A stretch of DNA of 64,000 nt. Origin: Candidatus Ratteibacteria bacterium. Lineage in GTDB: Bacteria > Ratteibacteria > UBA8468 > B48-G9 > DTJG01. Positions 1 through 64,000 of this stretch are shown here, piece by piece (positions within the stretch are counted from its first letter, which is position 1; each line of letters starts with the position of its first letter). Both the position numbers and the translations under genes were made by a program. Where the stretch lies: the NCBI GenBank assembly GCA_049971295.1, contig JBMFLH010000001.1, forward strand, positions 2,245-66,244, read 5' to 3'. The notes under the pieces were generated by a model. That model made no database searches. It saw nothing but the letters and a program-made list of their open reading frames with translations, and was not told the origin of the DNA.

Positions 1-3000
1 TTCTGGAAAGTTTTTATGACTCAATAAGCGCGGTGCCAAGCATTGCACCTGGTGCTGAATCATCGTGTGGAATTTCTGCTTTGCTTGATCTCGCATCTTA
101 CTTTACCAGTAATCCTCCACGCAGAACACTGGTATTGCTTGCAACATCGGCGCATTTTGAATCATTGAAGGGAATTTCATGTTTTGTGTCAAAACATTTA
201 AGAACAGCGGCGCAATTCAAAAACCAACTGGGAAGCCCTATTAACGCCAAATTTGTATTTTGCCTTGACCTCACGAGTCAATCAGACCAGGTCGGCCTGT
301 GGCATAACACATATAATTTCAATTATCAAAGATTTCTTGCTCCTTTCGCAAAAAGGCTTATTGAAGCCGGTAAAGAAGAATGCAGAAAATTCGGGTATAA
401 TCCCGAACAGAGCATTGTAAATGGCGTGAGCCCTGAAAAGGGTGTCAGCTGGTCTAATTTTCTGCCTGAGAGAATCAGAACCAATGGTGAAATAGTAACT
501 ATGGCAGGTTTTCCTTCAATCAGTTTCGTCACTGTCAATGATTCACGAAAATATATAGATACCCCATTTGACGTTCTGAAAAACATCAGGATTGAAAACC
601 TTCAGAAACAGGTGAATTTAATCAGGAAGATGGTTTCATATGCATTGAATGATAAAGAGTTTTTCTCTGTCAGTGAAATAAACATCAAAGACAAATTTGC
701 GACTCTAACAGCAAAAGTTGTCAGGTTTGACCCGAGAAAAAGCTTTGTCCCGAATGAACCCATCAAGGATGCGCTGGTTCTGCCAAGATGGCAGTCTACA
801 ATGGAAGGCGCGGTAGGTTATAGCAAATCATTTTATGGAGTAAGAGGCGACGCTCTGGAAATTACTGATGAAAATGGTGAGGCCACAATCATCGGATTTT
901 CTCTCGGAACAAATTTCCTTCTGCAGGCATACTCTATTGACAAGAACTCTGGTGAAATTTATATGGCTCCTGATTATGGCGTTAATGGAGACGAACAATA
1001 TCCAAACAGAGTGAGCCTCGACACACTAAGCAAGAAATGGCTCGTTGTATTGTTCTATTGCAAGCCAATAAACTTGATAGGGCTGATTGATCCACAGTAT
1101 CTCACAGCCATCAACAAGCTGGATATTTTTGACCTGTCCAACAGTTTACCTGAAACATATTCATATTTTCTTGAAACATATGATGTGCCTCCATTGAAAT
1201 GGAGTTCCTATATTGAACCTGCGGGCGTAGTTTTTGCCAAAAAGGGAACGTATGTAAAAATTGCCGGGCGGTCAGGCCCTCTTGGAATCCGGTTGCTTCT
1301 TTTAAATTCAGAACCCACAACGGAAAATAAAGCAAAAGCCGAAGGACTTGGTTTCCCTGTTGACACAACAGATTCTATAAAATATTTGCCTTATCAGGCG
1401 GCAAAAGATATGATCATTCTTGATTCTTACAGGGTGGCAAATTTTAAAAGATACAACATTAGAAATGAACGACTTGATGCACTACAGAGCCAATCAAAGG
1501 AGCTTCTAAACAAGGCAGAAAAAGCCCAGCAAGGGTTGGATTGGGAATCATTTTTGAGTTATTCGCGTCAATCCCAGGCAATTGAATCGCGCGCTTACCC
1601 TGACGTAAAAAGCACAGCAAATGATGTGATAAAAGGTATTATCTTTTATTTTCTGTTGTTACTACCTTTTGCCTATTTTGGAGAAAGATTATTTTTCGGT
1701 TTTCCTAAACTTGAAAAAAGAATTGCCGGTATGGCATTGATTTTTCTCATCATTTATTTCATTATGCGATTTGTGCATCCTGCTTTCAAATTAACCAGTG
1801 CTCCTGAAGTGATATTGCTTGCTTTTATTGTGCTTTCATTATCAATTGTTGTCATTTCCATTATTACATCAAAGTTTGAAGAGCAAATGCAAAGGTTGAA
1901 AAGAGAAGGCGCGAGGGTTTATCAAACCGATGTTGGACGAATAGCCGCAGCAGGAACTGCATTTTCTCTTGGAGTTGCCAATATGAAGCGAAGAAAAATC
2001 AGAACTATGCTTACTGGCATTACTCTTGTGCTTTTAACATTTACGGTTTTATCCTTTACATCCATAAAATCATTTATGAAATTCAATCAAATCATGAGGC
2101 CTAACAAGCCGCTTTATCATGGTGTCTTACTTAGAGACCGTTCATGGAGCCCACTTCAAGAAGTCGCATATAAATATGTTCTTGACGATTTCCAGGGACA
2201 CGGCATCATTGCACAGAGATACTGGTTTATCAATGAAGAGATCGAAAACAAAACAGCTGTAGAAATAAAAAATGGAAATAAAAGTTGCTATGCTTCAGGA
2301 CTTCTTGGGCTGGTTCCTGAAGAAAAAGATATTACAGGTCTGGACAAATTCTTGATAGCAGGATCCTGGTTAGAACCGGGTGAAACAGACGTTATTATAC
2401 TTCCAGACAAAATTGCAAAGGACCTTGGAATCAGTATTGCAGAGGTTGGAAAAGCAAAAGTTGAAATATTTGGGCAGTCCCTTCTGGTAAAAGGCATATT
2501 CGATTCTGAAAAGATGACAGATGTTAGAGACCTTGATGACGAATTTCTAACCCCTGTAAATTTTGCATCGCTTCCGTCCAAAGAACTTAGCAAAATCAAA
2601 ATGGAACAAAAGGCACAGGTGTTCGGTTCTGTTGAAAAACTTGAAAGTTTTATACACATTGAGCCATCAAATATTCCCATTGTTCCTCCAAAAATAATAA
2701 AAGACCTCAAAGGAACCCTTCAATCAATCGCAGTAAAATTTTATCCTGGAGAAAATGCTCAGGAAATTGTGGAGTCCTTTATTTCAAAACTTGCTGCCAT
2801 ACTGTTTGTCGGACATCAAAATAAGGTCACTGTATACAGCAGCATAGGTCTTACATCACTATCGGGACTGAGCAATCTTGTCATTCCAATTCTTATCGCC
2901 GCAATGATAGTTCTCAATACCATGCTTGGCTCTGTTTATGAAAGACTCAGAGAAATCGGGACCTATAGTGCGGTTGGACTGGCACCAGTGCATATTGCAT

Positions 3001-3707
3001 CATTGTATCTGGCAGAATCTGGTGTGTTTGCTGTGATGGGTGCTGTTGGTGGCTATTTGCTTGGACAGATGGTGACGAAATTTTTAATTATAACTGGCTT
3101 ATTGCACGGACTTATACTTAATTATTCCTCTCTGTCAGCCGTTTTTGCAACAATCATTATCATCATCACAGTGCTGTTGTCCACCATTTATCCCGCAAAA
3201 AAAGCATCACAGATGGCTGTACCTGATGTCACAAGGCGCTGGGTACTTCCTGAACCAAAAGGTGACATATGGTCGTTCGAATTTCCATTCACAGTCAGCG
3301 AAATAGAAGTGGTTGGACTTTCAACATTTCTTTTTGAATATTTTAATTCATACCAGGATGTTTCTCTCGGGAATTTTTACACCAGTGATACAAGGTTTGA
3401 TGTGGAGAAATATTCATCAGGAAAACACTCTTATATCATCAATACCAGCGTCGCCCTGGCACCATTTGATTTAGGGGTGACACAGAAAGTAAAAATCACA
3501 ATGTCTCCAATGGGCCAGTACAATTTTTATACGATAAATCTGGAAATTACAAGGGAAAGTGGAGAATCATCTGACTGGAAAAGATTGAACAGGAGATTTC
3601 TTGATGGCATACGCAAACAATTTTTGGTCTGGAGAACTGTTAGTATTGAAATTAAGAAAGATTATGAAAAACAGGGTAAAACAATGCTTGGTTTATCTAT
3701 CTCATAA
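1..3707 (+). CDS. Large membrane protein, 5'-truncated by the window edge. N-terminal M28-like peptidase domain (catalytic motif degenerate), then TM helices, one FtsX-type permease module (TM1, large extracytoplasmic domain, TM2-4) and a C-terminal soluble domain.
   Basis: Open reading frame with no upstream stop to position 1. M28-like motif GAESSCGISALLDLA...PRRTLVLLATSAHFESLKG. FtsX/MacB-like TM1 (RKIRTMLTGITLVLLTFTVLSF) and TM2-4 (NLVIPILIAAMIVLNTMLGSVYERLREIGTYSAVGL). Confidence 0.55.
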   Translation, partial: LESFYDSISAVPSIAPGAESSCGISALLDLASYFTSNPPRRTLVLLATSAHFESLKGISCFVSKHLRTAAQFKNQLGSPINAKFVFCLDLTSQSDQVGLWHNTYNFNYQRFLAPFAKRLIEAGKEECRKFGYNPEQSIVNGVSPEKGVSWSNFLPERIRTNGEIVTMAGFPSISFVTVNDSRKYIDTPFDVLKNIRIENLQKQVNLIRKMVSYALNDKEFFSVSEINIKDKFATLTAKVVRFDPRKSFVPNEPIKDALVLPRWQSTMEGAVGYSKSFYGVRGDALEITDENGEATIIGFSLGTNFLLQAYSIDKNSGEIYMAPDYGVNGDEQYPNRVSLDTLSKKWLVVLFYCKPINLIGLIDPQYLTAINKLDIFDLSNSLPETYSYFLETYDVPPLKWSSYIEPAGVVFAKKGTYVKIAGRSGPLGIRLLLLNSEPTTENKAKAEGLGFPVDTTDSIKYLPYQAAKDMIILDSYRVANFKRYNIRNERLDALQSQSKELLNKAEKAQQGLDWESFLSYSRQSQAIESRAYPDVKSTANDVIKGIIFYFLLLLPFAYFGERLFFGFPKLEKRIAGMALIFLIIYFIMRFVHPAFKLTSAPEVILLAFIVLSLSIVVISIITSKFEEQMQRLKREGARVYQTDVGRIAAAGTAFSLGVANMKRRKIRTMLTGITLVLLTFTVLSFTSIKSFMKFNQIMRPNKPLYHGVLLRDRSWSPLQEVAYKYVLDDFQGHGIIAQRYWFINEEIENKTAVEIKNGNKSCYASGLLGLVPEEKDITGLDKFLIAGSWLEPGETDVIILPDKIAKDLGISIAEVGKAKVEIFGQSLLVKGIFDSEKMTDVRDLDDEFLTPVNFASLPSKELSKIKMEQKAQVFGSVEKLESFIHIEPSNIPIVPPKIIKDLKGTLQSIAVKFYPGENAQEIVESFISKLAAILFVGHQNKVTVYSSIGLTSLSGLSNLVIPILIAAMIVLNTMLGSVYERLREIGTYSAVGLAPVHIASLYLAESGVFAVMGAVGGYLLGQMVTKFLIITGLLHGLILNYSSLSAVFATIIIIITVLLSTIYPAKKASQMAVPDVTRRWVLPEPKGDIWSFEFPFTVSEIEVVGLSTFLFEYFNSYQDVSLGNFYTSDTRFDVEKYSSGKHSYIINTSVALAPFDLGVTQKVKITMSPMGQYNFYTINLEITRESGESSDWKRLNRRFLDGIRKQFLVWRTVSIEIKKDYEKQGKTMLGLSIS

Positions 3708-3719
3708 CAGGGAAAAGGA

Positions 3720-5696
3720 ATGAACGAAAAAAATATTAATGATTTTAGACCCGATTTAGAAGAATTCCAGGAGGGGTTTGGTATCAAGGCAGTGATAGCC
3801 GCAATTTTTATAGGTTTCATTATGCTGCCTGGTGCGATATATCTTGGTTTGATTACTGGCGGAGGTCTTGGCGGAGCTGCTCAATGGGTTGCTGTGATAC
3901 TGCTTGTTGAAATTGCCAAGCGTTCTTTTGTCCCATTAAAAAAACAGGAAATTTATATTCTATACATTATTGCTGGCGCTGTTGCGGGTGGCGGCACAAT
4001 TTTGGGTACTGCAGGGCTTACCATACAAGGTGGTGCCTTCGGAGAATTGATATGGAGACAGTATTTCATACAGTCACACTATGCTCAGTCTTTTGGGATT
4101 TCCGACAAAATTCCATCATGGGTTGTACCTCCTGCAAATTCAGAAGCCATTTTCAAGAGAACTTTCTTTCATCATGACTGGATTAAACCTATTGTGATCA
4201 TCATTGTCTTTGCATTCCTTATCAGGATTACTCAGTTCACTCTGGGATATGTGTTGTTCAGAATTACCGGTGATAGGGAAAAACTTACCTTTCCAATGGC
4301 TCCTGTGGCATCAGAAGGTGCCACAGCGCTTGCTGAAGTTACGGGAAAAACCGAAAGCTGGAGATGGCGGGTATTCAGTGTGAGCGCCATGATCGGAATT
4401 ATTTTTGGTGCATTTTACGTAGTGATTCCAACGATTACCGGACTTCTCATGTCTAAACCCCTTCAATTGATACCAATACCATGGGTTGATTTTACTGCGC
4501 AGATTGGTGCAAAAGCGCCTGCCTGTATACTTGGATTGATGACAGACCTTGGTACAATACTTGCAGGATTTGTCTTGCCATTCTGGGTAATTGTTGGTTC
4601 TCTCACATCCTCAATACTTGCGCAATGTGTTGCAAATCCAATTCTTTATCGCGCTCACATTATTAAAAACTGGCAACCCGGAATGAGTGTTGTTCCGACA
4701 TCAATATCAGCAAATATGGATTTCTGGATTAATGCAATTATAGGTGGTGGCATATGTGTTGGCCTTATTGGAATATGGAAAACAATTACGGCAAGAAGAA
4801 AAAAAGATATTACTCAAACAAAAGAGGAATTGCCAAAGAATAGGGGTGATTATCCAATTCCTGTGGCTCTTGGCTTATGGGTGGTGGCAACCATTGCGTT
4901 CATCATATTAACACACTTTCTTGTACCTGAATTTCCCGTTTTGATTTTCATTCTTTTTGGATTTATTTTAACCCCATTTTTAAGTTATACCTCTGCGCGA
5001 ATGTATGGCATTACTGGTGTTGCAACCGGTGTTTCATTTCCATTGGTCAGAGAAGCCAGTTTTATTTTTAGCGGATATAAAGGCGCAGCAATATGGTTTT
5101 CTCCAATTCCATATTTTGATGTAGGCGGAATGACCCAGGCTTTCAAACAGCTTGAACTTACAAAAACAAAGTTTACCAGCTGGTACAAAGCTGAATTTAC
5201 CGCTCTTGTTATCATGTTGTTTTGTAGTTTTCTTTTCTGGTCCATCATATGGCACCTATCACCCATTCCATCAGCAACTTATCCATTCGTTCAGAAAATG
5301 TGGCCATTGAACGCAATAACTCAAAGCTTATGGATTAGCAGTACCCTCGGCGAGTCAGGAACAAGTTATATGATAAAAGCAATTAAACCTTTGTACTTTT
5401 TTAGCTTTGCTGCTGGTGGGTTGATACTGAATGCCATTTTAGGTCTTTTGAAAGCGCCTGTCACCTTTTTCTATGGGCTTGTCGGTGGAGTTTCAATGTG
5501 GCCGCATTACACAATACCACTCTTCGCAGGCGCAATGCTTGGCAGATTCTACTTTGCAAAAAAATTCGGTAGTGAGACTTGGAGAAGGTATACCCCGATC
5601 ATTCTGGCAGGATATACCTGCGGTGTCGGTTTGATAGGAATGGTTTCTATTGCCGTCGCTCTAATAGCAAAAACAATATATCAAATCATCTTTTGA
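3720..5696 (+). CDS. Polytopic integral membrane protein (about 14 TM). Possibly an OPT-family or related transporter; function unknown.
   Basis: 658-aa ORF starting 13 bp after the upstream gene, with an AAAAGGA RBS. Highly hydrophobic and Gly-rich throughout. Confidence 0.6.
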   Translation: MNEKNINDFRPDLEEFQEGFGIKAVIAAIFIGFIMLPGAIYLGLITGGGLGGAAQWVAVILLVEIAKRSFVPLKKQEIYILYIIAGAVAGGGTILGTAGLTIQGGAFGELIWRQYFIQSHYAQSFGISDKIPSWVVPPANSEAIFKRTFFHHDWIKPIVIIIVFAFLIRITQFTLGYVLFRITGDREKLTFPMAPVASEGATALAEVTGKTESWRWRVFSVSAMIGIIFGAFYVVIPTITGLLMSKPLQLIPIPWVDFTAQIGAKAPACILGLMTDLGTILAGFVLPFWVIVGSLTSSILAQCVANPILYRAHIIKNWQPGMSVVPTSISANMDFWINAIIGGGICVGLIGIWKTITARRKKDITQTKEELPKNRGDYPIPVALGLWVVATIAFIILTHFLVPEFPVLIFILFGFILTPFLSYTSARMYGITGVATGVSFPLVREASFIFSGYKGAAIWFSPIPYFDVGGMTQAFKQLELTKTKFTSWYKAEFTALVIMLFCSFLFWSIIWHLSPIPSATYPFVQKMWPLNAITQSLWISSTLGESGTSYMIKAIKPLYFFSFAAGGLILNAILGLLKAPVTFFYGLVGGVSMWPHYTIPLFAGAMLGRFYFAKKFGSETWRRYTPIILAGYTCGVGLIGMVSIAVALIAKTIYQIIF

Positions 5697-6427
5697 TTGG
5701 CAAAAAACAGTTTGAAAATCCAGAAAGCGCCGATAATAAAGCAAATAATTCCATATATCTGGGTCTGATAAAATCCAAACATACCTGGAATCAGATCTCC
5801 TCTGAAAAGGTCTACCCAGTACCTTAAACTTCCAAAGAAAATCAGATACCATGCTGCAATCTCACCGTCCTGATGTTTATCCTTCGAGAATAAGTAGAGA
5901 AGAAAAAAAATTGTAAGGTCACCAATAAAATAATATACTTCAGTTGGATGAACACGTGTATCAAGAAAGGGAAATTTTATTGAAAACCAGTGTGTGCTGG
6001 GCTTACCATAACAGCAACCATGAAACAAACAACCAATTCTTCCTATCGCCTGTCCAAGAGGAACGACAGAAGCCACCATATCGAGAGTCAAACGAACATT
6101 AACATTTGTTTTTCTTGAAATATAAATAAGTCCCAGAAGCCCTGCCAGTATTCCACCCTGAATTGCCAGCCCCCCATTTCGTAACATGATGATTTCCACA
6201 GGATTTCTCATGTAATAATGAAAATAAGCAAGAACATGAACAACCCTGGCACCTATGATACCAAAAAGCACAGTATAAAAAATGATTTTGCCTGAAATTT
6301 CGTCAGAATACCCTTGTTTCCTTGCCTTCAATTGAAAAACAAAGCTGCTGACAATAATACCAAGTGCAACGAAAACCCCATACCAGTAAACAACAAAATT
6401 ACCAATCTTAAGACACACTGGATGCAT
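5681..6427 (-). CDS. lgt: Prolipoprotein diacylglyceryl transferase
   Basis: Lgt signature (GRIGCLFHGCCYGKP), multi-TM, 248 aa, immediately downstream of lspA. Confidence 0.85.
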   Translation of the reverse strand: MHPVCLKIGNFVVYWYGVFVALGIIVSSFVFQLKARKQGYSDEISGKIIFYTVLFGIIGARVVHVLAYFHYYMRNPVEIIMLRNGGLAIQGGILAGLLGLIYISRKTNVNVRLTLDMVASVVPLGQAIGRIGCLFHGCCYGKPSTHWFSIKFPFLDTRVHPTEVYYFIGDLTIFFLLYLFSKDKHQDGEIAAWYLIFFGSLRYWVDLFRGDLIPGMFGFYQTQIYGIICFIIGAFWIFKLFFANQKMI

Positions 6428-6917
6428 GCTTCCTGCTCCTTGAGTAAAAAATTAAAAGACATCCGATTCCACAGACGATAAAAGTATCAGCTAAATTAAA
6501 CACAGGCCAGACAAGAAAATCTATAAAATCAATAACGCCGCGATACAAAGCCCTGTCATATAAGTTTCCGAGAATTCCTCCACAAATCAATCCAAAACAA
6601 ACATGAGAAAAAATTGGCAGTTCAAGTCTTCTATTATGTACGTAAAGTAAAATCACAAAAAGGGCAATTACAGAAAGAATGATGATAAGAGGCAAATACG
6701 AGGGATTTTCCAGAAAGCCAAAACATATACCACCATTTTTAATGTTATTGATATACAGGAAACGACAAATTTTTACTGAAAAATTCTCAGGGATTTTCAG
6801 TGTTACTATCAATTTGGTAATTCTATCAATCAAAAATGCAATGGCAAAGCTGGAATAAAAAAAGCCCAATGTATTTATCCCTGTTTTCTTTCTGTTTTTT
6901 CTTGAGCCCTCTGACAT
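6408..6917 (-). CDS. lspA: Lipoprotein signal peptidase II
   Basis: C-terminal motif FLVWPVFNLADTFIVCGIGCLLI typical of LspA; 4 TM. Overlaps lgt by 20 bp. Confidence 0.8.
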   Translation of the reverse strand: MSEGSRKNRKKTGINTLGFFYSSFAIAFLIDRITKLIVTLKIPENFSVKICRFLYINNIKNGGICFGFLENPSYLPLIIILSVIALFVILLYVHNRRLELPIFSHVCFGLICGGILGNLYDRALYRGVIDFIDFLVWPVFNLADTFIVCGIGCLLIFYSRSRKHASSVS

Positions 6918-7273
6918 TTAATGCAGTATCTTGTATATGGAATTGCTTTCAGTCTCGCCTTTGAAATTGGCTTATTGCAGGAGTCGCATATTCCGTATTT
7001 TCTGGCATCAATCTTCTTCAATGACTCTTCTATCATTTGAAGCAGTTCAATTTCTGAACTGGCAAGATTCAAATCAAGATCTTTTTCAAATGCATCGGTT
7101 CCAAAATCCGCAATATGTGTTGGTACTCCAGCTCCCTCAGACACATTTCCACGTGCAGTCTGCTGGGTATTTTCTTCAAGTTGAGTAAGACTTCTCAGTA
7201 TTCTGGATTTCTCTTTGATCAGCATATCTTTAAAAACTTTTAACTCTTTTTGATTCACCATTGCCTCCTTCAA
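6875..7273 (-). CDS. DksA/TraR-family C4-type zinc-finger protein
   Basis: Coiled-coil N-terminus plus CDSCNKPISKARLKAIPYTRYCIKCQ four-Cys finger. ATGA overlap with the downstream gene. Confidence 0.7.
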   Translation of the reverse strand: MKEAMVNQKELKVFKDMLIKEKSRILRSLTQLEENTQQTARGNVSEGAGVPTHIADFGTDAFEKDLDLNLASSEIELLQMIEESLKKIDARKYGICDSCNKPISKARLKAIPYTRYCIKCQRAQEKTERKQG

Positions 7274-7713
7274 ATGTCAAATATGATCTCTGTCTCCAAA
7301 AAATTTTTCACTTTCCTGATTTTCATACGATGATAGGTCACAGCTTTAACCTCCCGTTCGATCCCTTCAATTTTATGGCCTGTCATCGCGCATACAAGCA
7401 TTTTCTCTTTTCCTGAACAATCTATATTAAACAAAAATTTGTAAAAAATCAAATGTTCCTTCAGAGCGATAAAAAGTAATTCGTTCAAAAAACTAACAAG
7501 GAGTCCCTCTTCAGAGTCAGAAGAAAAAGTATGCTCTCGATGATATTCAGAATCATCTGATTTTTTCTTGGGGCTCAATATATCATAAAGTCCCAGCGCG
7601 GCGTTTTCAAAAAGTTCCTGTAAATTTCTTCCATATACTTTTATTGCAATATCCGCAGGATGTTCAAGATATTCAAATTTCTTCTGTTTCCCGGACGATT
7701 GCGACATCCGCAA
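7270..7713 (-). CDS. Archease-family protein
   Basis: 147 aa; N-terminal [16 protein letters not shown] matches the archease FExxxHTAD pattern. Confidence 0.55.
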
Positions 7714-10132
7714 TACGATCTCCCTGATTAAGATTTATCAATTTTACACCAAGGGTACTCCGTCCAACCCTCCTGATTTCATTGACAGGCAATCTGATAA
7801 TCATTCCACCAGTCGTCATCACAATAATTTCGTCATCTTCCTGAACCATCTTTGTTTTCACAACATAACCTGTCTTACTGTTAACCTTCATATCAATCAC
7901 GCCCTTGCCACCTCTTTTTTGTCGCCTGTAATACTTGACATAGGTTCTCTTTCCATATCCATTTGACGAGACTGTCAGTATTTCCTCGGTTGGATTTTCA
8001 GAAGCAAAAACCTGACCGCAAATCACTTCATCTCTTGAACTTTTGAACCTTATCCCTATTACTCCCATACCCGTTCTGCCAATTGGCTTAACTTCCTGCT
8101 CACTGAATCGTATGCAGAAACCGTGTTTTGTAAAAAGCATAATATCCCTGTTGCCATCAGCAAGCTTCACATCAATTAGTTTATCATCGTTCTTCAATGT
8201 AATTCCAATAATTCCACCTTGTCTCGGTTTGCTATATGCAATGAGTGGCGTCTTTTTTACTATCCCTTTCTTTGTGAGCATGAGGATAAACTGACCGGAG
8301 GAAAAATCAGAAACTGGTATCACTGCCGCGATTTTCTCATCAGTTTGAATTTTTAGAAGGTTGACAAGTGGTTTACCACGCGCAACACGGCTCGCTTCAG
8401 GAATCAGATAACCTTTCAGCCAGTGAACCCTACCTGTTTCTGTAAATATCAGCAATTGGTCAACAGTTGAACATACAAACACATGTCTTACAAAATCATC
8501 CTCTTTTGTACCTGCTCCCAAAATTCCCCGTCCGCCGCGTCGCTGTCTTCTATAGGTTTCAAGAGGCAATCTTTTAATATAACCGTGGGCAGACACTGTA
8601 ACAACGATATCTTCGGGTCGCACAAGATCCTCATCACTTAACTCTTCTATTGGAGAACCAATTTCAGTGCGTCTTTTGTCAGAATATTTGTTTTTCAAAA
8701 TTTTCAATTCCCCTTCAATAATAGCATTGACCTTTTCTTTACTTGCAAGGATCGCCTTTAATTCATCAATCTTTTTGCTGATCTGGTCAAGTTCTTCCTC
8801 TATTTTATTTCTTTCAAGTTTTGTCAGTTTTCCCAGTGGCAAGGCGAGAATGGCATCCGCCTGTTTCTGACTCAAGGAAAACTTTTTCATCAAATTTTCT
8901 CTTGCTTCTTCAATACTGTTTGAATTTCTTATAAGAGAAATCACCTTATCAAGGTTGTCAACAGCTATTTTAAGCCCCAACAAAATATGATGCCTTTCTT
9001 CAGCTTTATTCAAATCAAAACGAGTTCTGCGAATAACAACATTTCTTCTGTGCTCGAGAAATAATTCGAGCATTTCTTTCAAAGTAAGAAGTTTTGGCTG
9101 CCTGTTCACCAGTGCAAGATTAATAATTCCGTATGTTGTCTGTAGCTGCGTATGTGAGTACAACTGGTTGATAATAATATCCGTATTCTCGCCTTTTCTT
9201 GTCTCCAGCACTATTCGTATACCTTCCTTGCTTGATTCATCTCTGACATTACTGACGCCACCTATTTTCTTTTCTTCGATCAGTTTGGCAATATTTTCAA
9301 CAAGAGTAGATTTGTTCACCTCGTAGGGAATCTCAGTAATGACAACATTATCGTGGTTTTTTGTTTCTTCAACTTCCACCCGTCCACGGATTGTTATAAT
9401 ACCTTTTCCGGTAGTATACGCTTCAACAATTCCCAGGGTTCCACAAATTATCCCACCTGTTGGGAAATCCGGTCCTGAAATAAATTTCATAATATCCTCA
9501 ATTGAGCAATCTGGATTTTTTATCATCATAATCAGTGCATCACATACCTCACCAAGATTATGTGGCGGGATGTTGGTTGCCATACCAACTGCGATGCCTG
9601 AAGAACCATTGATTAATAGATTAGGAACTTTGCTTGGAAGAACGACGGGTTCATTAAGAGATTCATCAAAATTAGGCATAAAATCCACTGTATCTTTTTC
9701 AATATCTGCAAGGATCTCCATAGCCAGTGGACGAAGCCTTGCCTCAGTATATCTCATTGCTGCTGGAGGGTCCCCGTCTATTGAACCAAAATTGCCTTGG
9801 CCATCAACCAGTACATACCTTAAAGTAAAATCCTGCGCCATCCTTGCAAGGGATTCGTAGATAGGCGAATCTCCATGAGGATGGTATTTCCCCATTACTT
9901 CTCCAACAATACGAGCGCTTTTTTTATAGGGTCTGCCTGGCTCAAGACCAAGTTCCATCATAGCGAAAAGAATTCTTCTGTGCACAGGTTTCAGCCCATC
10001 TCTAACATCAGGCAATGCCCGACCTATGATAACACTCATAGCATAATCAAGGTAGGAATTCTTCATCTCAATCTCTATTCCTACCGGCGTAATTTTTTCC
10101 CTTGGTGGTTGCTGTTTTTCTTTCTCGTCCAC
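7673..10132 (-). CDS. gyrA: DNA gyrase subunit A
   Basis: 819 aa; QRDR-region motifs ([22 protein letters not shown]), active-site Tyr region, and C-terminal beta-pinwheel repeats. Confidence 0.95.
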
Positions 10133-10150
10133 AATTCCTCCTTAAATTCC

Positions 10151-12526
<2,376 letters not shown>

Positions 12527-12631
12527 CTATTTTTTCTAAAAAATTATAGCATCTTATTGAGGCGAAGTCAAGAAAAAATTGTTTCTCTCAAATTTTCTAA
12601 AATTAGGAAAAATCAATTACTTAAGATTGAG

Positions 12632-14107
12632 TTATCCTGGAAAGTATCGTTCCTTAAAAAAATTTCTGTTAGCAGGCAAAAACCAAACAGGCGTATAATA
12701 CATCAAAAGAATTTTTTTGAGATAAAAATCGCGATAATTGTTGAAAATAAAGAGATTTCCATTAATCAAATAAAATTTCGCACCCATAACTTCCACGCTT
12801 TTTACTGACAAACTTTGAAAATACATCGCAAACTTTTCAACATCTTTTTCGTTGAGAGATACTATAAGAAAATTCTTTCTATCAAAATTTCTAAAATCTG
12901 TGATGTAATCATAGTATCTTCCACTCCTTGATATAGAACCAAATAAAACAAAATCCTTCCTGCAATAGTAAGACAGAACAGATGCTTCGGTGTAGCCTGT
13001 GGACGCGGGAACTCTTCCATCAAGATTTTTTTCAATTATCCCGCACAACTCCGCAGGATGCAAAAACATTACAATTTGTGGATACTTTCTTAATCCCTTA
13101 TATGCTTCAACTGGTATCGTAAAAATGACAACGACAATAATCATTACTGACAGAGAAAGATAAAAACAATGCCTCAGCGCTGCAGCAAGAACATCAAAGG
13201 GTAGGTATATAATAATAAGGAAGAAAAAAGGATAGAATGATGCCATCCAGTGTAATCCAATATTTTTTACAAATGAAATCAGAAGGAAGAAGAAAAATGG
13301 AACCAAGAAAACAAACCAGAACAAACTCTTTTTTCTGCACTCGTCCAGAAAAAATCTTTTTTCAAAAAATTTCACTGATAGAAATGGCGTCATCAGAAAA
13401 ATCTGTTCAATCAAATAAATACAAACATTAGAAAAATTGAAAGTCATCCCTTTGTTCCTATAAAATAGGTTGAACATGATATTCAGCCAGCAATGAGTAT
13501 AATTCCAGAAAATGTTCACCATAATAAGCGGCAAACTACCAATGAAAAATAAAACAAATGTTTTCCATACCTTTTTTCGGGCTGTAACAATACAAAAAAT
13601 TAACAATGCCATACCGTATAAAACAGAAAAATATTTTGAAAGAAAGGCGCATCCAAAGAAAAAACCAGATAACACAGCATCAAGTCTTCTTGAAGTTTTC
13701 AATGCTTTGTAGAAAAAAACACCTGAAAGAAATGTAAAAAGAATCAAAGGTACATCATTCACGCTCAAAACATTTAGAATACTAACAGGAGACAGCAAAA
13801 AAATAGAACCACATAAAAATGCCCTGTCTCTGTCCACCTCACTTAATAAATTCACGATAATGACTGCGATTAAAGGAATAGTAATGAGCGGAAAAATGCG
13901 GTAAACAAAAATGTCATTGCCAAAAAAAGAAAATAACCACATCACCCAACCTATCATTGGCGGATGTTCGTAATATCCCCAGCTAAGGTGTTTTGCCCAG
14001 ACAATAAAATATGCCTCGTCTCCGGTAATTGGAACAATTTTCGCAAAAAGTATTCTTATACAGGTAGAAATACCAAACATCCAGAGAAAAAGTTTTTTTG
14101 TATTCAT
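12632..14107 (-). CDS. GT39/GT83-type (ArnT/PMT-like) membrane glycosyltransferase
   Basis: N-terminal ITGDEAYFIVWAKHLSWGYYEHPPMIGW motif typical of the PMT_2/ArnT family; more than 10 TM. Confidence 0.65.
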   Translation of the reverse strand: MNTKKLFLWMFGISTCIRILFAKIVPITGDEAYFIVWAKHLSWGYYEHPPMIGWVMWLFSFFGNDIFVYRIFPLITIPLIAVIIVNLLSEVDRDRAFLCGSIFLLSPVSILNVLSVNDVPLILFTFLSGVFFYKALKTSRRLDAVLSGFFFGCAFLSKYFSVLYGMALLIFCIVTARKKVWKTFVLFFIGSLPLIMVNIFWNYTHCWLNIMFNLFYRNKGMTFNFSNVCIYLIEQIFLMTPFLSVKFFEKRFFLDECRKKSLFWFVFLVPFFFFLLISFVKNIGLHWMASFYPFFFLIIIYLPFDVLAAALRHCFYLSLSVMIIVVVIFTIPVEAYKGLRKYPQIVMFLHPAELCGIIEKNLDGRVPASTGYTEASVLSYYCRKDFVLFGSISRSGRYYDYITDFRNFDRKNFLIVSLNEKDVEKFAMYFQSLSVKSVEVMGAKFYLINGNLFIFNNYRDFYLKKILLMYYTPVWFLPANRNFFKERYFPG

Positions 14108-14175
14108 GCGTATATTATATTGCTTTTTGTCTGATTTTGCAGATAATGGAATTTCTGTTTATGGGTAATTCCAGC

Positions 14176-15480
14176 CTACTTCTTCCTTTGCCGTGTTTTC
14201 TTTAACGATGCCCTGCTTGCCTTACGCATCACAAGATTGATGGGAAGAAAAAACAGTGATGCTCTGTTGAATCGAACTGTTCGTCTGAATATTGAGTTAT
14301 ATGACGATATTCTTTTTCTTGCGTAATAATATCCTTTCTGTAATTGATCAACACTCAATAGTTTCGGTTTGAATACGACTTCCCCGCATGTATACTTTGT
14401 CCAATCTCGTTCAAATATTCTTCCCTGCTGGTTGAATTGATTGTATAAACGGGTTCCCGGTAATGGGGTAAGGATAGAAAAACTCGCAAGTTCAATCTTA
14501 TTCTGTTCAATAAAATCAATAGTCCTGTCAAAGACCTCGGGTCCATCTGAATCAAAACCAAAGATGAAAGCACCAATGATGCTTATTCCACTGTCGTGAA
14601 TTCGTTTGACTCCTTCCTTATACTCTCTGATACGGTTTATACTTTTTCCTACCTGTTTCAAACTTTCTTCTGAAATTGATTCAAACCCTATGAAAAGAGC
14701 CTTGCATCCACTCTTTGCAGCCAACCTGAGCAGTTTTGGATTTCTGGCTATTGTGATAGATGCCTGTGAAAACCACCTTTTCTTAAGAGGAATTAGAGCT
14801 TCGAATAGTTCTCTGGCATGCTCTGGAAGCCCGGCAATATTATCGTCAACAAAGAAAATGACAGCCCTGTTTTTTAATTGTTTAACCTCCCTGACTATAT
14901 CCTCAACTGGTCTTGTTCGGTAAGTGCGTCCAAAAAAATCAGAAACACTGCAGAAATCACAACCAAAAGGACATCCCCTTGTTGCTTGAACCAGATCCAT
15001 TTCCCTGTAAAATTTATTGCCAAATAAAAGATCTTTTCTTGGTAAAGGAAGTTTTGAAAGATCCGGTCTCTCAGTTGAGGCATAAAATTTCTGTAAATTG
15101 CCAGAATGAAAATCCTTCAATAATCTATCCATTACACTTTCTGCTTCACCAATGACGACTGCGTCCGCATGAAGAGATGCTTCGTGAGGAAGGACAGATG
15201 GATGTATTCCACCCATTATAACAGAAACTCCCCTTTTTCTGAATTCGTCAGCAATTTCATATGCTCTCGGAGCAGTGGATGTAATGGTCGTAATACCCAC
15301 TAAATCAACCTTCTCATCAAAATCTATCTCATCAAGGCTGTCATTGATGATTTTAATATCTGTATCTGGTGGAAAGAGTGCGGCGACTGATGTCAAACTC
15401 AGTCTTGCGAACTGAACTGCCCTATCTCTTTTTGTAACAGATACTACCGGTGACCTGGGCGAAATTAAATTAACTCGCAT
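14176..15480 (-). CDS. B12-binding-domain radical SAM protein
   Basis: N-terminal B12-binding-like domain, CxxxCxxC radical SAM motif (ATRGCPFGCDFCSVS). Start trimmed to the internal Met (MRVNLISP) to remove overlap with the divergent gene. Confidence 0.75.
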   Translation of the reverse strand: MRVNLISPRSPVVSVTKRDRAVQFARLSLTSVAALFPPDTDIKIINDSLDEIDFDEKVDLVGITTITSTAPRAYEIADEFRKRGVSVIMGGIHPSVLPHEASLHADAVVIGEAESVMDRLLKDFHSGNLQKFYASTERPDLSKLPLPRKDLLFGNKFYREMDLVQATRGCPFGCDFCSVSDFFGRTYRTRPVEDIVREVKQLKNRAVIFFVDDNIAGLPEHARELFEALIPLKKRWFSQASITIARNPKLLRLAAKSGCKALFIGFESISEESLKQVGKSINRIREYKEGVKRIHDSGISIIGAFIFGFDSDGPEVFDRTIDFIEQNKIELASFSILTPLPGTRLYNQFNQQGRIFERDWTKYTCGEVVFKPKLLSVDQLQKGYYYARKRISSYNSIFRRTVRFNRASLFFLPINLVMRKASRASLKKTRQRKK

Positions 15481-15622
15481 ATTAAAAATATTATCATACC
15501 TTGTGGCTAATATGTCAACAAAACAATATATTGCTGAGTCATATGAATATTTCAACCATTTTGTCACTTGTTGTAAAATAGAGGCAAAGGGAAAACCACC
15601 ACCCATTATAACAGGGGGACTT

Positions 15623-16597
15623 ATGGAAAAGAAAATCAGGATGGGAATTATTGGGGCAGGGGGAAGAGCAAACTTCCAGGCACAAGCCATCATTGAAAGT
15701 GGAATTGGAGAACCTGTTATTGTTTACTCACCTTTTGAAAACGAAGCCAGAAAATTTTCAGAAAAATTTAAAATTAGATACACAAACTCCATTGAAGATA
15801 TTTTCTACTCCACTGATATTACAGCAATCACAATTTCAACTCCAAATGCAACGCATTATATGTTTGCAAAAAAAGGTCTTGAAAATAATAAACATGTTCT
15901 TGTTGAATATCCTCCAACCCTAAATATTCAGGAACTTGATGATTTGATAAATATCGCCAGCAATAGAAACCTTGTTTACTGGGTCAGCCTTACTCAGATA
16001 CTGGAAAATCCTTTTTATACAATCAAAAAAAATATCAATTCCATTGGACAGTTGATTTTCTCTTATTACACATACGTTTCATCTTTTCTGGGTGGATGGT
16101 ACGCTGATTCTGAACTTTGTGGTCCACTTTATGTCGCGCAACATTTCCATTTTGTGAGCCAATTACTCGAACTGGAACATGATGCTGAATCTGTCTGTGC
16201 ATTTGAAAACATCAAATACAGCAACGATAATAAAAAAATGGTTTCCACTGCATCAATAATGGTTTTGAAATTCCCATCCGGGCACATCGCAAACATTGAA
16301 TTTGCCATGGGTATCAAAAATGCCAGAGATTTTAAAATCAAATTTGTAGGAGAAAATGGAATACTTAACTTTGATGGGAAGAAACTGTACCTTGAAACAA
16401 AGGAAACTGGAAAAAAAGAATTAGAAATTGAGGAAAGCAATTTAAATATTGATACAATAAATTTTTTGAAACATATTGTGGATAGTTCTACTGATACTAA
16501 AACAGCGATAAAAGCAAGAAAAATATTAAAAACCTGTCTGTGTGCAGAAATATCTGCAAAAGAAGAAAGAATTGTAAAAATAGAAAAATCCGGATGA
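15623..16597 (+). CDS. Gfo/Idh/MocA-family NAD(P)-dependent oxidoreductase
   Basis: Rossmann N-terminus MEKKIRMGIIGAGGRANFQAQAI. Start set at the internal ATG 15623; the upstream extension overlaps the divergent gene. Confidence 0.7.
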   Translation: MEKKIRMGIIGAGGRANFQAQAIIESGIGEPVIVYSPFENEARKFSEKFKIRYTNSIEDIFYSTDITAITISTPNATHYMFAKKGLENNKHVLVEYPPTLNIQELDDLINIASNRNLVYWVSLTQILENPFYTIKKNINSIGQLIFSYYTYVSSFLGGWYADSELCGPLYVAQHFHFVSQLLELEHDAESVCAFENIKYSNDNKKMVSTASIMVLKFPSGHIANIEFAMGIKNARDFKIKFVGENGILNFDGKKLYLETKETGKKELEIEESNLNIDTINFLKHIVDSSTDTKTAIKARKILKTCLCAEISAKEERIVKIEKSG

Positions 16598-17645
16598 AAA
16601 CAGAGAACATACCAAAAGAGACTGACATTGTGGTAATAGGCGCTGGCATTATGGGGTGCTCCATCGCCTATCATTTGTCAAAAGAAACCAGGGAAGTGAT
16701 TGTATTTGAAAAACGGAGTATTGCATCGGGCGCAAGCGGAAGAAATGGAGGCCAGGTAATACAACTCGAAGGTAGGGATAAAAATCCTGAAACAATAAAA
16801 GCGCGTCTTTTGGTGGCAAAAGAAAACAACAAAATGCTGAAAAATCTTGAAAAAGAATTAAATTCTACACTTGAATACCAGAAAGTGGGAAGCCTGGATA
16901 TCGCGCTGAACGAAGAAGAATGGAAAGACATAAAGAAAACAGTTAGAATTCAACAGAAAGCCGGTGATAGAGAAATAGAATTATTGGATAAACGAGAAAT
17001 TCTCAAAAAGTGCCCTTATTAACAGAAAAAGTTTATGGGGCAAGATATAGGGCATCAGATGGAACAATCAATCCATTTTTTCTGACTCATGAGTTTGCTT
17101 TTAAAGCGATGAAAAATGGCGCAAGATTTTTTACAAACATCAGAGTCAAAAAAATCATCACAGACAACAAAAAAGTCAAAGAAATTGAACTTAAAAATAA
17201 TCAGAAAGTAAAATGTGGAGCCGTCATCAACGCCACAAATGCTTGGTCAATCCTCTTGTGTTATGAAAAATTATTCAAGCATATACATCAGGAAAACATG
17301 TACACAGGTCTTCTATTGGACGGCGATATCAGTAGCATCCTTGACGACTTATTAAAAATGGAAATTGATGTTATTCAATTTGTGCAACCAAATGTAAGCG
17401 GCATAAAAACACTCAAAGAAAAAGTCAAGGGTAAAAAATGCTTAAAATGCAGCGTGGATATGATGAGTACACTTGCATACGGAACACCAGAAGATGTGAA
17501 AAAAGAAGCAGAAGCGCTGGTAGAAAACCTAAATGCAAAAGAAGGTGGTTTTATATGTAATGTCATGCGCTGGTACAGACCCAGTTATCCAGAAAGAAAT
17601 GTTCTTGCATCAGTTGAAACTTTTAACAAATATAGAAAAAAATGA
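16594..17645 (+). pseudogene. Disrupted and chimeric FAD-dependent oxidoreductase (DAO family, HcnC/SoxB/OoxB-like). There is a -1 frameshift near 17005-17010 (A5 run, CTC AAA AAG). The 3' third is replaced by the C-terminal roughly 130 aa of a URO-D/MtaA-like methyltransferase.
   Basis: Frame A (16594-17022) holds the DAO N-terminus (IVVIGAGIMGCSIAYHL...GRNGGQV). Frame B (17010-17645) continues the DAO (VPLLTEKVYGARYRASDGTINPF...GAVINATNAWS), then switches to URO-D-like sequence (GTPEDVKKEAEALVENLNAKEGGFICNV...PERNVLASVETFNKY). Confidence 0.5.
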
Positions 17646-17959
17646 AAAAAATTGATTTCAGAATTTATGACCACCCCATACTTGGAAGGATAATCCAAAA
17701 AAAGAAAGTATCAATTTATTTCAATAATAAAAAATTGATTGCCTATGAAGGTGAAACGATTGCAGCGGCACTGTATGCAAATGGAATAAGGGTGCTCAGA
17801 AAGACAGAAAAATTCAAACAACCGCGTGGCATTTTCTGCGCAATTGGAAGATGCACTGACTGTGTGATGACAGTCGATGGAATACCTAATGTAAGAACGT
17901 GTATTACACCGGTAAAAAACAAAATGAAAATTGAATTTCAAAAAGGTTCGGGCAGGTGA
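17642..17959 (+). CDS. (2Fe-2S)-binding protein (HcnA / opine oxidase / sarcosine oxidase alpha N-terminal-like)
   Basis: Motif FCAIGRCTDCVMTVDGIPNVRTC. ATGA overlap with the upstream ORF. Confidence 0.7.
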   Translation: MKKIDFRIYDHPILGRIIQKKKVSIYFNNKKLIAYEGETIAAALYANGIRVLRKTEKFKQPRGIFCAIGRCTDCVMTVDGIPNVRTCITPVKNKMKIEFQKGSGR

Positions 17960-19038
17960 AAAAAAAAGAACTGGTAATTATTGGTGGAGGGCCTGCAGGA
18001 CTCTGCGCAGCAATAGAAGCCAGAAAAAAAGGCATTGATGTTCTATTGATTGATGAAAACCTCAGACCTGGGGGTCAACTCTTCAAACAGATTCATAGAT
18101 TTTTTGGTTCCAGACAACATATGGCTGGCATCAGGGGTATTTCAATAGGAGAAACACTGCTGAGAGAGGTTGAAAAACTTGGAGCGGATGTCTGGTTAAA
18201 TAGTGTTGTTTACGGAATTTTTGGAAACAGAATAATAGGAGTGGTAAAAAACATTCTGGTCAAAGCAGAAACAATTCTTGTAGCAGCAGGAGCACTTGAA
18301 AACTCATTGGCTTTCCCTGGTTGGACACTTCCGGGTGTAATGGGAGCCGGCGCCTGTCAAACAATGATAAATATACACAGGGTTTTGCCCGGGAAAAAAG
18401 TACTGATGATAGGGGCAGGAAATGTGGGTTTAATCGTTGCGTATCAATTACTTCAGGCAGGCGCTGAGGTCAAAGCAATCATTGATATCATGCCTGAAAT
18501 TAGCGGCTATATGGTTCATGCGGCTAAAATCAAAAGATGTGGAGTGCCAATTTTTCTTTCCACAACAGTAATTGAAGCCACTGGAAAAAATGAAGTGAAA
18601 GCAGTAATAATATGCCCTGTTGATAACAACTTTGAGCCCATTTATAAAAAAAGAAAACTTCTGGATGTGGACCTGATTTGCATAGGCACCGGACTTTCGC
18701 CACTCAACGAACTATTATATCAGGTGGGTTGTGAATTTACATATAAACCATATCTTGGTGGACGTGTAGCACTGCACAATGAAAATATGGCAACAACTGT
18801 TGACGGAATTTTTGTTGCAGGAGATTGTTCAGGCATAGAAGAAGCATCAACAGCCATGGAGGAAGGTAAACTTGCAGGAATATCCGCAGCCGAGAAAGTT
18901 AGAAAAAAAAGATGGGATGATGAAAAATTGGACATAAGAAACCGGCTTAATGATTTCAGGATTGGTACCTTCGGAGAAAAAAGAAAAATTTCAAAAAAAG
19001 TGATAATAAACGAATACCATGAAAAAATTAAAAATTGA
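17956..19038 (+). CDS. FAD/NAD(P)-binding pyridine nucleotide-disulfide oxidoreductase (HcnB/OoxA-like subunit)
   Basis: N-terminal LVIIGGGPAGLCAAIEARKKGIDVLLIDEN, second Rossmann motif MIGAGNVGLIVA. Confidence 0.75.
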   Translation: MKKKELVIIGGGPAGLCAAIEARKKGIDVLLIDENLRPGGQLFKQIHRFFGSRQHMAGIRGISIGETLLREVEKLGADVWLNSVVYGIFGNRIIGVVKNILVKAETILVAAGALENSLAFPGWTLPGVMGAGACQTMINIHRVLPGKKVLMIGAGNVGLIVAYQLLQAGAEVKAIIDIMPEISGYMVHAAKIKRCGVPIFLSTTVIEATGKNEVKAVIICPVDNNFEPIYKKRKLLDVDLICIGTGLSPLNELLYQVGCEFTYKPYLGGRVALHNENMATTVDGIFVAGDCSGIEEASTAMEEGKLAGISAAEKVRKKRWDDEKLDIRNRLNDFRIGTFGEKRKISKKVIINEYHEKIKN

Positions 19039-19501
19039 CGAGACTATGTATATAAAAATCCCCGGATTCCCTTCCGAACAAAGAATAAAAAAAGGACCGG
19101 TTGCAGTTATTGAATGTGCACAGGATATCCCCTGCAATCCCTGTGAAACTATATGCCCGAAAAAAGCAATAAAAGTTGGGATTCCTATCACAAACTTACC
19201 TGAACTTGACCAGGATAAGTGCAGTGGCTGTGGATTATGTATTCCTGTGTGTCCTGGACTCGCTATATTTGTTCTCAACTATAATTTTGACAAAAAAAAT
19301 GCAAGTTTGACAATTCCTTACGAGTTTCTGCCAATTCCAGATAAAAGCGAAAAAATAAAGTGCATTGATAGAAATGGGAAACGTGTATGCAATGGCAGGA
19401 TTGTCAGGGTTATACCTCCAGAAAAAAATAGCGGAACATCCATCATAACCTTTTCGTTTCCGAAAAAATATTTCAACGTAGTCAGAAACTTTAAAAAATG
19501 A
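19019..19501 (+). CDS. 4Fe-4S ferredoxin-domain protein
   Basis: Cys clusters CNPCETICP and CSGCGLCIPVCP. Confidence 0.6.
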   Translation: MKKLKIDETMYIKIPGFPSEQRIKKGPVAVIECAQDIPCNPCETICPKKAIKVGIPITNLPELDQDKCSGCGLCIPVCPGLAIFVLNYNFDKKNASLTIPYEFLPIPDKSEKIKCIDRNGKRVCNGRIVRVIPPEKNSGTSIITFSFPKKYFNVVRNFKK

Positions 19502-19773
19502 AAAAAGACAAAATCATATGTAGATGTAAAGAAATCACCGAAGGACAAATTCTTGAAGTTATTGGAAAGGGTATTATTGACGTAGACAGTGTGAAAAGAG
19601 CACTGGGAGCAGGCATGGGGTTGTGTCAGGGCAAAACATGCACAAACCTTATTATTAAAATTATCAGCCAGAATAAGGACATCCCTGTAAAAGATGTAAA
19701 AACACAAACAAGCAGGGCACCAGTACGACCGATTCCAATCAAAACAATTTCTAAACAACCAACCGAAGACTGA
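19498..19773 (+). CDS. BFD-like (2Fe-2S)-binding domain protein
   Basis: CRCKEITEGQI...GLCQGKTC pattern of BFD-like [2Fe-2S] domains. Confidence 0.7.
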   Translation: MKKDKIICRCKEITEGQILEVIGKGIIDVDSVKRALGAGMGLCQGKTCTNLIIKIISQNKDIPVKDVKTQTSRAPVRPIPIKTISKQPTED

Positions 19774-19805
19774 GGTAGAATATATTCATAACAACGAAAT
19801 GGGAA

Positions 19806-20073
19806 AGGAAATGAAAATAAATAATGCAGCCATCACGACCATAGAACTTCTCACTCTTATTGCACTTGCCTCGCTTGGAAGCAGTATCTTTTTCCCTGAA
19901 ATTGTCCGGATAAAAGAAAAAACAAATCAGGCGTTATGCGTAACCAACCTCAAACAGTGCTATATGGCACATATGATGTATGCCGCTGATTTCAATGATT
20001 ACCTGGTTCCAAATGAAAATCCAAAACAACCTGACTACCCGAGGGTGTGGACAACAGTGCTGATGGGATATTA
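19806..20073. repeat. Perfect 268-bp direct repeat, copy 1 (RBS plus 5' end of a DUF1559 gene)
   Basis: Base-by-base comparison with 30751-31018 shows identity. Identity ends at 20074 (t) versus 31019 (c) and at 19805 (a) versus 30750 (g). Confidence 0.9.
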
Positions 20074-20095
20074 TAGTACTTGTGGACCAGCATAA
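19811..20095 (+). pseudogene. Truncated DUF1559 prepilin-like gene fragment (94 aa). The first 87 codons are identical to the gene at 30756. It lacks the H-X9-DG C-terminal domain and ends in a divergent tail (STCGPA*).
   Basis: Nucleotides 19806-20073 are 100% identical to 30751-31018. The prepilin-like N-terminal hydrophobic helix is present, but the ORF stops after 94 aa. Confidence 0.6.
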
Positions 20096-20159
20096 TTAAA
20101 AACAATTTCCCTTACCAAACAATTTTTGAGATTCACACGCATTGCTTTTAGAAGACTGG

Positions 20160-20188
20160 TTGATATTTCAGAGTTTTAACGGTATAAT
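20160..20188 (+). promoter_or_regulatory. Sigma70-type promoter for tRNA-Ser (TTGATA-N17-TATAAT)
   Basis: TTGATA at 20160-20165, 17-bp spacer, TATAAT at 20183-20188, about 10 bp upstream of the tRNA 5' end. Confidence 0.5.
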
Positions 20189-20198
20189 GAATAGCACA

Positions 20199-20289
20199 GG
20201 AGGGGTCGCATAGAGGTCTAGTGCGGCGGATTGCTAATCCGTTGTATCGTCGAAAGGCGGTACCGTGGGTTCAAATCCCACCCCCTCCG
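20199..20289 (+). tRNA. tRNA-Ser (anticodon GCU), class II with long variable arm
   Basis: Perfect 7-bp acceptor stem (GGAGGGG/CCCCTCC), discriminator G, anticodon loop TTGCTAA, hairpin variable arm, T-arm GTGGG-TTCAAAT-CCCAC. CCA not encoded. Confidence 0.85.
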
Positions 20290-20407
20290 TTTTATCTCCC
20301 TCAAAGGATTTGAATGGAGCGGTGCTGGTGCGAGGAAACGAGCACCGTATGGCACAAAGGTCGAGAAAATGAGGCAGGACGGATCGACCAACAGCAGTGG
20401 ATAAAGG

Positions 20408-21454
20408 CTAATTAAAAAGGGACTCCATTTCAACCTTTTTCTTTAATTCTTCTGTCTTCTCTTTAAGTCCTCTGGTTTTTAAAAGAACCTCTGATATTTC
20501 CTTAAGATTGATCTCTGGACTTTTTTTCATCCTATCATAATAAGACATTACTAAGCTCCAAACATTTGCAAGTTGTTCTCCCTGACCCTTTAATGATGGA
20601 ATGGAATAAGCTTTTTCTATCCAGGGTTTGTAATCTGCCTCATATACCTGTGCAAGAGATGTAATTTTCCATTTCAAGATGTTGTACCTCGGTTCATTAA
20701 TTTCATGTTCAATGGCGTCAGATTCTTTTTTATTCAACATCTTTTTTTTGAAAACAATTGTCCCATAATTCTCCACTTCATGAAATGACTTTTGAATTTT
20801 CGGCCAGCATGAAACTCTTTCTTCTGCTGGTCCTGTGAGATTATTTCTTCCAACGTTTATTTTCCACTTTTCTCCATCAGATGGTATCTTCCCGAGCACC
20901 TTGAATGGTATTTTTATTTCAACTGACCAGAAATCTTTACCAACAAAACTTTTCGCCTGCCAGTTCTCGAGAGGAACCGTCTGAGCGATACCTACCGCAT
21001 TCCACTTTGAACTGATTGTGTTGACAATAAATTGCCAGCAATTCATCTCAGGAGGAATAAGAAATAATTCAACACTATCTTCCATCCATAAAAATTTGTC
21101 CCCATCTGGTCTTTTTGCTTCAATTTTCTGGACATCTGGCTCTTCAGCCTTAAAGGCAAAATAAAAATTTTCATTATCCCAGCCCGCCTTGAACCATGAT
21201 GGTTTGACCGTGGCAAATTCATTCCCGCCAAGAAGGAAAAAACACCTGGCTTCAGGAATAAACTGCCAGCAATCATCATCAACCTTGCCATCCAGAACCG
21301 GTTCCTTTTTGATTAGATAACACTGATACAATGAAATTTCTTTTGCGTTAATGAGATTGTCTTTAAGCTGTGTATTTTTGATATTGTCGGCAATAGCACA
21401 TCCAGCATAAAGCAATAAACAGATAAATAAAATTATATTCTGTAGTTTATACAT
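20408..21454 (-). CDS. Secreted protein with CBM9-like (DOMON-type) carbohydrate-binding domain
   Basis: Signal peptide (MYKLQNIILFICLLLYAGCAIA). CBM9-like block LDGKVDDDCWQFIPE...ATVKPSWFKAGWDNENFYFAFKAEEPD...SVELFLIP. Start trimmed to ATG 21454. Confidence 0.5.
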   Translation of the reverse strand: MYKLQNIILFICLLLYAGCAIADNIKNTQLKDNLINAKEISLYQCYLIKKEPVLDGKVDDDCWQFIPEARCFFLLGGNEFATVKPSWFKAGWDNENFYFAFKAEEPDVQKIEAKRPDGDKFLWMEDSVELFLIPPEMNCWQFIVNTISSKWNAVGIAQTVPLENWQAKSFVGKDFWSVEIKIPFKVLGKIPSDGEKWKINVGRNNLTGPAEERVSCWPKIQKSFHEVENYGTIVFKKKMLNKKESDAIEHEINEPRYNILKWKITSLAQVYEADYKPWIEKAYSIPSLKGQGEQLANVWSLVMSYYDRMKKSPEINLKEISEVLLKTRGLKEKTEELKKKVEMESLFN

Positions 21455-21467
21455 TTTAGCCGCCTTT

Positions 21468-24400
21468 TTATTTAACGTTGAATGTTTTTTCAACAGCAGT
21501 GCCTGTGGAAACATCTTTTACTTTTATTTTCCATAACCCTATTTGTTCATCGAGAGCAAGTGAAATCTTATCCTGAATTTTACCATTTTTTGCTGCAAGG
21601 TTTTTCGTGTAATATTTCATTTCTTTGCCAGAAGGCGATATCAAACATATATTAAAAACATGAAATCCAGGGGTTGATGTTGCCACAATTTCAGCACTGT
21701 AAGAAAATTCTGTACCTTGCTTAACAGTTCCTGGTACCGAAAGATTGATGCTGGTAACTCTGTATGGCAAAAGGCTATACACCTTTGGCTTAATAGGAAT
21801 AAAGTCTGTTGTAATTGTGTTTGTATATCCAATAAATCTTCCTTCCCTGGTATCATAAACGTAAAAGTTTTCAGGAAGCGATATCTGTCCTTTATTTTGT
21901 TTCTCAGCGATTGTATCATCAACTTCCTGAAGAATTCCCAGATACATGTTATTGCCCGCATTGTATCTGTACATTTTCAATCCAGGCACATCAGGCGATA
22001 TCATAATTTTCTTTTTGTTGCCTGCAAATGTCCAGAGTTTATCACAAAAGTCCTTCAATAAGAGAGCGTTTTCTACATTGACCTGGAGTTTCCCTTTTTC
22101 AAGTTCACCTTTTACTGAAGCATACTCCTTCATCGTAAAATTCAAAAGTATTCCCTTACCTTTACCATAGGTATTGGTAATCAGGACCGGTATACCATCA
22201 GCTGAACCAGCGGGTTGACCTGTGGTCACTTTTAAGGTAGTATCAACAATTGTTGCGGGCAGTTTTGAAGGGAAAAAAACATTACCAATTGAAATGTCTG
22301 TTTTCTTGCCACCCGAACGGTCAAAGGTATTCTGGGATATACCAAAAATTTCATCAAGAATTCCAGTTGAATATGATTTACCATGTTCATCACATACACC
22401 TGGTCGCAAATCAGCAATCACTGTGCCACCATTCCTGACGAAATTGATAATCTCTGATGCCTCTTTTTGTGAAAGTGCCTGAGTAAAGGGAAGATATAAA
22501 AATTTGAAATTGCCTGTATTGAGTATTCCATCCTCAATCTGCTTGGAAGAAATAATTTTGAATTGTCGTTGCGTATCTTCCATCACTGTTACAATGCTAT
22601 CCAGAACTTCTGCCATCGTTGGAAATTTGGGAGATAATGTCGCCATATGTACACTTGATGCCGAATATAAAATTGCTGTCTGATCGTAGTCTTTTTTTGA
22701 CGCCATAAACAGTTTACCGATACCAGATTTGATTTCATTGACCTGCGCAAGTGTAATCTTGAAAAAATCATAAAAAGAAAAATCAGAGGCAGTTGTACTA
22801 AGATTTTGCCCCGGAAAACCTGTCCACATAAAAACACCTGTCGCACCTTTAAAAAGATTTCTCCATGGGAAATAGTAATTAAATAATTTACCTTCCCTGC
22901 AGAAGGAATAACCACCTGTCCATCCAAAAGAAAGAAGGCTATTGGGCTGAGCAAAATCTTTAATAGCACAATCTATAAAAGGTCTTGTATAGTCACCGTT
23001 GAGATTGATAGCATTCATCAACTTGTAAAAGTCAGCAGCTTTAAAGGTGTTTACTTCAGCATCTGTTCCTTCGTAGCCAACCCTTGCATATGGAATTTTT
23101 TTCCGTATCACATCAGCAGCGTACTGATACGAACCCGCCCAGACACTTTCCATGCATCGTCTGTAATCAACCCAAAGAGGGATTAAATCAGGATTTTTTA
23201 TTGCAACCTGATAGGTTACAGGTTGCACTTCTAAAAATGAATTATAGTGTGAGTTATACTCCTTATTCAGGTTCTGAATGGTTTTGTATTCCTGTTGAAT
23301 AAATTCCTGGAATTTCTTTACGCAATATGGACAGAAACACAACTCATAGCCAGCGGGTGAAAAATGCAATTCATCGCCCATTGTGAACTCACACACCGAA
23401 AAATCTTTTACCTTATCAATGTCCTTATTCAAACCATCCGCAATCTTTTGCAAAACCTCAGGGTCATTGAGACATGGAACCCTCACATGATCTGAAGGGT
23501 CTCTTGGAGATTTTCTGTCAGCAAAAAACCATGTCACAGACTCGCATATACCAATGAAATTAAGATTTGCAAAGGGTATCATATCAGAAAACTGTGGATA
23601 GATTGTATCAATGCCAGCATTGTAATATAATTTATACAAATAAAAAGACAAATATGCTGTGTCAACAGGTCCACACCACATGATTGACCTGAAGTCATCA
23701 AGTGGTTCAATATCTGAAATAGAAAATTTTTGATTTTTTTCTGCAAGAATTTTTCCATCCTTTATCAATTGAACATTAATGTTATTCACAACTGTAAGAT
23801 AACTGGCTGGCAAAAGAGTGAAGTTTATTTCTCTGGAATCCACAGTTAGTGTTTTCTGCTGCAGAAGTCTGCCGAAATTATCTCTGTGCTGAATCCTTAA
23901 AATTAATCCGTTTTCAGGTTGCTGTTTCAAAACGATTTTTCCACCTATGGTATCGCTTGTCCTGAAACTCTTGTTCATTTCAATTTTTTCAATATCCTGT
24001 TGAGAGGATACCTCTAAAAAACAGCTCCCAAAATCAATCACCTTTCCACCATTTTTTATCCACACATCAACGTAGTATGAACCCGCCGCGAGATTGTCAA
24101 AATTTCCAGCAAGATTATTTTTGCCGGGATTCAGTTTAAGATTTTTCTCATCATTAAGAACTTCCTCCCCTGATTTTTTTCTGATAATAAAATTACAACT
24201 AATAGATTTTTCTTTTTGGCTTTCCACATTGAAATTGATGTTAATCTGCCTGCCATAGTCAACCATTACATAATCAGGGCCTGTAAGAATGCATTCAGGT
24301 TGTCTGTCAGCAGCCCATAAAATGGCTCGTATGATAAAGGCAAGATAGTAATCATAATCGCTATAATCGGTCTCAAGTGCACTTTTCTTTGGCTTTACGG

Positions 24401-25082
24401 GACACAAAAAATGCATCGCAGAATCAGCCACATAGTTTTTTATAATAAAAATTTTCCCCTTACCAAACGAATAGCAGAAGAAAGTTGATTTCACAAATTC
24501 GTCAAAACTGCGATATTTTTCAAATGCAGGCAATGCCCTGTATGGAAAAACAAACTGAAGATTCAGTGGCACCTTGTTTGTTGTTGCCCGTGTTAGATAC
24601 TCATCTGTATCCTGACCTGTCCTTTGATAGAACAAGAAATTCGTACCCTCTTTGATTTTTTTCAGTAACTCATATCTTGCCCACAATGGTAAAACATTCC
24701 AGCTAATACCTGAAACAATGACATCATAACTACCAGAAAGTTTCTCCTTTAAAATTTTGTCGTAGAATTCTGTCGTAATATTCGGTGGCAGAGCATAGTG
24801 TGGCTGAAGGTAATTGTATGGAGTGTCTGACGCAAATACATCATATTTTATATCCATTCGCTGAGATATTTCGACAATTTCCCTGAAACCTCCATTTAAT
24901 CTATAACCCAGAAATAACACTCTCAATGGCGGCTGAGCAGAAGGTTTCAACCATTTAATATGAGGAGTAACAACCTCTTCGTCTGGCATAAAATACTTGC
25001 TTCCATATCCTGGTAATTCATAGCCAAATATGATACTACAAAACAAAAAAGACACTCCTGCGAGCCACAATGCTTTGCTCAT
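21468..25082 (-). CDS. Giant secreted multidomain protein (1204 aa) with a GH42-like (beta-galactosidase family) glycoside hydrolase core
   Basis: N-terminal signal peptide. Cys cluster CFCPYCVKKFQEFIQQEYKTIQNLNKEYNSHY resembles the GH42 Zn site and the F..WL..Y....LN..W region. C-terminal GGTVIADLRPG-containing domain resembles the GH42 trimerisation domain. Confidence 0.45.
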   Translation of the reverse strand: MSKALWLAGVSFLFCSIIFGYELPGYGSKYFMPDEEVVTPHIKWLKPSAQPPLRVLFLGYRLNGGFREIVEISQRMDIKYDVFASDTPYNYLQPHYALPPNITTEFYDKILKEKLSGSYDVIVSGISWNVLPLWARYELLKKIKEGTNFLFYQRTGQDTDEYLTRATTNKVPLNLQFVFPYRALPAFEKYRSFDEFVKSTFFCYSFGKGKIFIIKNYVADSAMHFLCPVKPKKSALETDYSDYDYYLAFIIRAILWAADRQPECILTGPDYVMVDYGRQININFNVESQKEKSISCNFIIRKKSGEEVLNDEKNLKLNPGKNNLAGNFDNLAAGSYYVDVWIKNGGKVIDFGSCFLEVSSQQDIEKIEMNKSFRTSDTIGGKIVLKQQPENGLILRIQHRDNFGRLLQQKTLTVDSREINFTLLPASYLTVVNNINVQLIKDGKILAEKNQKFSISDIEPLDDFRSIMWCGPVDTAYLSFYLYKLYYNAGIDTIYPQFSDMIPFANLNFIGICESVTWFFADRKSPRDPSDHVRVPCLNDPEVLQKIADGLNKDIDKVKDFSVCEFTMGDELHFSPAGYELCFCPYCVKKFQEFIQQEYKTIQNLNKEYNSHYNSFLEVQPVTYQVAIKNPDLIPLWVDYRRCMESVWAGSYQYAADVIRKKIPYARVGYEGTDAEVNTFKAADFYKLMNAINLNGDYTRPFIDCAIKDFAQPNSLLSFGWTGGYSFCREGKLFNYYFPWRNLFKGATGVFMWTGFPGQNLSTTASDFSFYDFFKITLAQVNEIKSGIGKLFMASKKDYDQTAILYSASSVHMATLSPKFPTMAEVLDSIVTVMEDTQRQFKIISSKQIEDGILNTGNFKFLYLPFTQALSQKEASEIINFVRNGGTVIADLRPGVCDEHGKSYSTGILDEIFGISQNTFDRSGGKKTDISIGNVFFPSKLPATIVDTTLKVTTGQPAGSADGIPVLITNTYGKGKGILLNFTMKEYASVKGELEKGKLQVNVENALLLKDFCDKLWTFAGNKKKIMISPDVPGLKMYRYNAGNNMYLGILQEVDDTIAEKQNKGQISLPENFYVYDTREGRFIGYTNTITTDFIPIKPKVYSLLPYRVTSINLSVPGTVKQGTEFSYSAEIVATSTPGFHVFNICLISPSGKEMKYYTKNLAAKNGKIQDKISLALDEQIGLWKIKVKDVSTGTAVEKTFNVK

Positions 25083-25094
25083 TGATTGCCTCCT

Positions 25095-25805
25095 CTAATT
25101 TGAAAACAGTTTTTCAAACAAATATTGCGAGAAATCTTGCTTCAGCTCATAAATCAGAAAATAACCATCCCTTTCAATCTTATCAAGATATTTCTGCTCA
25201 AGTTTTTTTCTCAAAGATTCAGCTTCTGCACCCTGAAGGTTATTTTCTCTAATCAGGTCATCAAGAGATGCCTTCAAAATCGGTCTATATTTTTGAGCAC
25301 ACATCTCAATGCTCTTTTTATAATTTTCTCTACTTTCTATCAAAAGATTAATCCGTTCTGCTATCTGCCTTGCATCTGCGTTAAATTCAGGCGTTTGCAT
25401 GAGGACTGAAATATCTTTAATCGTACCTTTTTCTATAACAGATTTCACTCTTGTAAAAATAGCAGGATCCTGACCCTGTGGAACCGCTTTTTCCATTGAA
25501 GGAACCACTTTTAATATCACACTACAGGCAGAGGCAAGATTATTTTGAAAAATGTAAGATAAACAGAGCATCAATCCTGCTTTTACCTTTATCTCAAAAG
25601 GGGTGTCGTCATTATTAATGAGCTTTATCAATTCATCAGTTAGTTGTCCATACTGATTTGCTGTATCAGTTATAAAGGATGACATAAATTTCTCGTAAAT
25701 AGTCTGATAAATTATAGTTTTTGAATCAGTGGTTCCCTTTTGAGCAAAGGAAGAAATAGAAAAAAATAACAGACATACTACAGTACGCATACAAATTTTG
25801 CCCAA
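25095..25805 (-). CDS. Secreted hypothetical protein (all-alpha, 236 aa)
   Basis: Signal peptide MRTVVCLLFFSISSFAQ. No recognisable motifs. Confidence 0.5.
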   Translation of the reverse strand: MGKICMRTVVCLLFFSISSFAQKGTTDSKTIIYQTIYEKFMSSFITDTANQYGQLTDELIKLINNDDTPFEIKVKAGLMLCLSYIFQNNLASACSVILKVVPSMEKAVPQGQDPAIFTRVKSVIEKGTIKDISVLMQTPEFNADARQIAERINLLIESRENYKKSIEMCAQKYRPILKASLDDLIRENNLQGAEAESLRKKLEQKYLDKIERDGYFLIYELKQDFSQYLFEKLFSN

Positions 25806-25831
25806 CGTGTCCTCCCTGTTGTTTCCTCACA

Positions 25832-26530
25832 TCAATAATTCGCTATGGTCAGGTCTGCCCTCAATATGTCATAGACTGGAAGTAAATAATGTATCCTATC
25901 TTCATTGCATGCTTCAACATGTCCATCAGCAAACCATGCATTAGCAAAACCTGTATGTTTTAGATGTATGCATGCGCCCTGGGTATATGAGTAGTAGTAA
26001 ACTGCGTAAGGTTTTCCGACATTCCCGGCAGCAACAAGAGACGAATCCAGTAACCATGGGAACTCTGCTGGTTTTGGTAAATTGGTTATCCTGAGATACC
26101 AGGGTCCTGAAGGACTGTCCCGCCTTACATTTTTATTTCTTGATGTTGGACAAGGAAATTGCCAGCCAAAAATGGTTGGGTCTCTATAGTATGCAGCATT
26201 GACATCTATTGCAATACCGTTATATGCCCAGTTAAAAGGCTTCTGCCTGTTCGTGGGGCAAACAACAAGTTCCTGATTTTTTAGATATCCCTTAACAAAA
26301 TAAGGCTGAAGTCCAGTATAACCGGGCTGACCCACTGCCAACCAACCATCCCAATCCTCTGCATATAGCACCATTCCCAATCCTACTTGCTTCATATTGT
26401 TCATACATACTGCCTGGCGGGCCTTTTCTCTTGCCCGTGTCAGTACAGGAAGCAACATCGCAGCCAGAATCGCTATGATCGCAATGACAACAAGCAATTC
26501 AATAAGAGTGAAGCCCTTTTTCATTTTCAT
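25832..26530 (-). CDS. DUF1559 prepilin-like protein (N-terminal prepilin-type cleavage/methylation helix plus H-X9-DG domain)
   Basis: [25 protein letters not shown]-terminus; C-terminal [15 protein letters not shown] (H-X9-DG). Confidence 0.8.
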
Positions 26531-27587
26531 TCACCTCCTTTGTGTTTTTCAAATTCAATTGACATGGCAAAACAATTTCAATTTTTCGCTTTTCTCCAGT
26601 TATCAATTTCTTTAGAGATTCTCCCGCACATTTGCCAATCTCAGAAAGTGGCTGAATGACTTCATGAATATATCTTTTTTCCTCATATTCCACAGGAACC
26701 TCATCAAATGTAGCAATTTCAAGTTCATCAGGAATCCTTATCTTTTTGTTTCTCACCACATGTAGAACAATATCAAGCAGGCCTCCTCTCAACACAATCA
26801 CAGCTGTTGGTTTATATTCATCAAGCATTTTCTCAAAACATTCCTTCAATCCTGAAAATTCAAGAGGATCATGTTGTTTGATTTTAATGGTTACTATTGC
26901 TTTTTCGTTCTGTTCAATTCCTGCTTTCCTGCAGGCATTGATGAATCCCTGATATCGTTGCATTGCATATGAAATTTCCGTTATCTTGCCGACAAAGCCG
27001 ATTTTCCTGTGTCCCTTTTTTATCAAAAATTCTGTAATTTCCTCTCCTGCCTTTTCATGCCAGGCACTCACATAATTAATTCCTTTTTCAACTCTGTTAA
27101 CAGTAACAACAGGCATCATAAAATGGGTTTGTAATTTCTTTATCACAGAAATGTGATTGGAAAATGGTGCAATCCAGATCATCCCGTCAATATCCAGATT
27201 CTTCATCTTCACACAAAGTTCAGAATAACTACAATGATAAGGAAGAATGTGCATGCTAACATTATCAAACGACTCACTGTTTAACATCCCGGAAACAACC
27301 GATGCAATAAAAGAATCTTTCATATCCCGTTTTGGAGGAAGGATTACCATATAATGGAGCAATGATTCAGGTCGCAACTTCTTTTGAATAAAAGTACCTC
27401 TTCCTGGAATTCTTACCACAAGAGATTCTTGTTCAAGTTCATCAAGCGCACGGCGAACAGTAATGTGGCTAACACCAAACTGGCGTGTCAGTTGATTTTC
27501 TGTGGGCAACCGATCTCTTTCTTTCCCCTGTTCAATAATTTTCAACAAATAGTCTCTTATCCCTTCATAAAGGAATCGCTTCGTCAT
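26499..27587 (-). CDS. AraR-like transcriptional regulator (GntR-family HTH fused to a LacI/PBP-type sugar-binding domain)
   Basis: Gnt[45 protein letters not shown], followed by a periplasmic-binding-protein-like effector domain. Confidence 0.7.
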
Positions 27588-27676
27588 TTCGCTTTTTTTA
27601 ACATTTCTGTTTTCATGATATTATAATATAAATTATAAATTTGTTTGTCAAGTCAGCACAATATGAAAGGAGAGAA

Positions 27677-28747
27677 ATGGAGAAGAACAAAAGGTGGGTT
27701 CACCCCCTGTGCAAGCCGCTTGAGACAAGTTCAAATGGTCCATTTATTATGCTGTCTGAAAAGCAAATTTTTACGATTGATAATGAAGGCGCAAAGATAA
27801 GCGAAGATGAAGGAAAAAATTGGAAACATCTCTCGTTCGTTAGTGAGGGTATTAATCAATCCTGTCCAAGTACCCTTGGACTTTTGAAAACAAAAAATAA
27901 TACAATTGTTCTTCTATATCTTGACTTCAAAACATACAGGTTTTCCTGGAATAATGAAATCAATGAACCTCAACAGGATTGTAAACTGGAATTATGGGCC
28001 ATACGCAGCACTAATGGTGGGAAAACATGGAAGGACAAACAAAAAATCCTTGATGGCTATAATGCAGACTTTTTTGGATTTATCCAGACAAGAACCGGAA
28101 GAATTCTGGCAAGCGTTGAACACCTTGTTAGTAACCCTGCAAGGTGGGTAAGTTTTTCAATATACTCTGACGATGAAGGAAAAACGTGGGGAAAAAGCAA
28201 TATCATAGACATCGGAGGACATGGACATCATTCAGGAGCAATGGAACCAACTGTGGCTGAATTAAATGATGGGAGACTTCTGATGCTGATCAGAACAAAT
28301 CTTGACTGGTTCTGGCAGGCAATTTCTGACACAGATGGAAAATACTGGCGCACAATAATGCGAAGCAACATAGACGCCAGCAGCGCCCCGGGTTATTTAA
28401 CAAAATTGCAGAGTGGAAGATTGATACTTGTATGGAACAGAGTGGACCCAGAAAACCAGCAATTTCCCAGAGGACTTCCGAATCCTCAATGCGGTGAAGA
28501 GATAAATTCCAGCTGGCACAGAGAAGAATTATCAATAAGTTTTTCTGAAGATGATGGAAAAACATGGTTAAAACCGATTGTGATTGCAAAGCAAAAAGGG
28601 CAGATCAGTTATCCATATATCTTCGAAAGAAAACTCGGTGAGGTATGGATTACAGCCACCTGGCTGCGAGAACCCGATGGCAGTATTTCAAAAACACCAT
28701 TCAGAGTAAAGATAAAAGAAGAAGAATTTCTGAAAAACAACCGGTGA
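27677..28747 (+). CDS. BNR/Asp-box repeat glycoside hydrolase (sialidase/GH33-like beta-propeller)
   Basis: Four Asp-box repeats (STNGGKTW, SDDEGKTW, SDTDGKYW, SEDDGKTW). Start set at ATG 27677 behind an AAAGGAGAG RBS. Confidence 0.65.
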   Translation: MEKNKRWVHPLCKPLETSSNGPFIMLSEKQIFTIDNEGAKISEDEGKNWKHLSFVSEGINQSCPSTLGLLKTKNNTIVLLYLDFKTYRFSWNNEINEPQQDCKLELWAIRSTNGGKTWKDKQKILDGYNADFFGFIQTRTGRILASVEHLVSNPARWVSFSIYSDDEGKTWGKSNIIDIGGHGHHSGAMEPTVAELNDGRLLMLIRTNLDWFWQAISDTDGKYWRTIMRSNIDASSAPGYLTKLQSGRLILVWNRVDPENQQFPRGLPNPQCGEEINSSWHREELSISFSEDDGKTWLKPIVIAKQKGQISYPYIFERKLGEVWITATWLREPDGSISKTPFRVKIKEEEFLKNNR

Positions 28748-28752
28748 AAAAA

Positions 28753-30759
28753 ATGAAAACAAAATATCAACTGAACGTGTTTGAAAATGAAAAGGAAATT
28801 GGCATTGCCTGTCCTTACTGGATAGTCAAACATTCAAAGGAAAAAGGCGGCACGATTTCAGAAATTATCTTCAAGCAGGGCACTCAAAAAAATATTCTGG
28901 TTGAACCGTTAAGTTCCATGATTTTATTAAAGGAAGGGAATAATTATAATCGTTACTACGAATCTGAATGCAAAAATCCTGAAATAATGGTAGAGGAAAA
29001 AGAAAACATTGTGGTGACCTCACGCGGTACATACACCTGTGAAAATGGACAATGTGCTGATATTAAATACATAACTACATACCATTATAATGATTACGGG
29101 CTTGTAAGTATCACGCTTGAATTGAATTTCTCAAACACAGTAAAAAATATCATATCACTTAGTATCCTGAAGTTCTCTGTCTGTGGTTCATTAAATACTG
29201 CTGGTTATATACCATATGCGCAAAATGGGTTTTACCCATCGAGTTTTGAAAAGGTTATATGGAAGGAATTTGTTCAAAGACACTATTACAACAACGCTCT
29301 GTTAATGGGAAAATTCAGACCCGCGTATTTCTGCATTCTTCAAAGAAGGGTAGAGGGCATTGAAATTTTTAGCCCTGATATCATTGAAGATAACAGGTTT
29401 TTCAATAACAAAGAAAACACTGGATTCTATCAGGCGCGTTACCATGATGTTAAAAACATTGTTGAGATAGAGTTTTCGCCCTATGGAGAATGGCAACTCC
29501 CTATCTCGATGAAAAAAGGAAAATATTTATTTTCATATTTTCTTGGACTTCCTTCTAGCAAAGGGAAAAACGTGGTTCACCAACCATATTTTCATGCAAG
29601 GATTGACAGCAGATGGCCGGATGAAAAACAACTGGATATTCTTGCGAAATCAGGGGTGAAATTGATTCGACTACACAATGATTATAGAGAAGACGGTCCT
29701 TTCTGGCACGATGGGTGTTATCCACCATATGACAGAAAAAACATGGAAAAAATGGACTGGGTGATTGAACAAGTTCACAAACGAAAGATGAAAATCGTTC
29801 CGTATTTTTCTTTGAAGGAACTTCATCCAGATGCTCCTGAGTATAAAAAATTCAGAAAACTCTGGAAAAGAACGATTGATAAAAAATACTCTGTAATTCA
29901 CAATTATGCAGGTACCGGTGAATATGGCGCCCAGATGTGCCTGTGCTCAGGATGGAAAGAATTTAGAAAAAAATCTATAGACATCGTATTGAAAAAACAT
30001 TCTTTTGACGGAGTTTATTATGATTGGGTGGCATCTCTGCATTGCAACAATCCTGCTCATTTTGACGGAAAACAGCATACCGATATTGAACAGCTTATTG
30101 ACCTGATATTCTGGACAAGGAAAAGAGTTGGACCAGATGGAATAGTTTTCCTTCATCTTTCAGGGGTACCTATGATGGTTATTGAGAATACAGCAGATAT
30201 CATCTACACCCATGAAGACCTTCCATGGCTGGCTCCATACCCCGGGGACTTTTCACCTGAAACTGATTTTGCTGGAATCACCGTACATCAAATTACGACT
30301 TGCAATCTCTGCAATGATTCAGAAAAAGAAAAATTCTTTACACTCAGCTGTTTTCTCGAAGGGCTGTGGGTTTGTCCGAGAAATATTTCTGATAATGACC
30401 CTGTTGTAAAAGAAATGAAAAAATTTAGTCAATATGACCTCACATCCTATCAGTTTCAACCAGCCAGCGAAAAACCAGTTCATATCACCAGTACAAATAT
30501 TTACGCGTCTTTGTACTGGAAAACAGATTCAGTTCTGATTTATGTTGCAAACCTCAGCAACCAAAAAACATCAGGAAATATTCATGTCAATCTCACACCG
30601 AAAAACTGGAGTTGTACAACACAGGTAAGAATTAAATCACCTTATCTGATGAAAAAAACTAATATTGAGAAACTTTTTCGATATGGAGAAAAGCTGATAC
30701 TTTCACCATGGGAAAGTTATTTAATAGAAATTGAAAAACCTAAAAGGGGGAGGAAATGA
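28753..30759 (+). CDS. Hypothetical 668-aa protein, possibly a TIM-barrel glycoside-hydrolase-like enzyme
   Basis: Start trimmed to ATG 28753, overlapping the upstream stop. No signal peptide. No family assigned from sequence alone. Confidence 0.5.
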   Translation: MKTKYQLNVFENEKEIGIACPYWIVKHSKEKGGTISEIIFKQGTQKNILVEPLSSMILLKEGNNYNRYYESECKNPEIMVEEKENIVVTSRGTYTCENGQCADIKYITTYHYNDYGLVSITLELNFSNTVKNIISLSILKFSVCGSLNTAGYIPYAQNGFYPSSFEKVIWKEFVQRHYYNNALLMGKFRPAYFCILQRRVEGIEIFSPDIIEDNRFFNNKENTGFYQARYHDVKNIVEIEFSPYGEWQLPISMKKGKYLFSYFLGLPSSKGKNVVHQPYFHARIDSRWPDEKQLDILAKSGVKLIRLHNDYREDGPFWHDGCYPPYDRKNMEKMDWVIEQVHKRKMKIVPYFSLKELHPDAPEYKKFRKLWKRTIDKKYSVIHNYAGTGEYGAQMCLCSGWKEFRKKSIDIVLKKHSFDGVYYDWVASLHCNNPAHFDGKQHTDIEQLIDLIFWTRKRVGPDGIVFLHLSGVPMMVIENTADIIYTHEDLPWLAPYPGDFSPETDFAGITVHQITTCNLCNDSEKEKFFTLSCFLEGLWVCPRNISDNDPVVKEMKKFSQYDLTSYQFQPASEKPVHITSTNIYASLYWKTDSVLIYVANLSNQKTSGNIHVNLTPKNWSCTTQVRIKSPYLMKKTNIEKLFRYGEKLILSPWESYLIEIEKPKRGRK

Positions 30760-31018
30760 AAATAAATAATGCAGCCATCACGACCATAGAACTTCTCACT
30801 CTTATTGCACTTGCCTCGCTTGGAAGCAGTATCTTTTTCCCTGAAATTGTCCGGATAAAAGAAAAAACAAATCAGGCGTTATGCGTAACCAACCTCAAAC
30901 AGTGCTATATGGCACATATGATGTATGCCGCTGATTTCAATGATTACCTGGTTCCAAATGAAAATCCAAAACAACCTGACTACCCGAGGGTGTGGACAAC
31001 AGTGCTGATGGGATATTA
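30751..31018. repeat. Perfect 268-bp direct repeat, copy 2 (native 5' end of the full-length DUF1559 gene)
   Basis: Identical to 19806-20073. This copy is translationally coupled (ATGA) to the upstream 704-aa ORF. Confidence 0.9.
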
Positions 31019-31376
31019 CAAATACATTACTGATAAAAAAATCATCCATTGTCCTTCTGTTGAACCTCAGGCAGCTTCCATCAGTTTCTGTTATGGAAGC
31101 TGGACAAGAAACTTTGAAAAGATTAATCAGTTACCCGAAAAGTACAAAAAATCATCAAAAGAAATTATTCTTCTCGCTGATAGCTGGGCAACAAATATCA
31201 GCAAAGAAATGTGGCTTATTGCGCCACCTCCCACGCAGTATTATGTTGTATCACTTCGCCATGATAAAAAGGCAAATATTCTGTTTCTCGATGGCCATGT
31301 AGAAGCAGTCAGCCCTGATACAGTGCCTAAGGAAGGGTATGCTCCTTTTACACCTACTTTTTTTGCAATTCAGTAA
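30756..31376 (+). CDS. DUF1559 prepilin-like protein, full length (206 aa, H-X9-DG)
   Basis: N-terminal ITTIELLTLIALASLG helix; C-terminal HDKKANILFLDGHVEAVS. ATGA overlap with the upstream ORF. Confidence 0.8.
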   Translation: MKINNAAITTIELLTLIALASLGSSIFFPEIVRIKEKTNQALCVTNLKQCYMAHMMYAADFNDYLVPNENPKQPDYPRVWTTVLMGYYKYITDKKIIHCPSVEPQAASISFCYGSWTRNFEKINQLPEKYKKSSKEIILLADSWATNISKEMWLIAPPPTQYYVVSLRHDKKANILFLDGHVEAVSPDTVPKEGYAPFTPTFFAIQ

Positions 31377-32625
31377 ACTGGCTTGAAGAAATTTTCTTTA
31401 AGTCGCTGAACATAAAAGCATGAGTTTTTTTGACAGGTGGATACGCAATCTGTTCATAAAGCATCATACATGGAAAAATAGTATCAGTTCCGTACTTTTC
31501 GTTGATTGCATCCATTGCCTTCAACATTTTTTCCCTTTTTTCATTTCCAAAGAAAGACATCTGATATCTTTTATGAATCCCGGAAACACTTACGCCAAGG
31601 AGCCGTAATTTTTTTATAACAGGTTCTGCAAATATAAGAAAACTGGCATACCTGAATATTGTCTGATCATCATTAAACCAGAAAGGATAAGTTTTTCTTT
31701 TTGAAAATGATGTAAAATCACTGTATCTTACAACCACAGTAACAACATTACCATAATAATTTTCCTGTCTCATCCTCATACCAACCTGATGAGAAAGTCT
31801 ACACAGTACACTTAAAATAATATTAATATCATCTGTATCGTCTCTGAGAGTATAGGAGTGCCCAAAAGATTTTGGTTCTGGAGATTGAATATTCACCTTT
31901 GTTTCACCCATGCCATGGCACAGATACCACACCTGTTCACCTCTCACACCGAATTTCTTTTTCAGTAAATTTAATGGAATTTTTTCAATCTGTCCACAAA
32001 ATTCAATCCCCATTAAACTCAATTGTTCTGCCATTTTAGGCCCAATACCAGGCACCTTCTCCACAGGTAATTTTTCCATAAAACGCGGTATCTCATCCTC
32101 CATCACAATCATCAATCCATCAGGTTTACATAAATCAGAAGCAATTTTTGCAACAGTTTTATTGCGGGAAATTCCAACAGAACAGGTAAGTGCTGTCTCT
32201 TTTTTAATTGCATTTTTAATAGAAATCCCAAGTTCTATTAAATGTTCATTGGAAATATTCTCTGAAGATATCTCAAGAAATCCTTCATCTATTGAATAGA
32301 GTTCAACCTTTTCTGTAAAAGTTTTCAAAACATTAAAAATTCTTTGTGATGTATCAATATATTTTTCAGAATTACCCCTCACAATAATTGCCCCCGGGCA
32401 CAGATTTAATCCTTCAATAATACTCATTCCTGATTTCACACCATATTTTTTTGCCTCATAGGAACATGCCGCAATCACAGAATCCCTTGCAGTATTGCCT
32501 GAAACAAACACAGGTTTCCCTCTAAGAAAAGGATTAAATGTCTGTTCCACTGATGCGAAAAATGCATCCATATCAACATGAATAATTATGTTATTCATGT
32601 TATCCATCCATATGAATTCTATCAA
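31354..32625 (-). CDS. dinB: Y-family DNA polymerase (DinB/Pol IV-like), translesion synthesis
   Basis: IIHVDMDAFFASVEQ catalytic N-terminus, SIDEGFLEI motif, little-finger domain. The alternative start at 32607 is equally possible. Confidence 0.85.
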   Translation of the reverse strand: MIEFIWMDNMNNIIIHVDMDAFFASVEQTFNPFLRGKPVFVSGNTARDSVIAACSYEAKKYGVKSGMSIIEGLNLCPGAIIVRGNSEKYIDTSQRIFNVLKTFTEKVELYSIDEGFLEISSENISNEHLIELGISIKNAIKKETALTCSVGISRNKTVAKIASDLCKPDGLMIVMEDEIPRFMEKLPVEKVPGIGPKMAEQLSLMGIEFCGQIEKIPLNLLKKKFGVRGEQVWYLCHGMGETKVNIQSPEPKSFGHSYTLRDDTDDINIILSVLCRLSHQVGMRMRQENYYGNVVTVVVRYSDFTSFSKRKTYPFWFNDDQTIFRYASFLIFAEPVIKKLRLLGVSVSGIHKRYQMSFFGNEKREKMLKAMDAINEKYGTDTIFPCMMLYEQIAYPPVKKTHAFMFSDLKKISSSQFTELQKK

Positions 32626-32848
32626 GTTTCCATTGAAGTTTCACAGGGTCAAAATGAATTTCCCAGATCGCATTATCAGAAGAAACCGCAAAATGAAATA
32701 CTGGATATATCCCACTTTTTGTCATCCATCGATAGGTAATGTTTTCTACTGGAATAATTCTACTATTCCAGAACAGTGAAATAATCTTTATTGTACCTTT
32801 GCCAACAATCCACTTAACCTTTATTGGTTCGTTGACATCTGTAATCAT
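32600..32848 (-). CDS. 82-aa protein of unknown function encoded between lexA and the Y-family polymerase
   Basis: ORF abuts the lexA stop and overlaps the polymerase start. No motif recognised. Confidence 0.4.
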   Translation of the reverse strand: MITDVNEPIKVKWIVGKGTIKIISLFWNSRIIPVENITYRWMTKSGIYPVFHFAVSSDNAIWEIHFDPVKLQWKLDRIHMDG

Positions 32849-33430
32849 TTATACCCTCCGGAACACTCCTATTACTTTTCCAACAATCATATTTTCTTTT
32901 ACTTCCATGGGTTGATAAGAAGGATTCGCCGGTATCAGATAAATTTTATTTTTTATTTTTTTGAAATATTTAACAGTGGCTTCCTCACCTACAACAGCAG
33001 CAACGATATCTCCATTATGAATGTCAACATCTTTTTTTATAATCACATAATCACCATTATAAATATGCGCCTGTTCCATACTATCTCCAGAAACCTTTAG
33101 AGCAAAAACATTTTCAGTATCACTAAAAGAAAATAGAGTTTCTTCAAAAAAATCTTCAATCACAAGAGGTTTACCTGCCGCAATTTTTCCAATCACAGGA
33201 ATTCCGGAAAACTGTGGTAAAAATTTTATTCTCAATGCCCTGGCTCTGCTGGAATCTTTAACCAGATAACCCTTGTTTATTAAACTGCGAAGATGGCATG
33301 TTACCGCATTTGGGCTCTTAAATCCAAAAAATAAACGAATATCCTGAACCGAAGGTGCGTAACCATATTGTTTCATAAATAGAGTAATAAATTTCAAAAT
33401 TTCAGACTGACGCCCTGTTAATTTTTTCAT
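32849..33430 (-). CDS. lexA: LexA repressor (S24 peptidase)
   Basis: N-terminal winged-helix LexA DNA-binding domain. S24 catalytic Ser (GDSM) and Lys (VIIKK). Operator in its own promoter. Confidence 0.85.
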   Translation of the reverse strand: MKKLTGRQSEILKFITLFMKQYGYAPSVQDIRLFFGFKSPNAVTCHLRSLINKGYLVKDSSRARALRIKFLPQFSGIPVIGKIAAGKPLVIEDFFEETLFSFSDTENVFALKVSGDSMEQAHIYNGDYVIIKKDVDIHNGDIVAAVVGEEATVKYFKKIKNKIYLIPANPSYQPMEVKENMIVGKVIGVFRRV

Positions 33431-33447
33431 TTTTAATCCCCGAAAAT

Positions 33448-33476
33448 ATTATACTGTATATTTGTACAGTAGTCAA
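33448..33476 (-). promoter_or_regulatory. lexA promoter with embedded LexA operator. On the minus strand it reads TTGACT-N17-TATAAT, and the CTGT-N8-ACAG box (33454-33469) fills the spacer.
   Basis: Plus-strand TACTGTATATTTGTACAGTA (33452-33471) matches the E. coli SOS-box consensus TACTGTATATATATACAGTA at 18 of 20 positions. The -35 element is at 33471-33476 and the -10 element at 33448-33453. A GGGGA RBS precedes the lexA ATG. Confidence 0.7.
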
Positions 33477-33513
33477 GATGTTATAATTTCCACCCAAAAT
33501 CTTCTGGCAGGTA

Positions 33514-34833
33514 TTATTTCTGAATTAATTGTTGTTCCTGAATTGCCCCACAGCACTGCTTGAAAAACTCAAAAATTTCTCTGGTGGCTTTTCTTGGGCC
33601 TCTCACAATAATACGTACACTTTCTGTGGCAAGCTTCTCGCGAATATCAGGTATAGCCATTGCCATTTCAAGTGGACTTTTCAAATCATATCGTTTTCTA
33701 TTAAAATAAAGGTCTATATTTGCTGAATATCTTGCTGCTATTTGTGTAACAGGCATTACAGGACGCAGATGAAAATCCTCAATTCTATACGGTGAAATCA
33801 CAAATGCCATACTTTCAAGAACATACTCGTCAGGGTCTGTTCCAAGAATCTTAAATATTTCCTCAGCCAGGGCTTTGCCGGATTTTGCGAAATAAAAAAC
33901 AAAAGGAAGGATAAATGATTTCACGCATTCCTTTATATCGTGAAACCGAATTTTTCTTAAACCAGCTCTGTCTTCTGCGATTTTTGTTAATCGCTCTGTA
34001 TGTCTTTCGTAAAAGTGTATCAAACTGCGTGCCATCTCAAGGAGATGTAAGTTAACAGAAATGTGGCCTCTTAATGAATTAAGAATTATCAAGTTCCTGG
34101 CCAAGTCTGTATTTCCGATATATGTATCATACATTGACTGCAACCTGTGATAACCTGAGCGAAAATTCTCAAGACTTTCTTCTGTAATAATTGTTTGCAT
34201 TTCCTTTGTATTCGAAAACATTTCAAGATCCTGTTCCAGGTTAAGAAATTTAAGAAGAAATCCTATAAGCCTATCACGATCTCCGACATCCTGCTGCTCG
34301 ATATCTGAAGGAAGCATTTTTCTATAAGGGAGATCAAAATTAACAGAATGCGAATAGATTTTATCTTTTTCTACAATAATCCTGAGATGTTTTCCCTCAG
34401 AGATAATTTCCTTACCGAAAATTGTCAGAGTTTCAAGCAAAAAAGAAAGATTGTTTCTCAATCCACTCAAAAATTGCTTTTCTTTTGCAATCGGCAGATT
34501 TAACATGTATGAATCATATCTTGAAATAATGTGGAGATTTTGAAAGATAGCCTGAGTAAACCATCTGATTGCGGCTATTAATTCTCTGAAATAAAAAAAG
34601 GTTTTGTTATGGGTAGCCCCATAATCATCAAGAAAACTTTCAATTCTATCGCTTTCTTTAGTAAATGTTACAAAAAACTCTTTACTACAGGTATTGCTGT
34701 GTTTAATAAAATATTCAGTGATCGCAAAGAAATTTGAAGTAATTTCCCTCAGTTTCGGAATAAAGACTTTTTCTATTTCTTTCTTTGTCATTATTTCTTC
34801 AAGAGCCCTTGAAGATTTTCTGGCAATTTTCAT
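33514..34833 (-). CDS. Hypothetical alpha-helical protein (440 aa)
   Basis: Long ORF. Start trimmed to Met at 34833 so it does not overlap tRNA-Ala. No recognisable motif. Confidence 0.5.
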   Translation of the reverse strand: MKIARKSSRALEEIMTKKEIEKVFIPKLREITSNFFAITEYFIKHSNTCSKEFFVTFTKESDRIESFLDDYGATHNKTFFYFRELIAAIRWFTQAIFQNLHIISRYDSYMLNLPIAKEKQFLSGLRNNLSFLLETLTIFGKEIISEGKHLRIIVEKDKIYSHSVNFDLPYRKMLPSDIEQQDVGDRDRLIGFLLKFLNLEQDLEMFSNTKEMQTIITEESLENFRSGYHRLQSMYDTYIGNTDLARNLIILNSLRGHISVNLHLLEMARSLIHFYERHTERLTKIAEDRAGLRKIRFHDIKECVKSFILPFVFYFAKSGKALAEEIFKILGTDPDEYVLESMAFVISPYRIEDFHLRPVMPVTQIAARYSANIDLYFNRKRYDLKSPLEMAMAIPDIREKLATESVRIIVRGPRKATREIFEFFKQCCGAIQEQQLIQK

Positions 34834-34855
34834 AAATACCCCTATAAAAATAAAA

Positions 34856-34930
34856 TGGTGGAGGTAATCGGATTCGAACCGACAACCTTCCGCGTGCAAG
34901 GCGGACGCTCTCCCATTGAGCTATACCCCC
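34856..34930 (-). tRNA. tRNA-Ala (anticodon UGC), CCA encoded
   Basis: Reverse complement gives GGGGGTATAGCTCAATGGGAGAGCGTCCGCCTTGCACGCGGAAGGTTGTCGGTTCGAATCCGATTACCTCCACCA. It has the G3:U70 alanine identity pair, anticodon loop CTTGCAC, and a GTTCGAATC T-loop. Confidence 0.85.
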
Positions 34931-34986
34931 TATGTAATATTATAACTCATTATTGCCTTTCAGTAAACAGAAAAAAAGAATTAAGA

Positions 34987-35016
34987 TTTACAAATTTTAT
35001 TGAAATTGATTATAAT
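34987..35016 (+). promoter_or_regulatory. Candidate sigma70 promoter (TTTACA-N18-TATAAT) for the glycosyltransferase operon
   Basis: TTTACA 34987-34992, TATAAT 35011-35016, about 40 bp upstream of the GT start at 35058. Confidence 0.3.
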
Positions 35017-35057
35017 AACAGAAATTGAAAAAAATCAGGATACCGTAACCGTATCGT

Positions 35058-36395
35058 ATGAATATATTTCTCATCAACTCTTATGATATATTCGGTGGCG
35101 CAGAAAAAATCGCATATGGGCTTACTCAGATTTACCATCGCACCAACCATCGCGCACGTCTCCTCGTGGTACATAAATTTTCTGAAAATCCTCTGGTCAT
35201 TGAAATTCAATATGATAAAGCAATAACTATTCAGAGGAAAATTTTCAGAAAAATTAGTCAACAATATTCAAAACAAGATATCTGGAAAAAAATTTTCAAA
35301 CACCTCGAGCAACCTGGCGGACTATTAAAAATATGCACAGGCAGGGAAAGATACGGCAATACGGGCATTGAGGCCATCATTGATAAAGCCGGCTTTGAAC
35401 CAGATATTATCCACTTTCACAATGTCCGGGAACATCCTTTCGGTCCTGGGTTGATTGATTCTGCGGCAATGAAATTTCCAATTGTCATTACGCTGCACGA
35501 CCTCTGGCTTGTGACAGGAAAATGTATACAATCAGGCCACTGCAATGAATGGAAAAATCAATGCAGAAATTGTCCTGAAGCATGGTTTCCTTCTTTTCTC
35601 ACAAAACGTGGAATATCAAAAAATTTTAAAGAAAAAATGCAATTGATTTCTCAATCAAAACCCTATATATGTGCGCCATCACACTGGCTGATGAACTATG
35701 TCAAAAATTCTTTCATCAGTAAAGTGGCAGCCGGATTAAAAGTAATTCCCAATGGAATAAATCTTTCAATTTTCACACCTGGCAATAAACTTGCAGCAAG
35801 AAAAAAACTTGGATTACCTGAAGACATCAGTATTGTTCTTGCATCTGGGAAAGAACTGAAAACAAATAAATATAAGAATTTTCTGATTCTGAGAAAAATT
35901 GCAATGTTAACAGGGAAGACTTCTCTCCGGAAACCGGTAGTATTTTTGTGTCTGGGAGATTCAGGCCGTTCGGAATTCTATAACAACACAGAAATAAAAT
36001 TTGTACCCTTTGTAAATGACGAAAAAACCGTTGCTGATTATTACAGAGCAACAGATGTATATGTTAGCACCGCAACATTTGAAGCATGGGGTCTCACAAT
36101 TTCAGAAGCCATGGCATGTGGAATTCCAGTTGTTGCCTTTGCAAGTGGCGGCGTAACAGAGCAGATTATGGACGGAAAAACAGGATTTCTCGTACCACCA
36201 GATGAACCAATAAAAATGACGGAAATCATTGCCATGCTACTTAAGAATAAACAATTACATAACACAATATCTGAAAACGCATCAAAGTATGCAGAAAATC
36301 ATTTCGATATTAAAAATACAGCCAAACAATATCTTGAACTATATAACAATCTTATCGTACGAAAAAGAAATGAAGATGATCAGAATAGGTATTGA
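35058..36395 (+). CDS. Glycosyltransferase family 4 (GT-B, group 1)
   Basis: C-terminal EAWGLTISEAMACGIPVVAFASGGVTEQIMDGKTGFLV motif typical of GT4. Confidence 0.8.
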   Translation: MNIFLINSYDIFGGAEKIAYGLTQIYHRTNHRARLLVVHKFSENPLVIEIQYDKAITIQRKIFRKISQQYSKQDIWKKIFKHLEQPGGLLKICTGRERYGNTGIEAIIDKAGFEPDIIHFHNVREHPFGPGLIDSAAMKFPIVITLHDLWLVTGKCIQSGHCNEWKNQCRNCPEAWFPSFLTKRGISKNFKEKMQLISQSKPYICAPSHWLMNYVKNSFISKVAAGLKVIPNGINLSIFTPGNKLAARKKLGLPEDISIVLASGKELKTNKYKNFLILRKIAMLTGKTSLRKPVVFLCLGDSGRSEFYNNTEIKFVPFVNDEKTVADYYRATDVYVSTATFEAWGLTISEAMACGIPVVAFASGGVTEQIMDGKTGFLVPPDEPIKMTEIIAMLLKNKQLHNTISENASKYAENHFDIKNTAKQYLELYNNLIVRKRNEDDQNRY

Positions 36396-37494
36396 TGCAC
36401 ATGCCATTGGCATGAAACAGGGCGGAAACGAAAGATATGTTGAAGGACTTTTGAGAGGACTATCTGAAATGAGCTGTGCAGAATTGAAATTTGTAATTTT
36501 TTTAAACCACAGAGCAAAAATTCCTTCATTTTTGAAATGGCATCCTTGTTTTGAATTTGAAAGAATTTCTTTATCCCCAATCAAAAGGTTAATGCTTGAC
36601 CTGCCATTAAAAACAAAAAGAGCACAGATTGATGTTCTGCATACTCAATATCACATTCCACCCTTTACCCGTATTCCATCTGTAATTACATTGCATGATG
36701 TTTCTTATCTTACTCATCCTGAATTTTTTCCTTTTCCGGAATGGATAAAGATGAAACTCCTTATGCCGTACTCAATAAAAAGAGCAAAAAAAATTATCAC
36801 GGTTTCCAATTTTTCGAGGATGGAAATTTTGAAAAAATACGGCGATATTGACGAAAAAATCTGTATGATTCATAATGGAGTTGATGAACAATTTAAGCCA
36901 TCGGACGAAACAAAAATATTAAAAGTACTTGCAAAGTACAGAATTTCCAGGCCATATATCCTTAGCGTTTCAAATCTCCAGCCAAGGAAAAATCTCCAGG
37001 GTTTGATCAGGGCATTTTCCAGAATACTGAGAAACAATAAAGATTTCCCATGTACACTTGTGATCACAGGAAAAAAACTATGGCTATACGATGAAATTTT
37101 TTCTGCAATAGAGCCAGCGACAAAAGAAAAAATTTACTTCACTGACTATGTTGAAAACAATGATCTTATTGCTCTTTATGGTGGCGCTGAAATGCTGGTT
37201 TATCCGTCGTTCTATGAAGGCTTCGGTCTTCCTGTTCTGGAAGCAATGGCATGTGGTTGTCCTGTAATCGCATCCTCCAAATCCTCTTTACCAGAAATTG
37301 TTGGAAATGCTGGCATTCTGATCAACCCATACAGTGAACAGGAATTATCCTCGGCAATATTAACGTTGCATCAGGACAAGAATCTTCAGAAGGAGTTAAA
37401 AGAAAAAGGTATAAAACAGGCAAAAAAATTTTCATGGGCGGAATGCGCAAGAAAAACAATTGAAGTATACAAAAATATCGTTTCCCTGTTATAA
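36370..37494 (+). CDS. Glycosyltransferase family 4
   Basis: FYEGFGLPVLEAMACGCPVIASSKSSLPEIVGNAGILINP motif. Start trimmed to ATG 36370. Confidence 0.8.
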   Translation: MKMIRIGIDAHAIGMKQGGNERYVEGLLRGLSEMSCAELKFVIFLNHRAKIPSFLKWHPCFEFERISLSPIKRLMLDLPLKTKRAQIDVLHTQYHIPPFTRIPSVITLHDVSYLTHPEFFPFPEWIKMKLLMPYSIKRAKKIITVSNFSRMEILKKYGDIDEKICMIHNGVDEQFKPSDETKILKVLAKYRISRPYILSVSNLQPRKNLQGLIRAFSRILRNNKDFPCTLVITGKKLWLYDEIFSAIEPATKEKIYFTDYVENNDLIALYGGAEMLVYPSFYEGFGLPVLEAMACGCPVIASSKSSLPEIVGNAGILINPYSEQELSSAILTLHQDKNLQKELKEKGIKQAKKFSWAECARKTIEVYKNIVSLL

Positions 37495-37501
37495 TTAAAA
37501 A

Positions 37502-38602
37502 ATGAAAATCGCTATACTTGGAATAAGAGGGATACCAGCCAGGTATGGTGGCTTTGAAACCTGCGCTGAAAAAATCGCAAATTATCTTGGTAAAAAGGGA
37601 CACAGGATTTTTGTGCCGTGTCGGAAATATCTTTATCCTGATAAGCCTTCGCCTGGTGATAATATACAAATTTGTTTTCCATTTTGTATCAGGGGCAAAA
37701 TCACTGAAACGTTTTCTCACACTTTTTTCAGTATGCTAAAAACAATTTTGTGGTCACCAGATGTAATACTTTTATTCAATTCGGCCAATAGTCCTCTGGC
37801 AATTATCGGAAAAATTTGTGGAAAGAAAATCATCATCAATGTCGATGGACTTGAATGGAAAAGACAAAAATGGGGATTTTGCGGAAAAAGTTATTTTAAG
37901 TTCGCTTCCTTTTTCTCTACCATCATCGCCGACTCTATTGTGGCTGATTCCCAAAAAATTGCTGAATATTATTATTCCAGGTTTCGCAGAAAAAGTGTCT
38001 ACATACCATATGGCGCAGATATTTTTTATTCCAGATCACCTGAAATCTTAAAAACATTTGGGCTGAAGCCAAAAACATATTTTTTCAATGGAAGTCGCCT
38101 TGAACCAGAAAATAACCAGGAGTTGATGATAAAAGAATTTCAGTCAATAAGTAGCAACAATGTTCTGGTGCTTACTGGTGATATCAGGAAAAAGAATGTT
38201 TATGTAAAAAACCTTTTCAATCTCGCTTCACAGCAGATAAGATTCATCGGACCTGTATATGAAAAAGAGACATATTTAGAACTGCAGGCAAATTCACTCG
38301 CATACATTCATGGAAACGAAGTCGGTGGAACAAATCCGGCATTACTATCTGCTATGGGTTGCGGAGCACTGATTTTTGCGCTTGACGTACCATTTAACAG
38401 GGAAGTACTTGGTGATTGCGGACTTTATTTCACAAAAAAAACTGGGTCTTTGGCAAATTTGATAAAACAAACCGTTGAAAATCCAGAGAAATTTTCCGCG
38501 CTGGGAGAAAAGGCACGAGAAAGAATAAGACGGTTTTATAAATGGGATGACGTTACCAGTAAATATGAACAATTATTACTTACTATAGGGAACAATGGAT
38601 AG
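37502..38602 (+). CDS. Glycosyltransferase family 4 with DUF1972-type N-terminus (WbaZ-like)
   Basis: N-terminal MKIAILGIRGIPARYGGFETCAEKIA; C-terminal GT4 EX7E-like region. Confidence 0.75.
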   Translation: MKIAILGIRGIPARYGGFETCAEKIANYLGKKGHRIFVPCRKYLYPDKPSPGDNIQICFPFCIRGKITETFSHTFFSMLKTILWSPDVILLFNSANSPLAIIGKICGKKIIINVDGLEWKRQKWGFCGKSYFKFASFFSTIIADSIVADSQKIAEYYYSRFRRKSVYIPYGADIFYSRSPEILKTFGLKPKTYFFNGSRLEPENNQELMIKEFQSISSNNVLVLTGDIRKKNVYVKNLFNLASQQIRFIGPVYEKETYLELQANSLAYIHGNEVGGTNPALLSAMGCGALIFALDVPFNREVLGDCGLYFTKKTGSLANLIKQTVENPEKFSALGEKARERIRRFYKWDDVTSKYEQLLLTIGNNG

Positions 38603-39887
38603 GAAAATTTTTATTCTCCTTGATTTTATCGTGGTAGTGATAAGCATGTTGCTCGGATATGCAATAAGATTTTCATGCAATATTTTCCCGGATAAAGGCA
38701 TTGCTCCCATTATACCATATATCAACATATCAATTTTCGCGGCAATAGTCTGGATTGTTATGTTCAATGTCAACAATATTTATAAAGAACAGAAATTTAT
38801 CAATTTATGTTTTGAATTAAGCAAAATGATTCAGAGCAGTTTTTACTCGGCTTTTATTATCAGTGCGACTACATTCTTTTATAGAGGATTTTATTATTCA
38901 AGAATTGCGGTCGTGCTTGGCATCGCGATTTCCTTTTTTCTTCTAACGCTAATACATCTCATAATGGACGCGATCTTATCAAAAGAGGATGTTACGTTTT
39001 GTTTCGTCGGAAGTGAAAGAGACGCAACTCCACTTGTAAAAAGATTAAAACTTCATGGAACTCCTAAAGAAAAAATCATTTTCTGCCAGTTTGAGAAATT
39101 GCAATGTTTTCTCCAGAATTCACGCAAATCAGATAATCTTCGTGTGATTATTTGTCTTGATGACTTTCAAAAAATCCAGCAAACAGCACAGACGTGTAGT
39201 AAATTCGGAATTCAATACTATATTTATCCAAAAACTTCCAGAATTTTTCTTAGCGGTGGAAGGATAGAAGCAATTTATGGAATCCCTGTGTTCACTACAG
39301 ATGTTTTACCACTGGACCTTTGGCATAATAAGATTATAAAAAGATTTTTTGACATTTTTTTTAGCATGTTATTTCTGACAATGAGCATGCCCATTCTTTT
39401 TCTCATCGTAATTATTATAAAATTCAGTTCTGATGGATCGGTGTTGTTCATCCAGGAAAGAATTGGATACAGAAACAAAAAATTTAAGATTTTTAAGTTT
39501 AGAACAATGGTGAAGGGTGCAGAAAGTATGCTTCCATATACGATTGATAATGACTCAAGAGTGACAAGAATTGGCTCATTGCTGAGGAAATTTAACATTG
39601 ATGAGCTTCCACAGTTGTTTAATGTGCTCAAATCAGATATGAGCATTGTAGGACCCAGACCTCTCTCAGTGGAAGATCGGTTGTTTTTTTCAATCCCTGG
39701 ATTTTATGAACGAATGAAAATTCTACCGGGAATTACGGGGTGGGCGCAGATTCATGGTCTAAAAGGAGGCCAGGTAGAACCTGAAGAAAGGTTCAGATAT
39801 GACCTGTATTATGCAGAAAACTGGAGCATATGGCTTGATTTTGCTATAATAGTATTCACCATTTTTTTGTTCTTCAATAACAAATGA
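38595..39887 (+). CDS. Undecaprenyl-phosphate sugar phosphotransferase (WbaP/CpsE-like initiating transferase)
   Basis: Bacterial sugar transferase motif ([29 protein letters not shown]) preceded by TM helices. Confidence 0.8.
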   Translation: [430 protein letters not shown]

Positions 39888-41671
39888 CACAAAAGGATGC
39901 AATGTCAAAAAAGAAAAAAGAACAGAAAAACATCAGTCAGATATCAAAAAATGACGAGGAACCAGGGTTTAAAATACTGGTGATTATCGCATCCATGTTA
40001 TTTTTTGGAATTGCACCTCTTTTGAATTTCAAGCCAGCATATGATTACACCGTAATAAAAGACATCCTTGGCGCATTGTCCATAGCAATTTTTGCCGCGG
40101 CACTTTTTTTAAAAAAAGATTCCATTTCTTTTGGTTCTACAGGATTCTTTGTAGGCACAATATTTTTTACATTCATACTTGCAGGATGTTTTTATGCTCC
40201 TGTAAAATATGGAGCAGCTCAAGCTCTTGAAAACTACCTTCTGTACTATCTATTGTTCATCATGGGCCTATTGTGGAAATGGGATAAGAAAGATGCCTTT
40301 ATATGGGCGTCAGCAATGATAATCGCCTCTATCACCGCATTTGTTCAGTATCCCAAAACCCATTATCCTATATCCACTTTCGGTAACCCGAATTTTTTTG
40401 CCGGACATTTACTAATGCCTCTGTTCCTCAGTCTTTATTTTTTCAAGAAGAAATACAATACCATAGCAATTCCTTATCTTATCATAACACTGGCTGCACT
40501 GATTCTTACAAAATCAAGAGCATCACTTTTTGCATTACTGGTCGCCTGTTCGTTCGCATCATTCCTACTTTTGCAAAAACACAGAATCCAATGGTTAAAA
40601 TACGCCGGTTTTTTATTAGTGATACTTACTTCAGCCATATTATGGAACAAAATTTTGACCCAATTTCAACAGGATATTAGATACTACATATGGCGGGGCA
40701 CCTGGAACCTGATTAAGGCGCATATTATAACAGGTTGGGGGACAGGTAATTTTATCTTTTACTATCCATATTTTCGCTTTAGAGAATACTTTCTCAGACC
40801 ACAGGCAACCCCAATCACCAATCATCCTCACTGTCAGTACCTTGAAATATGGTCAGAAAATGGCATCATCGGAGTATTACTTTTCCTTCTTATAATAGGA
40901 ATGGCAATTTACAATGGATTGAAAGTAAAAGATGAAGAATCACATAATATTTTTCTTTTTGCGTCAACCGGAATCATCGCTGTGCTTATTGACAATATCC
41001 TTTCTACCAATTTAACAAACACTTCCACTGCGATGTATTTCTGGTTCCTTATCGGGCTGTGTTTTAGTTTAAAAAACTCAAATATTGTTGTAATATCAAA
41101 CTCTTACAAAAAAATCACTGCTGGAGTTATAATGTTATCAATGATTGTACTTGCGGGATGGAAAACCTCTTATCGTCTGGTTCCTGAGGTTTATTTAAAA
41201 AGGGCAATAACAGCAAGGGAAGCAAACGATTTTCTGTCAGCCATTGAAAATTATAAAAAAGTGTGTAAAATAAATCCGTATAATGTGGTCGCTCTTTATA
41301 AAATGGCTTTTGCGTACGGACAGATTGGCGATATTAAAAATGCCGAGGAAATTTATTTAAAGATCAATAATAGCCTTTTTCCTCATTTTGCGAAGACCGA
41401 TGCTAATCTTGGGACGCTTTATATGCAAATGCAGAAATTTGAAATGGCAAAATTTTATTATGAAACGGCTCTATGGTTTAATCCATACGATGTTGATGTG
41501 TTGCTTGGCCTGGTTTCCATCAAAATATATCACGAAAAAGATATTGAAGGTGCAAAAACATACCTAAAAAGAGTTATATCAATAAATCCGAACCAGGAAT
41601 ATGTTCAATATCTGTTGAAAAATATACCTGAATTGAAAAATATGGTCATAAACGAAACCAAAAACAGATAA
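39884..41671 (+). CDS. O-antigen ligase/polymerase-like (Wzy_C/WaaL) membrane protein with C-terminal TPR repeats
   Basis: More than 10 TM with a Wzy_C-like loop (HNIFLFASTGIIAVL). C-terminal roughly 180 aa contain TPR-like repeats (AIENYKKVCKINPYNVVALYKMAFAY...). Confidence 0.65.
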   Translation: MTQKDAMSKKKKEQKNISQISKNDEEPGFKILVIIASMLFFGIAPLLNFKPAYDYTVIKDILGALSIAIFAAALFLKKDSISFGSTGFFVGTIFFTFILAGCFYAPVKYGAAQALENYLLYYLLFIMGLLWKWDKKDAFIWASAMIIASITAFVQYPKTHYPISTFGNPNFFAGHLLMPLFLSLYFFKKKYNTIAIPYLIITLAALILTKSRASLFALLVACSFASFLLLQKHRIQWLKYAGFLLVILTSAILWNKILTQFQQDIRYYIWRGTWNLIKAHIITGWGTGNFIFYYPYFRFREYFLRPQATPITNHPHCQYLEIWSENGIIGVLLFLLIIGMAIYNGLKVKDEESHNIFLFASTGIIAVLIDNILSTNLTNTSTAMYFWFLIGLCFSLKNSNIVVISNSYKKITAGVIMLSMIVLAGWKTSYRLVPEVYLKRAITAREANDFLSAIENYKKVCKINPYNVVALYKMAFAYGQIGDIKNAEEIYLKINNSLFPHFAKTDANLGTLYMQMQKFEMAKFYYETALWFNPYDVDVLLGLVSIKIYHEKDIEGAKTYLKRVISINPNQEYVQYLLKNIPELKNMVINETKNR

Positions 41672-41683
41672 AAAGGAGTAGAG

Positions 41684-41881
41684 ATGAAGTGTGAAATATG
41701 CGGTAAGAGTCCAAAAACAGGCAATAATGTTAGTCATTCAAATGTAAAAACAAGAAGAACGTGGAAACCCAATGTCCAGAAATTGCTTGTTGAATACCAG
41801 GGAAAAACAAAACGATTGGCTATATGTACACAGTGCCTGAAGTCAGGAAAAGTAAAAAGGCCTCAAAAAGTTTCTGAATAA
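41684..41881 (+). CDS. rpmB: 50S ribosomal protein L28
   Basis: [33 protein letters not shown] is a close L28 match. Confidence 0.85.
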
Positions 41882-43476
41882 TCTTTTATGTCAAACCAGG
41901 GAATGTAAAGTCCCTCTGATTTTCTCAAATGCGGAACGAAGGTTATTGATACAGCCCTGCCTGGCATTCTAAAGCTTCTTGGAAAGTGTGCTTCAAACAT
42001 TTTATTGCCTTGTTTAATCCACACGACTGTTCTATTACTCTTACATCTGGTAATTTTTAAACACTCAACCGGATATGACGTGAAAAGTACAGGCGGATTA
42101 CCAGGACCAAATGGTTTTAGCCGCTGAATGTTCTCAAGTGCAGAAATCGTAAGCATTTCAAAATCCACTTTCAACGATTTTGCAGATGGATTTGAAGAAA
42201 TTTTATGAAGTTTTAATTGTTTCCAGACTTGCTTAAGCTCGTTTAAAAAGTCAATTTTCATTTTGAAACCAACAGCGTTTCTATGCCCACCAAAGGAAAT
42301 GAAAATATCTTTAAAGTTTTTGAAAAAGTCATAAAGATCTAATCTATCATAACCACGAGCAGACCCTTGAAGGATATTTCCACGTCTGATCGCCGCAAGC
42401 GCAGGCATTTGAAATTTATCGCTCATTCGCGCTGCGAATGTACCAGTAAAAGATACAGGTATGTTTTCAAATATCAAAAACAGTGGACCTTCAGGATTTT
42501 TTAAATTTTCTATAGCACCTGAAAATTTTCTTAAAATTTTTTGTTTTTCTTTCTCAAAAAATTCTATTTCTTCAAAAACAGTTTGAATTTCCTCTTCCTT
42601 ATCTACTGTCAAAACTTTCAATGTCAGTTCAGGTCTTCCAAATCTACCAGGTGTATTTAATTTCGGGTTTAAGTAATGAGTTATTGATTCGATATCACTG
42701 TTTTTCCCTGGCATGTAGAAAAATTCCCTGAATATCTCAATACCCGGAATGCTCGTATTTTCCAGTTCACTCAAACCAATTTTTACTATTTTTCGATTTT
42801 CCCCGGTTAACAATCCATAATCACTGAGTGTTCCGATTGTTGCAAGCTCTATACTTGGCAAAAAAATTTCATCAGGAAAAAATGGGGAAAATCCTCTGAG
42901 AGCCTGTATCATTTTAAAAGCAAGCCCTGAAGCAGTCAACATATCAAAGCTAAAGTCGTCTCTGCCAAGTGATGGATTGATAATAACACCACATTTTAAA
43001 CTCTTAGGCACATGACCTTTATGATGGTCAATGATAATAAGTGGAAAATTTGATTGTTCACAGTATTCAATGAGTTCACTTGAAGTTGTACCAGTATCAA
43101 TCGTAATCAATAATCCATAACCGAGCGCCCTCAATCGATCTATAAAATCTGGTTCAATTTCATAATCCTCAAGTCTATGGGTGAGTTTGATGTCAAAAGG
43201 AATTTTCATCCTCTTAAACAAATTCACAAACATAGAAGCGCCGGCAATTCCATCTACATCTCCATCTGCGTATAAAAAAACACTTTTTTTTGAACGAATT
43301 GCGTATTCAAGTATCTTACAACCCTTTTCCATATCACAGATTGAAAAAGGGTCTGCAAGAGAAGAAATGCGTGGATCTAAAAATTCCTGTATTTGCTTGT
43401 GGGTTTTTATGCCCCTCTGATGCAGTATACTGATAACGATTGCCGGTAAATTCCCGACCATAGTATCATTATTCAT
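41863..43476 (-). CDS. recJ: Single-stranded-DNA-specific exonuclease RecJ (DHH/DHHA1)
   Basis: DHH motifs ([28 protein letters not shown]) and a DHHA1 C-terminal region. Confidence 0.8.
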
Positions 43477-43717
43477 TTTCCATCATTTTCTTAATCTCAT
43501 CTATCGAAAGATCAGACGGTTTAATACCTTCAAACTTATTCTCACCAATCACCAGCGCTGGTATTTTTGTAAACCCCATCAAAGTAAACTCAGCCAGATT
43601 GTCAGGGTTTTCCGTATCAAAATATGTAAATGGAATATTAAAATTCTCCAGTTTCTTTTTCCAGCCCTGACATAAACCGCAATCCTGTTTTCCAAATAGT
43701 AAAATATTTTTTCCCAT
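43469..43717 (-). CDS. Glutaredoxin/thioredoxin-fold small redox protein
   Basis: 82 aa with CGLC redox motif (GKQDCGLCQGWKK). Confidence 0.55.
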   Translation of the reverse strand: MGKNILLFGKQDCGLCQGWKKKLENFNIPFTYFDTENPDNLAEFTLMGFTKIPALVIGENKFEGIKPSDLSIDEIKKMMENE

Positions 43718-43739
43718 ATCTACCTCCGGAATTCAATGA

Positions 43740-44210
43740 TTACTTATCCGTTTTTTCAACATACCTTACATCAATAAACGCTTCTTCAAGCATGGCCTTG
43801 GCGAGTTTATCGGGGTAACCTTCAAAAATTACCACTTCCTTTATACCTGCGTTAATAATCATTTTTGCACACACTGAACATGGATGACAGGTAACATAAA
43901 GCACGCTGTCTTTTATGCTCACACCATGATACGCTGCCTGAATAATAGCATTCTGTTCTGCATGAAGACCTCTGCATAATTCGTGACGTTCTCCTGATGG
44001 TACACCAAGTTTTTCTCTAAGGCAAGTTGTTTTTTCACAGTGCGCCACACCAGAAGGTGCACCATTGTACCCGGTAGCAAGAATTCTTTTTTCCTTAACC
44101 AGAACCGCACCAACTTTTCGCCTGAGACAGGTTGACCGTTCACTAACAATGTGCGCGATTTTCATAAAATATTCATCCCAGGAAGGTCTTGAATTTTTTT
44201 TCATTGTCAT
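43740..44210 (-). CDS. dCMP deaminase (ComEB/CDA family)
   Basis: Zn-binding HAEQNAI...[11 protein letters not shown] deaminase motifs. Confidence 0.8.
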
Positions 44211-45439
44211 TCGGGATAAATGGGGAATTGTGAAGCAAATGTTTTCACCCGTTTTCTAATAGCAGACAGCTTACCAGAATCATTCGCAAAATGCAATGCT
44301 TCATCTATGAAATCGAGAATTTTTTCAATATCTTTTTTTTTCATTCCTCTTGTGGTAATTGCAGCTGTTCCTATACGAATACCGCTTGCAATATTCGGTG
44401 GTAGCGGATCATAAGGTATTGCATTCCGATTAACAGTAATTCCCGCTGCTCCAAGAGCCCTTTGAGCAGTTTCACCTGTAATTTTCTTATTGCGAAGGTC
44501 AATAAGTATTAAATGATTATCAGTGCCACCAGTGACGAGACGATAATTTCTTTCAATCAAGCCTTTCGCCATTAATGAGCAGTTTTCAAGAATCTGTTTT
44601 TGATAGATGCGGAATTTCTTGTTCATTGCCTCTTTGAACGCAACTGCCTTTCCTGCAATCACATGTATCAAAGGCCCTCCCTGTATCCCAGGGAATACTG
44701 TTTTATCAATTATCTGCGCAAACGCTTTCTTACATAAAATAAATCCGCCTCTCGGTCCCCTGAGGGTTTTATGCGTGGTCCCTGTCACAAATTCTACGTA
44801 ATCGACCGGCGAAGGATGCAATTCCGCGGCAATGATTCCTGCGATATGCGCAATATCAGCACAAAGATATGCTCCCACACTTTTGGCAATGTTAGAAAAT
44901 TTTTTAAAGTCAATAGTCCTTGGATAAGAGCTGGCTCCGCAAATAATTAATTTTGGTTTCACTCTTTCAGAAATTCTCAAAATTTCGTCATAGTTAAGTT
45001 GTTCTGTTTCCCTGTTAACACCATAATAAAACGGTTTGAAAATCATTCCTGAAAAATTAACTTTTGTACCATGAGTAAGATGTCCACCTGCAGCAAGGTC
45101 CATGCCAAGTATCACGTCCCCTGGTTTTAGCGTGGCAAGATAAACAGCCATATTCGCCTGACTTCCTGCATGTGGCTGAACATTTGCATGTTCCGCATTA
45201 AAAAGCTTTTTCGCGCGCTCGATAGCAATACTTTCAATCTCATCCACATTTTCACAACCATCATAGTACCTTTTTCCAGGAAATCCCTCTGCGTATTTGT
45301 TGGTCAAAATTGACCCAACCGCCGCGAGAACCGCTTTGCTCACATAGTTTTCAGAAGCAATAAGATTAATAGTCTCCCGTTCCCTCTGCATCTCACGCTT
45401 TATTAATAAAAAGATATCTGCGTCAGTATTTTTGACCAT
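44207..45439 (-). CDS. glyA: Serine hydroxymethyltransferase
   Basis: 410 aa; PLP-site [14 protein letters not shown] and the conserved SHMT N-terminus. Confidence 0.95.
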
Positions 45440-47519
45440 TTTTTATATCCTCTTCCCTGATATATGAAAAATCTGCAAATTTGAGAAAAACATCATTGAA
45501 TTTTTTTAATAGAGCGAGACGATTATTTCTTACATCTTCCCGGGGACACATAACAAGAACACTATCAAAGAAATTATCAACCGGTGTTTTTAAATCTGAC
45601 AAAATTTTCAAAAAATCATCATATTTACCTTGTTCAAGCAATGCTTCAGATTTTTTTGCATAATTATGATAAACATCCGCAAGAATTCGTTCTCCGGCTT
45701 CTTCAATCAAATCATGATTGAAATCAGGAATCTTAATTTTTCTCTCCTGTGCCTGTCTTAAAATGTTAGCGATACGGGTGACCGGAATTAATATTTGCTC
45801 TGCATCACGATGGGTTTTGATAAAATTTTTCAGTGCTTCCAGTTTCTTCCTCACTTTTAGAAAATTCATCTCGTCAATTGCCAGAACACTTCTCCGTAAC
45901 CCTCTCGGAAAGGTTTCAGATTCAAGATGAGCTTCATATCTTTGCATAAGGAATGCATCAATCTTTGAAGCTACAGAAATTTTTTCATCTGAAGAAATAT
46001 CATAATATTCAAGCGCCTGTCTCACAATCTTGCAATAATCATGCTCAAATTCAGATTTGTAAATCAAAGGGAAAAGTCCATTGGCAATTCTTTTTAACCC
46101 ATAAGGGTCTTCCGATCCAGAAACATCAACACCCGCAGATATGAATGCAACTATATAATCAATCCTGTCTATAATTCCGAGAAGAACGCTACATAGGCCC
46201 TGGGGAAGTTTGTCTCCAGGAAATGCCGGACGCATATATTCTGAGATTGTAATACACACCTGGTCACTTTCACCGGAAAGTTTTGCATACATTGCGCCCA
46301 TTATTCCGTGTAAATCCGGAAACTCCCTTACCATTTCTGAGGCGAGATCGTACTTGCAAATTTCAGCCGCCCGAATCAAGGTTTTTTTCTGCTCCGCGTC
46401 CAACCCGACCATCTCAGAAACATCAAAAGCAAGCATCTTTAATCTTTCAACCCTTTTCGCAACAGAACCCCATTTCTGATGAAAAATGATTCTGTTCAAT
46501 TTTTCTTTAAATTCATCAAAAGGAACAGATATGTCGGAATCGTAAAAAAACTGGGCATCGAGAATTCTTGTTCTCAAAAGATTTTCATAATTTACCCTCA
46601 CATCTTTATTATCATTACCGTCGCTAACAACAAAAAATTCTTTTTGCAATTGCCCGTCAACGAAAATTGGAATACCTTTTGCCTTTAATATCAGAACTCT
46701 CAAAACTTCTTGTGGAAGATTACAGTCAACAGACGGAAAATTACACCTTATTACGCGTGGATATTCAATAAGATTTACAACATCATCAATCACAGATTCT
46801 TCAAAATTCTCATTCTTTTTAAGAGATGCCTTGATAAGTTTGAGTATAAATTGTTGTCTTAAATCTTTGTCCAGAAGAACAAAAGAATTCTGAATTTTGT
46901 CAAAGTAATCTTTCCAGTTGAAAATTTTTATCTTGTTCGGACACAAAATTCTATGCCCGTAAGTGTATCCTGAACTTTTGACACCACCAAAATTAACAGC
47001 CAAACTTCGACTCTCAAACATCGCGAGTATCCATCGAACGGGTCTGTAGAATACTTCCTGTGATTCATTCCATCTCATTCCTTTCGGGATGTCAATTTTC
47101 CTAAGTATGCGGATCAATATGTCTGGAATAATACCCTTTGTGGCAATACCCGGTATTGTTTTGATCACAAATACAACACGCTTTCCGTTGATATTCTTAA
47201 CCCTTAACGATGAAACCGGCACGCCATGTGCTTTTGCAAAACCACAAGCAGCAATAGTTGGACGACCATCTTTATCAAAAGCATCTTCATATCTCGGACC
47301 TGTAATTTCTTTGCGTTCAGGAGCAATTTTTGAAGGCAGCCCTTTAACAAAAATGACAAACCTTCGAGGCGTGAAGAAAAACAATATATCGTGTGCACTC
47401 AGTTTGTAATTACTTAGTTCATCAATAAATAATGGCCTGAATCTGCTTATAAAATGCTCCCCTGACCAAGAGGGCAAATCCTCACATCCAATCTCTATTA
47501 AAAGGTTTTCTGCTTGCAT
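45423..47519 (-). CDS. glyS: Glycine--tRNA ligase beta subunit
   Basis: N-terminus MQAENLLIEIGCEDLP and the PKGMRW motif match GlyS. Start set at ATG 47519 behind a GGAG RBS. Confidence 0.85.
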   Translation of the reverse strand: MQAENLLIEIGCEDLPSWSGEHFISRFRPLFIDELSNYKLSAHDILFFFTPRRFVIFVKGLPSKIAPERKEITGPRYEDAFDKDGRPTIAACGFAKAHGVPVSSLRVKNINGKRVVFVIKTIPGIATKGIIPDILIRILRKIDIPKGMRWNESQEVFYRPVRWILAMFESRSLAVNFGGVKSSGYTYGHRILCPNKIKIFNWKDYFDKIQNSFVLLDKDLRQQFILKLIKASLKKNENFEESVIDDVVNLIEYPRVIRCNFPSVDCNLPQEVLRVLILKAKGIPIFVDGQLQKEFFVVSDGNDNKDVRVNYENLLRTRILDAQFFYDSDISVPFDEFKEKLNRIIFHQKWGSVAKRVERLKMLAFDVSEMVGLDAEQKKTLIRAAEICKYDLASEMVREFPDLHGIMGAMYAKLSGESDQVCITISEYMRPAFPGDKLPQGLCSVLLGIIDRIDYIVAFISAGVDVSGSEDPYGLKRIANGLFPLIYKSEFEHDYCKIVRQALEYYDISSDEKISVASKIDAFLMQRYEAHLESETFPRGLRRSVLAIDEMNFLKVRKKLEALKNFIKTHRDAEQILIPVTRIANILRQAQERKIKIPDFNHDLIEEAGERILADVYHNYAKKSEALLEQGKYDDFLKILSDLKTPVDNFFDSVLVMCPREDVRNNRLALLKKFNDVFLKFADFSYIREEDIKNGQKY

Positions 47520-47553
47520 ATTGTTCTCCAAAATGAAACCATTGTACACTCGG

Positions 47554-48576
47554 CTACATAAAATTATACATCTTTTTTTTCACTACTGACAAATAAAGGA
47601 TGAAAAAAATCGCTAAAATTCCATGTGATATCCAGGGTGCAATCTGCCAGGGAATGATCTCTGCTTTACCAAGAGAAAGGCTGGAAGAATACAATGAATA
47701 GGTAACCAGTGTTCCAGCAAAGGCGACAATGAAAATTCTGGTCTTTGTCACAAATTTCCGATAGTAAAAAAATGGAAATAAAATCAAAATGATAAAAATG
47801 TTCAGTGCCGGATATGATATTTTTGAATAAAGAAAGATCCAGTCAGATTTTGATATAATACCCACTAATGCAACATTTTTCAATAATCTGCGTAATTTAA
47901 AAAATGCTAATCTTTCAGGAAAACCTGCTGCATAAAAAAGAAGTAACCGTGGATCAAAATCAGTATTTATAACAAATTGCTGGAAATATTGCGAAACTTT
48001 GTCTCCATTCATAACATTCCCATCATAGAGAATGATACTTTTTTCAAGAAAAATCGCCTTCCTCGCATGATAGGAAATATTGAAGTTCCTTCCTTCCAGG
48101 ATAATAACATTCATCGCGGTATTTGGTCGTTTGTAATTTTCTGCCCAGAAACATATTTTTTCTGTCAGAACACTCAGTGAGTCAGTTTTCTTCCCCACAT
48201 TTCTTACTTCTTCCTGATAGGGCGTAAGACATCCTGCAACCAGAGAAAACAAAAAACAAAGGAAACCAAAAATCACAAATATTCTGAATATCTGAAGTTC
48301 AGAAACGCCCTTTAATTCAAAAATAGAAATCTGTTTGAATTTTTCCATTTCAGAAAACACAAAGAAAGCACTTAATAACGTGATAAATGGAATAATCACA
48401 AGAAAATTATCATAGAAATTCATCACACAATCTTTCCACAAAAAACCAGTTGAATGTCTCGCATCCGCAAGTGTCCAGAATATTTGCAAAACAAATAGCA
48501 GCAATGAACACGCAATAAGCAAAACTACAAAAAACTTAAATAGGTATGACAGTATATATCTTTCTCTAAATAACAT
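47554..48576 (-). CDS. lptG: LPS export permease, YjgP/YjgQ family (LptG-like)
   Basis: 6-TM permease with a periplasmic beta-jellyroll insert. Paired with the upstream paralog. Confidence 0.65.
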   Translation of the reverse strand: MLFRERYILSYLFKFFVVLLIACSLLLFVLQIFWTLADARHSTGFLWKDCVMNFYDNFLVIIPFITLLSAFFVFSEMEKFKQISIFELKGVSELQIFRIFVIFGFLCFLFSLVAGCLTPYQEEVRNVGKKTDSLSVLTEKICFWAENYKRPNTAMNVIILEGRNFNISYHARKAIFLEKSIILYDGNVMNGDKVSQYFQQFVINTDFDPRLLLFYAAGFPERLAFFKLRRLLKNVALVGIISKSDWIFLYSKISYPALNIFIILILFPFFYYRKFVTKTRIFIVAFAGTLVTYSLYSSSLSLGKAEIIPWQIAPWISHGILAIFFILYLSVVKKKMYNFM

Positions 48577-49639
48577 GCAAGAATTTCCTTTTTATGGCAA
48601 TAATGATAAGGATAAAAATTATTGGAGTCACAAAAAACAAAAAACTATTATTGGCTTTCAATGCAATACCCTCACCAATAAGAATTATAAAATAAGACCC
48701 GAGCCCTATGCAAAGACCAATCCCGAGTATCTGTAAATATCCTATCGCCCTGATCCCTATACCAGCATAAAACCCCACAAATACATAAAATAAAGGCAGC
48801 ATTAAAAGGAAAATTCTTTTGAAAAGGATCAATAAGATTTCATTCTTGTTTGTTTGGGTAACAGTTGTAGTTAAAAGCATAAGAAAATCCATTTCCTTGA
48901 TTTTTCTCTGGGGAAAAACATCCACAATTTTTCTATACGGTAGAGAAAATGAATATACATCAAAATACGCCTTCATAAACAGTCGTGCATTTTTTATGGA
49001 ATGCGTTTCAAAAAAACCATTCTCAAGGAAAAGGTAAAGAAACCCTTCTTTATCTATGCGCAAATGGGCCTTTTCTGCCTTAATCAGACATACAGAATCA
49101 GAACCCTCCCTGTAACAAATCAATATGTTGTAAAAATTTTTGTTTATCACCTTACCAATATACATGGTCAATCCAGGAAAATCCCTAATCAGTGTTTGGC
49201 TTCTGAACAACTTCATTGGCTCATCAAGGTGAGCCTGATTCAGTAATAACTTCTTTTTGTACATTGAATTGGGGGATAGAAAAAAACATAGCCACGAACC
49301 CAAAAAAACAAATATTATCGCCGGCAACATAAAGTATCTGATAAGCTGATTTGCTGAAATCCCTGATGTCAACAAAATCCAGTACTCTCTCTCCATGTTT
49401 ATTCGTGCAACAGTCCCAGCTACAGATGTCAAAAAGGAGAGAGAAACAATATCCGGACATATCTCAAAAAAGGAGAATACAAAAAATTTCACAACAGTTA
49501 CAGGAGTAAAAAAATGGTTTATAATTAAATCTGTGAACCATAAAAGGACTCTAAGCATAAAAATAAATGTAAATATAAAAAAGGCAACCACATAAAAATT
49601 GAAAAATTCTGTATAAAGATATTTTTTTTGTAATCTCAT
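48566..49639 (-). CDS. lptF: LPS export permease, YjgP/YjgQ family (LptF-like)
   Basis: Paralogous YjgP/YjgQ architecture. Overlaps lptG by 11 bp. Confidence 0.65.
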   Translation of the reverse strand: MRLQKKYLYTEFFNFYVVAFFIFTFIFMLRVLLWFTDLIINHFFTPVTVVKFFVFSFFEICPDIVSLSFLTSVAGTVARINMEREYWILLTSGISANQLIRYFMLPAIIFVFLGSWLCFFLSPNSMYKKKLLLNQAHLDEPMKLFRSQTLIRDFPGLTMYIGKVINKNFYNILICYREGSDSVCLIKAEKAHLRIDKEGFLYLFLENGFFETHSIKNARLFMKAYFDVYSFSLPYRKIVDVFPQRKIKEMDFLMLLTTTVTQTNKNEILLILFKRIFLLMLPLFYVFVGFYAGIGIRAIGYLQILGIGLCIGLGSYFIILIGEGIALKANNSFLFFVTPIIFILIIIAIKRKFLHVI

Positions 49640-50285
49640 GGCTTTAAAAAAGGTAAAATTTTTATTATTTCATCATATCACAGACCTGGTTTTTCCAGAA
49701 AAATGCTGCGGATGCGGACGGCAGACCGCGATTGCAAAATATTGCTTCTGTGATGATTGTATTAACCATATTACAATTGCCCCATCGTTACATGGACGAA
49801 TCTTTTCGCTTGCCATATACGAAGGACCTGTAATGAAGGCAATTCACGCATTCAAGTATGAAAAAAAGAAATGGATTGCACGTTCTTTTGCTGCATGGAT
49901 GCACGACTTTCTTATCCAACATCCAGAAATCCAGTTTGATATCATTATTCCAGTACCATTGCACCCAGTAAAAGAGTTTAAAAGATCGTTTAACCAGAGC
50001 TGGCTGATGGCATTTTATCTCGGTAAGATGCAAAGAAAGCCAGCTATTTATCATGCTCTTGTAAAAATCAGAAATAATCGCTCGCAAACAAACTTAACCA
50101 GCGATAAAAGAAAAGAAAATGTCGAAGGCGTGTATAGGGTTAGCAAGATCCCCATCATTAAAGACAAAAAAATTCTTCTCATCGATGACGTCTATACAAC
50201 AGGTGCAACTATTGAGGAAGCATATAGAACTCTGAAAAGAAACGGAGCCAGAGAAGTAAAGGCGTTGACAATAGCAAAGGCGTAA
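49638..50285 (+). CDS. comF: ComF-family phosphoribosyltransferase-domain protein
   Basis: N-terminal Cys pairs (CCGCGRQ...CFCDDC); PRTase motif LLIDDVYTTGATI. Confidence 0.7.
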   Translation: MALKKVKFLLFHHITDLVFPEKCCGCGRQTAIAKYCFCDDCINHITIAPSLHGRIFSLAIYEGPVMKAIHAFKYEKKKWIARSFAAWMHDFLIQHPEIQFDIIIPVPLHPVKEFKRSFNQSWLMAFYLGKMQRKPAIYHALVKIRNNRSQTNLTSDKRKENVEGVYRVSKIPIIKDKKILLIDDVYTTGATIEEAYRTLKRNGAREVKALTIAKA

Positions 50286-50302
50286 TAAGAATTTACGGAT
50301 TT

Positions 50303-50331
50303 TTGACCGCAAAACCAATTTCTTGTAAAAT
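50303..50331 (+). promoter_or_regulatory. Candidate sigma70 promoter (TTGACC-N17-TAAAAT) upstream of leuD
   Basis: TTGACC 50303-50308 and TAAAAT 50326-50331. The leuD start at 50352 carries a GGAAGGAGG RBS. Confidence 0.4.
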
Positions 50332-50351
50332 ATGTAATTTGGAAGGAGGAA

Positions 50352-50852
50352 ATGATGATCCTAACCGGGAAGTCCCACAAATTTGGCGATGACATTAATA
50401 CTGACTATATTATTTCAGGGCGATACAAATTCAAAACTTTGGATATGACTGAACTTGCGTCTCATATATTTGAAGATATTGACCCCGATTTTTCAAAAAA
50501 GCTCAATCCAGGAGATTTCATCATCGCGGGGAATAACTTTGGATGTGGTTCTTCACGCGAACAAGCTGTTCTGGCTTTAAAACATGCAAAAATTGGAGCC
50601 ATCATTGCAAAAAGTTTCGCCAGAATTTTTTTCAGAAACGGAATAAACGTAGGACTTATTTTGATAGAAGCAAATACAGACTTAATTTCTCAAGGCGATC
50701 GTTTAGAAGTCGACCTGACGAAAGGGCAAATCTTTAACGAAACTCAGAATATTTATATTCCAGTTAAGCCGCTACCGGATTTCTTGCTTAAAATCATAAA
50801 TGAGGGTGGCATTATTAACTATCTCAAAAAATACAAGGACTTCCAAATATGA
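50352..50852 (+). CDS. leuD: 3-isopropylmalate dehydratase small subunit (LeuD, short archaeal/Thermotoga-type)
   Basis: 166 aa; HKFGDDINTDYIISGRY and the GNNFGCGSSREQA aconitase swivel-domain motif. Confidence 0.8.
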   Translation: MMILTGKSHKFGDDINTDYIISGRYKFKTLDMTELASHIFEDIDPDFSKKLNPGDFIIAGNNFGCGSSREQAVLALKHAKIGAIIAKSFARIFFRNGINVGLILIEANTDLISQGDRLEVDLTKGQIFNETQNIYIPVKPLPDFLLKIINEGGIINYLKKYKDFQI

Positions 50853-51928
50853 AAAAGTATAAAATCACATTGATTCCAGGAGATGGTATAGGTCCAGAAT
50901 TGACAGAAGTTACAAAACGGTGCATCGAAGCAACAGGTGTTAGTATTGATTGGGAAGAATGCGAAGCAGGCATTCCTGCAATTGAAAAATTTGGAGATCC
51001 GCTGCCAGAAAATACAATTCAGTCTATCAAGAAAAATAAGGTTTGCCTCAAAGGGCCAATAACGACACCAGTGGGCACCGGATACAGAAGTATTAATGTG
51101 GCGTTGAGACAGATTTTTAATCTTTATGCCTGCGTCAGACCATTTAAGGTTTATAAAGGTGCAAGAACACTTTATCAGAACATTGACCTGGTGGTTGTGA
51201 GAGAAAACATGGAAGACCTTTACGCCGGGATTGAATTTGAAATGGGAAAACCTGAAACGTTTTCGATTATTCAGGAAATTGAAAAGTTGTCCGGGAAAAA
51301 AATTGGCACAGATTCAGGTATCAGCATAAAACCCATATCAATTTCAGGAACAACGAGAATTGTGAAATTTGCATTTGAATACGCAAGAAAAAATAAGAGG
51401 AAAAAGGTTACCGCCATTCATAAAGCGAACATTATGAAATTCACAGATGGACTATTTCTTGACGTCGCAAGAAAACTATCACTTGAGTATCCTGACATTG
51501 AATTTGAAGATAGAATTGTGGACAATATGGCAATGCAACTGGTGCAAAAACCGCAGAAATATGATGTTCTGGTGTGTCCAAATTTGTATGGAGATATACT
51601 CTCTGACCTATGCGCAGGTCTCGTTGGTGGACTTGGACTCTCGCCAGGTGCAAATTATGGGGACGATGTCGCCATTTTCGAACCCACGCATGGAAGCGCA
51701 CCCAAATATGCAGGAAAAAATGTTGTAAACCCCTCTGCACAGATACTTGCTGCTGTGTTAATGCTTTATTATATTGGCGAGGAAGAGTCGGCTAAAAAAC
51801 TCGAAAACGCATTATCCCGTGTTATTGAAAAAGGAACATACACTACCTATGATTTCAGGCCTGAAGGGACAGAAGGGGTAAGTACCACTGAAATGGGACA
51901 GGCGATTATAAAGGAATTGGAGGATTGA
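50849..51928 (+). CDS. leuB: 3-isopropylmalate dehydrogenase (isocitrate/isopropylmalate dehydrogenase family)
   Basis: ITLIPGDGIGPELTEV N-terminus and the NLYGDILSDL motif; 359 aa. Confidence 0.7.
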   Translation: MKKYKITLIPGDGIGPELTEVTKRCIEATGVSIDWEECEAGIPAIEKFGDPLPENTIQSIKKNKVCLKGPITTPVGTGYRSINVALRQIFNLYACVRPFKVYKGARTLYQNIDLVVVRENMEDLYAGIEFEMGKPETFSIIQEIEKLSGKKIGTDSGISIKPISISGTTRIVKFAFEYARKNKRKKVTAIHKANIMKFTDGLFLDVARKLSLEYPDIEFEDRIVDNMAMQLVQKPQKYDVLVCPNLYGDILSDLCAGLVGGLGLSPGANYGDDVAIFEPTHGSAPKYAGKNVVNPSAQILAAVLMLYYIGEEESAKKLENALSRVIEKGTYTTYDFRPEGTEGVSTTEMGQAIIKELED

Positions 51929-53200
51929 ATGGTAACAGTGGTTGTTGGAACTCAGTGGGGAGACGAAGGCAAAGGTAAAATTATAGATACCCTGGCAGCA
52001 CAACATGATATTGTTGCAAGATATCAGGGTGGAGCCAATGCCGGTCATACTGTCGTCTGGAATAATCAAAAATTTGTTTTTCATCTGATACCATCTGGAC
52101 TTCTTCATAAAAATGTCGTGGGAGTTCTTGGTAATGGAGTAGTGCTGGATCCCTTTTCTTTTTTCCATGAAATGACAGATCTTGAAAATCGCGGCATAGA
52201 TTTTACAAATCGTCTTTTCATCGCAGAAAATGCTCATTTAACTCTGCCTTATCACAAAATTCTTGATCAAATTGAAGATAACAAAAGAGGTAAAGAGAAA
52301 TTAGGTACAACAGGCAGAGGAATTGGCACCACATATGCTGATAAATATGGCCGAATAGGAGTAAGGGTCGTTGATTTTTTGAATGAAGAAGTATTTGTAA
52401 AAAAACTCAACATTGCTCTTGAGTTGAAAAACTACCTTTTTCAACAATATTATAAGGAAGCCACTGTAAAAGTGGATCAACTGGTTGAGGAATACAGTCA
52501 ATACAGAAATAGATTGAGAGAACTTGCCGTTGATGTTTCAACATATGTAAATAATGCAATTGACCTTGGTAAAACAGTTCTGGCAGAAGGAGCTCAGGGA
52601 ACATTCCTTGATATTGACTTTGGAACATATCCTTATGTCACAGCATCAAATCCTATTGCTGGAGGCGCATGCACAGGTCTTGGAATAAGTCCAAAAAGAA
52701 TCACAAAAATCATTGGCATTGCAAAAGCTTACACGACCAGAGTGGGAATGGGACCATTTCCTACAGAAATTAAGGACGATCTGAACGAAAAGTTAAGAAC
52801 AGCTGGCAATGAGTTTGGAGCAACAACAGGTAGGCCAAGAAGATGTGGCTGGTTTGATGCTGTCATTGTAAAATATGCGGCAGTGCTGAATGGGCTGGAT
52901 GAACTTATCATTACGAAACTTGATGTTCTTTCAGGTTTGAAAACCATTAAGGTCGGAGTTAGATATTATTATGAAGGCCATGAGATTAATAAATATCCTC
53001 TTGATACGAATGTATTTGAAAATGTGGAAGTTGAATATGAAACATTTCAGGGATGGGATGAAAATATCAGCAGTGTTTCGGACTTTTCTCATTTACCCGC
53101 AAACGCTAAAAGATATATTGAAAAAATTGAGGAACTTGTCAATACGAAAATTACTGCCGTATCAGTTGGTTCTTCACGAGAGCAGATCATTTCACGATAA
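51929..53200 (+). CDS. purA: Adenylosuccinate synthetase
   Basis: VVVGTQWGDEGKGKIID P-loop and GPFPTE motif; 423 aa. Confidence 0.95.
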   Translation: MVTVVVGTQWGDEGKGKIIDTLAAQHDIVARYQGGANAGHTVVWNNQKFVFHLIPSGLLHKNVVGVLGNGVVLDPFSFFHEMTDLENRGIDFTNRLFIAENAHLTLPYHKILDQIEDNKRGKEKLGTTGRGIGTTYADKYGRIGVRVVDFLNEEVFVKKLNIALELKNYLFQQYYKEATVKVDQLVEEYSQYRNRLRELAVDVSTYVNNAIDLGKTVLAEGAQGTFLDIDFGTYPYVTASNPIAGGACTGLGISPKRITKIIGIAKAYTTRVGMGPFPTEIKDDLNEKLRTAGNEFGATTGRPRRCGWFDAVIVKYAAVLNGLDELIITKLDVLSGLKTIKVGVRYYYEGHEINKYPLDTNVFENVEVEYETFQGWDENISSVSDFSHLPANAKRYIEKIEELVNTKITAVSVGSSREQIISR

Positions 53201-53243
53201 GGTTTCACTTTTTCAGAAGATTAGTACGATTTACTGAGAATGC

Positions 53244-53272
53244 TTGACATTTCAAACAGGTCGTCTTATAAT
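53244..53272 (+). promoter_or_regulatory. Consensus sigma70 promoter (TTGACA-N17-TATAAT) for ilvBNC
   Basis: TTGACA 53244-53249 and TATAAT 53267-53272, about 75 bp upstream of the ilvB start. Confidence 0.55.
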
Positions 53273-53344
53273 TGAGTAAACCTCCAGCAGGTATAAAGCA
53301 CTACGTCTTTTTAAAAATTAAAGGCTTTGAAAACAGGAGAACTA

Positions 53345-55015
53345 ATGAAAGGTGCCCAGATAATCGTTGAGTGCTTGAAAAAAGAAAAGGTTGAGGTGAT
53401 TTTTGGTTATCCGGGAGGCGTTATACTGCCCCTGTGCGATGCGTTGTATGACAGTGGAATTAGATTTATTCTCACGAGACACGAACAGGGTGCTGCACAT
53501 GCAGCGGATGGTTATGCCCGAGCTTCTGGTAAGGTGGGGGTTTGTCTTGCCACATCAGGACCAGGTGCCACAAATCTTACCACAGGCATAGCAACTGCGT
53601 ACATGGATTCCATCCCGTTGATAGCCATTACAGGTCAGGTTGCGACTCAATTAATTGGCAACGACGCCTTTCAGGAGGTTGATACAACCGGTATTTCGAG
53701 GCCAATCACAAAACATAATTATCTTGTAAAAAGTACCGAACATCTTTCAAGGGTGTTCAAGGAGGCATTCTTCATCGCAAGAACTGGAAAACCAGGGCCA
53801 GTTCTTATTGATATTCCGGTTGATGTTCAAAGAGGAGAAGCAGACTTTGTTTATCCTGAAACAATTGAAATTAGAAGTTACAAACCAGTATATCATGGGC
53901 ATCCGGTTCAGATTGAACGAGCCCTATCATTAATTGAATCATCCAGTCAACCACTTATTCTCGCAGGAGGCGGTGTAATCAGTGCCAATGCTTCTGAAGA
54001 GCTTAGAAAGTTTGCAGAGAAAGCAAATATTCCAGTTGCCCTCACATTGATGGGACTGGGAAGCTTCCCAACTGAACATCCACTTTATCTGGGTATGGTT
54101 GGTATGCATGGAACACGATACGGCAATCATGCCATAATGGATACAGACCTTTTGATTGCAATAGGATGTAGATTTGATGACAGGGTAACAGGAAAAATTA
54201 GCGAATTTGCTCCACATGCGAAAATTATCCATATTGACATCGATCCTGCTTCCATTGGCAAAAATGTTCCGGTGGAAATACCAATTGTGGGAGATGTCAA
54301 GAATGTCCTTTCTCAAATGTTGAAAAATTGCCCAAAGCCAAAAACAAAAGAATGGCTTGAAAAAATACAACAATGGAAGGAAAAATATCCTCTTACATAC
54401 AAAAATACTGATGGCCTTAAGCCGCAGTTTGTTGTTGAGACTATCTCTGAACTTACACGAGGTGAGGCGATCATCGCAACAGAAGTAGGACAGAATCAGA
54501 TGTGGGCGGCTCAATACTATAAATTCAAACACCCAAGAACATTCATATCCTCTGGCGGATTGGGAACCATGGGATTTGGTTTTCCCGCTGCGATAGGTGC
54601 ACAGGTGGCATGCAGGGATAAAACAGTTATAGATATAGCCGGAGACGGCAGTATCCAGATGAACATTCAGGAACTCAGCACTGCGGTTTCAGAAAAAATC
54701 CCGGTTAAGGTTGTAATTTTGAATAATTGCCATCTCGGTATGGTAAGACAGTGGCAGGAACTATTCTACGATAGGAGATATGCTTTTACTTGCATGAAAG
54801 GGAAGCAACCAGATTTTGTAAAAATTGCAGAAGCATATGGCGCCACAGGTTATAGAGTTACAAAAAAGAATGAGTTGAAGAAAATACTGATCAAGGCACT
54901 GTCTCATAATGATGGACCTGTGTTTGTGGATTGCCATGTGGAACCAGAAGAAAATGTCTTTCCCATGGTACCAGCAGGAGCAAGTTTAAAAGAAATGATT
55001 GGAGGACTCGCATAA
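53345..55015 (+). CDS. ilvB: Acetolactate synthase large subunit (ThDP/FAD-dependent)
   Basis: [26 protein letters not shown]-terminus; ThDP motif [12 protein letters not shown]. Start 53345 behind a GGAG RBS; the alternative ATG at 53327 is in frame. Confidence 0.9.
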
Positions 55016-55519
55016 ATGATAGAAAAAAGTCAACATATCATTTCTGTCACTGTTGAAAACAGGTCTGGTGTTCTCGCGAGAATCGCTGGATTGTTTTCAG
55101 CCCGTGGTTATAACATTGATAGCCTTGCGGTTGCAGAAACAGAAGATCCCACTGTTTCAAGAATGTCAATTGTTGTACGGGGAGATGAAAAAATACTCGA
55201 ACAGATATATAAACAGCTCAATAAACTTATCGATGTGATCAAGGTTCAGGATTTAACATCAGAAGAACACATTGAGAGAGAACTTGTACTTCTGAAAGTA
55301 AATACAGCAAATAGCAATGTTAGAAATGAGATCGTACAATTGGTCAATATTTTTCGTGCTAAAATTGTTGACGTGGGCAGAAAAAGCCTTACAATAGAGC
55401 TAGTGGGTAGTAGACCTAAGGTTGACGCCATGATAGACCTTATGAAGGGATTTGGAATAAAAGAAATCACCAGAACAGGAAGAATTGCAATCTGCAGAGA
55501 ATCTGGAAAAGAAAAGTAA
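55016..55519 (+). CDS. ilvN: Acetolactate synthase small (regulatory, ACT-domain) subunit
   Basis: [32 protein letters not shown] domain. Start abuts the ilvB stop. Confidence 0.85.
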
Positions 55520-55551
55520 ACAATTCACCTTTTAAACAGGCGGAGGAGAAA

Positions 55552-56550
55552 ATGGCGAAGATTTATTACGATAATGACGCTGATTTAGGTATTTTGAAAA
55601 ACAAAACAGTGGGAATCATCGGTTATGGAAGTCAGGGAAGAGCACATGCGTTAAATCTGAGAGATAGCGGAATCAATGTCATAGTATCCGAATTAAAAGG
55701 AACCAACAACTGGATACTTGCTGAAAAGGATAATTTTACTCCCACCAGCACTGCGGATTTGGTGAAAAAAGCAGATATCATGATGATGTTAACCCAGGAC
55801 AATCTTCAACCCATCGTGTATGAAAATGAAATCAAAACAAATATGAAAGATGGGCAGGCACTTGGTTTTGCTCATGGGTTTTCAATTGTTTACAGTCAAA
55901 TCAAAGTCGCTTCAACCATAGATATATTTATGGTTGCACCAAAGGGACCTGGTGACCTGGTAAGAACTCAATTTCTCGAAGGGAAGGGCGTACCGTGTCT
56001 TGTCGCTGTTGAACAGAATCCCACTGGAAATGCATTAAAAATTGCTCTTGCCTATGCAAAAGCACTCGGAGGCACCAGATGCGGAGTTGTTGAAACCACT
56101 TTTCAAGAAGAAACAGAAACTGACCTTTTTGGTGAACAGGTTGTGCTATGCGGCGGTGTTACAGAATTGATCAAAGCATCCTTTGAAACACTTGTTGAAG
56201 CGGGCTATCAACCTGAGATTGCCTATTACGAAACATGCCATGAATTGAAACTCATTGTCGACTTGATTATAGAAAGAGGCATCCAGGGCATGCGAAAGGT
56301 AATCAGTGATACTGCTGAGTATGGAGACATGACAAGGGGACCAAGAATTATTAATGAATCTGTTCGCCAGGAAATGAAAAGAATATTGAAAGAAGTCCAG
56401 GAAGGAACATTCGCCCGCGAGTGGATACTTGAAAACAGAGTTGGCAGACCTGTATTTAATGCACTTGCAAAAAAAGCTGAAAAACATCTCATAGAAGAAG
56501 TCGGGACAAAAATGAGAAGTATGATGCCATGGTTAAAAAAGACACGATAA
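55552..56550 (+). CDS. ilvC: Ketol-acid reductoisomerase
   Basis: [20 protein letters not shown] Rossmann motif and a conserved C-terminal knotted domain. Confidence 0.95.
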
Positions 56551-56596
56551 GCTACAATCAATTTGAGCAGAACTGCGTCATAACATCGGAGGGTGT

Positions 56597-57259
56597 ATGC
56601 ACGAACTTTTATTAGCCCCTACAAAAGAACTTATTAATAGATTGGGCGGCGCAATTTCAAAATTACTTTTCGGTTTACTGGTTTTTATCGTCGGATGGAT
56701 TGTTGCAAAAGTTTTCAAAATTCTGGCGACAAAATTCTTGAAGATGCTTAAAATTGATAAACTTGTTGAGGACTCTGGATTTCGAGAAATATTACTGAGA
56801 GGTCAAATAACAAAAGAACCATCTGAGTTACTTGCGAGTGTTATATACTGGTTACTTCTGATTGTTGTCGTATTCCTTTCCATCAATGTGGCAGGTATTC
56901 CCATCCCTCAGGACGTTATCGAAAATCTCCTCTCCTTTATCCCGAAAATTATCATCGGTCTCATCCTGTTTATTGCAGCACTTTTGGTTGGCAATATCGT
57001 TGAAGGAGTTGTAAATACTGCAGCTGGAAACGCAGGAATACAAAAGTCGTATGTACTCGGAAAAACAGCAAAAACAGTGATTATCATATTTGGAGTGGTT
57101 CTTGCTCTTGACGAAATGGGTATTGGAGGAAACTTCGTTACATCAGTTTTTAACATCATTCTTGCCAGTGGAGCACTTGCTTTTGCGCTTGCATTTGGGC
57201 TCGGAGCAAAAGATGTGGTGAAAAACTGGCTTGAGGAATTTCTAACAAAGAAACAATGA
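56597..57259 (+). CDS. Small integral membrane protein (MscS-N-terminal-like TM helices), unknown function
   Basis: 220 aa, 4-5 TM, no soluble domain. Confidence 0.5.
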   Translation: MHELLLAPTKELINRLGGAISKLLFGLLVFIVGWIVAKVFKILATKFLKMLKIDKLVEDSGFREILLRGQITKEPSELLASVIYWLLLIVVVFLSINVAGIPIPQDVIENLLSFIPKIIIGLILFIAALLVGNIVEGVVNTAAGNAGIQKSYVLGKTAKTVIIIFGVVLALDEMGIGGNFVTSVFNIILASGALAFALAFGLGAKDVVKNWLEEFLTKKQ

Positions 57260-57813
57260 GGGTGTTTTCGGGCATTAAATTGACGGATGAAGTGGTTGAC
57301 AATCTGGAGCAAATTACTGTGATGCTTTCAAAACACACCAGTACAATAAAAGTTGTCCCTGCAAAAAATCTACATATTACGCTGCGATTTCTTGGAAACA
57401 TAGAAGAAGAAAAATATCAGGAGTTTCTTCTTAATCTTGAGGATGCATTTAATTCTCTCACACCATTTTATGTTGATATACAGGGTATTGGATTTTTCCC
57501 GAATAAAAGGAATGTAAAAGTTATCTGGGCTGGTGTGAAAAACCATCCTTCTCTTTTACTCATCCACGATATTATGGAAAGCACCGCAACAAAAATTGGT
57601 TTGCCTCCAGAAAACAAATTTCACGCTCATGTCACCCTTGGAAGAACCCGTTCACAAATCAGCCCGAACTTTTTACAAAAACTGGAAACCAAATTTCAGA
57701 ATCAACACTGGGGAAAAATGGAAGTTAATCACATTATAATTTTCGAATCAATTCTTCATCAAACAGGACCGGAATACAAAGAACTTGTAAAAATTCCTAT
57801 AGGAGGAAACTAA
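57256..57813 (+). CDS. thpR: RNA 2',3'-cyclic phosphodiesterase (2H family, LigT/ThpR)
   Basis: Two H-x-T-x motifs (HITLRF, HVTLGR). Confidence 0.8.
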
Positions 57814-57814
57814 T

Positions 57815-58843
57815 ATGGACAAAGAAAAAGCACTTTCAATGGCAATCGAACAAATTGAAAAAAATTTTGGCAAAGGCTCTATCATGAAACTCGGAGAAAA
57901 AACGCGACTCGAGGTAGACGTTATTCCAACAGGAGCGATTTCTCTTGATATTGCGCTTGGTGTTGGAGGTATTCCAAGGGGAAGAATCACTGAAATTTTT
58001 GGACAGGAATCATCAGGAAAAACAACCCTGGCATTACAGGTAATCGCAGAAGCGCAAAAAAGTGGAGGTCAAGCTGCTTTTATTGATGCAGAACATGCTT
58101 TGAATCCGAATTACGCGCAAAAGCTTGGAGTAAATCTGGATGAATTACTGATAAGCCAGCCAGATACCGGAGAACAGGCACTGGAAATTGCAGAATCTCT
58201 GATACGAAGTAATGCAATTGATGTAGTTGTGATTGATTCTGTTGCAGCCCTCGTTCCGAGAGCAGAACTGGAAGGAGAAATGGGAGATTCTGTGATGGGG
58301 CTGCAAGCAAGATTAATGTCGCAGGCATTAAGGAAACTCACGGGCTACATCAGTAAATCCCAGACAGCTGCCATTTTCATCAACCAGGTAAGGGAAAAGA
58401 TCGGCATGTTTTTTGGAAATCCTGAAACTACACCAGGTGGTCGCGCACTAAAATTTTATTCCTCTGTCAGACTTGAAGTAAGAAGAATTGAAAATCTCAA
58501 AACAAGCCAGGGCGAAATGTACGGGATCAGAATAAAAACCAAAATTGTAAAGAACAAGGTTGCCCCACCTTTCAAAGAAGCAGAGATAGATATTTTGTTT
58601 GATTCAGGCGTCTCAAAAGAAGGTTCAGCAATAGATGCAGGATTATCTTTCAATGTGATTGAAAAAAAGGGAAATCATTTTTATTTTGGCGAAAAGGCAC
58701 TCGGACACGGAAGAGAAAGCGCTATTAGGTATTTGAAGGACAACCCAGATGTATATAATCTATTGGTAAGGAAAATCAGACAGAAGGCAGGAATGGAAAA
58801 AGAAACTGAACAAACAGATCAGGAAAAAGGAAAAACAAAATAG
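57815..58843 (+). CDS. recA: Recombinase RecA
   Basis: GQESSGKTT Walker A and canonical RecA L1/L2 regions; 342 aa. Confidence 0.97.
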
Positions 58844-58856
58844 CACGGAGGGAAAA

Positions 58857-60035
58857 ATGGAAAAGAAGCAGATCAATGTAGGATTGATCGGGTATAAGTT
58901 TATGGGAAAAGCACACTCACATGCATATAAGGATGTATCGCTATTTTTTGATACACCTGTTATCCCGATAATGAAGGTAATATGTGGAAGACACGATGTA
59001 CCGCTATCAATTGCGCAGGAAAAGTTTGGATGGCAGGAAAGAACAACTGACTGGAAAAAAATTATCAGCAGGACTGATATTGACCTGGTGGATATTACCA
59101 CGCCTCCTGACGAACATAAAGATATTGCAATTGAAGCCGCAAAAGAAGGAAAAGTTGTATTCTGTGAAAAGCCACTTGCAAATTCCTTGAAAGAAGGATA
59201 TGAAATGCTTGAAGCGGTTGAAAAATACAGAGTCAAACACGCAATCTGTTTCAACTACCGAAAACTTCCCGCAGTGGGGCTGGCAAAAAAACTCATTGAA
59301 GAAGGTAAACTTGGAAAAATTTATCATATGCGTGCCGTTTATCTTCAGGATTGGATACTTGACCCTGAATTCCCACTTGTATGGCGACTGCAAAGAAAAA
59401 TTGCGGGTTCAGGAGCCCACGGAGATTTAAATGCGCACCTCATTGATATGGCAAGATACCTTGTAGGCGAGTTCAGTGAGGTTGTTGGAATAAGCGAAAC
59501 TTTCATAAAAGAAAGACCTCTTTTAATAGAAAAAGACGATCTGAACACAGGGCTGGTTGTGACAGAAAAATCAGATAAAAAAGGGAAAGTTGATGTTGAC
59601 GATGCCACAATTTTCCTTGCAAGGTTTGAAAACGGGGCAATAGGGTCTTTCGAAGCCACAAGATTCGCTCCAGGAAGAAAAAATGGACAAAGATGGGAAA
59701 TTAATGGCAGCAAAGGTAGTATTGTATTTAATCTGGAACGGCTTAATGAACTTGAATATTATTCAGTTGATGACCCTGCCTGTGTTCAAGGTTTCCGCAC
59801 TATTATTGCCACAGACACATCCCATCCCTATGCTACAAACTGGTGGCCAGCAGGTCACATTATAGGCTACGGGGACTCTTTTGTTAACATGGTAGCAGAT
59901 TTACTGAACTCTATTGCAAATAATCAGATGCCGTCTCCAAACTTTGTAGATGGGGTAAAGTGCCAGGAAGTGCTGGACGCTGTAGAAGAATCCATCAAAC
60001 AGGGCAAATGGGTGAAAATTGCATCAAAGATCTAA
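58857..60035 (+). CDS. Gfo/Idh/MocA-family oxidoreductase
   Basis: INVGLIGYKFMGKAHSHAY Rossmann N-terminus and C-terminal GFO_IDH_MocA_C fold. Confidence 0.8.
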   Translation: MEKKQINVGLIGYKFMGKAHSHAYKDVSLFFDTPVIPIMKVICGRHDVPLSIAQEKFGWQERTTDWKKIISRTDIDLVDITTPPDEHKDIAIEAAKEGKVVFCEKPLANSLKEGYEMLEAVEKYRVKHAICFNYRKLPAVGLAKKLIEEGKLGKIYHMRAVYLQDWILDPEFPLVWRLQRKIAGSGAHGDLNAHLIDMARYLVGEFSEVVGISETFIKERPLLIEKDDLNTGLVVTEKSDKKGKVDVDDATIFLARFENGAIGSFEATRFAPGRKNGQRWEINGSKGSIVFNLERLNELEYYSVDDPACVQGFRTIIATDTSHPYATNWWPAGHIIGYGDSFVNMVADLLNSIANNQMPSPNFVDGVKCQEVLDAVEESIKQGKWVKIASKI

Positions 60036-60092
60036 ACCTTTTTTTATTTTTTGCATCTAAAATTTGAGTAAACACAAATCAAGGAGGATCTT

Positions 60093-61580
60093 ATGGAAAT
60101 GAAAAAATTTTTTGGGCTTGGTATTATAGCAGGAATTATCGGAGGATGTTTTACATTTGGAGCAATTTATGCGGTTACAAAGCAGGGTATATCTGTCAGC
60201 ACTAATATAAGACCCGTTCAGGTAGTCGATTCACAGGGTGCGTATGGACTCCAGAATGCATTCGTACAGGTTGTAAAAATGGTCAAACCAGCAGTGGTGA
60301 TGATCACAACCGAAAAAACAGTTACATACAGGTACTGGAATCCTTTTGGAGATGATTTTTTCAATCAGTTTTTCGAAGACTTCGGATTTCCACGACGCCA
60401 GCAACAACCAAAAACATTTAAGAAAAAACAGGAAGGACTTGGTTCGGGATTTATTGTAGATGAAGAGGGCTATATTCTTACAAATAACCATGTGATACAG
60501 GGTGTAGATAGAATCCTTGTAAAACTGATGAATGACGAAAAAAAGTATGAAGCAAAAATCGTTGGAACTGATTCCAGAACAGACCTTGCCCTTATCAAAA
60601 TTAATCCCGGTAGAAAACTTCCCACAATTATACTCGGTGATTCAGATGCCATTGAAATTGGTGAATGGGCCATTGCAATAGGAAATCCTATGGGACTAGA
60701 AGAAACAGTAACTGTTGGTGTTATAAGCGCTAAAGGTAGAAGTGTACTTGGAAACAGTCCATACGAGGATTTTATACAAACAGACGCAGCCATTAATCCT
60801 GGAAATTCAGGAGGGCCTCTGGTAAACATTAAGGGAGAGGTTATAGGAATAAACACAGCCATCATCGCACCGTATGTTGCCCAGAATATTGGGTTCGCAA
60901 TCCCGATAAACATTGCAAAAAAAGTTTTCAGAGAACTAAAAACAACAGGAAAAGTAACACGAGGATTTCTTGGGGTATATCTGCAACAAGTGACCGAAGA
61001 ACTGGCATCTTCTTTTGGCTTAAAGGAAACAAAAGGAGCTCTGGTATCAGATGTAATGCCTAACACCCCTGCCGAAAAAGCTGGGCTCAAACCAGGCGAC
61101 ATCATCCTTGAATTCAATGGAAGCCCTGTCGCAGATCCAAAAGATTTACAAAAAAAGGTTGCTGATGCTAAAGTAGGAGAAACAGCAACACTGACAGTAT
61201 GGCGCGATAAGAAAAAAATCAGTGTCCAGATAAAAATCGCTGAAAGACCCGAAGAAGAAACCATTGCAAAATCTGAGAGCGAACCGTTGCAAAAAACATG
61301 GAGAGGGCTTAAAGTCAGCGATATTACAGAAGAAATGAGGAAACAGTTTAACATCGCTACTTCAGTAAAAGGGATCATTGTTATTAGTGTTGAACCTGGT
61401 TCTCCGGCGGATGAATGTGAAATTACTCCAGGAACCGTAATAAGAAAAATCAATGAATGGCCGGTTTCAAGTGTAAAAGAGTTTCAAGCCATCATCGATA
61501 AAATTGACAAAAAATCTTCTGTCACGTTATGGGTACAACAGGAAGGAAACAACAGATTCTGCATTCTCAAAGGTGAATAA
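60093..61580 (+). CDS. degP: Periplasmic serine endoprotease DegP/HtrA (trypsin domain plus two PDZ)
   Basis: Signal/TM N-terminus and catalytic triad context (TNNHVI, GNSGGPLVN). Confidence 0.9.
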   Translation: MEMKKFFGLGIIAGIIGGCFTFGAIYAVTKQGISVSTNIRPVQVVDSQGAYGLQNAFVQVVKMVKPAVVMITTEKTVTYRYWNPFGDDFFNQFFEDFGFPRRQQQPKTFKKKQEGLGSGFIVDEEGYILTNNHVIQGVDRILVKLMNDEKKYEAKIVGTDSRTDLALIKINPGRKLPTIILGDSDAIEIGEWAIAIGNPMGLEETVTVGVISAKGRSVLGNSPYEDFIQTDAAINPGNSGGPLVNIKGEVIGINTAIIAPYVAQNIGFAIPINIAKKVFRELKTTGKVTRGFLGVYLQQVTEELASSFGLKETKGALVSDVMPNTPAEKAGLKPGDIILEFNGSPVADPKDLQKKVADAKVGETATLTVWRDKKKISVQIKIAERPEEETIAKSESEPLQKTWRGLKVSDITEEMRKQFNIATSVKGIIVISVEPGSPADECEITPGTVIRKINEWPVSSVKEFQAIIDKIDKKSSVTLWVQQEGNNRFCILKGE

Positions 61581-62007
61581 ACAAAACCAGATTCTGAAAG
61601 ATGCACTGAAAATATTAAGTACAAAGGAAGTTTCAGAATATAAACTCAGACAAACCCTTGAGAAAAAAGGATATAAGGACCCGGAACTATCAAAGACGAT
61701 AGACTACCTGAAATCAAAGAATTTTCTGAGTGATTACAGGTTCTGTAGTCTAATCATAGAAAAAAACGTCAAGAAAAAGAAGGGACTGAATTATATCCGA
61801 TATTTTCTCGCCAATCAAGGTGTGCCAGAACACATCATATCTGAAGCTCTTGCAAGAATGTACCCAGAGAGTTTAGAATATAATATAGCAAAAGAATTGG
61901 TATTTTCAATTAAAAAGCCTTTTCATAAGATGTTATATGTTCTAAACTCCAGAGGTTTCAGTGAACAAACCATTGAAAAACTGAAAGGGGAAATCAGTGA
62001 AGAGTAA
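61504..62007 (+). CDS. recX: Regulatory protein RecX
   Basis: Three-helix-repeat RecX pattern (ALKILSTKEVSEYKLRQTLEKKGY ... YIRYFLANQGVPEHII). The ATG at 61504 overlaps degP by 77 nt; an in-frame GTG at 61573 is a possible start. Confidence 0.7.
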   Translation: MTKNLLSRYGYNRKETTDSAFSKVNKQNQILKDALKILSTKEVSEYKLRQTLEKKGYKDPELSKTIDYLKSKNFLSDYRFCSLIIEKNVKKKKGLNYIRYFLANQGVPEHIISEALARMYPESLEYNIAKELVFSIKKPFHKMLYVLNSRGFSEQTIEKLKGEISEE

Positions 62008-64000
62008 TGAAATTCGAAAAAAATTTTTGGAGTTTTTTGAAAAAAAGAATCACACTGTTGTTCCGAGCAGCAGTTTAATACCATTCGAAGACCCAACTTT
62101 ATTATTCACAAGTGCTGGCATGGTGCAGTTCAAAAAATTCTGGGCAACAGAAATACCCCTGCCTTACTCGCGAGCAACATCATGTCAAAAATGTCTGCGT
62201 GCCGGAGGTAAAGATAGCGACCTTGAAAAAATCGGTTTGAGCGGAAGACACCACACCTTTTTTGAAATGCTCGGAAATTTTTCCTTTGGCGATTACTTCA
62301 AAGAAGAAGCCATTCATTGGGCATGGGAGTTTGTAACAGAAATACTGAAAATCGACAAGGAAAAACTCTGGGTTTCTTATTATATGGAAGACGAAGAAAC
62401 CCTGAAAATTTGGAAAACATTACTCCCTGAAAACAGGATAATACCGCTGGGAAAAAAGGATAACTTCTGGGGACCCGCAGGAGAAACAGGTCCCTGTGGG
62501 CCATGTACTGAGATATACATTGATCTGGGAATTGATGAAATGTGCACAAATAAAGATTGTAAACCTGGTTGTGACTGTAATCGTTTTCTTGAATTCTGGA
62601 ATCTTGTTTTCCCGCAATATAATCAACAGATGGATGGACAGTTACAGCCCCTGAAGAGAAGGGGAGTTGACACAGGTATGGGACTTGAAAGAATCTCCAG
62701 AATTATGCAGGGGAAAAAATCAAATTATGAAACTGACCTTTTCTTACCACTGATAGAAAAACTTGAAAAGGTTTCTAACGTAAGGTATAACCAGGAAACG
62801 ATAAAAGAATTCAGAATCATTGTTGACCATAGCCGCGCCATTGTATTTCTTGTCGGCGACGGTGTTTATCCTGACAATGAGGGCAGAGGATACGTGCTAA
62901 GGAGAATCATAAGAAGAGCGTATTTTCAGGGAACAAAAATAGGTTTGAACGAACCATTCCTCACATCCCTGTTAGACCCCATGATTTCAATTTTTGAAGG
63001 AGTATATCCTGAAATTGCAGAAAAGAAAGAAGAAATAGCCCACATCGTGATCGAAGAAGAAAAAAAATTTTCCGGCCTACTTTCTTCTGCAAAAAAAATT
63101 TTTACTGCAGATATATCAAAGATCGAAAACAAAATAATACCCGGAGAACTTCTTTTTAAGTGGTATGACACCTATGGGATCCCGAGAGACCTTATTTCTG
63201 AACTTGCAGAGCAACACGATTTCTCACCTGATTGGCGAGAATTTGAAGATTATTTACAGAAACAGCAGGAGCAGGCAAGAAAAAAGTCAATTTTTGAACA
63301 AAAAAGAAAGGTCGTATTTGAGGTTGAATCAATGAATGAAACAATTTTTACAGGATACGAAAGTCACCAGGAATATTGCAACACTGTCGCCCTGTATTAT
63401 CTACCTGATAGAAAAATCTGGGAAATAGTGCTGGACAAATCACCGTTTTATCCTGAAAAAGGAGGACAGGTAGGTGATAAAGGAATTATCAGGGGAAACC
63501 AGTGGTGTTTTGAGGTTATTGATTCTCAAGTTGATTCACATGGAATTATCTACCATATTGGTCATTTTACTTCCGGAACCCCGCAGAATGTGGGGAAAAA
63601 AGAAACGGTGTTTGCATCAGTTTCGATGAAACACAGAATGGACGTCTCAGCAAATCATACTGCAACCCACCTGATTCATTACTGTCTGAGAAAAATTTCA
63701 AATAATCAAGCCAGACAGGCAGGATCATACGTAGGACCTGATAGATTAAGATTTGACTTTATATACCTGGGAGAGATCGATCAAAATACAATAGAAAAAC
63801 TGGAATCTCAGGTCAATGAAATCATTTTTGAAAACCATGTTGTAAATGTCAACCAGATGAGTTATCGACAGGCAATAAATAATGGCGCAGTTGCATTGTT
63901 TACTGAGAAATATGGCGAAACAGTGAGGGTGGTCAAAACAGGTGATTTTCATTCAGAATTATGCGGTGGAACCCATGTTTCCAAAACATCTGAAATCGGA
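61997..64000 (+). CDS. alaS: Alanine--tRNA ligase, 3'-truncated by the window edge (GTG start overlapping the recX stop)
   Basis: Translation from GTG 61997 gives [46 protein letters not shown]..., the class II AlaS N-terminus. The frame stays open to the window end (…[10 protein letters not shown]). Confidence 0.9.
   Translation, partial: [668 protein letters not shown]

Follow-up and report, generated by a model that had tools for sequence, protein, structure and literature searches.

A DAO/URO-D-like pseudogene, probably of recent origin, in a seven-gene operon of Candidatus Ratteibacteria

Introduction

Two types of archaeal L-proline dehydrogenase complexes have been described (PMC8704557, PMC4141209). 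The dye-linked L-proline dehydrogenase of Pyrococcus/Thermococcus (alpha4beta4, alpha-beta-gamma-delta; PDB 1y56) forms, together with HcnABC and the heterotetrameric sarcosine oxidase, the group to which the operon described here was compared. A second point of reference are the methylcobamide:CoM methyltransferases MtaA, MtbA, and CmuA, as well as HemE, which have the URO-D fold (PF01208). The reading frames of the locus also call for a comparison with the recoding site of the dnaX type, which consists of the heptamer A AAA AAG, an upstream Shine-Dalgarno (SD) sequence, and a downstream hairpin. The A-AAG motif is shift-prone in bacteria.

The window, a 64-kb stretch of DNA from Candidatus Ratteibacteria (64,000 nucleotides, contig JBMFLH010000001.1, positions 2,245 to 66,244), contains a gene for a DAO-family flavoprotein which an earlier note had described as broken by a −1 shift and fused to a C-terminal fragment of a URO-D/MtaA-like protein. 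All features of that description were recovered at their positions with matches far beyond chance, and a single correction was necessary, which concerns the position of the lost base.

Results

Positions 16594-17645 of the window are what is left of the neighboring DAO and URO-D-like genes, both inactivated, of a conserved seven-gene operon (Table 1). We regard it as an ordinary pseudogene that was formed recently, and neither as a programmed frameshift nor as a new fusion protein (probability about 0.9). Two lesions in this Candidatus Ratteibacteria lineage account for its structure: a deletion of 1,207 nt and the loss of a single base, which divides the fused frame into an ORF of 142 codons and an ORF of 211 codons. 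A functional enzyme from ORF1 or ORF2 is impossible, because the DAO part is devoid of most of the substrate-binding domain and of the C-terminal FAD-binding segment, and the URO-D part amounts to no more than the final third of a TIM barrel.

Table 1. Positions of the module genes, the pseudogene segments, and the lesions in the window
Feature	Position	Strand	Support
GFO/IDH/MocA-family dehydrogenase, intact, first module gene; stop overlaps DAO start as ATGA	15623..16597	+	Pfam GFO_IDH_MocA, E 2.7e-22
ORF1; its ATG and the TGA of the preceding gene overlap in ATGA	16594-17022	+	Pfam DAO positions 1-129, E 2e-27
DAO pseudogene segment A: codons 1-139 and first two bases of Cys140, original frame	16594..17012	+	
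A5 run (CTC AAA AAG), slip site proposed in the earlier note; not the site of base loss	17005..17009	+	
One-base loss at codon position 3 of Cys140 (TGY), or equivalently of one C in TGC-CCC; −1 shift	17012..17013	+	
DAO pseudogene segment B: codons 141-223, shifted frame, last codon Cys223 (TGT 17259-17261)	17013..17261	+	
ORF2	17010-17645	+	DAO 129-209 over residues 2-83, E 4.3e-11; URO-D 224-346 over residues 84-208, E 1.3e-7
Deletion junction	17261..17262	+	Abutting blastn HSPs vs L004 (window 17268 / 17262)
URO-D-like remnant: codons 221-347 and stop, last ~37% of the TIM-barrel protein	17262..17645	+	Pfam URO-D 224-346 of 346
Fer2_4 [2Fe-2S] subunit gene (HcnA / SoxA N-terminal type), open	17642..17959	+	Pfam Fer2_4, E 7e-30
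Pyr_redox_2 flavoprotein subunit gene (alpha-subunit-like), ORF intact	17956..19038	+	Pfam Pyr_redox_2, E 1.4e-34
4Fe-4S ferredoxin-like subunit gene, ORF intact	19019..19501	+	Pfam Fer4 / LdpA_Fe-S-bd, E 1.3e-8
BFD-like [2Fe-2S] / SO_alpha_A3 small subunit gene, ORF intact, last module gene	19498..19773	+	Pfam Fer2_BFD, E 1.4e-11; SO_alpha_A3, E 2.6e-9

The ancestral arrangement was observed directly in relatives. Intact syntenic operons with separate DAO and URO-D genes are located on Ratteibacteria/Omnitrophota contigs (L003, L004, L006, L008, and L011-L013), in the order GFO/IDH/MocA, DAO (402-404 aa), URO-D-like (347 aa), Fer2_4, Pyr_redox_2, 4Fe-4S ferredoxin, and BFD-like. The pseudogene and its intact orthologues share the same neighbors, GFO upstream and Fer2_4, Pyr_redox_2, Fer4, and BFD downstream. 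The earlier note had suggested a search for such operons in related MAGs and had assumed that an ancestral order of DAO, MtaA-like, and 2Fe-2S genes collapsed by an internal deletion, which is what these loci display. The relatives were obtained by homology search, since an exact look-up of the ORF2 and Pyr_redox_2 proteins in the contig index returned nothing. A homology search with the frame-restored N-terminal 223 aa of DAO gave identities of at most 66% and was not used; it missed the 86%-identical DAO of L004, indicating that the word index is patchy. In the metagenomes, a scan of the shift region (A5 or A6, 0- or 1-base gap at the Cys codon allowed) gave no match, and a scan with the 27-mer just right of the junction detected only the intact sister-lineage contigs L011-L013. 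The 64-kb window holds no paralogue of the DAO or the URO-D gene, which rules out an in-window paralogue as source or backup.

The DAO frame stops at 17022, the −1 frame resumes the DAO homology, and this second frame later turns from DAO to URO-D, as the earlier note had proposed (Pfam positions in Table 1). Segment A shares 78% identity with residues 5-139 of the L003 DAO, and its original frame, if translated, continues to a TAA at 17020-17022. The GxGxxG dinucleotide-binding motif is present (VIGAGIMG, ORF1 residues 13-20) and is matched by both DAO and NAD_binding_8. Segment B is 82% identical to residues 138-225 of the L004 DAO, and the URO-D remnant is 94% identical to residues 221-347 of the L004 protein and 83% to that of L003. 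Of the DAO profile (1-353), positions 1-209 are kept over two frames and 210-353 are deleted; of the full URO-D barrel (~340 residues), the remnant covers the part corresponding to orthologue residues 221-347. In L001 and L002, two further assemblies treated below, the NCBI annotation of this interval is limited to a 129-aa "uroporphyrinogen decarboxylase family protein" (P0001).

The GFO/IDH/MocA gene, called in L001 at the matching position (5770-6744), encodes a protein that shares 64% identity with its L003 counterpart (317 aa aligned). Downstream, the predicted ATGA coupling between the end of ORF2 and the 2Fe-2S gene is present at 17642-17645. Fer2_4 is six residues shorter than its orthologues owing to a change of TGG to TGA (aligned with L005 and L003). 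The Pyr_redox_2 protein (75% identity to L003 over 362 aa) matches region 171-490 of the NCBIfam soxA family (E 3.9e-37), and the 4Fe-4S ferredoxin-like and BFD-like proteins are 76% (over 160 aa) and 73% identical to those of L003. Rfam detected a tRNA-Ser as the only RNA between 15000 and 21000. A scan of 15300-20300 for promoters and terminators was not informative: 26 promoter-like sites were counted, where 14.8 would be expected for DNA this rich in AT, and the number of terminators was at chance level.

Compared to L004, the closest intact relative, 1,207 nt are absent (L004 positions 806-2012). The lost segment runs from DAO codon 224 through codon 404 and the stop, across a spacer of 1 nt, and on through URO-D codons 1-220. 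The DAO gene has thereby lost 45% of its length at the 3′ end, and the URO-D-like gene 63% at the 5′ end. Cys223 of DAO is joined to Tyr221 of URO-D, and the original DAO frame is continuous with the URO-D frame. A chimera breakpoint at about 17240-17290 had been predicted. When the intact orthologues were used as tblastn queries, the DAO parts matched at E 4e-89 and the URO-D part at 5e-78, and the breakpoint came to lie within this interval, at 17261|17262. Both parental sequences contain TGAAA at a distance of two bases on the 3′ side of the join. Among 1.84 billion representative proteins, none matches both halves of ORF2, and each match spans either residues 1 to ~86-93 or ~83-211. A natural DAO/URO-D domain fusion, which the earlier note had named, together with A6 reads, as the counterexample to its reading, is rejected on the basis of this protein set.

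The earlier note had assigned the frameshift to the A5 run, and here the alignment led to a different site. L004 reads CTT AAA AAA TGT CCC TTG TTA and the window CTC AAA AAG TG- CCC TTA TTA. A gap at the third base of the Cys codon (17012/17013) costs one gap and one mismatch, whereas a gap in the A run requires three extra mismatches and the loss of the conserved Cys. The blastn alignment of the window and L004 contains a single 1-nt gap, located after the TG of the Cys codon, and both L003 and L004 read TGT CC(T/C) TT(A/G), corresponding to C-P-L. The base was lost 3-4 nt downstream of the A5 run; L004 has A6 at this position because its next codon is AAA and not AAG.

The intact URO-D-like orthologue reaches 50-58 bits against the MtaA/CmuA/MtbA models, which have cut-offs of 235-600 (235-400 for MtaA/CmuA/PRK06252; TIGR01463, 49.7 vs. 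235.4; NF040654, 57.6 vs. 400; NF004889, 58.3 vs. 244), and 27 bits against the HemE model (cut-off 303). Among solved structures, it has no sequence relative at E ≤ 0.01. Genes for a corrinoid protein or a substrate methyltransferase are absent from the seven-gene module and its flanks in L003, L006, L008, and the window. Because of the scores below cut-off, the lack of a solved relative, and the absence of a corrinoid protein gene, the URO-D-like protein is, judged by its sequence, a distinct branch of the URO-D family. The designation as a methylated-amine oxidation and demethylation module given earlier is not upheld by these scores, by the gene content of the module, or by the closest solved relative of the DAO protein (1y56_B, see below). 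Upstream and on the other strand, a gene for a B12-binding radical-SAM protein, which is not a corrinoid methyl carrier, was found in the window only.

Discussion

The earlier note had left three explanations for the frameshift, of which the genuine inactivating deletion has held and the programmed −1 frameshift and the sequencing error have not. Both lesions were seen directly, at the same exact positions, in three assemblies. L001 (GCA_049699515.1; 8,018 nt aligned, 2 mismatches, 0 gaps) and L002 (GCA_049968895.1; 2,099 nt aligned, 4 mismatches, 0 gaps) span the two lesions and are 99.8-99.97% identical to the window with identical junction and base loss, the three stemming from very similar populations that were maybe sampled not fully independently. 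Since two other public assemblies carry both lesions without gaps, a sequencing error is unlikely. It is highly improbable that a homopolymer sequencing or consensus error and/or an assembly mis-join conceals a real genome with intact genes. The source is a metagenome-assembled genome, the lost base possibly belonged to a short C run (TGC-CCC), and the sister-lineage contig L005 starts 8 nt upstream of the junction position, which could hint at a complication of the assembly graph. Yet the same sequence across both lesions occurs in three separately deposited assemblies that differ by SNPs. Homopolymer errors of the usual kind need runs longer than C3/C4, and the related contigs come from short-read assembly of the SPAdes style. 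Around the junction, the parental sequences have no more than ~5 nt in common, which is much shorter than the k-mers of any assembler and makes a mis-join in the graph implausible. Programmed −1 frameshifting on C-AAA-AAG, joining ORF1 and ORF2 into a functional DAO/URO-D chimera, is less credible still. The DAO frame (...EILKK-VPLLTEK...) would be regained if tRNA-Lys slipped by −1 on A-AAG (17007-17010), but the heptamer at 17004-17010 is C AAA AAG and not X XXY YYZ, so that its first position bars P-site re-pairing, and the homology passes into the other frame only after the A run, at the Cys codon. The minimum free energy of the following 90 nt (17011-17100) is −18.8 kcal/mol versus a shuffle mean of −16.4 (z −0.84; 40 of 200 shuffles as stable or more). 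DAO is one uninterrupted ORF of 402-404 aa in L003, L004, L006, L011, L012, and L013, and the shifted product would still be devoid of DAO residues 224-404 and URO-D residues 1-220 (45% of DAO, 63% of URO-D), in a fusion unseen among the 1.84 billion representatives.

It is also very unlikely that the remnant has been kept for a residual role, in which ORF2 or the 129-codon URO-D tail would be translated, the ATGA would hand ribosomes to Fer2_4, Pyr_redox_2, Fer4, and BFD, and the downstream proteins would still work with a flavoprotein partner encoded elsewhere. In favor of such a role, the deletion is in frame, ORF2 is stop-free over 636 nt (211 codons) in a genome of 35% GC, the coupling to Fer2_4 is preserved, and the four downstream genes are open with balanced lineage-specific change. 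However, an in-frame join has a prior of one in three, and a young coding remnant is expected to stay open for some time. The GTG at 17010 is not preceded by a recognizable Shine-Dalgarno sequence, an alternative DAO partner is absent from the 64-kb window, and Fer2_4 itself has gained the premature stop that removes six residues.

The recent pseudogene is the preferred reading, and its recency was judged in part from the substitutions. The dN/dS ratio between the window and L004 is 0.08 in the DAO part and 0.13 in the URO-D part. Polarized amino acid changes in the DAO part amount to 8 window-specific and 3 sister-specific ones, which is not significant in this low-power test, and the counts of lineage-specific changes are about equal in the neighboring genes. 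Long-standing relaxed selection was not detected in the remnant or the downstream genes, and the four genes downstream bear no sign of decay. The lesions appear to be recent, because further stops are missing, dN/dS is still low, and lineage-specific changes are not significantly in excess. Loss of the catalytic DAO (beta-like) subunit would leave the four electron-transfer genes downstream orphaned unless a paralogue is located elsewhere in the genome.

The divergence from the sister (L004-like) lineage changes stepwise at the junction: it is 18% immediately to the left, 5% of sites within the URO-D remnant (17262-17641), and 15% to the right of it. The low value between two higher ones would be explained if the deletion had been made during the import of sister-lineage DNA by homology-facilitated illegitimate recombination and not by simple spontaneous loss, a tentative idea that we consider rather unlikely. 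In this case, homologous recombination would have taken place at the right end of the import, close to where URO-D meets Fer2_4, and the illegitimate join would be the one at its left end, inside the DAO gene.

Outside annotation, the locus is of minor importance. A single pseudogene with a DAO 5′ part and a URO-D 3′ part is the proper label for the interval; neither a recoding site nor a "uroporphyrinogen decarboxylase family protein" of 129 aa should be annotated here, and metabolic reconstructions should score the lineage as devoid of the module's activity. Of modest value is the intact module, in which a URO-D-like protein is embedded in an operon of the HcnABC / proline dehydrogenase flavoenzyme type across several Ratteibacteria/Omnitrophota MAGs. 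Of similarly modest value is the divergence step at the junction, a minor case from nature that could be relevant to the link between recombination and deletion in uncultivated populations.

Among the known systems, the dnaX-type site shares with the locus the AAA-AAG lysine codons, which here precede the frame change by a few bases. It differs in that the window has C as the first base of the heptamer and no significant predicted downstream structure, the shift is not conserved in the orthologues, and the change of frame falls at the following codon, which has lost a base. The remnant and its orthologues share the Pfam URO-D family with MtaA/MtbA/CmuA and HemE, and their best NCBIfam similarity is to MtaA-type models. 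Among flavoenzymes, the closest solved relative of the intact DAO orthologue is 1y56_B, the beta subunit of the Pyrococcus horikoshii L-proline dehydrogenase complex (E 4.4e-51). The Pyr_redox_2 protein resembles SoxA-family alpha subunits and 1y56_A, Fer2_4 resembles the N-terminal region of SoxA, and the BFD/SO_alpha_A3 piece resembles the SoxA family weakly (E 5e-4). Since these three match parts of SoxA and DAO matches 1y56_B, the module has, from its sequence matches, the appearance of an alpha subunit in split form together with a beta subunit. It has an extra GFO/IDH/MocA dehydrogenase and a URO-D-like gene between the beta-like and gamma-like genes, an arrangement for which PMC8704557 and PMC4141209 give no counterpart among the known complexes. 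The window genes cannot form the complex, since the DAO gene, which would encode the beta-like subunit, is destroyed. With ordinary bacterial pseudogenes generated by internal deletion and frameshift, the locus shares the intact syntenic orthologues, the two disabling lesions, the truncated domains unable to fold, and an NCBI annotation that calls only the 129-aa tail as a protein. Nothing essential differs from these pseudogenes, and the only oddity is that the edge of the deletion coincides with the divergence step from the sister lineage.

Reading frames and domain content of the interval

The interval 16594–17645 is a real, reproducible and recent pseudogene, carrying a 1,207-nt in-frame deletion and the loss of a single nucleotide. 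It lies within a conserved flavoenzyme operon of seven genes in a Candidatus Ratteibacteria population and represents ordinary gene decay. It holds two overlapping reading frames on the same strand. In Pfam, ORF1 corresponds to DAO profile positions 1–129 (E 2e-27), ORF2 residues 2–83 to DAO positions 129–209 (E 4.3e-11), and ORF2 residues 84–208 to URO-D positions 224–346 of 346 (E 1.3e-7); the DAO/URO-D split in NCBIfam is identical. This placement indicates that the frame changes exactly at the point where the DAO homology resumes. A second discontinuity is located at ORF2 residue 84/85. Judged by these domain coordinates, the earlier note's description of a frameshifted DAO gene fused to a URO-D/MtaA-like C-terminal fragment is accurate, and the match lies far beyond chance. 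A homology search with ORF2 retrieved URO-D-family proteins only, with approximately 60% query coverage and mostly 345–353 aa in length; one match, with 99% identity, is an annotated protein of 129 aa from a Candidatus Ratteibacteria MAG.

Reading frames of the interval and segments compared with the lineage of L004, the closest intact relative (mismatches and dS)
Feature	Position	Strand	Description	Mismatches	dS
ORF1	16594–17022	+	142 aa; ATG overlaps TGA of upstream GFO/IDH/MocA gene		
ORF2	17010–17645	+	211 aa from GTG; TGA overlaps ATG of Fer2_4 gene		
URO-D remnant	17262–17641			20/380 nt (5.3%)	0.20
381 nt immediately left of junction				69/381 nt (18%)	0.95 (DAO part)
Next 459 nt to right				67/459 nt (15%)	0.61 (Fer2_4), 0.50 (Pyr_redox_2)

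Two lesions in a conserved operon

The ancestral state of the locus is seen in the contigs of the relatives. In L003 (GCA_049970595.1), the genes run GFO_IDH_MocA (317 aa), DAO (402 aa), URO-D (347 aa), Fer2_4 (111 aa), Pyr_redox_2 (363 aa), Fer4 (160 aa) and BFD/SO_alpha_A3 (89 aa). The seven genes are also intact in L004, in three further metagenome contigs of its lineage (L011–L013) and in two Omnitrophota-labelled MAGs (L006 and L008). All of them are present and collinear in the window, minus DAO residues 224–404 and URO-D residues 1–220. Since the intact relatives keep the order DAO, URO-D, Fer2_4, the previously proposed collapse of a DAO, MtaA-like, 2Fe-2S arrangement by internal deletion was right. 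The module, which occupies 5393–10731 in L003, 4834–10172 in L006, 2–3367 in L008 and 15623–19773 in the window, is kept across several Ratteibacteria/Omnitrophota MAGs. Within this flavoenzyme operon, which is of a proline-dehydrogenase/HcnABC-like kind, the gene for the URO-D-family protein lies between those for the DAO-type and 2Fe-2S-type subunits.

The lesions were mapped by blastn of the window against L004, which gave two HSPs. The left one (82% identity) contains one 1-nt gap only, where L004 reads CTT AAA AAA TGT CCC TTG TTA and the window CTC AAA AAG TG- CCC TTA TTA; L003 has TGT CCT TTA. According to these alignments, the Cys140 codon has lost its third base (between 17012 and 17013) or, equivalently, an ancestral TGC-CCC has lost one C; the loss does not fall in the A5 run (17005–17009) to which it had been assigned. 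A gap inside the run would require three extra mismatches and would remove a Cys that every orthologue keeps. The right HSP (92% identity) meets the left one at 17261|17262, equivalent to L004 positions 805 and 2013, so that 1,207 nt are absent: 181 codons of DAO with its stop, a 1-nt spacer and 220 codons of URO-D. This places URO-D Tyr221 directly after DAO Cys223 and continues the original DAO frame. The parental sequences have no more than TGAAA in common, located two bases 3' of the join (CCTGAAA vs TATGAAA); any microhomology is therefore short.

Beside the module, a perfect 268-nt direct repeat (19806–20073 and 30751–31018), the 5' part of a DUF1559/prepilin-like gene, flanks a 10.9-kb segment that starts with tRNA-Ser (20199–20289) and carries large minus-strand genes. 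In L012, the BFD-like gene runs directly into one full-length pilin-like gene, which indicates that the window carries an insertion or duplication here and that the 98-aa ORF at 19799–20095 is a truncated duplicate.

Alternative readings

That the lesions are an artefact and not real DNA is highly improbable. A de Bruijn mis-join over ≤5 nt of common sequence is implausible, and GCA_049699515.1 (window 9854–17871; 2 mismatches, 0 gaps) and GCA_049968895.1 (16707–18805; 4 mismatches, 0 gaps) both extend across the two lesions. With the window's own, three deposited assemblies that differ by SNPs thus concur on the missing base and the junction, and they are not copies of one consensus. Six SNPs distinguish them, a number too small for a test; the DAO remnant contains two (16816 and 17120, GCA_049968895.1) and Fer2_4 one (17695, GCA_049699515.1). 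L005 (ERZ795047), an independent contig with low coverage from the intact sister lineage, starts at the equivalent of L004 position 2005, only 8 nt upstream of the counterpart of window 17262, where the deletion ends. This may be coincidence or a hint of structural heterogeneity at this point in that sample.

A programmed frameshift, the recoding option of the earlier note, was rejected. The heptamer is C AAA AAG instead of A AAA AAG, the homology switches frame one codon after the lysine codons and not at them, and all DAO orthologues (L003, L004, L006 and L011–L013) are unshifted. For the 90 nt downstream, predicted folding does not stand out from shuffled sequence (z −0.84). The hypothetical product would be an incomplete 350-aa chimera without 45% of DAO and 63% of URO-D. 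In this flavoenzyme fold, the part of DAO that is missing includes the bulk of the substrate-binding domain along with the FAD-binding segment at the C-terminus, the latter being the YIAAGFSNGMAYGAIVGK region of the L004 protein; of URO-D, only the last third of the TIM barrel remains. A natural DAO/URO-D fusion was sought with ORF2 by HMMER over all 1.84 billion representative proteins, and none of the best 150 matches contained both halves. They comprised one class aligning ORF2 residues 1 to ~86–93 at ~137–229 of ~400-aa proteins and another aligning residues ~83–211 at the C-terminus of ~330–360-aa proteins. As far as either could be checked, neither an A6 run nor homologues sharing the fusion, which the earlier note named together as refuting its reading, turned up.

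Age of the inactivation and uneven divergence

Between the window and L004, dN/dS is 0.08 in the DAO part and 0.13 in the URO-D part. Changes at otherwise conserved residues, polarised with L003, L006 and L008 as outgroups, were 8 window-specific vs 3 sister-specific in the DAO part and 0 vs 0 in the URO-D part; in the neighbouring genes, the two sides are balanced (9/9, 2/4, 12/8, 3/2 and 4/1). No additional stops or indels have accumulated in the remnant. Taken together, these results indicate that the inactivation happened recently compared with the separation from the L004 lineage. The four downstream genes display no measurable decay, except for TGG to TGA in Fer2_4, which trims 6 residues. 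At 17950–17970, the window reads GGC AGG TGA AAA AAA AAG and L005 GGC AGG TGG AAG AAA AAG; through two G to A changes, the window has gained an A9 run (17959–17967) directly 3' of the Pyr_redox_2 GTG start, a run length that is prone to slippage.

Divergence was compared between 17262–17641 and the flanks 16594–17261 and 17642–20073. The URO-D remnant is 94–96% identical to the sister lineage (L004/L005/L012) and the rest of the ~5-kb syntenic block 76–91%. The difference reaches significance to the left (Fisher p 3e-8) and to the right (7e-6), and the step coincides exactly with the deletion junction. Synonymous sites here do not evolve slowly in general, since dS against L003 is ~2 in all segments. 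The simplest reading of the sequences is a recent recombination tract common to the window and the sister lineage, and the deletion itself is possibly recombination-associated. A left tract edge coinciding with the junction is the pattern that homology-facilitated illegitimate recombination would give. Alternatively, the edge would have lain inside the deleted DNA, and the deletion would have cut the tract later.

Relationship of the module to known systems

No solved structure is a sequence relative of the URO-D-like protein, and the protein scores far under the MtaA/CmuA/MtbA/HemE cut-offs, leaving the proposed function in methylated-amine oxidation and demethylation unsupported. In L003 and L008, a GHL6-type glycosidase-like gene and an SSF transporter gene lie 3' of the module. 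Taken with the GFO/IDH/MocA dehydrogenase, these neighbours suggest a substrate that may be sugar- or amino-sugar-linked rather than a methylamine.

The closest solved relative of the intact DAO protein is 1y56 chain B (E 4.4e-51), the beta subunit of the Pyrococcus horikoshii L-proline dehydrogenase complex, followed by glycine oxidases and SoxB. The Pyr_redox_2 protein shows similarity to the SoxA family and to 1y56_A, and Fer2_4 and BFD/SO_alpha_A3 correspond to parts of SoxA. The module is thus similar to the heteromeric DAO/Pyr_redox_2/Fe-S dehydrogenases, a group to which HcnABC also belongs. The heterotetrameric sarcosine oxidase belongs to the same group. Further members are the archaeal dye-linked L-proline dehydrogenases (PMC8704557, PMC4141209).

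Follow-up and report, generated by a model that had tools for sequence, protein, structure and literature searches.

General features of the locus

The window (the whole stretch of Candidatus Ratteibacteria DNA that was analysed, 64 kb in length) contains a single repeat of at least 35 nt, a pair of sequences that match base for base over 268 bp in direct orientation (Table 1), in agreement with the preliminary description of this DNA. A 41-nt piece of the repeat gave two matches, against 0.00 expected in shuffles. The flanks of the two copies cannot be aligned, and the tract of identity is bounded by unrelated DNA. A weak extension to 284 nt at 98% identity (19790–20073 and 30735–31018) was observed; likeness past the left edge of the 268 bp amounts to 10 of 16 nt and is possibly due to chance.

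Table 1. Features at and around the repeat copies (positions in the window)
Feature	Position	Strand	Basis or content
BFD-like [2Fe-2S] gene	19498–19773	+	PF04324 (1.4e-11)
Linker, BFD stop to repeat	19774–19805	+	Homologous to the linker before the full-length BFD-linked paralog of relatives
Repeat copy 1 (RBS and first 263 nt of coding sequence)	19806–20073	+	Exact identity to 30751–31018
94-aa ORF	19811–20095	+	88 shared pilin-like N-terminal residues, 6 unique residues (STCGPA) and stop
Putative truncation junction ('tail') and tRNA-Ser upstream region	20074–20198	+	Promoter-like site at 20160–20188
tRNA-Ser(GCU)	20199–20289	+	ARAGORN; Rfam RF00005 (57.5 bits)
CBM9-domain protein (368 aa), GH42-like 1204-aa protein, 236-aa protein	20408–25805	-	Pfam
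DUF1559/N_methyl pseudopilin (232 aa), GntR-HTH/LacI-type periplasmic-binding-fold regulator (362 aa)	25832–27587	-	Pfam
BNR/sialidase-like protein (368 aa), 704-aa DUF6259 protein	27641–30759	+	Pfam
Repeat copy 2	30751–31018	+	Exact identity to copy 1
Gene B, full-length 206-aa pilin-like H-X9-DG protein	30756–31376	+	TIGR04294 match
dinB (IMS family), 82-aa gene, lexA	31354–33430	-	Pfam and synteny

Copy 2 begins 5 nt ahead of the ATG of a 206-aa ORF, here called gene B, and this start codon overlaps the TGA of the 704-aa ORF (ATGA), consistent with the coupling of the two genes described earlier. The 206-aa protein passes the NCBIfam H-X9-DG model TIGR04294 (22.2 bits, cut-off 19, residues 166–186) and is named an H-X9-DG-CTERM protein by NCBI, while no match to Pfam DUF1559 (PF07596) or N_methyl (PF07963/TIGR02532) was found at E≤0.01. 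Thus, copy 2 is the start of a full-length H-X9-DG gene, as had been proposed, but the accompanying assignment to DUF1559 did not hold. A PDB profile match (residues 9–65, E=6e-4) indicates weak similarity to the N-terminal helix of PilA. Position -1 of the cleavage motif is Ala in the window and Gly in relatives. The AlphaFold2 model, built on a nine-sequence alignment, is poor (pLDDT 40.6) and is credible only for an N-terminal helix at residues 10–62. The protein resembles those of the H-X9-DG/DUF1559 prepilin-like expansions of PVC-group bacteria in its N-terminal pilin-type helix and C-terminal H-X9-DG motif, in the presence of several paralogs per genome and in its site among glycan-utilisation genes; it differs in that neither the DUF1559 nor the N_methyl model of Pfam recognises its subfamily, and in having Ala for Gly at -1 in the window. 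The literature on DUF1559 and Ratteibacteria held nothing bearing on this locus. Orthologs of gene B lie upstream of dinB in all relatives, and its adjacency to the 704-aa gene is kept in L008, L015, L017 and L097 (L numbers denote fetched loci of relatives, which are separate contigs from different samples). Judging from this gene order, the variable region is bounded on its right by a conserved block of gene B, dinB and lexA.

Copy 1 follows the BFD-like gene, the final member of a GFO/DAO/URO-D/Fer2_4/Pyr_redox_2/Fer4/BFD operon whose order is shared by L011–L013 and L019–L021. The repeat starts 32 nt past the BFD stop; the spacing of 37 bp reported previously is that of the copy-1 ATG (19811), not of the repeat itself. 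The 94-aa ORF, which appears at NCBI as hypothetical protein ACP5JO_00100, was correctly described as a pilin helix with a short divergent tail, followed by a promoter-like site (TTGATA-17-TATAAT, 11/12 match) and tRNA-Ser(gct). Apart from the tRNA, an Rfam scan of 19500–20600 gave nothing. Of the fetched loci, L002 alone has a homolog of the 125-bp tail; among these loci no tail homolog reveals the identity of the DNA that would have been deleted here. Exact-protein look-ups of the BFD and 704-aa proteins of the window returned no match.

Recovery of both repeat copies in other assemblies

Contigs from two other Candidatus Ratteibacteria MAGs were found to match the window at 99.915% (L001, window 30007–40594), 99.67% (L002, 17995–21368) and 99.94% (L007, 29714–31289). 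Each spans one repeat copy and its two flanks, with the 268 bp reproduced exactly, copy 1 in L002 and copy 2 in L001 and L007; all four repeat/flank junctions therefore recur in contigs that carry SNPs relative to the window. The window derives from a MAG contig (80,992 bp) and 268 bp exceeds typical k-mer sizes, conditions under which a contig could be mis-joined at a repeat shared among strains, as the preliminary description had allowed. The recurrence of the four junctions in other MAGs, with SNPs, makes such an artefact unlikely, and the order of genes at each copy (tRNA-Ser then CBM9; 704-aa gene, 206-aa gene, then dinB) fits the synteny of relatives; a mis-join is hardly credible. By these comparisons, the repeat is judged to be a true feature of one chromosome in a Candidatus Ratteibacteria population.

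Genes between the repeat copies

The GC content of the interval between the copies (37.6%) is similar to that of its flanks (37.9% and 37.3%), and no integrase or transposase domain, PF00589 included, was found in any ORF of 20074–30750, as had been noted before. Its genes keep their order beside the 206-aa gene, dinB and lexA in L004, L008, L009, L011 and L017, with protein identities of approximately 70–90%, and the cluster is absent from L018, which answers the earlier proposal to compare its presence among relatives. The CBM9, GH42-like and 236-aa genes occur as an unchanged trio beside the 206-aa gene in L004/L023 and L017, the order in L004 being CBM9, GH42-like, a 233-aa gene, the 206-aa gene and dinB. 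The DUF1559 pseudopilin and its neighbouring regulator are syntenic in L008 and L017; L008 reads DUF1559, regulator, BNR, 704-aa gene, 206-aa gene and dinB, while L017 has tRNA-Ser and then the whole cluster minus BNR, at 76–92% amino acid identity. In L011/L012, BFD is followed by 214 bp without the repeat, tRNA-Ser, CBM9, a remnant of the 704-aa gene, dinB and lexA. Since gene order is maintained in relatives down to about 70% amino acid identity and composition is native, the 10.7-kb interval with tRNA-Ser and glycan genes is, as read from the sequence, ancestral and vertically inherited chromosome. The earlier suggestion that it was gained by recombination, as a flexible cassette, is not upheld.

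Recombination across the region

L018 lacks everything between GFO and the 206-aa gene, the two being joined directly. From 17 nt upstream of the 206-aa ATG onward it is 100.000% identical to L017, on its left side it is 99.9% identical to L019, and its junction contains ~60 nt absent from both. Loss across the interval from GFO to the pilin-like gene thus occurs. The loop-out proposed earlier is sustained to the extent that the region is prone to loss or replacement; a clean loop-out between the repeats would also delete tRNA-Ser(GCU), the only one seen in the 64-kb window, where AGY makes up 32% of Ser codons. L020, for its part, has a different rSAM–GFO flank. With such heavy recombination (the L018 mosaic, the L020 flank), lineage labels and the age of the junction are less clean than any tree would imply. 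A division of L015/L017/L018 and L014/L016/L019–L021 into two clean species was dropped in view of the left flank of L018.

A tyrosine-integrase C-terminus (PF00589, 69.6 bits) in L017 ends inside tRNA-Ser, at the place that copy 1 and the tail occupy in the window. A search with this fragment, aimed at the missing first 766 bp of the L017 contig, retrieved nothing but other integrases (identity of 79% or less), with no contig among the matches. Scars duplicating the tRNA-Ser 3' end are present in L011 and L017; no such duplicate was found in the window. The integrase fragment, these scars and the resemblance of L018 to an empty site, with a flank identical to that of L017, would suit an excisable or mobile cassette with the 5' end of the pilin-like gene as its point of entry and exit, the repeats acting as att-like sites or recombination handles and the integrase since lost from the window. 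We regard this as quite improbable: the interval has neither integrase nor transposase, its composition is native, its cluster is syntenic in distant relatives, it holds a probably essential tRNA, the repeats derive from a protein gene rather than the tRNA, and the ~60 nt at the L018 junction do not make a simple empty site.

The locus shares with tRNA-linked, integrase-mediated islands a tRNA at one end, accessory-looking glycan cargo, direct repeats at both ends and, in relatives, an integrase fragment and tRNA 3'-end duplications at this tRNA. It differs from them in that the interval is without integrase, the tRNA is enclosed between repeats that come from a protein gene (its 5' end), and the cargo is native in composition and syntenic across relatives. 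A classical tRNA island was rejected on the lack of an integrase in 20074–30750 and of tRNA-derived att repeats, the flank-like GC, the synteny in L004/L008/L011/L017 and the imprecise L018 junction. A composite transposon was ruled out, as no IS is present.

It is a tentative and rather doubtful proposition that two pilin-like paralogs, through their conserved 5' ends, provide homologous-recombination handles around a modular flexible region, in which related Ratteibacteria/Omnitrophota-like populations would time and again lose, swap or regain entire modules, with L018 as a natural loss form and tRNA-Ser(GCU) as a brake on deletion. Under such a scheme the region would comprise a defence island and tRNA-Ser as well as the oxidoreductase operon and the glycan-utilisation genes.

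A full-length BFD-linked paralog in relatives

In five assemblies (L014, L016, L019, L020 and L021), Fer4 and BFD are followed by a homologous linker and then by a full-length gene of 208/222 aa, here called gene A. BLASTN alignments run contiguously from the operon to the end of copy 1 in L014 (11–1078, window 19003–20073, 84.9%) and L016 (2–1183, window 18889–20073, 85.1%), and in all five the alignment to the window continues through 20073 and then jumps to 30744. The presence of a full-length BFD-linked paralog at the copy-1 locus suggests that copy 1 is itself a truncated paralog; the 94-aa ORF is most likely a remnant (pseudogene) of gene A. Copy 1 thus lies where related populations carry a whole gene and is not a fresh copy at a new site, contrary to the very recent duplication put forward earlier. 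When the DNA between BFD and the tRNA was aligned among the window, L011, L012 and L009, no homology emerged by which end points of insertion or truncation could be set; the outgroup region is too diverged to place either event for gene A.

The exact left junction of copy 1 joined to a continuation of copy-2 type, as in these five loci, could also have arisen if only the 5' 268–285 bp of gene B had been copied behind BFD in a common ancestor, with the relatives that have a full-length gene after BFD, and L018, being deletions of the interval, and the window the undeleted form whose copies are still homogenised by conversion. L018, where GFO and ~24 nt like the copy-1 linker are joined to a gene identical to the 704-linked gene of L017, is in keeping with this. 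However, it is not dinB that comes after gene A in L016 and L021 but YgjP with a type I restriction-modification system, and the gene's last ~100 nt are only 58–65% identical to the 704-linked, dinB-linked gene of L017. A clean deletion would moreover cost tRNA-Ser(GCU), and one NCBI accession series (HOL...) contains proteins of both gene-A and gene-B type. From this shared series and the contig break points we infer that both genes occur in one genome outside the window lineage. A partial duplication followed by loop-out is therefore considered unlikely.

Probable gene conversion between the copies

The two repeat copies, 100% identical in the window, are 90.9% identical to L015/L017/L018 and 85.6–86.3% to L021/L016; the adjacent BFD operon is ~85–87% identical to that of relatives. 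The probability of no differences in 268 nt would be ~1e-18 at 14.4% divergence and ~8e-12 at 9.1%. A second sequence type behaves in the same way: L097 (704-linked) and L016 (BFD-linked) have no mismatches from -6 to +275, whereas beyond +275 they differ at 85 of 273 positions (~69% identity). Perfect identity within the window against 86–91% to relatives points to gene conversion, which had been one of the options offered and which seems the best explanation of the sequence data. Perfect identity with sharp ends would also be expected of a very recent duplication de novo, with no earlier copy and no conversion. This is very improbable, given the same two-context identity in the second sequence type and the occurrence of the BFD-linker-gene junction in populations ~14% diverged, which argues for an old locus; recombination between those populations is heavy.

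It appears reasonably probable, then, that copy 1 is the stump of gene A, kept identical to gene B by gene conversion, and that old chromosomal DNA separates the two copies. Copy 2 would be the start of the resident gene B, and gene A, still full length directly after the BFD-like gene in related populations, would have lost everything beyond codon 88 in the window lineage through a deletion that fused its stump to the tRNA-Ser upstream region. In relatives, the corresponding space is taken up by an integrase fragment and an island encoding type I restriction-modification. Conversion of RecA type between the direct copies may recently have overwritten one with the other, up to the limits of their remaining homology. 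A crossover between them would instead delete the interval including the tRNA, and this cost is probably why non-crossover conversion products, rather than deletions, persist.

RecA-dependent gene conversion is known to drive the concerted evolution of dispersed paralogs such as tufA/tufB in Salmonella, and of rRNA operons. As in that process, two copies on one chromosome are identical yet diverged from the counterparts in relatives, identity ends abruptly at the limit of homology, and the copies are direct, such that crossovers delete the interval while non-crossovers homogenise. The present case differs in that one of the partners is a 5' fragment, truncated and probably dead, the shared length is only ~270 bp, and recombination is read from the sequence. 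In the antigenic variation of Neisseria pilE/pilS, the pilS copies are without the conserved 5' end and donate variant 3' sequence. A truncated pilin-type copy near an expressed one, with gene conversion between them, is common to both systems, but copy 1 consists of just that conserved 5' end, RBS included, matches the expressed gene exactly and so has no variation to offer; a pilS-like role was ruled out on these grounds.

Implications

With the repeat best read as a stump maintained by conversion and the interval as old chromosome, the finding is fairly ordinary and reveals no new kind of system. Perfect repeats in MAG contigs, as it shows, can be genuine and need no mobile element to explain them, and for an uncultivated candidate phylum it documents a case of gene decay and of gene conversion between paralogs. 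The stretch from GFO to the pilin-like gene is mapped as an interval prone to recombination, with content that varies among closely related populations, and this map is useful for binning and comparing these genomes.

Two identical copies in different settings

The two 268-bp stretches termed copy 1 and copy 2 (see table) are identical at every base, as the preliminary description had held, and the promoter and tRNA-Ser that it placed after copy 1 were likewise recovered. The repeat is real. It can be weakly extended to 284 nt at 98% identity, and the 64-kb window was found to contain no other repeat of 35 nt or longer; the chance expectation of a 41-nt repeat piece is 0.00. At copy 2, the ATG of the 206-aa ORF overlaps the stop codon of the 704-aa ORF.

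Location of the repeat copies and associated features (window coordinates)
Feature	Position	Remark
Copy 1	19806-20073	Starts 32 nt past the BFD-like gene
94-aa ORF	19811-20095	88 residues shared with the 206-aa protein, then STCGPA and stop
Near-consensus promoter	20160-20188	Downstream of the copy 1 ORF
tRNA-Ser(GCU)	20199-20289	After the promoter-like site
Copy 2	30751-31018	Starts 5 nt 5' of the ATG (30756) of the 206-aa ORF

Two other Ratteibacteria MAGs, GCA_049699515.1 and GCA_049968895.1, were used to test for an assembly artefact. The former holds a 10.6-kb contig (L001) 99.915% identical to window 30007-40594 and a 3.4-kb contig (L002) 99.67% identical to window 17995-21368, while contig L007 of the latter is 99.94% identical to window 29714-31289. 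The exact 268 bp is present in each of these contigs, every one spanning a single copy with both flanks, and SNPs outside the repeat separate them from the window, so that they appear to stem from different samples or populations. In its assembled gene order, too, the window agrees with its relatives. An assembly junction, an option raised in the preliminary description, is scarcely credible in the face of these recurrences.

A probable full-length BFD-linked paralog in related populations

A related population is represented by five assemblies approximately 85% identical to the window at the nucleotide level (L014 from Logan; L016, L020 and L021 from ENA, assembled with SPAdes; L019 from JGI). 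In all five, Fer4 and BFD are followed by a linker, homologous to window 19774-19805, and then by a full-length gene of 208/222 aa; their alignment to the window is unbroken through 20073 and resumes at 30744. It is not dinB that lies downstream of this gene; its neighbours there are a YgjP-like gene and a type I restriction-modification system that includes a Schlafen/AlbA_2 gene. The last 100 nt of the gene share only 58-65% identity with the dinB-linked copy of L017. With such neighbours and a diverged 3' end, the BFD-linked gene appears to be a paralog (gene A) distinct from the 206-aa gene (gene B), not a deletion product. Proteins of the gene A type (HOL34947.1) and the gene B type (HOL35403.1) occur in one NCBI accession series; judging by their accession numbers these probably come from one MAG, in support of separate paralogs. 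The main alternative is that copy 1 is an original partial duplication and that the full-length BFD-linked genes of the relatives are loop-out products. The same 3' neighbours and divergence speak against this, making it unlikely, and the identity of the copies would require conversion under it just as it would if copy 1 were a stump of gene A.

In L021, the defence island directly after the BFD-linked paralog (6905-15951) encodes a YgjP-like metallopeptidase, HsdR, HsdS, a Schlafen/AlbA_2 protein and HsdM; the window lacks this island.

Probable gene conversion between the copies

The BFD-linker-gene junction is also present in populations that differ from the window by about 13-15% in the BFD operon and in the repeat region, suggesting that the two loci are old and rendering a brand-new duplication highly improbable. 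The repeat is nevertheless 100% identical within the window, versus 90.9% to L015/L017/L018 and 85.6-86.3% to L021/L016; the probability of zero differences in 268 nt under independent evolution is approximately 1e-18 to 1e-11. Comparison of the 704-linked gene of L097 with the BFD-linked gene of L016 showed no mismatches from -6 to +275 and three up to +348, after which 85 of 273 positions differ. Judged from these comparisons, the identity pattern is the signature expected of gene conversion limited to the conserved 5' part, and it favours what had been one option among several in the preliminary description. Two partial proteins, P0260 (HXK44421.1) and P0261 (HXK45727.1), have their break points at residues 89 and 106, where the shared tract has its edge. 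They share an accession series and locus-tag prefix, and so are probably from one MAG; the break points are as would be expected if the tract were a repeat in that genome too. Conversion is not universal, as the HOL-series gene-A-type and gene-B-type sequences share only 87.5% identity across that stretch of the repeat.

Origin of the interval

The approximately 10.7-kb interval between the copies has a GC content of 37.6%, with flanks of 37.9% and 37.3%, and neither integrase nor transposase domains were found in it, as previously noted. Among relatives, its genes occur in window order adjoining the 206-aa gene-dinB-82aa-lexA block. L004/L023 (72% aa identity) carry CBM9, a GH42-like gene, a 233-aa gene, the 206-aa gene and dinB; L008 (69%) carries DUF1559, a GntR/LacI regulator, BNR, the 704-aa gene, the 206-aa gene and dinB; and L017 (85%) carries tRNA-Ser followed by the whole cluster minus BNR, at 76-92% aa identity. 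In L011/L012 the complete oxidoreductase operon and BFD are followed by 214 bp lacking a repeat, then by tRNA-Ser, CBM9, a remnant of the 704-aa gene, dinB and lexA; in L009, tRNA-Ser is followed by a 669-aa gene, a CBM9 remnant, a 206-aa gene truncated at its 5' end, and dinB. This shared order indicates that the arrangement BFD-tRNA-Ser-cluster-gene-dinB is old, with relatives differing chiefly through deletions. The interval thus reads as ancestral chromosome and not as the gained segment proposed earlier; a mobile cassette is quite improbable given its synteny, its flank-like GC content and its lack of integrase and transposase domains.

Copy 1 as a probable truncated gene

Copy 1 occupies the gene A locus, with shared coding limited to 88 codons. 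For the adjoining 125-bp tail (20074-20198), L002 provided the only homolog. On the simplest reading, a deletion would have removed the remainder of gene A together with whatever separated it from tRNA-Ser. In relatives this space holds the restriction-modification island and, in L017, the C-terminus of a tyrosine integrase ending inside tRNA-Ser.

This L017 sequence (1-321; PF00589, 69.6 bits) runs into the first 15 nt of the tRNA gene, at a position taken in the window by copy 1 and the tail. The tRNA-Ser 3' end and downstream sequence are duplicated in relatives as direct repeats of 53-112 nt resembling att scars (L017 392-503/583-694; L011 8171-8223/8297-8349); the window has only a GC-rich remnant at 20290-20400, without a second copy. 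Upstream of copy 1, at 16540-17645, the DAO (FAD-oxidoreductase) gene carries a frameshift near 17010-17022 and, through the loss of about 1.2 kb (junction 17262-17268), is fused to the final third of a URO-D-like gene. L011-13 and L019-21 have the two genes intact (402 and 347 aa), indicating that this operon is decaying in the window lineage. In L018 it is entirely lost.

The encoded protein

The 206-aa protein, named H-X9-DG-CTERM domain-containing protein in NCBI, passes NCBIfam TIGR04294 (H-X9-DG; 22.2 bits, cut-off 19) and had no match to Pfam DUF1559 or N_methyl; of the earlier DUF1559/H-X9-DG assignment, only the second half is retained. The family profile matches PilA structures in their N-terminal helix (residues 9-65, E=6e-4), and the family sequence is almost invariant in the conserved 5' part. 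The quality of an AlphaFold2 model (pLDDT 40.6) was too low for it to be used. The 94-aa ORF is annotated as hypothetical protein ACP5JO_00100, on the same contig (80,992 bp), which belongs to a Candidatus Ratteibacteria MAG. In the prepilin cleavage motif (window 30756-30800, residues 5-12), position -1 is Ala (NAA|ITTIELL), against Gly in all relatives; the protein may have ceased to be a substrate of prepilin peptidase. The 3' end of its gene overlaps that of the convergent dinB by 23 nt (31354-31376), and the dinB-82aa-lexA-461aa-tRNA-Ala block is kept in all relatives examined.

Loss of the interval and exchange between populations

In L018, a 98-kb JGI contig, the 206-aa gene follows immediately on GFO plus some 10 DAO codons and some 25 nt. 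Starting 17 nt before the ATG, L018 matches L017 at 100.000% identity over 10,635 bp; on the left, its flank matches L019 at 99.9% over 5,564 bp. Approximately 60 nt at the junction (9923-9983) match neither, ruling out a simple L017/L019 chimera. Whole-interval loss, or replacement via inter-population recombination, thus occurs in nature. The junction is no clean product of repeat-by-repeat looping out as envisaged earlier. tRNA-Ser(GCU) is also removed in L018, although AGY accounts for 32% of the window's Ser codons. In L020 an otherwise near-identical block is joined to a different rSAM-GFO flank (88%); together with the flanks of L018, this points to frequent homologous exchange among these related populations, which limits a strictly phylogenetic reading.

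We consider it fairly probable that the repeat is the 5' stump of a paralog, homogenised by gene conversion, and that the DNA it brackets is ancestral chromosome. Gene conversion is a mechanism of known kind; this instance of it is new.

Follow-up and report, generated by a model that had tools for sequence, protein, structure and literature searches.

The locus described here can be compared with the PULs of Bacteroidota, with the AraR regulator of Bacillus subtilis and with several families of glycosidases. In clan GH-D, the nucleophile and the acid/base residue are located at the ends of strands β4 and β6, and in GH42 a four-cysteine zinc site is a feature of a subset of the enzymes. Glycosidase folds without an enzyme nucleophile are also known, namely GH20, GH84 and GH123, which use substrate assistance, and GH112, which uses phosphorolysis. 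GH181 is the inverting sialidase family of AmGH181 (8AXI) (PMC10067855). In the Tuwongella proteome, proteins with N_methyl and SBP_bac_10 (DUF1559) fractionate with membranes, and the neighbors of their genes often encode type I/II signal peptides (PMC8567305).

The present locus is a conserved gene cluster of a Ratteibacteria-like uncultivated bacterium, encoding predicted glycan-cleaving enzymes, both exported and intracellular, pilin-like proteins and one sugar-sensing regulator. It was analyzed within a window of 64 kb, which is the whole stretch of DNA considered. The gene content supports a CAZyme-type locus with a regulator of AraR architecture. This is an ordinary kind of locus, but the component enzyme families are uncharacterized, and the main enzyme, called B below, is without the usual catalytic nucleophile. 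The interpretation that we favor, with a probability of roughly 60%, is that of a conserved sugar-responsive glycan-degradation locus, in which two divergent operons under the regulator would provide envelope enzymes and enzymes that finish imported oligosaccharides.

Gene order and conservation

All eight ORFs, called A to H, are found where the first-pass annotation had placed them. Its domain calls, re-examined with Pfam and NCBIfam profiles (scores are above the curated cut-offs unless stated otherwise), are confirmed with one correction, which is that the 668-aa protein G does have a family. CAZy-related domains are found by Pfam in each of the three proteins for which they had been proposed, that is, CBM9_1 in the 348-aa A, Glyco_hydro_42/42M in the 1204-aa B and BNR_2 in the propeller F.

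The genes form two compact divergent operons, E-D-C-B-A on the minus strand and F-G-H on the plus strand, with the regulator E at the junction. In the minus operon, E and D overlap by 32 nt, and the gaps are 26–41 nt for D/C, 12 nt for C/B and 13 nt for B/A. In the plus operon, F and G are separated by 5 nt, and G and H overlap by 4 nt, with the start of H over the stop of G. No transporter, secretion machinery or prepilin peptidase was found in the 64-kb window, and we therefore presume that the genes for uptake and export lie elsewhere. A scan of the ORFs of 150 aa or more in this window revealed neither a SusC-like TonB-dependent transporter nor a SusD-like protein.

The arrangement C-D-E on one strand and F-G on the other recurs in the relative L076, with identities of 44–71%, while L005 and L042 have the C-D-E/G arrangement without F. 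In a 90% relative, the BNR gene F has been cleanly lost and is the only gene absent. In L001 and L002, where B is 69–70% identical, the arrangement is H|C-B-A, and D, E, F and G are missing. In L060, a further Ratteibacteria genome, a G orthologue (46%) and a paralogue of B are found side by side with genes resembling D and E. Since one relative (70%) has none of D, E, F and G and another (90%) is short of F only, the locus is modular and not one fixed unit. The earlier proposal of a glycan-utilization locus thus holds with regard to the CAZyme content, the AraR-type regulator and the conserved layout, but not in the sense of an invariable assembly.

This modularity raises the question of whether two independent modules have simply been juxtaposed: an ancestral exported C-B-A module (with H), having its own promoter and substrate, and a separate D-E/F-G module, in which E would control only itself, F and G, with no common pathway. 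The H and C-B-A arrangement of L001 and L002 is what one would expect in this case, B-A pairs are widespread without G, F or E, and the homologues of G and F are located in quite different neighborhoods. However, L076, although a more distant relative than L001, has the five genes C to G next to each other in the order seen here, and parsimony therefore indicates that the joint arrangement is old and that the cassette was lost in L001. Furthermore, in L060 a G orthologue is once more found next to a B paralogue, and the short D-C gap contains no strong promoter-like site. We thus consider two unconnected modules to be rather unlikely, and the joint sugar-responsive locus is retained as the preferred interpretation. 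It is important to point out that the C-B-A core must nevertheless be able to use its own promoter, because it is present without E in a 70% relative.

The exported proteins A, B and C

We now turn to the giant protein B (21468..25082, minus strand), a 1204-aa exported multidomain protein. According to Pfam and the predicted structure, it consists of a signal peptide, an N-terminal α/β domain, two Ig-like sandwiches, a GH42-type TIM barrel (ca 465–796), a GH42M domain (ca 800–1020) and C-terminal β-sandwiches. Both Glyco_hydro_42M (35.8 bits) and Glyco_hydro_42 (32.1 bits) score above their cut-offs, and a signal peptide is predicted in all members of the B family. The structural model (pLDDT 92.5) matches whole GH42 chains in Foldseek, with E = 1e-26 and a TM of 0.68 normalized to the target for 3tts, at a sequence identity of only 11–14%. 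Compared to the GH42 enzymes of Bacillus circulans (3TTS), Geobacillus (Gan42B, 4OIF/5DFA) and Thermus (A4, 1KWG), to which GH164 and GH167 are related, the part of B from residue ca 465 to the C-terminus superposes on the whole chains, i.e. TIM barrel, GH42M α/β domain and β-sandwich. Unlike these enzymes, B has ca 440 extra N-terminal residues, comprising the α/β and the two Ig-like domains, as well as extra C-terminal sandwiches, a signal peptide and a conserved CBM9-like partner gene.

The four zinc-site cysteines of B (C537, C582, C584 and C587) all align with those of GH42, and the third is usually a serine in the relatives of B. The putative acid/base glutamate, E571, also aligns, and the motif at the end of strand β4 is G-D570-E571, that is, D-E and not N-E; the aspartate in place of asparagine is found in 28 of 29 family members, and D570-E571 is kept in 27–28 of them. 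By profile alignment to 3tts, the position of the GH42 nucleophile at the end of strand β7 corresponds to Thr722, and the 'MLMEQ' segment of 3tts is an insertion after 'GGYS' of B. Across the 29 family members this position is mostly tyrosine, but threonine, serine, alanine, glutamine, isoleucine and phenylalanine also occur, and Glu/Asp is found in 3 of the 29. No conserved carboxylate is present between Y698 and D767 in the 29-member alignment. The threonine in B and the variability of this position among family members do not allow B to be named a β-galactosidase, an assignment that was rejected also in view of the D-E motif, and it is probably not a classical one. The earlier description of B as GH42-like with a Zn-Cys cluster thus holds for the fold and the four cysteines, but the nucleophile is missing. 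The galactose-type substrate, which had rested on B being GH42-like, is not supported, as no β-galactosidase activity can be deduced.

The residue pattern of B, with a putative acid/base glutamate, the D-E motif and no nucleophile carboxylate, fits a nucleophile-free mechanism, such as substrate-assisted cleavage of a 2-acetamido sugar. Lacking the canonical nucleophile, B could also be inactive. In that scenario, the GH42 fold would be catalytically dead and would, together with A, bind glycans as a scaffold or act as a surface receptor, with other enzymes carrying out the hydrolysis. The threonine at the nucleophile position and its variation in the family, with a carboxylate in only a few members, would be consistent with this, as would the frequent replacement of the third zinc-site cysteine. 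However, D570-E571 is nearly invariant and further pocket-like residues (R534, N506, E671, Y698, Y725, W740 and D767) are conserved to the same degree, which points to selection on an active site, and the nucleophile-free folds mentioned in the introduction demonstrate in general that a glycosidase can do without this residue. A dead B is thus an improbable option, more so than the two-module arrangement, and an active B remains part of the preferred interpretation.

Directly downstream of B is A (20408..21454, minus strand), a 348-aa CBM9_1/DOMON-like exported protein that starts at Met21 of a 368-aa ORF. The CBM9_1 match in Pfam (34.6 bits vs a cut-off of 23.4, E = 2e-8) extends over residues 74–257 and profile positions 1–184 of 185, i.e. 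nearly the whole profile, in agreement with the first reading of A as a CBM9/DOMON-like secreted protein. The C-terminal helical tail has no family match. The signal sequence ends with LLYAG/C, and since A-G-C is conserved in L001, L005, L014 and L015, A is probably a lipoprotein. A gene of this kind is located directly downstream of B in ca 20 loci, from Omnitrophota, Lentisphaerae, Verrucomicrobiia, Planctomycetota and others.

The third exported protein, C (25095..25805, minus strand; likely start Met6 at 25790), is a 236-aa secreted orphan found in this lineage only. That it lacks a recognizable family, as had been suggested, is borne out: no Pfam or NCBIfam family was found, and a set of 1.84 billion representative proteins yielded only ca 5 real relatives. 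In L001, L005, L015 and L076, C keeps its place upstream of B.

The regulator E and the probably intracellular proteins F and G

E (26499..27587, minus strand) is a 362-aa regulator, in which Pfam finds both a GntR winged-helix DNA-binding domain (residues 6–67, E = 1e-15) and a LacI/GalR-type sugar-binding domain (Peripla_BP_3, residues 186–344, E = 6.5e-18), just as the first-pass annotation had proposed. The best NCBIfam matches are far under their cut-offs. Orthologues occur at the same position in L005 (75%) and L076 (51%). The two-domain architecture is the same as in AraR of Bacillus subtilis, and E is likewise encoded opposite to, and divergent from, a glycosidase operon and may control its own transcription; in contrast to this similarity, a close sequence relationship between the two proteins is absent.

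The 89-nt spacer between E and F (27588..27676) contains two face-to-face sigma-70-like promoters, one on the plus strand (TTAACA at 27598-27603 and TATAAT at 27622-27627) and one on the minus strand (TTGACA at 27651-27646 and TATTAT at 27628-27623). These are the two best such promoters in 12.5 kb, and the palindrome ATATTATAATAT at 27618-27629 contains both −10 boxes. Both the −35 and the −10 elements are kept in L005 and L076; they are the only elements conserved in the spacer and alone account for its conservation, and no operator for E was identified there.

F (27677..28747, plus strand; 356 aa, or 368 aa with the alternative start at 27641) is a BNR/Asp-box propeller of the GH33 sialidase type, which substantiates the earlier call. 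Pfam gives BNR_2 with E = 1.4e-32 as well as BNR_3 and BNR matches, with Asp-box repeats, as expected for the six-bladed propeller of GH33. The candidate catalytic set, R6, D28, E190, R206, R282 and Y312, fits all six GH33 positions and spacings. Of these residues, E190, R206 and R282 correspond to E218, R234 and R305 of AmGH181 in the HMMER alignment, and R6, D28 and Y312 are assigned by invariance and spacing only. The spacings are 22/16/76/30 in F, compared to 24/16/66/28 in the Micromonospora enzyme. F belongs to a family of its own, which is very conserved (53–60% identity across phyla, more than 1000 members). Membership in GH181 was also considered and rejected, as F has the invariant Y312 in 'SYPY' and, with 356 aa, is without the C-terminal domain. 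F thus resembles GH33 (Micromonospora 1EUR) in its BNR_2 propeller with Asp boxes and, tentatively, in the fit of R6, D28 and Y312 to the GH33 spacing, and it differs from AmGH181 (8AXI) in having the tyrosine of GH33 where GH181 has His-Gln (PMC10067855). Unlike both families, F is devoid of a CBM or accessory domain, and a signal peptide is missing in this clade. Most members of the F family are secreted, and any cytoplasmic role would therefore be specific to this clade.

G (28753..30759, plus strand) is a 668-aa protein within a 704-aa ORF. It had been considered to be without a family, but DUF6259 (PF19773) is matched with 31.2 bits vs a gathering cut-off of 28.7, and this domain, a family without a characterized member, is carried by most of the 73 G homologues found. 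Weak Pfam matches to GHL10 and GH114 are also obtained. No Melibiase-type (GH36 / clan GH-D) match was found in Pfam, nor any sequence match to a GH36 protein or to a solved structure (PDB). The structural model, however, is confident (pLDDT 92) and its best match is a GH36 enzyme (6phw, E = 1e-21); the top 25 Foldseek matches are all GH36, with a TM of only ca 0.5 and identities of 8–11%. As in GH36 (SpAga 6PHW, AgaB 4FNQ and FpGalNase 8X1B; clan GH-D), an N-terminal β-supersandwich is followed by a TIM barrel and a C-terminal β-sandwich. The invariant D424 is the last residue of strand β4 (420–424) and the invariant E488 is two residues past strand β6 (483–486), which, judging from the model, would be where clan GH-D places its nucleophile and acid/base. 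The candidate acid/base would then be a glutamate, unlike the aspartate of GH36. No signal peptide is predicted in G, as in most GH36 enzymes.

Because neither F nor G has a signal peptide, they are probably not surface enzymes. This also bears on another scenario, in which the locus would process or recycle the cell's own exopolysaccharide instead of a nutrient and would be tied to a cluster of glycosyltransferase, Wzy and sugar-transferase genes at a distance of 3.7 kb. This cluster (35058-41671), with Bac_transf, Wzy_C and three GT4 genes, does adjoin the locus, the synteny is kept in L001, and the weak GHL10 and GH114 matches of G could be viewed in the same way. However, LexA, DinB, an unassigned ORF and a tRNA-Ala are located between the two clusters, divergent promoters together with a sugar-binding regulator of the repressor type are a typical feature of catabolic loci, and the B-A pairs of other phyla are not beside glycosyltransferase clusters. 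Considering also the lack of signal peptides in F and G, we regard this scenario as very unlikely.

In the preferred interpretation, that of a sugar-responsive degradation locus, E would be transcribed from one of the two overlapping face-to-face promoters and would most likely bind the 89-nt spacer, thereby controlling its own operon (E, D, C, B and A) and the opposite one (F, G and H), with a sugar released from the substrate as the signal. The minus operon would supply the cell-envelope part: the pilin-like D, the small, secreted and helical C, the exported GH42-fold enzyme B and its partner A, the probable CBM9-like lipoprotein that may anchor either B or the polymer to the cell surface. 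From the plus operon, F and G would finish the imported oligosaccharides, where F may remove a sialic-acid-like (nonulosonic or ulosonic) sugar and G may act as a GH36-like retaining α-glycosidase. In favor of this interpretation, further glycan enzymes (GH123-like, GHL10, sulfatase, GH29 and fucose isomerase) are encoded in the neighborhoods of G and F homologues. The regulation by E, the activities, the localizations and the order of action are what we infer from the observed domains, folds, gene order, conservation and promoter-like elements.

Pilin-like proteins and comparison with known systems

D (25832..26530, minus strand) is a 232-aa prepilin-type DUF1559 / H-X9-DG protein with the canonical motif G/FTLIE. 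It matches N_methyl (E = 1.4e-9) and DUF1559 in Pfam and TIGR02532 in NCBIfam, and its H-X9-DG motif was found by pattern, with TIGR04294 scoring 13.7 bits, under the cut-off of 19. For H (30756..31376, plus strand; 206 aa), both the pattern and TIGR04294 (22.2 bits vs the same cut-off) are found, but the prepilin motif is degenerate (A/ITTIE) and Pfam gives no N_methyl match. The description of two full-length H-X9-DG pseudopilin-like proteins is thus correct with regard to the H-X9-DG motif in D and H, and has to be modified for the prepilin part of H.

A third HX9DG paralogue (19799..20095, plus strand), just outside the annotated range, is truncated to a 98-aa ORF. A direct repeat of 268 nt, perfect and corresponding to the start of an HX9DG gene, brackets the whole locus, one copy being located in this remnant (19806-20073, plus strand) and the other, identical one at the start of H (30751-31018, plus strand). 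In the 90% relative L014, an intact HX9DG gene has its C-terminal end at the remnant site, and the same spacer and the tRNA-Ser come next. This tRNA-Ser(GCU) (20199..20289, plus strand), with a sigma-70-like promoter match (11/12) ahead at 20160-20188, is located downstream of A in L005, L014 and L015.

The embedding of HX9DG genes in such loci is corroborated by their presence in 30 of 60 B-family loci, where they tend to be upstream of the B-family gene. They are on the same strand as the latter in 35 of 42 cases, more than other neighbors (65% baseline, p = 0.008). A role of the DUF1559 proteins in glycan capture, on the other hand, is pure conjecture. Compared to the DUF1559 expansion of planctomycetes (PMC8567305), D and H have the same architecture, and the position of D beside C, B and A matches the flanking pattern reported there. 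Here, however, the genome is from a candidate phylum outside the planctomycetes, the copies are found at the module borders of a single glycan locus, and the cleavage motif of H is degenerate.

Finally, the locus can be compared to the PULs of Bacteroidota. Common features, predicted here from the genes, are the co-localized and probably co-regulated surface and intracellular glycan enzymes, the carbohydrate-binding lipoprotein and the sugar sensor. In contrast to a PUL, the present locus is without SusC/SusD, any transporter and a hybrid two-component sensor, and contains instead the pilin-like HX9DG proteins.

Layout, transcription and conservation of the locus

Eight tightly spaced open reading frames, A to H, lie within the interval that the first-pass annotation had marked out. 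On the minus strand are found E (26499-27587), D (25832-26530), whose start shares 32 nt with the end of E, C (25095-25805), B (21468-25082), 12 nt beyond C, and A (20408-21454), for which a start at Met21 leaves a gap of 13 nt after B, a spacing shared by a relative at 90% identity. On the plus strand are F (27677-28747), with its likely start at the ATG at 27677 directly after an AGGAG, G (28753-30759) and H (30756-31376), which shares 4 nt with G.

The Pfam and NCBIfam scans assign A to CBM9_1, B to Glyco_hydro_42M plus Glyco_hydro_42 (the latter covering profile positions 143-254 only), D to N_methyl and DUF1559, E to GntR and Peripla_BP_3, F to BNR_2 (E = 1e-32) and H to the H-X9-DG domain, which confirms the domain calls that had been made from the sequence for these proteins. 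D and H are paralogues with 26% identity. The 236-aa secreted protein C and the 668-aa protein G had both been described as lacking a family. For C this holds, as the Pfam scan gave no significant match and about five real relatives were found among 1.84 billion representative proteins, while G has a match to DUF6259 that exceeds the Pfam gathering score.

Core genes (gyrAB, lgt, lspA, glyS, lptFG, recA, ilv and others) make up the rest of the window. The possibility of a foreign genomic island is ruled out by these core genes on the flanks and by the uniform GC content, 0.36-0.39 over the locus and equal to that of the flanks. The nearest GTDB genome is the unclassified MAG JPMR_maxbin.046, at about 90%, and a copy of F identical in sequence carries the NCBI label 'Candidatus Ratteibacteria bacterium'.

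The best two sigma-70-like matches between 19.5 and 32 kb stand face to face in the 89-nt spacer between E and F, TTAACA-18-TATAAT on the plus strand and TTGACA-17-TATTAT on the minus strand. A perfect palindrome, ATATTATAATAT (27618-27629), contains both −10 boxes, and the −35 and −10 elements are kept in the matching spacers of two relatives. No comparable promoter-like site was found ahead of D, C, B, A, G or H, and the simplest reading is that of two divergent transcripts, E-D-C-B-A and F-G-H. A protein bound over the overlapping −10 region could block the initiation of both transcripts together, and the position and architecture of E suggest that it would be this protein. An operator of E was sought in the spacer and none was identified, the conserved parts coinciding with the −35 and −10 boxes; the AT-rich palindromes have too low an information content for any claim to be made for them in this role. 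At its other end, the overlap of E with D (26499-26530) is not shared by the orthologue in the 90% relative, which ends at the start of D (L005:3160-3175), and the C-terminal tails of the two E proteins differ, which suggests that the 3' end of the gene has undergone a small change of frame.

The same layout is present in a Logan contig (L076), where C (44% identity), D (66%) and E (51%) are divergent from F (71%) and G (66%). Since this is the most distant of the relatives compared here, the full arrangement is read as old and, by parsimony, the differences among the relatives as losses. In L005, L006 and L042 (B 89-90% identical), A, B, C, D, E and G are present and F is absent. In these contigs G directly follows the conserved promoter, and a stretch of about 25 nt upstream of it still shows homology to the 3' end of F, stop codon included, which means that F has been deleted there. 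In L001 and L002 (B 69-70%), LexA, DinB and H are followed by C-B-A, and D, E, F and G are all absent; apart from this, the flanks are in full synteny with those of the locus in the window, as far as the glycosyltransferase cluster. E-like and D-like genes are again neighbours of a distant paralogue of B and an orthologue of G (46%) in a second genome from Ratteibacteria. The D orthologue of the 90% relative (L005:3172-3865, also in L006 and L042) is in two overlapping pieces of 147 and 92 aa in different frames, an apparent frameshift that may reflect a pseudogene or else a sequencing error.

Several further genes of the window can be described here. Immediately beside H there is an SOS-type cassette (31354-33430) consisting of LexA, an 82-aa ORF and DinB/Pol IV, in which DinB shares 23 nt with the end of H; the LexA/DinB cassette adjoins the locus in L001 too. 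It is followed by a 461-aa ORF without a Pfam family (33514-34930), which shares about 44 nt with tRNA-Ala(UGC) (34856-34930), so that its start must be further downstream; its orthologue at the same place in L001 has 439 aa. At 35058-41671, three GT4 glycosyltransferases, a Bac_transf priming transferase and a Wzy_C/TPR protein, syntenic in L001, look like a cluster for exopolysaccharide or O-antigen biosynthesis. At 16540-17645, two consecutive overlapping ORFs match positions 1-129 and then 129-209 of the DAO (FAD oxidoreductase) profile, the second running on into a URO-D C-terminal match, and this looks like a frameshifted or fused gene. Finally, the region 33-5696 encodes a 1224-aa protein whose sole domain is an FtsX-like permease (residues 951-1061), followed by a 658-aa protein without a Pfam family.

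The GH42-fold protein B and its partner A

B belongs to a family of proteins of about 1200 aa, all with a signal peptide, that occurs in Omnitrophota, Ratteibacteria, Lentisphaerae/Victivallales, Verrucomicrobiia, Planctomycetota, Kiritimatiellae, Armatimonadota and others, with at least eight copies in the Verrucomicrobiia MAG STC_78. The related loci were searched with a query alignment of 16 closer sequences. The AlphaFold model (pLDDT 92.5, pTM 0.91) consists of an N-terminal alpha/beta domain, two Ig-like sandwiches, a TIM barrel, the GH42M domain and C-terminal sandwiches. From the barrel onward it superposes on entire GH42 chains (3tts, E = 1e-26, TM 0.68 normalised to the target), and the next-ranked matches are GH164 and GH35-type enzymes. 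The Pfam scans gave nothing significant for the N-terminal alpha/beta domain, the Ig-like region and the C-terminal sandwiches of B, nor for the C-terminal tail of A.

The first-pass annotation had regarded B as a GH42-like exoprotein, and profile alignments to GH42 structures do place E571 at the acid/base glutamate and C537, C582, C584 and C587 at the cysteines of the zinc site. However, the asparagine of the GH42 N-E motif is Asp570 in B, and is Asp in 28 of the 29 family members. No counterpart exists for the nucleophile segment ('MLMEQ' in 3tts). The strand register makes Thr722 the equivalent residue; among the 29 members this position is mostly Tyr, with Thr, Ser, Ala, Gln, Ile or Phe in others and a carboxylate (Glu or Asp) in three only. 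Because of the D-E pair in place of N-E and the variable nucleophile position, we class B neither with GH42 nor as a beta-galactosidase. As the nucleophile position is not conserved, an automatic 'beta-galactosidase' label is unsafe for the whole of this widespread family. R534, N506, E671, Y698, Y725, W740 and D767 are conserved at the barrel strand ends, which indicates a pocket under selection. For B as for G, the catalytic assignments come from HMM alignments, invariance and predicted strand ends.

A D-E pair without an enzyme nucleophile would, we presume, be similar to that of the substrate-assisted hexosaminidases (GH20, GH123), or else belong to a nucleophile-free chemistry, and this is offered as a lead. 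Phosphorylase chemistry of the GH112 type was also considered, as the homologue P0024 carries LBP_M, but it is unlikely for an exported protein such as B.

Gene A directly follows B in about 20 loci, from several phyla, in which B is at least 30% identical. In the close relatives the signal sequence of A ends in a conserved, lipobox-like A-G-C, and lgt and lspA are both inside the window. We infer that A is a dedicated carbohydrate-binding or anchoring partner of B, and the two form a conserved enzyme/partner pair that is open to expression and assay. In a 39% relative (L003:1-7028, JGI Ga0209749_1000004), a second GH42-like gene (1234 aa) and an unassigned 1110-aa gene are located a few kb upstream of the B-A pair, and a Laminin_G_3 protein comes after A.

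The propeller F and the DUF6259 protein G

F has more than 1000 homologues, with identities of 53-60% across Armatimonadota, Planctomycetota, Kiritimatiellae, Lentisphaerae, Hydrogenedentes and Calditrichota, and its nearest solved relatives are AmGH181 and the GH33 sialidases. E190, R206 and R282 of F align with E218, R234 and R305 of AmGH181, and R6 (in 'RWVHP'), D28 and Y312 are invariant or nearly so and stand at GH33 spacing. F is thereby predicted to fill all six catalytic positions of GH33, the first three residues by direct alignment and the other three by invariance and spacing. The His-Gln of GH181 is replaced by Tyr, as in GH33. Most family members have a signal peptide, which is absent from F itself and its closest relatives. 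The neighbourhoods of the homologues contain GFO/IDH/MocA oxidoreductases, a sulfatase, a DHDPS-family lyase, a fucose isomerase and GH29. Candidates for the sugar that F would remove are sialic acid, Kdn, Kdo and bacterial nonulosonic acids. Some GFO/IDH/MocA oxidoreductases act on anhydro-sialic acid. Two such genes are present in the window (58857-60035 and 15503-16597), and a member of this family is located directly upstream of the F homologues in L011 and L012.

For G, 73 homologues of 630-750 aa were found in Omnitrophota, Planctomycetota, Ratteibacteria and Lentisphaeria, mostly without a signal peptide. In the model (pLDDT 92, pTM 0.92), a TIM barrel lies between an N-terminal and a C-terminal beta-sandwich. 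There is no sequence-level relative of G among solved structures. The best 25 Foldseek matches of the model all belong to GH36 (alpha-galactosidases or alpha-galactosaminidases; E down to 1e-21, TM about 0.5), followed by GH101, GH129, GH31 and the beta-L-arabinopyranosidase 5XFM. The invariant D424 (in 'YYDW') is the final residue of strand 420-424 and the invariant E488 lies two residues past strand 483-486, positions which we take to be those of the nucleophile and the acid/base in clan GH-D. DUF6259, of which no mention was found in the literature, would in this way gain a concrete structural assignment, namely a predicted glycosidase fold of three domains, similar to that of GH36, in which D424 and E488 are invariant. 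A 52% homologue of G adjoins a divergent DUF1559 gene, a GH123-like protein, a GHL10 protein and a GntR regulator, and DinB is found near the G homologue in L007.

H-X9-DG genes at the borders of the locus

The window contains three copies of the H-X9-DG/DUF1559 (HX9DG) pilin-like genes, namely D, H and a truncated one at 19799-20095; all are at this locus and none is in the other 52 kb. One or more D/H-like genes are found within 10 kb in 30 of the 60 GTDB loci that carry a B homologue, and 29 such genes lie upstream of the B homologue at a median distance of 2 kb. They are co-oriented with B in 35 of 42 cases, compared to 65% for all neighbouring ORFs (one-sided p = 0.008, over loci that are phylogenetically non-independent). 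Owing to this non-independence, the support for a true embedding of D/H-like genes in B-family loci is moderate. It agrees with the published remark that genes for signal-peptide proteins are frequent neighbours of HX9DG/DUF1559 genes (PMC8567305). Otherwise, the literature on these proteins was found to treat only their expansion and membrane fractionation, and that on Ratteibacteria gave nothing on the A-H locus.

The segments 19806-20073 and 30751-31018 form a direct repeat of 268 nt that is 100% identical and spans the ribosome-binding site and the first 88 codons of H. The two copies bracket tRNA-Ser and the genes from A to G, 10.9 kb in all, and recombination between them would excise the locus. 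An assembly artefact could be suspected behind such a repeat, but this is unlikely. The copies have four distinct junctions, and the third HX9DG copy is a 98-aa remnant in which the repeat is joined, out of frame, to the final codons of a paralogue, as left by an internal deletion; the C-terminus of this paralogue is intact at the same site in the 90% relative. The contigs of that relative end inside exactly these HX9DG genes, as a real repeat would give.

These observations allow two linked readings, to which together we give a probability of only about 0.15. On the enzyme side, the B family (about 1200 residues, in at least six phyla and with up to eight copies per genome) may be a new glycoside hydrolase family derived from the GH42 fold, in which a D-E pair has taken over from the Glu nucleophile (substrate-assisted or otherwise nucleophile-free) and which acts at the cell surface as an enzyme of two components, the CBM9-like protein being its dedicated subunit. 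On the pilin side, the hugely expanded HX9DG/DUF1559 proteins may be locus-specific partners of such exoenzymes, each encoded at the head of its own operon, and a fibre like those of type II secretion or type IV pili may serve them to tether or export the enzymes encoded alongside. Their near-identical 5' ends may also be recombination sites at which cassettes are shuffled or excised, the 268-nt repeat being one example. If the pilin-like proteins are indeed such partners, the number of paralogues would be explained as the number of secreted-enzyme loci, and a long-standing question in planctomycete/PVC biology would be addressed. With two or three copies bordering one regulated locus, the window is a small system in which the HX9DG/DUF1559 expansion, so far unexplained, could be studied.

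For the uncultivated Ratteibacteria, Omnitrophota and their PVC-type neighbours, annotation is the basis on which carbon sources are guessed. The earlier proposal of a regulated glycan-utilisation locus stands as to its kind, while galactose and sialic acid as the substrates, B as a GH42 enzyme and the capture of glycan at the cell surface by DUF1559 proteins are not established. Compared with known systems, the locus is of an ordinary type, assembled from uncharacterised families, and three points deserve further attention: a GH42-fold family that lacks the nucleophile and has a CBM9-like partner, the GH36-like fold predicted for DUF6259, and the HX9DG genes at the module borders.
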